From: Chara braunii
Taxonomy: Eukaryota; Plantae; Charophyceae
NCBI GenBank assembly: GCA_003427395.1
Contig: BFEA01000037.1
Location: forward strand, 4,707,477 to 4,771,476
DNA length: 64,000 nt
Reading direction: 5' to 3'
Under the pieces are notes generated by a model. That model ran no database searches. It worked only from the letters and a program-made list of their open reading frames with translations, and had not been told where the DNA came from. Position numbers and translations under genes: made by a program. This document shows, in pieces, positions 1 through 64,000 of this stretch. Numbering within the stretch: the stretch's first letter is position 1; each line of letters opens with the position of its first letter.

Positions 1-96
1 AGGTACCGGCCTGGACTGGCCTACCCCAAATATAACACAGGCCTGTGAGAACAGGCCAAGGGGCTGGTCTCACAGGTCATCCCGAGGTCCGCTACA
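1..96. mobile_element. Partial LTR of the chromovirus family found at 46668-56348
   Basis: Near-identical to the right ends of LTRs 46668-46978 and 56040-56348; ends in GAGGTCCGCTACA. Confidence 0.85.
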
Positions 97-1380
97 GTTA
101 TTGTGTTCAAAAGACCAGTGGTGGGGCTGCAATTCTCGTTGTAGGATCAGGGTGTCACTCATCCCATCAGCCTGCGCGGCCAACAGGCTAGCCGCAAAGA
201 TGCAGGCCTGGCCATTTACCGGTACCACCGCCCGAGCTGCAGTATGGAAAGGCGAAGGCAGACTAATCTGTCCAGCCAATACACTGCATATTCCGACGTA
301 CCGAGTAGTGAGGAGAAAACAGCGGGTTTGAAGACTCACTGGTTGATCGGCCATGTTGGTTACCCTATCAAGCGAAGCAACGGAGTCTGGCTGTGAACGG
401 GGTGCTTGCTGAGACCTAGTGAGGACTATATAGCCAGTATCTATGCAGACTCTGCTCGCTGCATGGCTGGTTAGGCCGCGTTGTTGCTTCACTACGGAGA
501 GGGACGGGACTCAGACTGATTGTTGATCCACGACCCGTATTTTAGGCTGCAGCCGGACTCTTTCAGATCTCGAGCTTGTTGAAGGACTTGAGGTCGTTGA
601 AAGGAGAATTACTGATGCGAACTGAAGGGTTGTCAGAGAGTCAACAAGCTGCTGACTGTTGTCGCTGCTATTTACCGCCGCTATGGTAGCTGCTACTGTT
701 GCTGGTGATCGTCGCTGGGTATTACTGTTGCATCTAAGGACTGTTACAGGCGGTCGTGAGACTTGGGGAGGTGATCAGGCCGAACAAGTAGGGGGTTGGT
801 GCTACGAGTTAGAAGGTCGTCAGGGGACTGATTCTGACAGTTTGACTTCAGAGGTTGGCCAAGCTGATTCATTGGCTGCCGTTGCGGGGCCCTCAGGCAT
901 ATACAGATTTCAAAGCCCTCTCACTGTGAGTTCGAGTTGTCCCACTCCTGGATCTCGAGAGTCTAACCTATCTCCTTCTATCCTTCTTGGTCTAAGTCTA
1001 GCCTGAGGTTACGAGACGAAGGCGGCAAGCGGGATTGAAACCCGTAGGACCGCGCCAAGGCCTCTCTGGGAGGTTCGCCCCACCGATTGCGGGAGCTCTG
1101 CCGGAGCCCGGACGGGGTTCTGGAGGCAGGGAACTTCAGGTATAATCTCGTTTAACGCGTATGATCCCTTCCCCTATCTGTTATCCTTGGGTATCTAAAT
1201 ATAACTATGTCAGGATATTACTGGTTGTTTTGTTACGTATGTCAGGACATGGTTTGCAGAAGGCTAAATGAACAGCTATATATGGGAGATCAGATTTCCT
1301 TTGAGTAAATTCAAACAGAATGAACTGGGGGAAAGTGGGTTGAAGGTGTATTGCCTGCTTTGACCGGGTCAACTCAAGGC

Positions 1381-2590
1381 TGAGCTCCTCTAAGTTGATG
1401 TGGGCTCAGTGCTATGTTTTATTTATGTTTGCTGGGCTGAATGTATGATCTTTAAGGGCCGGGCCTATCCTAAGTTGGACGGACCAGTCGCTGTTTCTTT
1501 CAGGGGTTTCTGAACAGGAGGATCGACACCCTAAGTTGGGAGGTCTCAAAATCCTGATGTTTCTGAAAACAGAGCTGGGAATACTCTAAGTTGCGTGGAC
1601 CCAGTGCTGTGTGTGTTTTCTTCTGAGGGGGACACCGGTATAAGGTTGAGCGTACCCTTAAGTTAGGGCGGCTCAGTCATAAGCCATGAACAGAAAGTCA
1701 ACCAAAAGTATAAAAATTTGATATATATTATACGAACCTTTACCATCTGGCAGGCCGGGCACCCTAAGTTGGGAAAGCCAGTCAATAAGTCAGGTAGAAC
1801 AAAATGAAGAGAGAGGCAAATGAAGAGTATAACGGAAGTAACCCGGACAGACTGAGCGTACCCTTAAGTTAGGGCGGTCCAGTCCTATGCTCGTGATAAT
1901 ACAAAGGTACAGAGAGTTAGTATAAATCTGCTTTTATTTTCCTTTTTAAACACATGGCAGGATTGGATGTCTCCCTAAGTTGGGTAGGTCTGATCATCTG
2001 CCTAATAAGACAGAAACATATAAAGTTTGTGCAAGTATATCAATGGTTGTTTCCTTATAGTCGTTACGGAGACTAAGCGTACCCTTAAGTTAGGGCGACT
2101 TAGTCATACGTCGTTTGTGCTTTGTTCAGACAGATCATGTCTTAAATACGTAAACTGTTTAAGCTAGCTAGGCATACCCTTAAGTTAGGGCGACCTAGTG
2201 ATATGCTCTTGTCGTTGATGTTATGTAGGTTGGACGTACCCTGAAGTTAGGGCGGTCTGACCACTCGTCGTTCGTACTTGTTTTAGGCAAGTTAGGCACA
2301 CCCCTAAGTTGGGGCAGCCGAATCATTTGCCCTATGTAACTTTGTCTAAGGCTGACTAGGCATACCCTTAAGTTAGGGCAGTCTAGTCTTATGCTTCACG
2401 TCGTCAGTTAAGCAGAAGTCAGACGTACCCTTAAGTTAGGGCGGTCTGGTCATATGTTTCATGACTAGAGTTCAAGTGGTGTTGTGCATACCCTTAAGTT
2501 AGGGCAGTCCAGTTGTGCGTACTTTTACTTGTTTAACTAGGTAGGTTTGGCATACCCTTAAGTTGGGGCGTTGCCTGATCATATGCCATA
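1381..2590 (+). repeat. Array of 16 stem-loop units with conserved core (C)CCT-TAAGTT-AGGG / CCC-TAAGTT-GGG and non-repetitive linkers
   Basis: Loop hexamer starts at 1391, 1471, 1532, 1587, 1659, 1765, 1865, 1976, 2086, 2181, 2243 (GAAGTT), 2305, 2369, 2432, 2495 and 2559; flanking stems differ in sequence but keep pairing. Confidence 0.9.
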
Positions 2591-3322
2591 CGCAAAGGGC
2601 TTTACTAAGGGAGAAACTGAGTGATTTAAACGAACTACTTGGGAAAATTGATGTGGGATTGTGAGAGATGTTTGTTTATGTATGTTTGTCGGTTCTCGTT
2701 CTGGCGCGTCTTTTCGATAGGTTAGCTGCCTAGATCTTCGCCAAGTGCTGGAGCCATAGGTAGATGAGATGGATGATGGGAGGGTGACCTTACTTGAAGT
2801 TAGAGTTGATGATAGCTCACGATACCATCTTCTCAAAGGGGATCGTATAAACTACCTCCAATAGTAACTATCAAAGGCAAGTGTCAAAAGTTAGTCCCAA
2901 GTATAGCTTTGCTTTGCCTTTTTATTGTTAACTATGTATAAATCTTGACAGCCTCCTGTTCCTACTGGAAGCGCTGCCGAAATTTCTACAAATCTAAAAG
3001 AGTTAGTCATTTTTGAGCTTGTAGAAATTTTGAAAAGACACTTTTCCTACGGGAAGCGCTTCCGAAATTTTGTAGAATTCGAGGAGCTAGAATAATTTTC
3101 AGCTAGGAGATACTTAGAAAATCCACCTTGGTTAGAGGAGATGTTCGGTGACTTGGTACTAATAGAGGAGCTAGGTTACGACTAGGAGAATGTTATCCCC
3201 TTGATATAAACATAAGTAGTACTTTTCTTCGGCCTGTACTGTGATGCAGGTTTCCATGTTTTCGCTTGAAGGCTTGATCTGCTCAGCCTGTTCCTTCACA
3301 AGAGTTACTTTTCTGTTATCAC

Positions 3323-3928
3323 TGATAACAGGTCGGTTGCCGATTCGTCGGTTTACGACTCAACCCCAATTCACTCTCAATACTCAACCTAAAAAGGCTT
3401 TAGCCCTGATGATTTTATTGTTTTGTTAAGATTTCACCCGGACGTTTATTGAATGGCCATTTAACAAAGGTACTGAGTATTTAATTACGATTGGTTGGCT
3501 GGACGTTGGGGTTTGCATGGCTAAAGTAAAGGGGTATGAGTATGGAGATTGGTTGGAGTTGACTCCGTGTAGTGCATGGACTTTTGTTTGACTCTTTGAT
3601 GTGATTGCAGGTGTGGTCCGTGGCTCGAATTATTAGATTGGACTGTCTGCGATCTCACATATGTGTATGGCTAGGAGGAGTCCCATTGTGATTGTGAGAT
3701 GTGATCGTCACATATCTATTCCCCTATATTTATATAGATGTGCGTATATATATGTACCTGTGCGGGGTATTAGCGTGGCCTGAAGTGACCGCGTATTAAG
3801 GACCTAATCAAGGGTTGGGGTGAATAGAAGGGAGAGGATGACCCCCCTCTACTTTTCTTGAAGAATTTTCGGTCGGACGTTAGCCCTGAGCCGGGAATAC
3901 GATGGTCCTCGCCCAGGACGACCTATCA
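3323..3928. mobile_element. Candidate LTR (TGATA...TATCA termini, internal TATA-like tract)
   Basis: Inverted 5-bp termini; TATA-like tract near 3724-3752; the right end coincides with the point where maturase similarity stops. No partner LTR in the window. Confidence 0.35.
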
Positions 3929-4308
3929 TTAAGTGAACTATCGACCATAATGATGATCGATTGTCCACGAAAGAGTAGTAATTCATGATTCCGAGTATTC
4001 TCTGATTGTAGAATCTTAATATGTCTGCATGATCCATGGAGACTATTCCACGTTTTGCCGTGGATATAAAGTCTCCTTTCAAAAATCCCTGTTCTCGCTG
4101 TGTACTTAACAGTTTCTGATGGGTGCATGCAACACCAATCTTTTCCTTCTTTCGTACCTTTTGCTTTTACCACGCGATATTTGGGTACCTAGGAAGAAGA
4201 ATCCGGAATCAATATGTGATATCTTAATTTCTTTGTTTAGCTCTAGTCCGAGCGTACTTAGAAAGGTTGATATAAGATCACATATCTCAATTGCGTCAGG
4301 AAGAGGGT
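3929..4308 (-). pseudogene. Group II intron RT/maturase fragment (RT domains 6-7 plus domain X), probably an organelle-derived insertion (NUMT)
   Basis: Minus-strand translation LGLELNKEIKISHIDSGFFFLGTQI...LVLHAPIR/(frameshift)KLL...GFLKGD...DHADILRFYNQRILGIMNYYSFVDNRSSLWSIVH matches mitochondrial-lineage group II intron-encoded proteins. Confidence 0.85.
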
Positions 4309-5896
4309 CCCGGGGCTAACACTAAAGGGGTTTTCTCTGATAAGCGTTAAAAGTAGTCATTTTTTTTCCTTGTTGGGATTTTTTTTTGTGGAACGCCAAA
4401 GTTCCGGGCGGAAGGGTTAGCGTGTCGCTGGTGATGCACCAAACAACTCACCACCGCTCCGAATTCCTTCCTGCCCTAGGGACCATCTTACCCCGCGCCC
4501 TTAGGGACACCTCAGGGTGCAGAAGATGGTAAGGCCCTCAGGCCAGTTTTGCGCTCGCTAAAGGGTTGTTCCCCTTAGTGCGCACTTCAGCCGACGCCTG
4601 AGCGTCAAAGGCGACCCCACGGCTCAAATAAGGCCATTTGGGAATGAGCGCCATATTGTGCGTCGTCATCGCAGCTAATCGCGTAGGACTACATTGCGGA
4701 TCGATATGGGTAGGATCTGCGCCCGCGCGATCTTATACTAAAACTTGCGCACGGCAGTTACCGACTTCCGCTACAGAAAGTTATGGGTCGAGCGGAGTCT
4801 CTCGTTTTCTGTGGTTGTTCTCCTTTTTGAGTTTATAGTTGGACGCTGTAGTCCGTGGCAGCCGTCAAAGTCAAACCCCGTGATCTTTGGCCACCACGAC
4901 AGCTTAAAGTTGTTTACTCAACCCCTCTGCACAGGGTGTAGAAGAGGGTGTGGTCATCAACCGCACATGGCGGTTGTCTGGCATTAAGAGATTACCCCTC
5001 AAAGCGCCTGTCAGCCGACACTTGAGTGTCGAACGCGACCCTCGAAGATTATCAAGGGCCGCAAGGCTACGATTACCACATGGTACCCCATCAACGCGAG
5101 TGCTCGCGTATACCCGCATGGCTAGACGATATGAAGAGGCCATGCGCTCGCTCAACATTTATACGGAAGTCCAACGCGCGATACCTATCTGGTTCTTGCT
5201 GCATAGAGTTATGGGTAGAATGTTGAAGGGACTAGGAGTATTGTTGTGTTGTGGTGTTGTGTTGTAGTGTTGTTTGTAGTGGTTGTCTTGTGTGTCTCCG
5301 TGTGGTAAGTGTGAGTATTGTGGTGTAACACGTGGTGTGTGTGGCGCGTCCTAGTCAACCGACGTCGGACCGCGTTTGGGACTTCAGCCCCCTAGTGCGT
5401 CGATTCACGTACGGGTTCGATTTTGGGCGTTTGACCGCGCGCACCCCCTATGCTACAGCGAGCGAGAAACGCCCTCGGCTGGGCCACCTCTGCAATTGCA
5501 TACGAAAAACCTTTGCAAGTGGTTCAGTAGCTCGGCGGGGATACGCCCACCTAAGGGATGGTGACAGCTCCCGCAGGTGGAGGTAAGCGGTGCCTCGCAT
5601 GACCCTGTCATGTCGTAGGGGCTCGCGAGAGGTACGGCTGGCGCAATCGGCCGGAGCGGCAAACGCTCTCCACGACAAGTCTTGTCAAATCCTGCGTGAC
5701 GCGGCCGGGAGGGTCCCCGTGCGGGACCAATGCGCTCGACAACGTGATTGCGACATTAACGAGCGGGCAGCATCTTGGTGTTATCAACATCGACTGGAGC
5801 GCGAAAAGTGTATTGAAGGCATAGGGGATTGGACTTACGACATCATCCGTGGTGGATCATCTGAACTCATGCGATTATAGCCGAAGGGATTGTCGA

Positions 5897-7300
5897 TGTA
5901 CGATCATGAGAGAGGAGGCGTTAGATCTGTGTACGTGAAGGCGAGTTTGCGTCACCATGCCGGAGCAGGAGGGATCGAGAGAGCGGAGTGGACCAAGGGA
6001 ACGCAACAAATAATAGGATCGTGATGATAGACGCAATAAGTATGAAGACAAGAATTACCGAGGCGAGAGGTATGACCAAGAGGACAAGTGGGAACATGGG
6101 CGTAGGCGTCATTGTCTGCTTTCGATGCGACGAAGTTTGACACTATGTCAATCAGTGCCGGAACCCACCTGTTGAAAGGCAGCATTACGAATCGAAGCCA
6201 TCGACATCCTCTACATCTTATCGAGGGAGGTCATACTCACCTAAACACATAGAAAGCAGCTACGAAAGACGAACGGCATCAGCGGACCCACATGTCGCAA
6301 AGCAGATCCGAGAATTGGGCGCTAGCGTAGCCAGAGTTCGTGACTACATAGAACAAGACCGAGTGAAGAAGGCAACGAAAGAGCAGAAGAAGAAGGAGAA
6401 AGAACAAGAGAAGCGTCGTCTAGAAGATGAATGCATGGCACGCGAGCGGCAAGAGATGAAGAAAGTCGACAAGGAGAAAAAAGCAGTAGAAAGAGCGAAA
6501 CAAGAAGCTCTGAAGGATGCGGAACTACGTGAAGAGATGCGTAAAGTGGTGAACATGCAAGTGCACATGCAATTGGGTCAGGTGAATGAGGCTCTACAGG
6601 AGGGGCTGCAACTTACAGCGGAACAGGCGAAGACACTGAGGAGGAAGAAAGGGAAGGAGGAAGTTACCTACCAGAGCGAAGACAAAGAGACAAGCGACGA
6701 AGAGAGTTGTAGCGAAGAAGAGGAATTGAGTCGAAAGACTACTAGGCTGCGCATCTCGGAGAAGAGGAAGAGGGCAGACGAGCACGCGTTCGAGGACAAC
6801 CCTCCGATGGAACTCCCGCCAAAGAGAATCCCAGCTAGGGGTATATTAAAACCATTGAAGTTGTCGACCAAGCTGGCACGCTCGAAGCGTCGTGAATCGG
6901 GTGCAGCGAAGGGCATCAAATTAGCCTCCACGAGAACGCCGAGCAAGACGAAGAAGACACTGGTACGCATGAAGACGCCGTCATCAGCGAAGAAGACACC
7001 ACAGGCAGGTAAAGTAGACAAGACCCCGGGGCAAAACAGAGGTTTGGATAAGTCGGTGTCTTTTGGATCAACGGAAAAGCTGAAACGGAAGAATGCGATT
7101 ATGTTGAGCCTAAGAGGTTTGGACGCACCGACATCGCAGGGGATTTGCAAGAAGGAAGGGATTCCGTACACAGGTAAGATAGACGCAATCTTCGATATTC
7201 GCATCCTGATGGATACGGAGGAAGTGGAGACACGAAGGGAGGACGACGACCAGACTGACGTGGTGACATAGGAGGAGGAGGAAGATGAGATAACCAATCA
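5897..7300 (+). pseudogene. PLE ORF1: gag-like zinc knuckle, coiled coil, basic region and SAP-like C-terminal motif
   Basis: CFRCDEV*HYVNQC at 6117-6158 (Cx2Cx4Hx4C with one stop); ORF 6315-7271 is K/E-rich and ends LRGLDAPTSQGICKKEGIPYTGKIDAIFDI. Confidence 0.7.
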
Positions 7301-7513
7301 CTAGGAAGTCTTAAGCAACGATGTAACATGGCTTTTCGTGGGATTTTTGACTAATTGGAGAAAGACTAGTAGCAAGGTGGACCCCGTTGTCGAATCTCTG
7401 GTACGACTTCTAGTAGTTAAGCTTGCGCTCAATGGATGTATCAGGTGGGCGGAAAAGTGTGTTAAGGCTTGGATTAGTCTCTAAACCAAACATGGTGATG
7501 ATTTGTAAATGTT

Positions 7514-10150
7514 GATAATTGTGTGTATGTGGCGATCTTACCTTATTGCAAATCGCAGTATATAGGTAAGACTAATAGGGACCTTAATACATGCTTGAGG
7601 GAACATATTTAGGCATGCATCGATAAAACTCAGACGCATTTTTATAGATGGGTTAATACTTTCGGAATCCATCAGTATGTGTTAATACCTGTCGATCGAC
7701 ATGAGGGAGCGGAACTTAGTAAATTAGATACAGTTTATATCAAGAAGTGGTCACCGTTTTTGAATTCGGCAGGCACAGGGAAGGCAAAGCCAGGGCAGAA
7801 GCGTTGCGAAGTGGGCAAGAAGGAACGAGTAAGACGAAAGGGTGGGACACGTGTAGCCAATCATCAAGATTTTGTCATCATTAGAGTTCGTGCTAGCGGG
7901 ACTGAGGCTAGTCAGGTTGATTTTTTTTCCTTCCTGAAGAGAAAAAAGGATGAACGAGTTTCGAACTTTACGTTCACGACTACACCTAGGGATACTTGGT
8001 TCCTCGGATGGAAGAGAATTCTTAAACGATTCGGTAAGTCGAGTCTGGAAAATGCATCGGGAGTTTGCCTGTTACACGAGGGCAGACGACTACTGGAGTC
8101 GGGGGGTACGTTCACTATTAATTATCTACAAGTATGGAAGAGACAAGGGAACTCGCATAAGGCAGTCTTGTTGGGTATTTTGCGCAACCCACACCTATTA
8201 TATACCACTAGGCATTGGAAGATCGGAGCAATACTGAGGTTGTACAAATCTGTTAAGGATTTCAGTCGTAAATCTACCAGGAAGTATTTGAGGCGCTTTG
8301 TTACCCACTGCTTTAAGGAGCGTTTTGGTTTGAGTTTGAGTGCGGATTTGAGTTTTCGACTCAGGTATGACGAGAGAGTCAAGTTGGGTGAAGTCCGTAA
8401 AGTAGCTAATGGCCTGTTGATGGGGTGCGACTTACCAGAGTGTTTCAAACTTCGAACGCGCAGAAAGATTCGCATTGTTTGGACGAAAAATCCATCAATT
8501 GGGGATATTATGCATAATCAACGGTCCTTTGCCACTAGATTATTACTTACCTGTCAATGTGCAGGTATGTCCTATCCCAGAGAGGAAGGGCACGTTCGTT
8601 TTCGTTTGAGCGCTTTGGAGAGCTGCCATCCTATGCTAGCTAATGCTAATAGCATTCCTACACCAAAGGTGGGTAACAGGTTGAAGCGGCTGAAGGAGGA
8701 GTTGACCGATGGGTTCGAGGCATGGTTTAATATGCTTGGTAAGCCGCCAACAATTGACATGGGAGCTTCGAAGGGTCGTCTGGTGAATGATGCTTTTACA
8801 AATGGAGACCAACTGACAAGTAAATAAGTACAAGACCTGAAGCAGAGGCTGGATGGTCTAGTCCTTACTCCTTGCGATCGTAATCCGGGTGAGACTGCGG
8901 TGATGTGCCTGGCGGTCTATTATAGATCTATGATGGATACTTTCATATGCAACATAGGATACAACATCATTAAGGCACCAACAAGCGTGATCTTATGCGA
9001 GATTAACGAGACTGTTAAGTCGGAAGATCTGGAGAAGTTTGCCAAATGCGATAAGAAGGGTAAATTTGGTTCAGCCTACGTTATACCAAAGCAGAAGGAT
9101 CTGAGTCGTTTTTGTCCTATCTGCCCAACCTTCAACGAGCCAATGGTCAAGACTGGGAGGTTGGTAGCGAAAGTTTTAAACTACTTACTGACCAAAGTTC
9201 CTATTTCCTGACATTTTAACCTACGGGCTGTATCTTCTTTGATAGACATTATAAAAGTTGTAAATGACAACTTTGTCAGACTTGGACGGGACCTGAGGAT
9301 CGAAACACGGTCCTACGATATCAAAGAAATTTTCAGCAAACTTCCGCATGATGACATAGCTCGAGCTTTGATTTGGTTGATTGCACATCACAGGGAAAAG
9401 AGGCGTCAGTTTGTGCGAGTTAATACAAGAGGAAACGGTTGTTCGTTTGGCAGAACTATAAGTGCAGACCATTGGAGGGATTTGGATCTGTTTGACTTAC
9501 AGAAGTTTGTACTGCTTGAGTTATCTAATACTTACACCACCGCTACTGATGTCCTACTTAAGCAGGTAGTAGGGATACCAATGAGAAAGAGTACGAGTCC
9601 ACCACTTGCTTGCATTTTGTGTGCCTTCTCGGAATACCAGTTTCTGAGCATCCTGGGAAAGGATATGAGACATTTAGGGGGAATCAGACTGATGGATGAT
9701 GTGACGATTTTCACAGCGGTGAGGGACAGAAAACACAGTGCTAGATTATTTGAAGATTTCACTAACTGCTACCCCAGGAATTTGACGCTCGAACGTACAT
9801 ATGTGGGAGATGGAATAGTACCTTTTCTGGGATGCGAGGTGCGGACAACGCAAAAATTTCCTTACATCGGCTGTGTACAGGTATCAAAAAATGAGGGCTC
9901 TGTGTGGGAATCGGAAACCTTGGTGTTTCAAAATTGACAATCATTCAAATCTTTTGGTTGTACAGAAAAGTGCAGTAATTTGTGGGTACTTGCACAGGAA
10001 TGATCGGAATACATCAATTAGATCCGAAATCCCTCTGAGAGTACTGACTCTGGAGAAGGAATAGAATATATAAAAGGATTCAACAGGCGTTTCTTTCTAC
10101 GGGTTCTGCAACGATTCAGTGCGCGGCGTGAACAGTACTAGAAACTTACC
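7514..10150 (+). pseudogene. PLE ORF2: GIY-YIG endonuclease plus reverse transcriptase, with nonsense mutations
   Basis: One reading frame runs 7514-9937 with stops at 7610, 8825 and 9209. Motifs: CVYVAILPYCKSQYIGKTNRDLNTCLREH (GIY-YIG), VYIKKWSPFLN, LTPCDRN (DKG-like), SYDIKEIFSKLPH, QVVGIPMRKSTSPPLA, RLMDDV, PFLG. Confidence 0.9.
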
Positions 10151-10949
10151 TTCAAACTAATGAAGGAGAGGAAGGTGATGTGACAGAAGACCAGGATCGG
10201 TCCATGGCCGACCTCTGTAACTGTGTAATGTTTCTTTTGGACGGTAACTGGATTTTTTGTCCTACTTTTCTTGTCAATGTCGGTATTGGTTTTGGTTTAT
10301 CAAGTTGGATTTCTCTGTGACATATGTGATTTTTAGTTTTTTTAGCTATTGAAGTTTCGTATGGTAGTTTAAGAGTACAGAGCATATGAGGATTTCATAG
10401 AGATAGATCTGGACAGGGCCTTTGACACGTAGTAGCAATTGGACTTTATGTGTCCTCTACTAGAATAGAGAACCCCGCATGGAATAGGGGTTATTTCTCA
10501 TGTAACGGTAGCTTTGGAGTTTTCTTGAAAAATGTAGTTTAGTTGAGTCAGTAGGCCAAGGCGGAGCGGGGAAAATGAGGGACTTCGAAAAACATCTTGA
10601 CCGGTTTCGTAAAGGGAGTTAAGGCCTATACCTGCGTCTATCCAGTAGTGGGCGTAATATTTTGATATTCCGGGGGTATTTGCAGTCACTGAGTAGGCAG
10701 GTCCTGTCGAGATAGTCACGAATCATGGGACTAAGGATCAAATTGTTTTTTCTAAGTGGGAAAAGCAGGACCACAAAATGGCCGCGGTAACATGCCTAAA
10801 GTACTTATTCCGTAAGCACTTGGGCATCGATCCTTTTCGCAGGTCAACGTGCTCTAGTTCGCCCTGTACCCATTGGATGCAGGAGGACGAAAGGATGGAG
10901 ATGGGTATGTTGGGAAAAAGGTATAGTAGCAAGGGAGAAGTGGAGGTAA

Positions 10950-10997
10950 TCCCCATGAGGAGACGGTCTGACAACCGTCGAAACGCCGCGTCGGGGA
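10950..10997 (+). ncRNA. Minimal type I hammerhead ribozyme (C3 position reads A)
   Basis: TCCCC-ATGAGGA-GACGG(tctgacaa)CCGTC-GAAA-CGCCGCG-TC-GGGGA: stems I and II pair perfectly, stem III is short and near-palindromic, GUC cleavage triplet present. Confidence 0.8.
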
Positions 10998-23869: not shown

Positions 23870-26400
23870 CCATCTCTCGTTCAGGTCCAGATCTTCCCAA
23901 GGCCGGCCTTGTGGCCAACCTGGGTGCCAACCTCTTGACCTTTGAGGTGACCTACCACCTCGTCGATGTGGGGACCGACTAGGATGTTGACGATTCGGTG
24001 GGTGACCTTGACACCTACCTCCCACTCGACGGTTCCCTTCACCGCCAACCCCCTGTGCGCCCGATCCTCGATCTCCCGTGGCCTGGCCCCTTTGGCCCTT
24101 ACCTCCACCTCTACTTTGCGGCCTCCCTCCAGCCGCGACCGCGACAACCGCATAGGACCTCCCCTGACCTACGCTATTGTCCTCCTCCTCAAGTCCCCAC
24201 TCAATCTGACTGTAGGGGACCTCATCAGTACCACCTTCATCTAAGGTAAGGATCAAATGATCCTTGACCCTAACTTGGCCAGAGATGGTACGACCCTTTC
24301 ATTTTTTGCCTTTATCCAAGTCCTTGTGCCAGATAGTGGAAATTGGCATGGACTTCGCCTCGAACAAGACCACTTCCCTACTCGGCGCGTCATATGTGAT
24401 ATTGGGCTATTGGGTCTTGTCAAAGAAGTGCCCTCGCAAGGGCTCTGGCATGACATGATAAAACAACTGGACCAACTGGGTCTCTGTGACCCCATGGTCC
24501 GAGACGGCTACCAAGTCGTCCATGACAGCTTTGAGTGCTCGCGCACTCCTCGACTGTCTCGAGTGGATGGTTTGGAGTTTGTCAGAGGCCCTGACGCCTC
24601 TCGTGACTTCAGCGAACCTCTCACGCAAGAGTTTGAGGAACGTGGAGAGAGGGGTAAGCCTAGAATAAGCAATCCTGTTATGCTCGCAATCGGCGGCGAG
24701 TGCGAGGGACCTGGCTAAGCTAGCTGCTTCGTCCTTCAACGCATGGAAGGCGACGAGGACTTGCTCCTCTGGGGCAATGTGCTGTAAATAAACGTAAGTA
24801 TTAACGCTAGGCTGCCAATTATCGAAGTTATCGTCCTTCTTCCCGCTGTAAGAATCAGAAAAGTTGAGGTTTACAAACTCTTTGCGGGGACGCGACTCGG
24901 CCTCTGCTGTGGCCACCACTTTGGCACCCTCAATGGCGCCGGCACAAAACTTCTTTGCACTTTCCTTTAACTTTTTTACTTCGGTCCCAACGTGGGTAAC
25001 CACGTCGCGCGCAAACTCTCTGAAACCAGATCGGATGGCATGCAGGGTCCCATCATGACCCTTGTTGCCTGATGCTCCTCAAGCTAGGCCTCGCTCAGAA
25101 CCTAGAGATACCCCAGAATCTTATCTAATTTCGCGGGACTCTTTGCTTGTGCCTACACCTCTTGTTTGCATGCGCGAACTCTCTCCCCCTCTCTTGCCAC
25201 CTAGTTGGCTTCCTCCCTCCTCTTCTTCTCCCTCATCATACGTAACTTTCATTCCAACTTTTTCTTGTCTTCTATTGTCTGACGTTCCAGGGGCTCTTTT
25301 ATCGCTTCCAACTACCTGACAAATGTCTCTCTCTCCTCCTGCGGCACGTATAGTTGTGCCTCCTCATCCTCCCCCAACGATAAATTCGCTACCCATTCAG
25401 TTATCTTCATCTTCATCCACTCGTCTTCTCCCTTCGTGCCACTCCCCTCTCCTCTTTCTCCCCTATGCCTTCTTTCAAGGGGCTCTTGGCACGTATAATT
25501 GTGCCTCCTCATCCTCCCCCAACGATAAATTAGTTCCCCATTCAGTTATCTTCTTCTCCATCCACTCATCTTCTCCCTTCGTGCCACTCGTCTCTCCTCT
25601 TTCTCCCCCATGCCTTCTTTCAAGGGGGTCTTCTTCTTTTTCTTCCTCCTCCTCTGCTGCTGCTTCTTCTTCGGCAGCCTTTCTCTTCTCTTCCTCCTCC
25701 CGCTGTATCATGAACATCTTCTCTTTCTGAAATTTCATCATCTCTTCTTCTAACTACTTCTTTTTCGCCGCCTGCTCCTCTGCGATTGATTTTAGCTTCC
25801 CCTGCTTGAGGAGCTCTTTCTGCTCTTTTGTTTTTCTCAGGAGGACGACAATCCGGGCTTGCTCGGCCTCGGATTGGGGGGCAGTACTCTTCCCACTACG
25901 GGTGTCAACCATGATGACAAGTGCACAACCAGACAATGGTTCCACTCCTCACCACTTAGACTCTACTCCCCCTGACCGACAAACCTACTGACTCAATAAT
26001 CTAAGGACTTACAAAATCCGGACAGATCTTGTCAACTAGGGTCTCTAGCCTAGACTTACTCTAAGGCTATCACTACAAGACATGTTGCTGATCAGGAGGC
26101 ATTTAAGGAGATCCCCCGTAACTCCTCAGGAATTATTTAACATTGCAGATAGGACAACGCGATCAGCAAGTCTTCTCAAGACTTAGACGGCCTGTTGTGC
26201 AGCTCACAACTTGGATTTTGGGCCTACCGTGCCACACCGAGCAGCCCGCTGGTCAGTACCGATCCTTCGAAGGGTTCGTGTCCTCCGGGACAGTCGAGTC
26301 GTCAAACATAGTCTTTAGCCCTACTCAGCCCGTGTAGGTTTGGTCAACAAGGCTCTATCCTTCATCCATAGAGTTTCTATCATCTGGACAGAAGAGACTC
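23870..26400 (-). mobile_element. Truncated Ty3/gypsy element: leader/LTR end plus decayed gag
   Basis: MVDTRSGKST... coiled-coil N-terminus; retrotransposon-gag-like ORF 24407-25003 (DSYSGKKDDNFDNW...LKDEAAS...LRERF); block near 26089 resembles the block at 60068. Confidence 0.75.
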
Positions 26401-26900
26401 AATGCAAAAAAAAAGTCAGACAAACTTGACTCAGCAAGTACCACAGGGTGTGTGCATACCCATAGGGCGAGGGGATAGGCTGAAGGCTTGGCGAGATTAT
26501 ACCACCTCCAGCTTGGTCAAAATTGTGGTCAACGGCCTTGGTTAACGCCTTGGTCAACGCTGGGCCTACGCTGTAGTCAACCCTGTCAACCATAGGTCAA
26601 CTCTCGATCAACTCCTCCGGTCAACTTCGGCTATGGCGGCCGGCTTCACCTTCGTCGCCACCCTTCTCCTTCCTTTTTCCTATCTCCCCTCATTCTTCTT
26701 TTACACCCCATCTGTCTTCTCTTTGTTTGTTTGTTTTTTTTTCGTCTTTCCCTTCACCTCCTCGGCTATGGCTTCTTTCACCTTCCTCGGTCTCCTCCTC
26801 CGTCCTCTCTTTCGCTCTCTTCGTTACTCCGTGGTCGAGCTCCGCGGCGTGCGACTGCACGGCACACTTCAAAGGTACGTGACAACCAAACTTGTATCGC

Positions 26901-26951
<51 letters not shown>

Positions 26952-27147
26952 GTATCGCTCAACCTTTCTCCCTCCCTCTCTCTCTCTCTCTGTCTTCTTC
27001 TTCGTCGTGGTCTTCTCTGCAGGTGTGCGATGCGGCTTCTTCAACCTCCAGGTCCGCTATGGCGGACGTCTTCTTTGATAGTTACTCTGGCTATGGCGCG
27101 TAACTCTTCCCTGTAATACCCGATGGCGCGTGGAATAGCGGGTACCA

Positions 27148-27159
27148 GCTCTGATACCA
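27148..27159 (-). promoter_or_regulatory. tRNA-iMet primer binding site TGGTATCAGAGC next to an LTR end (...TTGCA at 27161)
   Basis: Perfect 12-nt match to the plant iMet tRNA 3' end, 1 nt from a CA. Confidence 0.8.
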
Positions 27160-28199
27160 ATGCAATCAGACTCGCTCTCATCCACACTCGCATGCATGCA
27201 AACAGGTGCGTAGCAAACTGGCAACAAGCGCCCACTCAAAACTCAGATATGGCAGCCAAGAACACAGTTCAGGTACAAGTTCACTTCAATGGCTATGGCA
27301 ACTCACCGCCCACACAACTCTCTGTTCGCACACACAGGATCACCCTGAATATCCCACACGCGATACTCTGTACACACACACACACTCACATTGCACACTA
27401 TCTACAATTATGGCGGCTATGGCCGCAACTACCCTATCGCTATTCCTTCTCTCTCGCCCACTTCGTCTTCGAGCTTACTGCAGACCTCCTCGCACAAGTC
27501 GCTTGTATCAGCGCTACCTCTTGATTTATACCGCTGCAACTCGTTGGTCTGGCCCTTTCCCATGCCCGTAGTGCATACGGTCCCGTGCGGTACTTGCTTG
27601 ACTGAACCAAGACTGACTGGGGCTGAGACTGTTGACTCAGCACTCGTAGAGTCCACCACTTGCCCACTTGCCTCACCACTTGCCCACTTGCCTCAGCCTA
27701 AACATGGGCAACTTCAAAAGACCACTACTGGGACCTTCCGGAAGGGCGTAGACTTGGCCTTTTGATATTGTAGCAGCTACGACCTTGACCTTTCTGGACT
27801 GTGGCAGCTACGACCTTGACCCTTCGAAAAAATTACAGCTACGACTTCTAGACCTGACTTAGACTCCTGCTCGACAGGTCTACAGATCGAACCCCTTCTA
27901 CCTATGGACCCTACGACAGTCTACGAACTGTTACAAATACAAAGGTCACGGGTTCAACTCTAGGGGTCGACACAGATACTATACACAGGTAAGGTGGGGA
28001 TTAGGGATCGAGCCCTAGATCTGCATCGGCTATTACGAACTAGTGAATACCATTTCACAAAGCTGGACCGAGTATTTATTTTATTTTATCTTATTTTATT
28101 TTATTTTATTTTATTTTAATCGGTTGGATACAATGCTGCACTAGGTCCCCGCGAGAACTCTAGTACAGATCGCAGGTCACGCATAGCTCATGAGTAGAG

Positions 28200-31171
28200 A
28201 TGACACAAAGGTTGAAGAACTAGACCACGGAGACAGGAGACTTAACTGTAGACGTGCACTTTCTTGGTGTCAATGTCATGAGAGGAAAGGAGACTACGGA
28301 GAGAAGCTAGGGAGAGGGCCACATTGCAGTGGGCCACATTGCAGAGGGTTGGGCAGCAGCAGCTAACGCTGAGAGTGCACTAGCAGCAACTACAGCAGCA
28401 GAAACTAAAGTCGCAACAGAGGCAGCCGTCTCTGCTATGTCACATGCCTCCTCTCAAGCCACTTCGTCAGGTACCAGTTCGGGTACATCAGGGTCTTCCA
28501 ATAGTTAGTCTGCTGGCTTGGAAGTCAGCCAGCAACAACCCATGTCAGATGAGGATTAGGAGATTGCATAAGCAAATGCACTCAACACAGAGTTACAACA
28601 CCAGTTGCAGGAAGTAGAGGAGAGAAGGGAGAGAGCTAGAATCAAAAAAGTTAGACAAAGGGACAAGACTGCAAGAGCTAGGCAGACTAGAGGCTATAGA
28701 CGAGTCAACATTAGACCCTGTTGCTAAAACAATTCAGAACTCTCTGTTGAGTGTTGCCGAAGCACAGGCTGTGCATGAGGAGTTGTTGGTCGAGCTAGTA
28801 GCTGGCCAGAATAGGATTCTAGTTGCAATTAGGCGCCTCGCCCGATGGTGAGGCAACCGCAAGTTGTTGTAGTTCCCCCTACGATTGCAGGTCCAATAAT
28901 GGTCGTGCCACCGGTGGGACCATCCTTTTCCCCTATGTTTGACATACCTCTAGCAGTAGGTAGGAGTGGGCAGATTCCAGTTGCTTCTCCACTTCCACAC
29001 TCAGCGGCTGCCACTACAGGGAAGCCGCATGTACAACGTCATGTGCAACAGTTACCGCCTCAACGGCCTTGGTCCACAGGTTCTCCTACCAATGCAGTAG
29101 CCACCGGGTGCTAGATAACCCATGTAGTGCACACCCAAGATACCCTTGCTTAGTCCTAAACCCTTCTCTGGCGACAAGACGAAGGAAGAGGACCTACATA
29201 CCTGGGTGAGGATTGTGCCTATGTATGTGAGGCACAAACTCACAAGGACCGAGGAAGAGGTTAATGTCGCTGCATCCTTCCTAGAAGGATCTGCAGCCAG
29301 ATGGCTGAATGGAGTAGTACAACAGCAAGGCTACAGTCAAAACTTGGATGGTTGGGCGCATACCCAAATATTGGAGAAGATTGTACAGATGATCGACAAC
29401 AGGTGGCATGACCCTCAAGGGGTTCAGAAGGTTACCAACTCGTTAGCCAGTCTGGAATCGAAAAAATACCGAACAGTTCACAAGGTGACAAACGTCGTAG
29501 AATGACTGATTGTTGTTCTTGGCGTGCAGTACGAACCGTAGTTCCTCCTCACAACTTATTTGCGATGTCTGCCCACAAATGTCAAAAATAAGTTGTTTGA
29601 TGAGGCCTCCATGGAAATGCATAACTAAGCCTCGTTTAGCAAGAAAGCCCTAGACATAGAGGCTAGGCTTGGGAGTGCCCAACAGGGACTAGCAGATGGG
29701 AGGAAAACGAAGCTTCCTGAAATAAGAGGAAGAAAGACAATCTCATGTTCGGTGATCACGATGGTCGAGCGACTGAGATTAATGACTTCTCTGACCTTGG
29801 GGAAGAGACGAAGATAAATGGGAGTAGGGGAACTTCATATGGTGGACTAGCCGCGCCCATTAGGAAAAAGGTTAAGCGGGTCGGGAAATAGAGGGTAGGC
29901 TGGCCCAAAGGTCAAATGACCAAGGATGACCAAAATGAGTGAAGCTTGGTCTGGAGTACGAGTTTCGCGAGACCGTGTTACGTGAGGTGCTTCTCTCAAT
30001 TGTGGCACACAACGGCCAAGTGCAACAGTAAGCGGGTCATTAGGAAGATTGTGTCCTCAATAGTGGCAATTAGGTCTTCCAACTTTGGTGGTGCTAATGC
30101 GAGCAGTTTCCAAGGAAACACATCAGGTCAAGAGTGTTAGTCGCTCTTACTCGTGTTGAATTGATTACCTTCCCTTCTCCACCCCAAACAATGGCCAAGG
30201 CTCCTAACCCCTTGATCGTCCCGCAGACAGATCCAAATTCATCGATGCTCTATTCAATTGATGTGTCCTTAAAGGCTTAAGGGAGTTAGAAACTGAGTGG
30301 TTAGAAAAAAAACATAGAGACTCCTAGGAGATGTTAAATAAAGATTCAAAGGATGAACATTTCGCGGTAGAAATGTATGTAGGTGTCAAAAAAGTTGGTG
30401 CCTTCGCAGACATAGGTTCTACACAAAACTTCATCGGTTGCGCTTATGTGGAGAAGTTGCGCTTACAGGACCAAGCACAGAAGCTTAGCACATTTGTAAC
30501 ATCTACCTTAGCCAACAAGCACTTGATGATAGTCACATACTATGTCAAGAAGGTAGTCTGCACCTTCTCCTATGTAGGGAGGAAAATGAGACAAAAGATC
30601 TCATTCCTAGTTAGCGACGGACTGCCATTCAACATATTCCTATCGTTGTACTACCTCAAGGTTGCTAAGCCTCAATTCAATGGGATAAAAGGTTATGATC
30701 CACAAGTTGTCAAATGGAAGGACCGTCAGGTTGCAAAAGTTTAAGGTTAGCACACTAGTTGAGAACTATAGTCGCATGTGCTTGTCGTCTTTCTATAACT
30801 ATTGCAAGCAGAATCGCGAGGAAGGCATGTACCTAGTCTTTGTCTCTGAGAAAGGGGAGGTCGTAAAATCACCCCCAAAGATAGAAGCAGACGTTGTGCA
30901 ATATTCAGCCCTCTTTGAGGAGTCTGGGTGTAGTAGAAAGGAAGATTTTCCACGCGATAAATGTCATCCCAATTATCAAAGTGCCTAAAGGTCGAATCTA
31001 TATGACGTCTCTTGCGCAGATACATAACCTCCGCCGCCAGCTCAAGGAGCTCACAGAGCAAGGTTGGAACCGACCAAGTACATCCCCATACGGAGCGGCA
31101 ATTTTATTTGTACCAAACAAAGGAGGGACCTCAAGGATGTGCATTAACTATTGGGGCCCCAATTCCCTCAC
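28200..31171 (+). mobile_element. Decayed Ty3/gypsy gag-protease-RT start, interrupted at 31172
   Basis: PKPFSGDKTKEEDLHTW (gag), AFADIGSTQNFI (protease), PSTSPYGAAILFVPNKGGTSRMCINY (RT start); same family as 43000-59550. Confidence 0.85.
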
Positions 31172-34100
31172 TGTGACGGACCCGCCGGGATGGTGGTCCG
31201 TCAGGACGAAGGCGAGAGGTTGAGGACGGAGGAGATGGAGATGGAGTTGACAGGAAAATCACACCTCTGAAGTAAATTAAACACGCATATACTCCAAAAT
31301 GTGCAGAATGAAGAATGACCTGAAAACAAACTGCAGTTTAGGTATACCCCCATCGGGCAGATTGAACTGGCCTGATACCAACAGTGGTACTGGGCAGGAC
31401 TGGATTGGACTGAAATGACATACAGCCTTTGGGGTCAGGCCACGATCTGGTCCCATAGGCTGAATAGGCAAATAGCCTAGTAAGCCTTGGCTGTAGGCCA
31501 GGGCAGATAGAGGCCCTCTGCACAATCCTCAAACCTATAGTGGATCGCAAGAGCCATAAACACACTTTCCACAAAAACATCAAAACTCTGCAACAAACAA
31601 AACTGAGAAATATAGGATGTGGAGCAAGCTTCATGCATAGTCAATGCGATGCAGCCTGAGCTACATAATGTCAAATGAAAAACAAATGTCTGGTATACAC
31701 ATCCTAACTAACATCAGAAAATAACATGTAGCAAGATACAATCCTAAAATCCTAGAGGCAATTGCCTCAATGCTGAAAGGAAAAAATAATAATATGTCAT
31801 AAGGTAATGTAGTGTCGTTGAGCCACTAAGAGTGAGACGGTATCAAAGAGGATGAATGCAGCCTAAGAATCGAAACTCGTAAGGGCAGTCAGCCACGAAG
31901 GTGGGATAGGTCATCAATAGTGAAGCAAAACCAATGACCCTAACAAATAAATCATCAAGGCGGGTAATGCTCAACGAAAGGGTAACATCATGCAGGGTCG
32001 ACCATGAAAGGGGAACCTGGAATAGGGTGGTCATATGCCTAACTGAAGGCATGCAATGTCCGACACTAAGATGACAAGGAATGCACTAGGTGAGGAAAAC
32101 ATGCACACACATCACCAACTAGGGGAGGGAGTTAGATCTGGGAGCAGGGAATTCAAAACAACGCTACGCTCTCAATGCCTATGCGATACAAAGGGAGAGC
32201 CCAACTCAACGAGACTCAGCTAGATGAGAATCATCGTGCAACACATGCAAGGGAATGTACAGGAGAGGGTGGTGACGTAAAGTAGTCACGTCCAAAGTAA
32301 TTGGAGTCCGATAAGGAAGTTGAAGTCATCGAAGTGGTCGATAACGTGGCTGAAGTAGGAGTCGCGCTGATGTCGAAGCAGAGCCGTAATACGCTGACAT
32401 CATGAAAAAGTTAATGATAGAGTACCTGAAGGTGTGAGTCAGTAGGGAGAAGGTAGGTGATCAGAGTGTCGATCCTCGAAACGCCGATGGCGTCGACGAG
32501 TGCGTTGTGGACGCGCGACGCTGTCCGTCTGCTGTTGAAGAACGACCTAAGAAGGAGCGAGCTCGTCCTCTACAATCTCCTCAGTCGAGTAGGAGCAGAT
32601 GTCCCAGCACGACGAACACGATCATATGCACAGACCAACATCCGGACGTGCTCCAAATGCTCCCAAGTAGCCTCCTCATTATGATAGTCCTTCCAACGCA
32701 CAAGATACTTGATGCATGGAGGGGTATCGACAATAACTCGACGAGATACGATGTCGAAAAAGACAAACTCCTCGTGACCGTCCACCATGATTGTTGGAAG
32801 GCGCTCATAAGGACGCCCGACGAAGCATTCGAACGTTCTGCAAAAAGGGCGTTCTACAAAGACGTGGTAAACATCGTGTACGGGAGTATGTCAAAGGTAA
32901 TCAGGTAGCTTCACAGAGAAGTTGACTGGACTAGTGGCAGTATCAGAACCGACGGCCTGAAAAATGCGCCATGGACCGAAGAAGCGATGTCTGCGCTTGC
33001 GAAGCGTATCCGCTTCGAGCTGCAAGTGGCCTGCGTCGACGAGCACATCGTCACCGACTTTGAAAGAATCATTCATTCATTATCGGTTCGCTCGTGCGAC
33101 CTTGCGAATCTGGGAGTCGGCTAGACTGTTGTTTGCGCTCTTCATAATCCTCGTCATGGGGGCAATTCAGTCGTCCAGCGCAAAATAACGAGTGTGTGGC
33201 CGCAACTGCGATGGTCATCAAAAGTCCACGTGTACACGAGGGTGTAGCCAAGGTCGCAATAGAATGGCAACATCCCCGTGGTTGGCGAACCGTCGTGGTT
33301 GTAAATAATCTCTGCGTGGGCCAAGTGTAAGTCTTACAGTTAGTCATCCCTAACAAACTTTCGAATTCCAAGAGTTTTATTGGTGACCTCATTCTGACCT
33401 TCCGTTTCAGGGTGGTAAGACCATGAAAAGCAGAGTTGGGATCTGCACACCTCGTGTAGTTGTCGCCAGAATATGCTAGTAAAGCAAAGATTACGATCGG
33501 AGATGATGCTCTGCGGTAAGACGTGATCTCTCACGACTCAGTCGAAAATGATGTCGACGACCTCACGAGTGCTAATGCGATAGCGGCACGGAACAAAACG
33601 TGCACACTTCGTGAAGCGATCAACGAAGAACCGGCGTACAAGTCACCGCCTTCTTGAAGGTGCGACAAACATCCTTGCAAAGGGGTGTCCAAAACCACGA
33701 CGGTTGCCGGAGGAGGGTGGAGGTAAGAACGTAAGAATACCTTAGCGAATCCCTGGATGAAATTACTATAGTGACTAGTAAGGCATATAAAACAGGAAAG
33801 CTGCTTGACGGATGTGATGACGACCCATGCCGCAATAGCAATAATCATCGCATCATCCATGTGGAGACCCTGATCAGACACATGTTGTTCGAGGAAGTTC
33901 ACTTTGCGCTAGGCAAAGCGGCACTTACTAGTTTGGCATAAAGATCATGCTTGCGTAAGCGTTGTAGGACATAATGAAGGTGTCTGAGATGCTCTTATAA
34001 GGTACGACTGTGAACCAAGATGTCGTTCAGGTATACGAGAACGTATTCTTCAAGCATGTCCCTGAAAATATCGTTCATAGTCGTGTGGAAGATGGCGGGT

Positions 34101-37070
34101 GCGTTGGTGAGGCCGAATGGCAGCACAGTAAACTCATAGTGGCCGAAGGGCGACTGAGAGGCGATTTTAGGTTGGTACTCTGTAACAACGCGGATCTGGT
34201 GGTAACGGCTACGAATATCGATCTTTGTGAATAACCGATTATCTGTCAAACGGTCAAACAACTCACCCGGCCGAGGCATGGAATAATTGTTTTTAACCGT
34301 GTAACGGTTGAGGCCTCGATAGTGATTGTAGAGGTGAAGAGTTTCGTCCACTTTGCGAGCAAAGAGGACGGGTGCACCCGGGGAGTTACTGGGTTTAATG
34401 AAACCCTGTCGATGGAGCTCCTCAAGATGACGCTCGAGTTTCCTCGCTTATAAAATCAAAAGTCGATAGAGTACCTGATGGTGGACACGATAGTCAAACA
34501 CGAGATGGATAGAATGCTAGATACCACCCATCGGAGGAATCCCGTTGTATAAGAAATATGGGAAGAAAACGTCGTGGTACTCTCGAATCAAATCACGAAC
34601 GGTGGACTCTAAGTCGATCATGAACCTCGTGAGTTCCTCAACGTTTGCGTCGGTACAAGACATATGGGTGGATTCAACAGTGAATGGCGTAAGGCCTTGG
34701 GATGTCGAAGGGGTATTCGCAGGCTGAGGGGTGGATGTAGAGATAGAAGCCGCAAAGATGGAGGAAGGGTCAAGGAGATCGGACTCCAATAAGATAAGTT
34801 CAACCTCGGCACAAAGTGGATCATAGCGAAAAAGATCAATGACGTTCATTCAGTAAAATGTGACGTCCTCATATCGTATGAAATGAGCAAACTTACGAGG
34901 AAAAGTGAAAGTGATGTATGGATGGGACCCAGAAGAACGAGAATCCTGGGCAGGTGGGACGGGAAGGGTATCGCCCATGGTTCCAATGAACGGGACTCGA
35001 TGGGTGTGATCACACTTCATTTTGAGAACGAGTCTCGGACACTCATTCGGCTTCTGTGCCACGGAACCGACAAAACCAAGGACTGTCAAGAATAAAGTCG
35101 TACTTAGTCTCCAGCACGTGAAAATATGCGGAGGAATGATAGCACCGAGGCGCCTGGGTACTATCTCGTGGTTGGATGGTGAGGGAAAAGTGGAAGCCAG
35201 GAACCGTCTGATCGAAGAAGTGTTGTTATCCCAGAGGTAGCTAGAGGAGCTTCCTCAACCACGTGAGGGTGAACGAGATTTCCCAGCGAGTCGGAGTTTC
35301 ATAAAGCATGGTACACCCCCATAAATGTTCCCAAGCGGATAGGAATGATGGAGAGGGTGCGATCAGGATCGAAGAGCAGAGAAAGAAGACGACACAGGAC
35401 GTTTACGTGTCTCGGGAATCGCTCCTGGCGAGCCTAAAAAATGCTCAAATCCAAAAAAGGTGAGAACATCATTGTGAATCTCCAAGTGAGAGCTACAGCG
35501 AGTCGTGCGAATGACGCGACGAGTCAAAAGTCTCAAGGGGGAAGGACTAGATGCAGCGGTCTGCGGTCGGGCTGACGGTGACCTCGACATACGGCGGGGC
35601 AAAGGGAACTGCGTCTGTCGTGTCCTGAGGATCCTCTGGTGGGGTAGCCAACGGGGCAAACCACGACTCGGTGGTCGAGAAGTCGACTACGTGCAAGGCC
35701 TCATCGATACACTGCATTGTGGCTAGCTGGATGAAACTGGTCGGGCGGGGTCGAAGGGGGACCGAGATGGACGGTGATGAGAAATGTCAGCATAATTCTG
35801 ATCGACGGCGGTACGATATGGACACCGTGAGGTGTGTTCATCCTGGTGACAACGAAGGCAACCACGACGGGCCTCGAGGGCGGCGCGTTCCTCAAGGGAT
35901 AAAGCTCCGCGAGGAGGGACGAAACCTTGCAGGAGGTCTATCTGAGGGATCGCGACCGTGTGGGTGTCAACCTGTGCATCCCGACTGCGTGCACGATTCA
36001 TGGCGGAGAAAAAAAAAAAATAGGCGAGAAAGAGAAAAAAATTAGAGTGGGAGGTGGGAGGATGATTGGGTTGTAGATGGGGGAGGGAAGGGAAAAAAGG
36101 AGGTGGGAGAAAGAGAGAGAAAGTGATGAGAAGAGTGAAGAGTAAATGACATGAGTAGAAGAGATTAGTAAAAGATGGTGAGTGAGAGGGGGGAAGGAGA
36201 AAAAAAATGGTCGAAGATGATTGAAGAGGGAGGTAGGAAGGAGTAATGGTAGAGTCAGAAAGAATGACGAGATGGTGTAGGGGGAGAAAAAAGGAGGAGA
36301 GATAAACGGGAGAGAGAGGGGGGGGGGGAGTAGGTTAGCGAAGAGAGATGATACTAGACTTTCAATTGGCCAAAAGCAACAAGATCGCGAAAATCCATGG
36401 GATCTTAGCCTTCAAGATGCTGGCAGCCTCCTGCTGCAGCACAAAATAATAATAATGAAATAATCGAAGGCTGACTGAGATCTTAACCAGTCACCCTGAT
36501 TGCACTGACACGCAACCCCCCTGGCTAGGGGGGTCTTCACTGCTGCCAAACTGTTGGTGCAGCAGTAGAAAAAATAATCATCAACCACCAACCACCCAGA
36601 TTCCACAACAGTGCAGCCCCCTAGCCAAGGGGGTCTTCACGTTATTCAGCTAGCTGCCATGTGGCACTGCAGAAGGCCACGTGTGCAGGCAACAGCAGCC
36701 ACGGCATGCTGGCGGGGGGGAAGGGGGGCGCAAAATAGCAGTCCACCCACCGTTGTCGTGCTGGCCGCTACTCGCATTTTGTCGACGGGGGGGAAAGGGG
36801 GAAGGGGGGAAGGGGGTGTAAATAGTTGGCGTAACACTCTTCAACATGAGTGTGCCGCACTATGGGGACAGAGTTTGATCAGTGTGTTAAGGGGCTGGCT
36901 ACGCACACGCATGACTGGCAGTTGCCCTTCAAACCTTAGCAGCAGCATGCATCCCGGATACTGAGCAGGACTAGACTGGACTCAAACAGTATACAACCTT
37001 GTGGGGTCAGGCCACGACCTAGTCCCTCAGGCCGAGCAGGCAAATAGCCCGATAGGCCCTGGCGTACCAA
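31172..37070 (-). mobile_element. Decayed chromovirus (Ty3/gypsy) with 3' LTR ~31172-31522
   Basis: RT (FTKIDIRSRYHQIR...PFGLTNAPAIF...VYLND) 33995-34351; integrase (IISDR...YHPETEGQNE) ~33340-33600; chromodomain (YLVRWKDYHNEEATWE) 32570-32788; LTR segment repeated at ~36964-37070. Confidence 0.85.
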
Positions 37071-37089
37071 TTCAGTCACAGGCCTCTGT

Positions 37090-38950
37090 CTGAACGGGCT
37101 TGGGCACTGATACTTTGGCCCAACCTGAAGCTACAAGGGAAACATGAGGCAGGTGTGGCATACTTAGATCCCACACAGGCCCCTACAGGGCCCGACCAGT
37201 AGGACGAGGGGTTTTCGATAGATGTAGGGTCTGTGCTAAGGTCTGTTCTAGGGTCCGTCTTGTTTCAGTAGGTCGGTACCCGCAGGTTAGGCCCTGGTGC
37301 AGTTTTGGTGCCCTACCCTAGAACGGTCTGAACACTGTTTCGTTTGGTGCCAGACCAAGGGAAACGTAGGCCGTAAAGGCCCGGTGGACGCCAGGTCATT
37401 TTCAAGCCTTTTCGAATTCGAAGCGAATTCAAATTTGGGCGTGAGGTTAGGGGCCAGCCTTTGCAGTTTTTGCGCCAGACGCTGGCGCAGTTCAGCATTG
37501 GTTAAGGGAAGCCTCCCAATTAAACCAGCACTATATAGCTGGCAGCACTATATCTGGTCCACTTACAGGCATAGGAGGCATTGTTGGCGGCACTCTTCAA
37601 GTGGAGGTTAGGTTAGTCGACGACAGCAGTAGGGCCCAGAGCTAGTATTGCACAGCAGCAGCGCAGCCAGAGCGAGAGAGAAAGATGGACTTGACTGGGC
37701 TATGGCGGAGGGCAGGGGACTTACCCGAGAACTCACCTATCAACGCCAGCGCTCCCCCTTCGTCGTCCGTGTGTCCGTACTTGCATCAAGGCAACATCTT
37801 TCACAGGTTAGTAGACGGTATCCAGCCACAGAGAGAGAGAGAGAGAGATCTCCTTCTTCTTCTCCATCCTCCGGTCCATCGCTCCTCCTCTTCCCCTCCA
37901 ACGCTCTGGCCTCTCCTCCTTCGCCAGACCATGAGAGAGAGAGAGAGAGATTTACGACATTGGGATTTAGTGATATTCGGATTCAGACTTAACCTTTGGA
38001 CAGTGACATTGTGGGGGGCTATTTTTGGATCGGTGTCGACGACATTTTGAGTTGGCTCTCTCCCTTCTCCCCCCTTCGTCTCTTCTCCCTCCTCATCCGT
38101 GTATGCCCAGGGTCTGGCGCCTCGTCTGTGCATGTCAGCGCCAAGTCCCCTCGCACACTGTGGGATGTTCAGTCTGCATCATGACATTGATTGGGTCTGA
38201 TTATTGGTATTTCAGTCTTCCACTGTGCTATCCTTACTGCATCTGTGAGAGGTCTGTTCTTGGTTCCGGTCTGCACGACATTGGCATGCGACACAGGCCA
38301 GGCAGCCAACCAGCCAGGCCCCTTCGCATATAGCAAAATGCCTCGCCGAGGTGAGAAAATTCAGGCACTTGAAGGTGCAAGCGGCAGCGCTGCTGTAGCG
38401 AGGGCTCGCGGCTACAAGCTTAGCGCTAACGAAAGTTCAGAGCGCGCACAGGCGTTCGGGTCGAGGGCGCTGCAAGAAGGCAGTGCCATAGTGGAACCCC
38501 CATAGCCGGGCTCCAGCTTGGATAGTCAGCGGTGTTGGGAAGACGTGGGTAAAGAAAACGAGGGAGACAGAGAGAGATGGAGACGATGATGTGAGAGCAC
38601 GTACCTGGTCCTGGCGATGGCCTACAAGGTCAACATCTTCGTGTACTTCAGTTCTCGCTGCTGACATCAACAGGATGCATTGTCAATTCGTAGGCTGCTA
38701 GTAGCTGTGTGATTGTAGTCGTAGGCTGCTAGTAGCTATGTGATTGTAGTCTGGCCGCTGAGCACCAAGTAGGAGGAAGGACTCTGGGTACATATGTTGA
38801 CGGTGGCGAGAGTATGCTATCATTGACATTCGGATTCAGTGCTTTGGTTCTCCGTTGGTGGAAAATCAGTGCATTGCTGCTTTCTGGACACTGTTGGACT
38901 TGCTGGCTTTCAATGTGATTTTGCACTCTAAATTTCTGTCATCGCTCATT
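37090..38950. mobile_element. Diverged LTR-like repeat related, in inverted orientation, to 41070-41760 and 60790-61450
   Basis: 38330-38950 is a diverged reverse complement of those blocks; the left boundary is uncertain. Confidence 0.5.
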
Positions 38951-40077
38951 TACCTTGCACAACGAGAACAACAATGGTAACAAGTACTAATAACCTAGGA
39001 AGATTGTCCTGCCTGGCCGGGCACCCGGGCGTGCAAAAAAAAAAAAAAAAAAGGACTTTTCTCAACTTTTCTGCGCTCTCCTCGACGACCCCAAATCCGG
39101 CCTCGTTTCTTCTTTTGAGAGTTGGCTGCCAAGGGGGGGAAAGGGGGGTATAAATTGGTTTTAAAGGGGTTTAAAGAGGGGTGCCTAACTGTGATTCTGT
39201 TATTTTCTTTTTTATCTATTCTGTGAGGAATTCGGATCCGACCCTCAGCCAAAAGTCATTTGTATTGCGCTGGGGCTGCCAGGAAACCTGCCCGGGGCTC
39301 ATGCCCAGCCGGGCATTCAGGCGTGTACCCGGGTGTAAGTTGGGTGCCCGAGCGCCGGAAAAACAGCCTAGCTAATAACCAAAAATAAATCGGAATCCAA
39401 ACTTTCACAGTGGAACAGACCCAAGTCAACGATTGCCTAGGCCTGTAGAATGCGTTAAAGATGTCTGGAGACATTTAGAAAAAAAAATTAAAAAATTGCA
39501 GCTCCCATAGTGCGCAGTTATATCCAATCATGCACGCCAATCTCCAGATCAAACCGTGTCAACAGTGATGCACACGCCAATTATTTGTGAGACACCGGGA
39601 CGTAAACAGGGGAAATCAAAATAATCATTGAGCATTTCAACCATCCTTACCTGTGACAATGGCATTCGCTGCAAAGGGTCTGGGCTCATTGACTGACGTC
39701 ATTGTGTGCTAGATCACCGCAAAGCACACGAAGGACAGCAGTGTTCTAGATCAGCGCAAAATACACACGAAGGACAGCCCGGCCTCTCATTGTGCGCTAG
39801 ATCAGCGCAAGTACACAAATGACATCCCGGCGTATTTCCTTATTTGATGACGAGTATGGCCACTCCTCACGCTCACAAAGATGAAAACACCCTTCAAAGA
39901 AATTCCAGCAGGCCCAGTTAGGCCGAGGCAGCATTGCCATTCACCTACCCTCTTTTCTGTTTCTTTCCATCCCTCACCATTTCTTTCTTCATTTTCAAAA
40001 GGGAGATGGCCTTGAGATATCACCATCATCGAACTCACCGGCCCTAGGTAATTCAGAGTTGTGGTACTTCAGTCATC

Positions 40078-40148
40078 TGCTTCCAGTGGAGTTTGAACCC
40101 GAGTCTGCATTTCAACAGTTAACGGGTGTACCAACTGCACTAGGCCAG
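40078..40148 (-). other. tRNA-like/SINE-head remnant (Pol III A and B boxes)
   Basis: Minus strand reads TGGCCTAGTGCAGTTGGTA ... GGGTTCAAACTCC; no convincing full cloverleaf. Confidence 0.4.
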
Positions 40149-41019
40149 TTGGTGTCCCTCGCCATTTCTCCTGACAGGTTTATCCAATGATCTGTGGATG
40201 GCTCATGGTCATGGACTCGTGGCAAGGGTAGGGACAGCAAAATCAAGGCAGTCGGATCCATTCAGCATGATGTGACAAAGAGACGAGCCGACACTGACGG
40301 GGGACATGGTGAATGTTCCTTCATCCGACTGCCACATACATTACAGTGGCATGTTCTGCGATCCACATCCGTAACTGCAATAATGAAATGACATGAACTG
40401 GAAAAGGAGAAAGGTAGTGCATCCACACAGCAAGTGCTCCTCCGCTATTCTCACGCGGTCCCTGTGATAGTTGAACAACCACATATGAAATTGTCGATAT
40501 CATCGACCAAGCGAAGATGAAACCCAACGCGATGATGTCGTCAGCTAATTGCCAGAGAAAAAGTGGAAAGGGGCAACCCATCTGACAGGCAGCACGGACA
40601 CAGTAGAATGATGAGCTATGGAGGGAAGAAGGGAATGAGTTCAGGTGAAAGAGGGCAATGCAGGTGTTGCCCATTGACCATTCTCGGGGAAGATGCAGGA
40701 GTTTATCACCAGCCCACCCATCAATCAAGTTGTTAAGCCCAAACACAAGCGAACGAAAGATGGCTGGCTGCTCAGCTAGCTACGAGGCCGATGTACCCTT
40801 TGCCTCTTTCTCCTTCTCTGTCAGCTTCTTGTCTTTGTGTTGGATCATGCCCGTCTCCACAAGATGGGGGATCTCAGCAGCAAGCCAGGGGGCCAGGCCA
40901 AGGCAGAGTGCATGAGCAATTCCAAAATGAGGGCTGCACACAGACACAGACAATAAATGGACAGTCAAGATCACACCCCACACTAATCCAACAAACGGAT
41001 GGTGTCCACTGATTCAGGA

Positions 41020-41059
<40 letters not shown>

Positions 41060-41989
41060 CACCAAACAGAAAAATGCAAGGAAACTGAGCAATAGCAAGA
41101 TGACAGAATCAGATTGCACAATCACATTGAAGGCCAGAAAGTCCCCCAGTGTCCCAAAAGTAGCATTGCACCAATAATACACCAATGGAGAATTCCCGAA
41201 AGTAGCATTGGACCAATAATACACCAATGGAGAATTGTAACACTGAAACCGAATGTCAATGAGAGCTTACTCTCGTCTTCACCAACATAAGAGTCCAGGC
41301 CCTTCCCCCTACTTGGCGCTCGGCGCCCAGACTACTCCCACACAGCTACTATCTGCCTAAGAATTGACAATGCAACTGTTGATGTCAGCAGCCACCAAAG
41401 TACATGAAGATGTCGCCCAAAGCAGACCATCGACAATAACAGGTATGAGCCCTCACATCATCATCCTCACCTCTCTCTCTCTCTCTCTCTTGTCTGTTCA
41501 CCTTGTCTTCCCTCTGTACACCCGAAGACCAACCCTGCGCCTTGCTGTACTCCAAGCCCAGCCAGCTATGGAAGCTGGGCCATGGCGCTGCCCTCAGCAG
41601 CGCCCTTCTTCCCACACGACCGCATGTGCACAGCACCTTGCCCCTAGCTCTAGCGGCAGCACGCGAGCGTCCGCTCCAGCAGCGCTGCCGCAAACTGGCA
41701 AGTGCCTGAATGGCACTCCAGGCAGCGAGCAGGAAAGAGTCTGCCTGGCCTTCGAGCTAGATGGGCTGGGCCTGTGCCCAGATTCAATTCAATTCAATTC
41801 AATTCAATTCAATTCAATAATTGGAGAATTCAAGCGTACGAGCCAGCACCCGCATTTGTACTCGAGAAGACGCTTCGCGTCTGATCTATCACCAGAGTGG
41901 AGTCAAAGGCGCAACGGGAAGCAGAGGCCTCGTTTCAAAAAGGCGTCTTCCGGTAGGCCCCAGGTTGCTGGGCCTCTGCTGGTGCTGCT

Positions 41990-42298
41990 AGGCCTGCGTT
42001 ACCGCGCTGATTGAGCGCGCGACCGGAGCTCAAATTTTGAGCTCCGCTCAATCCCTCACTCAAAAGCGCTTAAGGGAGCTTTGAGCGGGCACGGGAATAT
42101 TTGTTTCCCCAGAAAATAAGGAGCAAAAAAATAAAAAAATACAGGGTTGTAGATACTTTTGAGATCTACAACCCTATGTTTTTTATTTTATTTTTTGAAC
42201 TTTTCCTTTAATATTAAAAAACAACAACAACATAAAAACGAGAAAAAAAGACACTCAGACCCCACCCATGCCGGGCCTGCCCACACACACACACGTGA

Positions 42299-42335
<37 letters not shown>

Positions 42336-42605
42336 TACATAGACACACACACACACACACACACACAGAGAGTCACCACCTTCCCCACCCAGCCCCCCCC
42401 CCAAAAAAAAATCACCCGACCACCCTTTTTTTTTTTATCTGCGCAACCGCCCCCACGACATCCCCTGCCTTCGTGCAACCCCATGGCGCGTGTGCGCTCT
42501 TTTTTTGATGACCGCGCGGGCCTCAAAACACTTTGAGCGCGTTTGAGCACAGCAGGGGCGCGCGGTTAAGCGCGCGCTCACGCACGCTCAAACGGTTTCA
42601 TAGTG
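41990..42605. mobile_element. ~610-bp insertion in the 3' LTR, rich in palindromes and (CA)n
   Basis: Absent from the partner LTR near 61580; contains GGAGCTCAAATTTTGAGCTCC and AGGGTTGTAGAT...ATCTACAACCCT hairpins. Confidence 0.65.
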
Positions 42606-42924
42606 CTGGGGCTCGTTCAGTTACTCCTCCCAACTGTCTGTGTATACTGCTGTGAATGTGGCACTCCTCCCAACTGTCTGTGTATACTGCTGCGAATGTG
42701 GCACAGGGCCTGCACTTCAGAAAAGGCCTAGAAGGCCATGGAAAATCTTTGCTGCTCGGGTCCTGGGTTCCCTCAACCAACTGACGCGACACGACTGCCT
42801 GAAACCCCAAATACGGAATTGACAGCATTGGGCCTCTCGTGATTTGTTAGGCCCGCCTTCACTTAGGGCGGGCACACTTGCATCATGGGGCCCCTTAGGC
42901 TTTCCGAGAAGCCTTATCCTCGCA

Positions 42925-42943
42925 TTCCCTTCTCCTTTACTTT
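42925..42943 (-). promoter_or_regulatory. Polypurine tract AAAGTAAAGGAGAAGGGAA abutting the 3' LTR TG
   Basis: Purine run immediately 5' of TGCGAGG on the minus strand. Confidence 0.75.
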
Positions 42944-44990
42944 GATAGTCCTCTTAGAAGTTCCTTAATCTGCAGGCAACTTTCCCTCGAGTGCTCTTTC
43001 GTAGCCTGCAATCACTTCGGGCGCTGTTCACTGGAGTTCTTCTCTAGTAAACCACCAATCTTCGCTGGGATCAATATGGTGTCTGAATCTGACACGATAC
43101 TCCATCCTTGGCTTTGGAGGTTGGCTTTGGCGGTCGGCCTCTGCCGGGAGGTTTAGGCACTGGCATCACCCGATGCTCCACAATTTCATCGATGTCGACT
43201 TCGCCATCCATGGTTGGGGTTCACATTGATCGTCTGGACGGAAACTGTGCAGTTTCTGCGAAAGGTGCCAGCTTGGAGGCGTGAAATACTAGGTGTTTAC
43301 GTAGGTGGGCAGGGATGCTAATGACATAGGAAGGTCCATCTATCTGATCCCCCACTATGTCTAGGACCTCCCAGGGACCAAAGTACTGAAGCATTATTTT
43401 TTGGGAAATTCCCAACTCCTCACCTAGTTCAGATGATTTTAACCCAGACTTTGTCCTCTACGTGAAAGTTAGAAGGCCGTCTATGTTTGTTCTCACATGC
43501 GATCATAGCATCCTGAGACTTCTAATGTGTTGAAAGGCCTGCTGTAGCATACTTGACAGCAAATTCTATGCTGCCAGGTGCTGCAGTTGGCTGATCCTCA
43601 GGTAGTAGGAAATCAAGGGCGGATTTGGGCTTCCAACCAAGATGCAGTTGGTTGGGAGTCGTGCCATTAGTGCTGTGCACAGCGTTGTCGTACAGGCTGG
43701 CGATGAGAGGTAATTTTTCCTCCCAGTCATCCTGGCTTGGCTTGATGTAATGCCGAAGCAGGTGCTGCACTACTCGGTTCATCTGTTCCGCCTGGCCATT
43801 TGACTCAGGGTGATTCCCTGATGTCATTTGCAGTCGGGTGCCCATCTGTTGACCCATACTCTGCCACAGTTCGCTGGTGAAGCAAACGCCCCTGTCACTA
43901 ATGATGGACTTGGGCAATCCAAAGTCCCGTACTCAGTTATCCATAAACAGCTTGATGACATAGTCGGTCTTTGCTGTTTCCGGCATGGCGATCAGTCTAG
44001 CGTATTTGGTAAATCGGTCCACTATGACAAAGATGTGTCTTCTTGCTGGTCACAAGAGCATCCACGAAGTCAATGGACACACTTCGCCCAGGACCATCAG
44101 GAATAGGCAAGGGCTTGATAAGCCCAAGCGGAGGCTTAGTCCTAGGTTTGTCCCGTTGGCAAACCTGGCAAGTCTTTCTTCACATCTTGCATCATAGAAG
44201 GCCACCAGAATCTTTGCACTAGGTTAGCTGAAGTCTTCTTATAACAAAAATCCATCATGACATTCTCCTAGAAACAAACTACGCAAAGACTCCCTATCCG
44301 GCACACACAGTCGTTTATTCCTATGCTTCTCAAGAAACGGCAAGCCATTGACTACCGTAAATTCGTCAGAAGTGACTTTGTCCTTAGCTTCTAACTTACG
44401 GATGATCTCTGGCGTTACTGTATCTTCCCGATAGGCTTCCACCAAAGATTGAGCTACATCGTCACATATATCAAACTCAGTTATTAGAGTGCCTAGATAA
44501 TCTGCCCTTCGCGATAGTGCATCAGCCAACTTATTGTATTCTCCCTTTAGAGGGTCGAGCTTGAAGTCACACATGTCTATGACTTCAATCCACCTCTTCA
44601 AGGCGTCCAAGAGTACAGGCTGTGTCTTGATCCAACGCAACGTCTCATGGTCACATGCCACGTAGAATAATCTGCCTAAGAGGTAGTGCCTCCAATGGAC
44701 TAACGCTCTATAGAGGGCATAGAGCTCGCGCTCGTACGTGGACTTAGCTAGTTTTTGAGATGGCATCTTTTTGCTCATGTACTTGATGAGCCTCAACTTT
44801 TTCCCCTCCTTTTGCACTAGGACCATGCCTATGCCATATTGGCTGGTGTCTATGGTCACAACAAGGGCTGCTCAGGATCTGAAAGTTTGAGGACTTCATA
44901 GTGTGTCAGGGCACACTTCAATTTCTTGAAGGCTGCCTCACACTCTTTCGTCCACTCCTAAGGGGTGTTAAAGCGAGTTAGGTAGGTTAA

Positions 44991-45147
44991 AACACCAGTA
45001 CCTCCTAAAAGTGCTCCGCGTTAACAGCTAGCCAAAAATGGAAATCGCGCCGTTTCCACTTGGCTGAATAGGGCCTACCGGCCCAGGCCCCTTCATCCCA
45101 AAAGCCACGCCCGTTAATGAGGAGCACTTTTAGGAGGTAATGGTGGT
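44991..45147. mobile_element. 157-bp MITE with ~35-bp TIRs and TTAA target-site duplication
   Basis: TIR core CCTCCTAAAAGTGCTCC / GGAGCACTTTTAGGAGG; TTAA at 44987-44990 and 45148-45151; removing it restores the host frame ASSLTYLTRF. Confidence 0.9.
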
Positions 45148-46129
45148 TTAACGAGGAAGCTACATTACTACAGTTTTTGACAAACGGACGATAGTAGCCA
45201 GTCATCCCCCAAAACGACCGGACCTCGGTAACAGTCTGCGGTCTGGGCCAGTCACGTATGCTGGCCACTTTGGCATCGTCTGGCCTCAACCCATCCACAA
45301 AAATCTCATGACCCAGGTATAAGATTTTGGTGCAATCGAGCTTACATTTCTCCAAGTCAACTTTGTACTGGTGTCGCCGAAGGAGACCTAACACTAAAAT
45401 TAGATGCTCGGTGTGTTGCTCTACAGTCCTACCAAAGATCAGGATATCGTTGAGGTACACGACGATAAACTTGTCTAAGTAGTCATGAAAGATCTTGTTC
45501 ATCGCTTGCTGGAATGTTCCAAGATCATTGCATAGAGCACAAGGGCATCACCACAAACTCGTACAGAACGTGCATGATCTGAAAGGCGTTTTTGTCCTCG
45601 TCCTCAGGTCTAATAGCAATCTGATGGTATCCGGACTTCAAATCTATTTTTGTGAAGTACCGGCATCCCCGCACTCGATCCAGGAGATCGTCAATGCGGG
45701 GTAGGGGCTCCACATTTTTAACGGTGATGGCATTGAGGCCCCCATAACCAATGCACATCCTTAAGGTGCCCCCCTTCTTTGGAACAAATAGGACTAGTGC
45801 ACCGTAAGGGAAGGTACTAGGCTGAATCCATCCCTTCTCTCTAAGCTCTTTAAGCTAGCGGCGGAGCTCATCTAACTCAGCAGGAGACATCCTATAGATT
45901 CGTCCTCTACCAGGGGCGACTTCTATCGCGTGGACAATCTCCGTTTCGACCACACCACTGGGCTCCTAAAAAAGGTCTGGATATTGTGCAACGACTGCTT
46001 CTATCTTTGGGGGTGATTTTACGGCCTCCCCTTTCTTGGAGACAAAGACTAGGTACATGCCCTCCTCGCGATTCTGCTTATAATAGTTATAAAAAGAAGA
46101 TGCACACATTCAGCCATAGTTCTCAACTA

Positions 46130-49100
46130 CACCCGCACCTAAAATCCCGAACCTACATGCCCATGCGCGCCACTATTTTCCGAGCCTTTTGCATGAGGGT
46201 ACCTGCAATGGGAATTTCGGAAGTGGCACTGGTGCCACCGGTCTGCCTGAACTGAAAAAAGAAAAGAAAAGAAAAGAAACAAACAAACATGCCAACGAGC
46301 AATGATATCGTGAAAGGACGTCATGGAGGTCATAAGCAAATGATCACTTTCCTGAATGCATCTGACCACTATTACAGCGAGAGGGAAACATTGTTGTCTC
46401 CTTTTTTTCTCGTTTTGTTTTTTTTCTTCCCGACCCTGCCAGCAAGCCAACGCATATTCCTCTTGGTCAAAACGCCCTCGCTGAGGGCATACTCGCACTA
46501 GCCACGTTGAAATGCATCCGACCACTTTCACGGCCAAAGTGTTGTTGGCTTTTTTTTCTTTTTTCTTTTTTTTAAGAGTTCGAGAGTCCTCCTCCCCGTG
46601 TTCTACGTTCTGCTGAAGTACCCTCACTGAGGGCAAACTCGCACGAGTACTCCAAACAATGTATCCATGTGGCGGACCCACCAGGTGTGGTGCTCCGCCT
46701 GGGATAGAGATGGAGATGGAGGAAGAAGGGGGAGCGAGATGGCACATCGCAGCTCCTACGCTAGACTCCAATGCATGAACTCCAAAGTGTGCGAATGTAG
46801 AATTATCCGAAAAAAAGACAACAGCTTGGGTATACCCCAACGAACTGACTGGACTCGACTGGACTGGACTGGCTGGTACCGACAGAGGTATCGGCCTGGA
46901 CTGGACTACGCCGAATACACAGGCCTGTAAGAACAGGCCAAGAGGCTGGTCTCACAGGCCAACCAGAGGTCCGCTACACGATCCTCGGCCTGTGATGGAT
47001 CGCCTAGTCCAAGAAGCGAAGCTCTACCAAAGAAAAAGAAAACCTGAGTAGTCTAGGATGCGGAGGAAGCTCCATGCTAAGTCCATGCGATGCAACCTAA
47101 GATAGAAAATGTCACAAAAACAGCAATGTCACAACTAAAAGCCTAACTGGAAGCAGAAGCAACTAACTAGCATACATGTCCTAGGAAAGCAGAAAGTAAT
47201 AACAACTAGATCCTAAAATGTTGGAGACAGTAGCCTCAGTCTGGAAATAACTGACTAGTGTATAAGTCATAAGAACAGCAAAAGCAAAACAACTAAAATC
47301 CTAACAATGTCAGAGGCAGTAGCCTCAGTCTGAGTGCAACAAAGCAACAACAAGGCAACCATATGTCACAGGAGGAATGTGTGGCAAACCAAAGGGTGGG
47401 ATGCTCTCTGAGGGTGGCGAATGCAGCCTAGGGGTCGATAACTCCTAAGGGCATCCACACATAATGACAGGGGAACACATGTCATTAGGCTCAATGAGGG
47501 TAGGGAACCGGGAACGAACAAAACCAATGACCCTAACAGATAGACCACCAGGGCGGGTAATGCTCGACTAAAGGGGTGACCGCTATGGAGGGTTGACCAC
47601 GCAAGGGAACAAGGGAGCCTGGTATACTGGGCGCACCTAGATGAAGCATGTCAGGCTGCCTAACTAGGGCGTGAGGCCCGGCAGAGGGTAGAAAAAGTGA
47701 TGCGTAAGGGAATCATGCTAACGACTCCTTAGGTGGGGGAAGTCGGAGCTGGATCCGTAAGCTGGGAAGCCAAGGCAATGCTACGGTCCCGATGCCTATG
47801 CGTATACCGAGGGAGACCCCAACTCAGAGGAACCCGGAGAGGGGAGACCATCATGTGACACAACCAGGGTACCGTACAGGGTAAGGTGGTAAGAGAGTGA
47901 CGACGTCTGAAGTAGGCAGAGCTGATCATGACGAAGTTCATCAAGCTGACGATTACGTCCATGATGAGAAGTTTGGAATGCCGTCGATGAGGAGCCGCAA
48001 CGTCGACGAGCTGAAGTGGCAAAACTGGAGTGGATGGAGTACTGAGAAGTCAAAGACATGGGAAGATAAGTCAGAGTCAATCGTCGTATCGAGCAGGACG
48101 ACGACGAGTGCGTTGTGGACGCTCAGAAGCATCCGGCTGCCGCTGAAGGTCTGCCTCAGATGAAGCAAGCTCAACTTCAACGGTCTCCTCAACTGAGGGA
48201 GGAGGGTCGATGGGCCGAGGAGGAGTAGTCAGCCCAGCACGACGAGCACGGTCATAGGTACGCACCAACATGCGAGCGTGCTGCAAGTGCTCGAGGGGCT
48301 CCCAAGTAGCCTCCTCATCAGGGTAACCCTTCCAACGTACGAGATACTCGACATGGGGAGGGTTGTCGTCGGTGACTCGGCGACCAATGATGTCTGAAAC
48401 GAGGAACTCCTCGTGGCCGTCCACCATGATGGGTGGAGGGCGCTCGTATGGTCGTCCAACGAAACGCTCGGATGGTCTGCGATAAAAGGGACGCAGTAAT
48501 GAGACGTGGTAGACATCATGCACACGAGTCTGGCGTAGGTACTCTGGCAGCTTCACACAGAAGCTGACCGAGCTAAAAGCCGTATCAGAACCGGCGGCTT
48601 GGAGAATGCGGCATGGGCCAAAGAAGCGACATCGAAACTTGCAAAGCGTGTCCGCTTCGAGCTGTAAGTGGCGGGCGTCGATAAGCACATCATCACCGAC
48701 TTTGAATGGATGATCCATCCTCGATCGGTTCGCACGTGCTGCCATGTGAGTCTGGGAAGTGGCTATGTGCTCATGCGAGGTCTTCATAATCGACGTCATG
48801 TGTGCAACCCAATCATACAGCGAGGGACAACTCGTGTCGGGGTGCATCTGTGACGGTCGAAGGAAATCCGCGGGAACACGAGGGTGATAGCCGAGGTCGC
48901 AATAGTAAGGCGACATCCCCGTGGCTGGAGAGACGGCGTGCTTGTAGGCTATCTCCGCGTGGGCAAGATGAAGATCCCACTGCTGGTCGTCACAAACAAC
49001 TTTTCGAAGAATATCTCCGAGAGTCCTTTTCGTGACCTCGGTCTGACCATCAGTCTGAGGATGGGAAGACGAGGAAAACCTGAGTTGGGTGCCGTATACC

Positions 49101-52100
49101 TCGTGGAGCCGTCGTCAGAATCGGTTGGTAAAGCGCGGATCACGGTTAGATATGATGCTTAGAGGTAAGCCGTGGTCACGCACGACTCGGTCAAACACGA
49201 TGTCGGCGACCTCACCTGCACTGATGGCATAGCGGTACGGAACAAAGCGTGCGCGCTTCGTGAAGCGATCGACGACGACCAGGATAGCATTATGACCTCG
49301 GGGGGTGGGAGGACGAAGAGGACCGATGAAGTCCATCGAAATGGACTGCTAACGACCCCAAGGGATAGGAAGAGGTTAAAGGAAACCATAAGACAGGTGG
49401 TTCGCACTGTTCACCTCCTGACAAGTGGGACACTCTGCTACGTAGTCCTTCACAAAGTCCTTGCGCTTCAGCCAGACGTACAGGCGGCTCACACGAGCCA
49501 ACGTCTTGTGGAAGCCCATATGATCGGCGGCTGCCTGGACATGGAACTCTGCTACTGCCCGGACATGTAGCTGTCCAGTGGAGGGAACGCAAATATGGGG
49601 CTCTTTGATGCCCTGTGAACCGTGCCAGTACACAAGACCGTTGTCCCCGAGAGAGTAGTTCAGGACGGTCTTGCCACTTCGAAGAGTCGCATGGATGTCA
49701 TGATAGTTGGGGCAAGTGGCGGTACTGAATGCGAAACTCGTCGATCACCGACTGGTGGACGGTGGTGACCAAGATGCAGCGAGCCGGATCTGGTCGAGAT
49801 CATGGTCAGGGCGTCGGGATAAGGCATCTACGACCCGCTTAGTCTCACCCTTAATGTGCTCAATGGTGAAACTAAACTCGGATAGGTCGCGCCACCAGCG
49901 AACCCGTCGAGGAGTGAGCTTCGGCTTTGTTAGAAAAGCCTGGACAACAGAGTTGTTCATGTGCACCGTGAATGGTGCCCCGTGCAGGTAGTGACGTCAG
50001 TGTCGAGCGGCATAAGCTACTACGAGAACCTCACGTTCATCAGCAGTGTAGTTTATTTCGACGGGCAGGAGCTGACGAGAATAAAAGGCTGTCGGACAAT
50101 CACGTGAGCGAAACTCGACAGTGCCGTCCTCGGTGATGGTAGGAAATAATTAATAGAAGGTTCGTAAGTAGTTGGACGAGTAGACGTCAGGCGGGAGGCA
50201 GTGGCAAGGGTAAGGGGTGGGAAGCGAGGGATACGAGGATGAGAGGAATCAGGACTCAGGAGAGGGAAAAATTTGAGAAAGCACTGCTCCTACAGCAAAG
50301 TCTGACGCATCGGTGGTAAGGATAAAAGGTCGATCAAAATCGGGTACGGTGCACATATCACCGCCTTCTTGAGGGTGTGGAAGGCGTCCTCGTGGAGGGG
50401 TGTCCAAGCCCATGGCGGGTTCTTCTGGAGGAGGGTGGAGGTAAGGACGTAGGAATACCTAGTGTATCCCTAGATGACATTACTACAGCAGCTAGTGAGG
50501 CCTAGGAAGTTGCGAAGCTGCTTGGCGGATGTGGGGACGGACCACTCCGCAATATCAATGATTTTCGCGTCCTCCATGTGGAGACCCTGGTCAGACACGT
50601 AGTATCCTAAGAACGGGGATCGAGAGTCTGTAGGGTGCCTGGTGGTGAACACAATAGAGAGGCACAAGCTGGATGGAATGCTCGACGTTGCGCATCGGTG
50701 GGATGCAGGCGTACGAGAACGACGATGGGAAAACGTTGTGGTACTCTCGACCGAGGTCACGAATTGTGGGCTACAGGTCGGTCGTATAGCGTGCGAGTTC
50801 CTCAGCGTCAGCGTCAGTGCGCGACGGCGGGGTGGACTCGACGGGCGGCGGAGGGAGGGAAGTAGAGATGGGAGCCATGGAGATAGAACGAGGATCTGGC
50901 TCCAGAGAGATGAGCTCGGCGTCTGGATAGGGTGGATCATAGTGCAAGAGATCCGTAACGTTCACCGTAAAGAAGGTGACGCCGTCCTGTCGGATGAAGT
51001 GAGCGAACTGCCGAGGCGAGGTGACGGTGATAGTAGGAGATGGTGTGGGCACGGAAGGCTCCGGGGGAGGAGGATCGGGACGTGATGTCCCAGTGGTACC
51101 TATGAAAAGTACGCGATACGTCTATCCAAACTTCGTTTTGAGAACGAGAGTGTTGGTCGCCCAATCGGCCTCAGTGCTACGGAACCGATGAGACCACGGA
51201 GTACCGAGAATGAAATTGTACCTCATCTCCATCACATCGAAACGTGCAGAGGAGCGGTGGCGACGAGAAGCCGGGGGACAATCAGTCGGCTCGAGAGTGA
51301 GGAAGAAAGGGAGATCGGTGACCATCTGATCGAAGAAGCGCTGGGTTTTATCATCCCCTAAGGTGACAGAGATGGGAGTCGAAGACCCTGTCGTGGGTAA
51401 GTAGGCTTCTTTCACCACACGTGGGTGAATAAAGTCGCCCTGAGAGTCGAAATCCCACAACGTTGAATACACCCTCGTGGAGGTCCCTAGTCGTACTAGA
51501 ATGATCGGGAGGGTGCAATCAGGGTCAGAGAGGATGGTGAGAAGGTGACGCAGTGCAGCGACATGGAGGGTGAGTCGCTCCTGACGAGCCTGGAGCATGC
51601 TCAAGTCCAGAAGAGAGGACACAACGTCCTCGCAAGTCGCAAGCTGCTCGCTGCAACGGGCTAAGCGAACGGCTCCAAGCGTCGGTAGTCGCGGAAAGGT
51701 AGGAGGGGAGACGGTGGTCTGCGGAGGCACAGACGGCACTACGACAGAGGGTTGAGTACACTCTGTCGGGTCCTGCGATACCTCAACTTCAGTAGCGAGA
51801 GGGGCGAACCGCGATGGGCATGTCTGGAAGCCATCTATGGAGGAGGGCGCAGGTGTACACTGCACCGTGGCTAGGAGGCGCCGCGGGGGTGCAAGGCGCC
51901 GGGGGGGGACTGAACACGACGCTGGCGGGAAAGGTCAGCATAGTGGCGATTAAGGGCCGCGGCGTAAGGGCACCGCAAGGAGGTATGACCGTCCTGGCGG
52001 CCTCGCAAACACCCACGCCGGCCCAAAATGGCCGCGCACTCCTCAGCGGAAAGGACACCGCGAGGAGGGACAAAGCCCTGAGGGAGGTCCTGCTGAGGGA

Positions 52101-55100
52101 CCTCGGGGGGCAGCTGCGTGCCCGGAAGAAGGCGGAGAGGATGCGCTGGAGGCGCTCAGCCATAGGGAGAGTAGAGTCCTCCAGGAGGTAGTGGACGGCC
52201 TCGTCGAGGTCGAGGTCGTTGCTATGGTCACCCTCAGGCGACAACGGGGCAACAGCGTGCTGCTCACCATACTCAAGCGCGCGAAGTGGCGGCCCTGCTG
52301 AGCGGAACGGCGAGGGCGACCGCGGAAAGGGAAGCGGCGCTGGGAAGTGCCCTGAAAGGAGGAGGCATAGCCAGTATGCTGAGGCTTGGAGAAGGAAGCG
52401 GGGTGAAGACGGGCCCACATCCGCTGATGGGTCCTGGCGGCCTCATAGGCCTGCGGGGCCGATGTGAACTCGTACCGCCATAACTCGGAGCGGTACTCAA
52501 AGGGAAGGTTGGCCAAGAAATGGTCGATGAAGGCAACCTCAGGGAGGAACGCCACAAATGAGGCGGGCGTCCTGAAAGACCTGGATGTGGTGGTCCAGGC
52601 CGACAGCGTCACCAGAGCCAGACCAGCGTGTGCTGACGACGCGCTCGAAGGCGTCAGTAACGTCATGTCGGGCTCCGAAACGGTCCTCGAGGACCGCCTG
52701 AAAATCCATGAAGGTCGAGGTCCAACCCTCATGAAAGGAGTGCGTGTAGAGATCCTCCCAAGCGTCGAGGGGACCGCCACGCAGGCGCGTGGAGATGTGA
52801 CCCACCCACGTGCCGAGTGGGGCGCCCATGAGCTGGAGCGTTCGGGTGGCAGACTGCAGCCACCGAGACACACGTATCCCTGTACCATCGTACAAGGCAA
52901 TGTCCGCCAAGCGAACGAGTGGTGAGCCACCGTTTTGGCGGCGAGGGGATCGAGGAGCAGAGGCCTATGCTACAACTGACTAAGTCGGCGTTGGTCCTGG
53001 AAAACAGGGCGCAGCTGATTGTACGCCCAGGCCGCCTGGGGGAGCGGCGGGGGCAACGGCGGCAAGCTGCGAGGGAGATGCGATGGAAGAGGTCGCAGCA
53101 ACCGAGGGAATAAGAAGAAGGTAGGATGGGGATGGATAGGGTGCAAGGCGAGGGAAGCGAGCCTACATGAAAGGAAGAGCAAAGGAACGGGGTTCGCCCG
53201 AAGGCGCGGCCACCTGTGAGGGTAGAGATGGCTGAAGGCGTAAGAGGGCGAGGTCGGGCCGGGTCTGGGCAAGCTCGTCCTCGAGGCGTCGAACGTAGAT
53301 TGAGCGAGGAGTGGCAGGAGGAAGAGTGGGGGAAGTGGACGTACGAGCGGCGCGGGGCATCCCACAGGGGGGAGAGTCAGATGGCGCTGCGGTCGTGCGA
53401 AGGGGAGGGAGAAGGGGGGCACCTAAAAAAGCTGAGACCATGGCAGCAAGTTGTGGTCCCGTGGCCGTAGTGACCGAAATCTAGGCAGGTGCGCCCGTAG
53501 AGCAGGGGAGGGTCTGGGTCGTGGAGGCCGTCGCGCTAGGAGCGTGGACGGTCACCAGCATGGCCGGGTCGGGGGCGGAAGAGGAGGAAGCTCCGTCGTT
53601 GCCACCATATCGAGGGACGGGGGACCTGGACTGGGAGCCAGGAGGAGAGGGGGGAGAGGAAGGACAGCCAGCGTCCTGGAATTACCGCAGGCCAGCGGCA
53701 AGAGTCGCCACCTGCGCCTGTAAGGGCGCCAGAAGGGAGGCGAGGAGGGTGTGCAGATCCCCCTGGGCTGATGGCCATGGCCCGCCGGCACGGATATGGA
53801 GCCCGGTGCCGAGGTCGTCGCCGCGTTAGTGGCTTGTGACACGCTGTCGGTCATGGGGAGGTGACGAGCCGGACTGGAGAGGAGGGCGTAAGGGGAGGTC
53901 CGTGGTAGAAAGTGGCGGGCGGCGCTAGCGAGTCGAGCGCGGGTGCCCGCAAAGGGGGAAGGGTGGTTCGGGTCCAGGGTGCCCAAATGGAAAAGGGGAA
54001 GTAGGAGAGGGTTTAGGAAAACCCTAAACCCTAGAAAAAGCCTAACTGGAGTTTGAGTGGTTAGGGTAGGGTACCGATGACATAATCAAGAAAATAAAAA
54101 ATAGTAAGAATGGGGGAGGCGGAACAAAAATAAATAAACAGTGCAACTTCGAAAAAAAATTAAATATAAATAAATAAACAATAAAAATAATTAAAAAAAT
54201 AAATAAACACAACGTGAAAAGAAAAATAATATTTATTTTTTTGGAAATTTCGACACCATTTCCTTACCCCCAATGAGGTCAAGAATGTGCCAAGGGAAAG
54301 GAGAGACCAAAATAAACCAAGTTTCAAAATACCAACAACTAAAAATTTCAAAAAATAAATACATAAATAAAAAATATAAATATAAATAAGTAGATGAGGA
54401 GGTGGAAAAAAATGAAGTGTCTGATTTTTTAAGAATTTCGGCAGCATTTCGTCACCCCCATGGGGTCGAAGTATGCCATCAAGAAGAAAGGCAAAATAAA
54501 ATGAGGAGATTTTGCCAGCACTTCGCTACCCCCAAGGGGTCAAAATGTGTTGAAAAGACTAAGTGACAAAAAACAGAAAATTTTGGCAGCACTTCGTTAT
54601 CCCCACGGGGTCTGAATGTGTGCCGAAAGCAAGAATGACCAACTCCTAATCAGATTTAAGGGTGCCGCAAGGAAATTCGAATTTTCAGAATAAAATATTA
54701 AAAAAATAAAATAAATCAAAAAAAAAGAAAAGAAAGTGGGGAATAAGATAATTCGAATTTTTGGAAAAAGAGGAAAGATAAATCAAAAGAAAGAAAACAA
54801 AAAAACAGAAAAAAATCGAAAGTAGGAGGGAAGGGGGATGAAAAAGTGAAGGGGAAAAAAAAGAAATAAGTGGGAGAGAGAAAAAGAGTGAAGGGGGGAG
54901 GTGAGGGAAGTGATAGGTTGTAGTTGGGGGAGAGGAGGGTGCGAGAATGGGAGAGAAAGGGATGGGAAGGGTGGGGAGGGATCAAGAAGCAAAGAGAAAA
55001 GGGGGAGAAAGAAAAGAAAATAAATGAGTGAAGTAGAGTAAAATAGTGGGTGGTGCGAGAAAAGGTGGGGTGGGGAGAGGGGTACGAGTGGTGAGAGTGA

Positions 55101-55595
55101 TTAGAAGGAAATGAGTGAGGCAGAAGAGGAAAAAGTAGAGGGGGTGAGTAAGAGGAGAGAGAAAAGGTAGAGAAAGTGGGTTAGTAGGGAGAGAGAAGAG
55201 AGTGGGATGATACCTGGCCCTTGGTGTCTCCAAGGGCACAAGGCATACCAAGACCAGGAGGGTCTTGGCCTTCGCTGCCACAAGCAAGCTGGAGGAGAGG
55301 GGCTGAGATCTTGATCAGCCCCTAGAAGCAGTACTGCAGATCTGCAGATCCAGGGTATGTTGTGTGAGCAGACCCTCACCAGTGTAGAGCAGCCCCCTGA
55401 TCAGGAGGGTCTTCAGTTCCACAACAAGCTGCCACGTGGCACTGGAGATGGCCACGTGCACAGGCAGCAGCAGCCACGGCGGGGTGGGGTGGGGNNNNNN
55501 NNNNNNNNNNNNNNNNNNNNNNNNNNNNNNNNNNNNNNNNNNNNNNNNNNNNNNNNNNNNNNNNNNNNNNNNNNNNNNNNNNNNNNNNNNNNNNN

Positions 55596-55626
<31 letters not shown>

Positions 55627-56634
55627 ATAGCTGGCACGCACCTCTTCAACAGTTGTGTGCCACACTACACAGCCATAAACACACTGTGGCGAGTGTGTTA
55701 TAGCAGCAGCAGCTGCCCGGGTTCAAACCCTAGGGGCAACGTGCATCCCAAATCTTGATAATATAATATCCAGGAACGGGCCGGGGCGGGGCAGTGGGGC
55801 CCCGTGGCGCGTGTGTGGCGGCCTTGGTCTTGGCGCTTGCGCGCACGCGTCGTGACGCCGCTTCTTTTTTCGCGCCACGTGCCACCTCCTGGCTGCTGCA
55901 CCTTTTCTCAAATTTTCCTGCTGTTTTCCTCTGCGGACAAGGCAAAAAACAGTGTAAAACCCCACTGTCGGGTTTTGTTGTTTTCCCTGTTGTGCGGCGT
56001 GGCGGGTGGGAGCGGGGAGCGTTCCCGCTTCGATAGCAGTGTGGCGGACCCACCAGGTGTGGTGCTCCGCCTGGGATAGAGATGGAGATGGAGGAAGAAG
56101 GGGGAGCGAGACGGCACAGCGCAGCTCCCACGCTAGACTCCAACGCACGTACTCCAAAGTGTGCGAATGTAGAATGATCCGGAAAACAGCCAACAGCCGG
56201 GGTATTCCACAGCGGACTGATTGGACTGGACTGGACTGGCTGGTACCGACAGAGGTGCCGGGTTGGACTGGACTACCTCGAATACAACACAGGCCTGTGA
56301 GAACAGGCCAAGGGGCTGGTCTCACAGGCCAACCAGAGGTCCGCTACAATCCAACTGCAATTACGACCAAAGGCTTTTGTTTTTTTTTTCTTTTTGTGCG
56401 AGTCCGACAACTCCCCATGTTCTACGTTCTGCTGAAGTGCCCTCATCGAGGGCAAACTACTCCAAAAAGTGTATCCAAGTACAATCACGGGGAAAGGGTT
56501 TTTTTTTTTCTTTGGGGCGTACGGATTTGAGATGGGCCCAAAAATTCAAAAACCTTCGACGCTCCGACCCTGCCCCAAGCCTACCTTTTCCTTCTTGTGG
56601 CGACAAGTTATTTTGCTGCAAGGTTGAGGCCGTG
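46130..56634. mobile_element. Non-autonomous ~820-bp insertion (CAC...GTG ends, TA flanks) split by the LTR element at 46668
   Basis: Host gypsy sequence resumes on both sides (compare 30735-30780); an internal repeat unit GTTCTACGTTCTGCTGAAGT.CCCTCA occurs on both sides of the nested LTR element. Confidence 0.6.
46668..56348 (-). mobile_element. Chromovirus with both LTRs (46668-46978, 56040-56348), ATCCA TSD and RT core deleted
   Basis: TG...CA LTRs with TGTGGCGGACC/GGTCCGCTACA termini; ATCCA on both flanks. Gag ~52200-52910; protease (LWDFDSQGDFI) ~51120-51500; RT jumps from APYRLSIP to FLGYYVS at ~50615; RNase H; integrase 48900-49630; chromodomain YLVRWKGYPDEEATWEP. Confidence 0.92.
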
Positions 56635-58485
56635 TACTGGTGGTTTAAACTTTTGCAGTCTAACGGTTCTTCCACCAGGCAACTTGTGGATCATCACCTC
56701 CTATCCCAATCAAATTGAGGTTGAGCAACCTCGAGCTAGTAGCATATTGAATGGCAGTTCATCGTTGACAAGGAACAAGATCTTGTGTCTCAGTTCCCCT
56801 CCTCCATAGGAAAAGGTGCAGGCTATGTCCTTGACATAGTCTTGGACAATCATACTATGTCTCAGTTCCCCTACTCCATAGGAAAAGGTGCAGACTACGT
56901 CCTTGACATAGTCTTGGACAATGTCTCAGTTCCTTTCCTCCATAGGAAAAGGTGCAGACTACGTCCGTNNNNNNNNNNNNNNNNNNNNNNNNNNNNNNNN
57001 NNNNNNNNNNNNNNNNNNNNNNNCTACGTCCGTGACATAGTCTTGGACATACTATGTCTCAGTTCCCCTCCTCCATAGGAAAAGGTGCAGACTACGTCCT
57101 TGACATAGTCTTGGACAACCATACTATGCTTGTTGGCTAGCGTAGATGCTACAGATCCGCCCAGCCACTGTTCGTGGTCCCCTAAGCGTAGTCTATCCAC
57201 ACAAGCACGATTGATGAAGTTCCATGTACAGCCTATGTCTGCGAAGGTGCCCACTTTGCGGCCACCTACATCAACCTCTACCACGAAATGTTCACCCCTA
57301 GGACCTTTGTTGATCATCGCCCAAGATTCTCTGGGTCCTTTCCTAACCACTCAGTTTGTAACTCTTCTAAGGACTCAAACACATTTCTCGAACAGAGCAC
57401 CTCTGGGTCTGAATGTGTTTGTGGGGCGATAAATGGGTCAATAGCCTTGTGCCAATGCCTAAAGTGGTGAAGGCAACGTTACCACTTCAGCACGAGTAAG
57501 AGCGGTCGAGGTGTCTCCCTGCGAAGTGCTCGCAGAAGCACCCCCAAGGTTCGAAGATAAGCCCACCACCGTTGGAGAGGCTACCTTCGCTGTGGCCTTT
57601 TTGCCTCGACATGTTCTGGATGTGCGGCCATAGTTGCCACAGTTCAAATAGACTACCCCCAGCAACTCGATCCCTCCGTACCGCGTAGTCTAAACCAAGT
57701 TTTACCCATGCGGGTGTTCCTTGGTCGCCCTGACCCTTGGACCGGCCTACCTTCTCCTTCCCGGTCCCCTAGCCTTTTCTTTGATTGGAGCTACGACTCC
57801 CCCATCCGAAGTCTCGCTAGCCCCATCCTGCTTTGTGTCTTCCCCATAATCAGGGAAGTCATCAATCTCAGTTGACTGACCAATTATGGTAGACAAACAT
57901 AAGATTGCCCTTCTTCCTCCAATCTTGGGGAAGTTTCTTATTCCTACCATTTGTTTGACCCTGATGGGCGGTCCCAAGTTTAGCCTCTATATCTAAGGCT
58001 TTCTTGTTGACAGTAGCGAAGTTATGGACACCTATGATGGCCTCGTCTACCAGCTTATTCGTGATATCTGTGGGCAGACATCTCAGATAAGTTGTGAGGA
58101 GTACATGCAGTTCATAGTGTACACCCTGCACTACGATCAAACGTTCTACGGCGTCTGTGACTTCCTGCACAATCCCGTAGCGTTTGGAACCGAGATTGTT
58201 TATTGCCTCGGTGGCTTTCTGAGTCCCTTGAGGATCATGCCATCTGTTATACACAGTCCCTACGAAGTCCTCTTAATGTCTGGGCCTGGGCCCAAGCATC
58301 AAAGTTTTGATCGTAGCCCTGTTGCTGCACTATGCCATTTAACCGTCGTGTTGACAACCCTCTAGAAAGAAGGCAGCGATTATCACTTGCTTCTCTGGCC
58401 TCGTGAGCTTGTGCCTCACATAGGTAGGCTCAGTCCTCACCCAAGTGTCCAGGTCCTCGTCCTTTTTCTTGTCGCCAAAGAAAGG

Positions 58486-58589
58486 TTTAGTACTCAGCAA
58501 GGGGATCTTGGGCATCCATGTTTAGTACTCGGCAAGGGGATCTTGGGCATCCATGTTTAGTACTCAGCAAGGGGATCTTGGGCATCCAT
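58486..58589. repeat. 38-bp tandem triplication in gag
   Basis: TTTAGTACTC(A/G)GCAAGGGGATCTTGGGCATCCA three times. Confidence 0.9.
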
Positions 58590-61126
58590 TGCATGGGTTG
58601 GATTTGCCCAGGTGATTGCTGCAGTTGCTGCATAGCCACTGAGACAGGTTGCTGCATGCTAAGATGAACTTGTCCTGACGATGGGGTTGTAGCTGCCACC
58701 GCCATTGATGGTATTGTAGCTGCCACCGCCATTGATGGTATGGGAGAAGTACAGAGAACCCAACCACTAACTGCTGCTAAACCACCTGAAGGAGAGATGC
58801 CAAACATAGCAGAGAAAGATGGCCCTCGCGGCAACTGCGTCACCGTGGGACCCGCAACCGAAGGGGGAGCTACAAAATACCGAGGTTGCTTCATCATGGG
58901 ACAAGGAGCCTGCAGAGCAGCCAAAATGCAGTTCTGGCCGGCCAGGCTACTTCATCATGGAACGAGGAGTCTGCAGAGCAGCCAGAATGCAGTTCTGGCC
59001 GGCCACTAGTTCAGCCAGCACTTCCTGTTGGGCAACCTGCGTTTCTGCCTCATCTAGTGCTTCTAACTTCACTGATCTGGTGCTTCTAGCTTCCCTAACT
59101 CCTGCCTCCTAGTTCCTAGTCTGGCTTTTTTCAATTTCGCCCTTTGCCTTCTCTCTGTTGCATCCCTCAACTGCGGTTGTAATTCATTATGAAGAGCTTC
59201 CGCCTGGAGGATCTCATAATCCTCTGGTGTGAGAGCAGATTGTTGGCTGACTTGCGAACCGACAGACCGACTAACGGAACGCTGAGAAACACCCTGACTA
59301 ACTCCTGATGAAGAGGCTTGGGACAAGGCTTGTGACATGGTAGAGGCGGTAGCCATTGCGGCCTCGATGCTGGCTGCTGCTGCCCTAGACCTCCACAATA
59401 CCACCCTCTCGCTAGCTTCCCTCCGCAGCCTCCTTTCCTCTCTTGGACCTAACTCCTGGAAAGTGATCGGTCGACTAAGAGTAGTTTTGTGGGTCACTAA
59501 TTTTTCCTCTTCCTCACTACTAACTGCTTCACTCATGAGCTACAGTGGTGTGTGATCTTAACTAGAATCCACATTGAATCCTAACTCAGCATGACACCCA
59601 ACCGAGTAATAACAATCGACTATTTTCTGTCAGCCTCGAGAAGTCGTCAAGTTGTAACCAGCAATCAATGCCAGGTCCTAAAGGTAAGTCTATTTCGATG
59701 TTTACATTACTCTAAAATAGAATGCAATGCAGCAAGGATTGGTCTATCCTATCTGCTGTTGTCTGTCACTTGTCACCAAGTATGTACAACTAAATAATCG
59801 AAAATAAAAGTAGATTACCTGTGGAGATGCATGCTGGATGGCAGTTTATCTTATTTGCTCCACAGTGAACAGTTGCCGCAATCCCACCCTCCCCCTATAT
59901 CCCTCTCGAGTAGTCTCTTGTGTCGATGTCCTGAGCATCTGGTTGAGCAGCGTGTCTGGAGGTGTGCAATCTGCCCCACCCCTGTGCCGCAAGTCTATGC
60001 TAAACCTGCCAGCCCTGCACCTTGTTTACCCTCGCATGCAACGAGCCTTACTTCTGATTGATCTGGCTGATCAGGAGGCAGTTTAAGGACAGCCCCCAAG
60101 GTCCTCATGAATTATTTAACGTCGCAGACAAGACGACGATCACAGCCAGGGTTCAACCGGAACCCGCCAGAAATGTTCATAGACGGTTTGGTAAGCATCT
60201 CTTGAAGGGCTGGCATGCCCAACATGACCTCTATTGCGCAGCAGCTGAACCAAGGCCTTGCGGCAAAGCATGCGTGTACTCGTCCCAGCGGGTTGGCGTG
60301 GTGACCGTGACCTGAGTGCTTCGTCCAGGGCCTGTCTCCCACCAGCTTGTTGCCCGGGAAGAATGTCGACTCTCAAGGTTTAGCGCTCGCGACACCTCAC
60401 ATTGAGAGGACTCTCAAGACAGAACTCACTTCCTCACGGTAAGAAGTAATGAAGAGGTTAGATAAGGAAGAGAGCAACGTACCTCATAATGCTGCCCCAA
60501 CAACAGATTTATCACCGGCAACCTGACGTGCGTTATGATGACCGGTCCTCACCTTGGCACAACAAACAGCGAAATGCACTTCCACCTCGGCTCAAATGCC
60601 ACATCAGCAAGCTCTCATCATCCAGCGTACATCCCTATGTCGCCGCATAACCTTCCTGGCGCGCCCACACGACCCTGGGCCGCCTATCGTCCAACGCCCA
60701 AGCCTTATCACTGCCCCACACCTCATGAGAAGCACGAAACAGCTATTGCAAATAACCAGTAAAGCGCAGTTCGAACCAGCTCCGATACCAAATTGCAAGG
60801 AAAATGAGCAGTAGCGAGATGACAGAATCAGATTGCACAATCACATTGAAAACCAGAAAGTCCCACAGTGTCCAGAAAGTAGCATTGCACCAATAATACA
60901 CCAATGGAGAATCGTAACACTGAAACCGAATGTCAATGAGAGTTGTCTTCACCAACATAAGAGTCCAGGCCCTTCCCCCTACTTGGTGCTCGACGTCCAG
61001 ACTACTCCCACACAGCTACCATCTGCCTGAGATTTGTTGACGTCAACAGCAACCAAAGTACATGAAGATGTTGCCCAAAGCAGACCATCGACAATACCAG
61101 GTATGAGCCCTCACATCCTCCTCCTC

Positions 61127-61202
<76 letters not shown>

Positions 61203-63344
61203 GTCCACCGTGTCTTCGCTCTGTACACCCGAAGAACCCCTGCGCCTTGCTGTATTCCACGTCCAGCCAGCTATGGAAACTGGGCTATGGCGCTGCCCTC
61301 AGCAGCGCCCTTCTTCCCACACGACCGCAAGTGCACAGCACCTTGCCCCTAGCGCTAGCAGCAGCACGCGAGCGTCCGCTCCAGCAGCACTGCCGCAAAC
61401 TGGCAAGAGCCTGAATGAGACTCCAGGCAGCGATCTCTTTCCTATAGGGAAAGAGTCTGCCTGGCTTTCGACCTGGCTGGGCTGGGCTGGGCTGGGCTGG
61501 GCTGGGCTGGGCTGGGCCGGGCCTGCACCCAGAAGCTTCCGGTAGGCCCCAGGTTGCTGGGCCTCTGCTGGTGCTGCTGGGCCTCGTTCAGCTACTCCTC
61601 CCGACTGTCTGTGTATACTGCTGCGAATGTGGCCCAGGGCCTGCACTTCAAAAAAGTGCCTAGAAGGCCATGGAAAATCTTTGCTGCTCAGGTCCTGGGT
61701 TCCCTCAACCAACTGACGCGACACAAACTGGCTGAAACCCCAAACACAAAATTGACAGCATTGGGCCTCTCGTGATTTGTTAGGCCCGACTTCACTTAGG
61801 GCGGGCACACTTGCATCATGGGCCCCCTTAGGCCTTCCGAGGAGCCTTATCCTCACAAAAAAAGGAATCAAATTGTTTGTTGGTTTTGTTCATTCTCTCT
61901 GTGTTTTCCCCGTGCTCTCTTCAGTGTGTCAGTGCAGCATCTTTGAGATGCACGATGCTGATTGTTAGAAGAGCAAGTGAGTTGTGGTACCAGACCTGCA
62001 AATTCTGTAGATTTCTGCAAGTTTGCAATTTTGTCCCTGTTATTCTGTAGTAAATTATTTGTTTGTCGGAGCTTCGTCCGTATTCGTTTCACAACCTTGA
62101 GGATATTTCTGCAATTTCCTCAACCGGGACATGTTGGTAAATATGTTGCTGGAAAGGATTCAGCCGTGACTCATATCCAAAGAAGGCACGGAACCACACC
62201 TTTTTCCAGTACTTCAGGAAAAGGGATAAATGCAGGGGCACCAGCCCACGAAAAGTTCTATCCGGGGTAAGTTCTTGAAATAGCTGGGCCACAGAGCCCA
62301 GCCAACCCAGTCAAACGAACATCAGTGGGTGCAGCTAGGCTGCCTGGGCGCTGACTGAAGGAAAACGGACTTGAAGGCTCCCTTGACTGCAATGAGAAAC
62401 TCGTGCACTTGCACTGGCTGCAGTTGGGGGTACTGAGAGCTAGGTAGTGCAAGTAGCACTAGCCTTTCTAGGGCAGTTTTGCGGTTGTTGACGCTTGGGT
62501 GTTGTTGTTAACCATGTACACTTTCAGANNNNNNNNNNNNNNNNNNNNNNNNNNNNNNNNNNNNNNNNNNNNNNNNNNNNNNNNNNNNNNNNNNNNNNNN
62601 NNNNNNNNNNNNNNNNNNNNNNNNNNNNNNNNNNNNNNNNNNNNNNNNNNNNNNNNNNNNNNNNNNNNNNNNNNNNNNNNNNNNNNNNNNNNNNNNNNNN
62701 NNNNNNNNNNNNNNNNNNNNNNNNNNNNNNNNNNNNNNNNNNNNNNNNNNNNNNNNNNNNNNNNNNNNNNNNNNNNNNNNNNNNNNNNNNNNNNNNNNNN
62801 NNNNNNNNNNNNNNNNNNNNNNNNNNNNNNNNNNNNNNNNNNNNNNNNNNNNNNNNNNNNNNNNNNNNNNNNNNNNNNNNNNNNNNNNNNNNNTTTCAGA
62901 CAATAATAATAATTGTGTGGGAAGAGTGGAAGGCAGAGGGGAGTCAGGAAGAGTTCACTGTGCTCTCTATTTCTGTTCTTCTTGGTTGGTTGGCAGGCTG
63001 CTGTAAGCGGTTTGAGTTGTCCAGGCGTGAACCTACAGTGGTGATGGTCCACTTCAATCTTTTTCATGTTGATGCTGTTGTCCACCCATGCGTGCACCTA
63101 CCCGCTCACTTGCCTTGCTAGATGCTGCATAGTTAGTGCACGCCATGTTGAGTGCCTCGTTGTGTTGCCATGTGCCCACACTCCAGCTAGCTTGCCTAGC
63201 TGTATGCTGCCTACTGAAAACCCTGCGGTGCGCCTTGCTGAGTTCGCTCTGTCCGGACCTGCCTACCCAACTGTGCACGTGCTATGCGTTGCTATAAGTG
63301 GCCTTGTCCATGTGAGACCGCACACTGTGCTGTGTTTGCCCACT

Positions 63345-63635
63345 TGCAACCAGGTTCAAAGATGGTTATGACTCAAAGAAATGTCAGGGGATTCTGCAAA
63401 CTGCCCAGGATTCAGCACGCCCTGAGGAGTCGTTGAAAGCCCACCCAAACAGTCTGTCATTACCCCTGTTTTGTGTGTCTGTGATGCACACTTCGCTGTG
63501 TTTCCCCCCTCACAACAGGGCTATCTGAAGTTGGTTATGACTTTAAGAACTGTCAGGGGATTCTGCAGACTGCCAGGATTCAGCGTCCTGACGAGTCGAT
63601 GAGAGTCCAATGAAACAGTCTGTCATTGCTCCCAT
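63345..63635 (+). repeat. Diverged tandem duplication of a ~100-bp block
   Basis: GGTTATGACT..AAGAA.TGTCAGGGGATTCTGCA.ACTGCC...AAACAGTCTGTCATT at ~63364 and ~63533. Confidence 0.8.
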
Positions 63636-64000
63636 TTTTCCTGTGATCATGACCTCATTTGCTCTCACTGCTTCTTTCCATCTGCGAAAGTGCCAGCGTG
63701 CCTATGTTAATGTCCAATAGCAGCTATCTCATGCATAGCCAATGGGGGACACAGAGTGAATAGGGGATAATAATTGGGTAGGCCCGGAACTGATGGACCA
63801 CAAAGTATGTGGGGGAACACAGCAGGTTCTGCTCTGGCATGAATTAAACACACACAATCCATGCATTAAGGTGAACAAAAACATCGGGCAAAATTCCTTG
63901 TTCAGTAAGAGCAAAAGAAAACTAGACAACAGATCAGGTTTTCAAGGAAGGAACGGTCAGATATGGTGATTGCAGAGCCAAGGGATGAAAAGTCATGGGT

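What the first reader, a model, noticed from the sequence alone, without database searches (positions are those of the whole stretch)
1381..2590. Array of 16 covarying RNA stem-loops with a conserved UAAGUU loop, in a CRISPR-like layout, in eukaryotic DNA
Seen in the sequence: a conserved core, CRTACCCT-TAAGTT-AGGGCR, recurs 16 times. Loop-to-loop spacings are 80, 61, 55, 72, 106, 100, 111, 110, 95, then a regular 62, 62, 64, 63, 63, 64. The flanks differ in every unit yet still pair with each other: GGTTGAGC/GCTCAGTC, GACTAAG/CTTAGTC, GGTTGGAC/GTCTGACC, GACTAGGC/GTCTAGTC, GATTGGAT/GTCTGATC. After an AT/ATA bulge there is often a further outer stem (GGCAG/CTGCC, GGCAA/TTGCC). The inner stem also covaries (CCCT/AGGG, CCCC/GGGG, TCC/GGA). 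Read on the + strand, G-U pairs clearly outnumber A-C mismatches. Inference: selection has preserved a three-tier hairpin (hexaloop, RUA/CR internal loop, AUA bulge) rather than a sequence. It could be a multimeric protein-binding or packaging array, or a precursor cut into ~63-nt RNAs. Ordinary satellite drift does not produce this. I do not recognise the motif from any known family.
Basis: partly seen in the sequence, partly recalled or inferred. Interest (0 to 1): 0.9.

Follow-up and report, generated by a model that had tools for sequence, protein, structure and literature searches.

The report
Hairpin row in algal retrotransposon leader
A very abundant mobile repeat of the stonewort alga Chara carries sixteen small RNA hairpins just behind a conserved splice-donor-like site; their stems change but stay paired and their loop differs between subfamilies, which suggests an untested, retrovirus-like tag marking the unspliced RNA for export or packaging.

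Summary
The array is real: 16 hairpins, the stated spacings, and stems that covary beyond shuffled controls. The full core is exact in only 7 units. The DNA is Chara braunii or a close relative. The array lies in a ~3-kb repeat (about 742-3712) with roughly 10^3 related copies, probably a giant retrotransposon LTR; termini, target duplication and primer site were not shown. It starts ~230 nt behind a structured, conserved block ending in a splice-donor-like AG|GT. A sister subfamily (L001) has the same block, donor and lead-in, but a UAAGAU loop on a CCA/UGG stem. Family RNA is on the + strand and is thinner over the array than over the block. CRISPR, H/ACA and miRNA tests fail; there is no Rfam or literature match. 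Best reading (0.5): a multivalent protein-binding tag retained only in unspliced RNA, for export or packaging. Splicing, the protein partner and in-vivo folding are unshown. The scan noted such arrays many times elsewhere in this genome.

The parts
742..3712 (+). High-copy repeat carrying the array; probable giant LTR (ends inferred: TGTTACA at 742, GATCGTCACA at 3703-3712)
   Evidence: Summed DNA contig depth is 100-260 at 151-750, mostly 4,000-300,000 from 751 to 3750 (lowest bin 2,600) and 1,250 at 3751-3900. Window 742 aligns with TGTGACA at L001:631 (weak region). No matching target-site duplication or primer site was seen.
941..1139 (+). Conserved structured block (putative leader exon) of several hairpins; the most transcribed part
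   Evidence: 74% identical to L001:821-1013. 32 consensus pairs, 5 with double compensatory changes, none broken between the two subfamilies. RNA depth is 26-55 on +. Single-sequence z is only -1.0.
1096..1131 (+). 14-bp hairpin with a GGA bulge just before the donor
   Evidence: All pairs kept in L001, with 2 double and 2 one-sided changes in the upper stem.
1137..1145 (+). Splice-donor-like site CAG|GTATAA (GT at 1140-1141)
   Evidence: Same position in L001 (GAG|GTAATC, GT at 1019-1020). Loose ends behind 1134-1135 read AG|GT in DNA and in X7, and AG|AT in X9 and X6 RNA (agreement ~0.5, weak). No splice junction was seen on this stretch.
1325..1375 (+). G-rich lead-in and small TGAC/GTCA hairpin preceding unit 1
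   Evidence: Conserved in L001 at about 1227-1285.
1370..1800 (+). Hairpin units 1-6 (1-4 and 6 of the looser CCC-UAAGUU-GGG class; unit 5 canonical)
1842..2216 (+). Hairpin units 7-10, with long unrelated AT-rich linkers
2220..2596 (+). Hairpin units 11-16 at 62-64-nt period (tandem-duplication origin, stems diverged but paired)
   Evidence: Linkers related to each other, p<=0.002. Other copies carry G at 2485 (pairs) and A at 2327 (AUA bulge), where this copy differs.
2951..3071 (+). High-copy downstream module with a long hairpin and a duplicated GGAAGCGCT motif
   Evidence: Depth 117,000-190,000; fold; repeats.
3211..3331 (+). Two tandem acceptor-like sites (AG ending at 3249 and 3331); further candidates at 2720 and 3610
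   Evidence: Sequence inspection; 2720 and 3331 pass the pyrimidine filter; duplicated tract D19. Use as acceptors is not shown.
3311..3530 (+). Most abundant module of the repeat
   Evidence: Depth 145,000-303,000; RNA on both strands.

Best explanation
The array is a cis-acting RNA element of a Chara giant-LTR retrotransposon family. Steps: (1, shown) the repeat is high-copy and transcribed on the + strand. (2, shown by covariation, not by probing) each unit is selected to fold into a bulged three-tier hairpin that displays a fixed hexaloop. (3, inferred) transcripts start upstream of the conserved block, and the donor at 1140 either splices the array out or is skipped. (4, inferred) only the unspliced genomic RNA keeps the 16 hairpins, which bind many copies of one protein, either Gag or an element-encoded Rev/CERV-like or host export factor, and so route that RNA to export and/or particles. 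(5, inferred) the loop and top pair (UAAGUU on CCC/GGG or CCU/AGG here, UAAGAU on CCA/UGG in L001) are homogenised within an array and differ between subfamilies, as expected for a self-recognition tag. Unit number changes by unequal exchange or template jumps.
For: Covariation. G-U over A-C excess on +. Over 1351-2550, first-mate '-' depth sums are 11.1 vs 0.49 (X7) and 6.05 vs 0.48 (X9). Strandedness is calibrated by the minus-strand maturase fragment, where first-mate '+' dominates (37 and 49 vs ~0 at 4201-4350). RNA per DNA depth is 3-12 times lower over the array than over the leader block. The block-donor-lead-in-array order is the same in L001 with a different loop. DNA joints delete or repeat whole units (2118>2419, 2278>2219, 1634>2354). 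Established biology: retroelements need cis elements or accessory proteins to export and package unspliced RNA (PMC5035971, PMC10309623, PMC12786077).
Against: No splice junction was observed. The RNA drop after 1135 is largely matched by a drop in DNA depth (mappability). Most RNA reads are under 99% identical, so they come from other copies. LTR identity is not proven here (no paired LTR, TSD, PBS or linked gag). No partner protein was identified. The whole-array fold allows inter-unit pairing, and the minus strand folds at least as well. One of three calibration bins (4051-4200) has the opposite strand bias. Only two subfamilies were compared.
Confidence: 0.5

Rival explanations
1. Splicing-control element: the hairpins bind a host or element factor that suppresses the nearby donor and sets the spliced/unspliced balance (like the Rous sarcoma virus negative regulator of splicing; own knowledge), with no role in export or packaging.
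For: Fixed position ~230 nt behind a conserved donor in two subfamilies; both AG|GT and AG|AT loose ends occur in RNA.
Against: A subfamily-specific loop is hard to explain with one host splicing factor. Splicing itself is not shown.
Confidence: 0.15
2. Single-stranded-DNA element: the hairpins act on the long cDNA intermediate during reverse transcription (pausing, strand transfer, nucleocapsid loading) or as DNA protein-binding sites.
For: Minus-strand folding is as good or better (z -4.0 vs -2.0); DNA energies are symmetric. If the repeat is an LTR with a long U5, the array would lie in strong-stop DNA (inference).
Against: G-U/G-T wobble is favoured on the + (RNA-sense) strand, not on the minus cDNA. 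Double-stranded binding sites would not need covarying stems.
Confidence: 0.12
3. Neutral origin: tandem duplication plus template-switch 'correction' of quasi-palindromes creates covarying stems without selection.
For: Units 11-16 are duplicates; unit number varies between copies; retroelements replicate with frequent template switches (own knowledge).
Against: Template switching gives perfect Watson-Crick symmetry. It does not give a one-strand G-U excess, a constant asymmetric 3x2 internal loop and AUA bulge, or the same architecture with a different loop in a sister subfamily.
Confidence: 0.1
4. Precursor of small RNAs: an endonuclease recognises each hairpin and releases ~63-nt units that act as guides or decoys.
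For: Regular 62-64-nt period in the last six units; conserved loop that could be a cleavage signal.
Against: Spacing is irregular (55-111 nt) elsewhere. Linkers are paralogous, short and U-rich, without targets in 314 kb. No nuclease gene nearby. No read-end pile-ups (table 6, poly(A) libraries only).
Confidence: 0.08

Closest known systems
Retroviral export elements: HIV-1 RRE/Rev, MPMV CTE, mouse IAP RTE and MusD MTE (PMC5035971, PMC12786077)
   Same: Structured cis element in a retroelement, placed so that it would be retained only in unspliced RNA; multivalent binding is plausible.
   Different: Those are single folded domains. This is an expandable row of independent hairpins in a leader or LTR intron. 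No Rfam match. Plants lack the NXF1 route (PMC12786077).
Cer1/CERV of C. elegans (PMC10309623)
   Same: LTR retrotransposon in which a spliced message and unspliced genomic RNA must be told apart; precedent for a Rev-like system outside retroviruses.
   Different: No CERV-like protein was identified here. My term search of the paper found no response element or stem-loop.
Retroviral packaging signals (Psi) in structured 5' leaders (PMC5035971)
   Same: Hairpin-rich leader and a donor followed by structured RNA that Gag could bind.
   Different: Psi is a few distinct hairpins, mostly 3' of the primer site. Here up to 16 isostructural units seem to lie inside the LTR; no PBS was found.
CRISPR arrays
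   Same: Interspaced units with a palindromic core.
   Different: Stems vary per unit, spacing is 55-111 nt, linkers are paralogous, there are no cas genes, and the host is a eukaryote.
Intron-bearing plant LTR elements Ogre and EVADE (PMC12786077)
   Same: Splicing separates RNA pools in a plant LTR retrotransposon.
   Different: No hairpin array is described for them in the review read ('stem-loop' does not occur).

Membership tests
LTR of a Ty3/Gypsy retrotransposon | High-copy dispersed repeat with subfamilies | tested here: met
   Depth profile; sister copy L001.
LTR of a Ty3/Gypsy retrotransposon | TG...CA termini with short inverted repeat | tested here: inconclusive
   TG at 742 and CA at 3712 coincide with depth edges; the inverted repeat is imperfect here but a 6-bp match to L001:631.
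LTR of a Ty3/Gypsy retrotransposon | Target-site duplication, or flanking PBS/PPT | tested here: inconclusive
   AGGAC vs TATCT do not match and no TGG follows 3712; the true ends are uncertain and the flanks are disrupted by insertions.
LTR of a Ty3/Gypsy retrotransposon | Paired LTR and linked gag/pol | tested here: inconclusive
   No second copy in the window. The upstream ORF has no homologues. Earlier scan notes report linkage elsewhere; not checked.
Export/packaging element (RRE, CTE, RTE, Psi) | Present on sense RNA of the element | tested here: met
   + strand reads dominate over the array at family level.
Export/packaging element (RRE, CTE, RTE, Psi) | Restricted to unspliced RNA | tested here: inconclusive
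   Conserved donor-like site and lower RNA over the array, but no junction read.
Export/packaging element (RRE, CTE, RTE, Psi) | Sequence/structure homology to described elements | tested here: not met
   No Rfam match at E<=10 in window 1-6000; only chance-level hits in L001.
Export/packaging element (RRE, CTE, RTE, Psi) | Specific protein binding and activity | not testable with these tools
   Needs experiments.
CRISPR array | Near-identical repeats with unique spacers of constant length | tested here: not met
   Mean column identity 60%; linkers 20-76 nt and paralogous in units 11-16.
CRISPR array | Adjacent cas genes in a prokaryote or phage | tested here: not met
   Neighbouring ORFs are transposon proteins of Chara; core absent from viral, metagenome and GTDB scans.
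H/ACA single-hairpin guide RNA | Pseudouridylation pocket 14-16 nt from an ANA box (own knowledge) | tested here: not met
   The internal loop is only 3x2 nt and the AUA lies 10 nt from the upper stem; no Rfam hit.
miRNA cluster | Duplex of ~21 bp or more with a conserved arm and free loop (own knowledge) | tested here: not met
   Stems of 4+8+4 bp broken by bulges; the loop is conserved and the arms vary.
Satellite/minisatellite | Head-to-tail homogenised copies | tested here: not met
   Not reported by Tandem Repeats Finder, although units 11-16 arose by duplication.
Hammerhead-bearing Penelope-like or retrozyme terminal repeats | Hammerhead ribozyme core | tested here: not met
   No Rfam hit in window 1-6000.

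The most novel reading that the evidence does not exclude
Chara giant-LTR elements run a complex-retrovirus-like RNA sorting system. An expandable intronic array of isostructural hairpins is a natural multivalent tag (like MS2 arrays), and its loop sequence is a subfamily-specific code read by a co-evolving element-encoded protein (Gag or a Rev-like factor from the spliced message). Each subfamily thereby exports or packages its own RNA, and non-autonomous elements compete by adding units.
Probability: 0.3. Interest if true: 0.85.

Novelty: new variant of a known kind. Interest (0 to 1): 0.66.

Why it matters
A recent review states that RNA export of plant LTR retrotransposons has not been studied directly (PMC12786077), and the cis signals are largely unknown (own knowledge). 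A discrete, covariation-supported element with about 10^3 natural variants and subfamily-specific loops makes the question directly testable. It could also supply orthogonal hairpin-protein pairs for RNA tagging. If the neutral or DNA-level rival holds, the interest is modest.

Tried and rejected
Rfam on window 1-6000 and L001 500-2200: nothing above chance. Exact-core scans of metagenome, viral and GTDB contigs: none. Protein searches with the minus-strand ORF at 70-510 and the piece at 2894-3046: no homologues, so neither is treated as a gene. A covariance-model search of the window plus 12 Chara loci (250 kb of non-N locus DNA) found only the two training arrays; L012:18286-18343 (E=0.02, 24% GC) was judged chance. 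An early idea that the element runs on the minus strand (a PPT-like purine tract next to 2950) was dropped because RNA is on + and DNA depth continues past 2950. The 311-bp LTR ending at position 96 belongs to a different chromovirus family. No complement of the loop occurs on + within the repeat, so there is no loop-receptor pairing. Literature searches for the motif or for Chara LTR hairpins found nothing relevant; the library lacks most subscription papers, and the Chara genome paper did not come up.

Full report
Observation. The loop (TAAGTT, once GAAGTT) with a closing CC/GG stem is common to all units. The full 20-nt core is exact in 7 units and close in 3; six units are a looser class. 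On a three-tier structure (4-bp top stem, 3x2 internal loop, 8-bp middle stem, 3-nt AUA bulge, 4-bp outer stem), 77% of cells pair against 70.5% in shuffles. Double changes number 31 against 15.6, and slid registers pair 31-46%. Single units fold as drawn, with z from -1.8 to -3.6. The outer tier is the weakest. These controls do not correct for relatedness between units.

Host and setting. The window's chromodomain integrase is up to 86% identical to Chara braunii CBR proteins, so this is Chara or a very close relative. The rest of the window is transposon debris. Positions 1-96 are the end of a 311-bp LTR of another family, whose full element lies at 46668-56348 with an ATCCA duplication. 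About 3760-4345 is a minus-strand fragment whose translation I read as a group II intron maturase (own knowledge).

Parent repeat. Summed depth of genomic contigs laid at 80% likeness is 100-260 over 151-750, then mostly 4,000-300,000 from 751 to 3750 (lowest bin 2,600), with 10,000-25,000 over the array. With single contigs at about 15, this means very roughly 10^3 related arrays; the tool warns this is not a copy number. The depth edges coincide with a TG at 742 and GATCGTCACA at 3712. I found no matching target duplication, primer site, second LTR or linked gene. 'Giant LTR' is therefore an inference, helped by unchecked notes from other windows of this scan. Contig joints remove or repeat whole units, so the array expands and contracts. 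At 2485 and 2327 nearly all other copies carry the base that pairs or keeps the AUA bulge, so this copy is slightly decayed.

Sister subfamily. One of 12 Chara loci fetched (L001, scaffold BFEA01000005.1) has a 74%-identical block, the same donor-like site and the same G-rich lead-in. Seven hairpins follow, with loop TAAGAT (once TAAAAT), mostly on a CCA/TGG stem. Together the 23 units give 65 double changes against 27.6, including the top pair switching among U-A, C-G and A-U. G-U outnumbers A-C by 50 to 14 on the + strand, more than composition predicts (p=0.002). The upstream block keeps all 32 predicted pairs, with 5 double changes between the two subfamilies, including a bulged hairpin just before the donor.

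RNA. In two stranded poly(A) libraries, first mates lie on '-' across 751-3150, so the RNA is on +. The maturase fragment shows the opposite pattern in two of three bins, which calibrates the direction. Depth peaks at 1051-1200 and is 3-12 times lower over the array after dividing by DNA depth. Reads that leave the window behind 1134-1135 continue AG|GT in DNA and in one RNA set, and AG|AT in two RNA sets, with weak consensus. This fits a donor that is sometimes used, but no junction was seen, and divergence between copies explains much of the drop. Most reads come from other copies, so expression of this locus itself is not shown.

Mechanism. Shown: a high-copy repeat, sense transcription of the family, covarying hairpins, a conserved order of block, donor-like site and array, and a loop that is uniform within an array and differs between two subfamilies. 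Inferred: splicing removes the array, unspliced genomic RNA keeps it, and a protein binds it many times to route the RNA to export or packaging (0.5). Retroelements are known to need such signals (PMC5035971; PMC10309623; PMC12786077). Against it: whole-array folding lets 7 of 16 hairpins be replaced by inter-unit pairing on +, and the minus strand folds at least as well. Rivals are splicing control (0.15), a single-stranded DNA role (0.12), neutral duplication with template switching (0.10) and a small-RNA precursor (0.08). The last is weakened because the linkers are paralogous, short and without targets.

Comparison and novelty. It works like a retroviral export or packaging element but is not a member of any described one (no Rfam match). 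It fails the CRISPR, H/ACA, miRNA, hammerhead and satellite tests. I found no paper describing it, within a library that lacks most subscription journals. The scan has noted these arrays, and the donor/intron layout, in many other windows of this genome. I noted the donor reading before seeing the notes on it, but repetition by AI readers is not independent evidence. Verdict: real, unpublished as far as I could find, a new variant of a known kind, function untested. Interest 0.66.

Noticed in passing
window 46668-56348: Chromovirus-type LTR element on the minus strand with 311-bp TG...CA LTRs (46668-46978, 56040-56348; 89% identical) and an ATCCA target duplication; another LTR of the family ends at window position 96.
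   Followed up: partly
window 3760-4345 (-): Fragment resembling an organellar group II intron maturase (frameshifted), inserted right after the array-bearing repeat; used to calibrate RNA strandedness.
   Followed up: partly
window 6100-10180 (+): Degenerate element with a CCHC-like motif, a long charged coiled-coil ORF (6315-7271) and a Penelope-like reverse transcriptase region with an MDD motif (7613-9934); no Pfam hits in the pieces; assignment from memory.
   Followed up: no
window 15425-16195 and 22042-23767: Inverted arrays of a 70-71-bp repeat bracket about 8 kb; already noted by the scan as a candidate mobile element with a PrimPol-type finger.
   Followed up: no
window 97-741: Low-copy stretch upstream of the repeat with a minus-strand frame that has one stop in ~230 codons, but no protein homologue anywhere.
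   Followed up: partly
window 3314-3330: Perfect palindrome TGTTATCA-C-TGATAACA overlapping the acceptor-like site at the start of the most abundant module.
   Followed up: no
window 1370-2596: The core is nearly self-complementary, so units can pair with each other; possible dimerisation or an alternative fold.
   Followed up: partly
L001:1735-1792: One sister-subfamily unit has a different inner stem (GAUC/GAUC around UAAGAU) and is the most stable (z -5.3).
   Followed up: no
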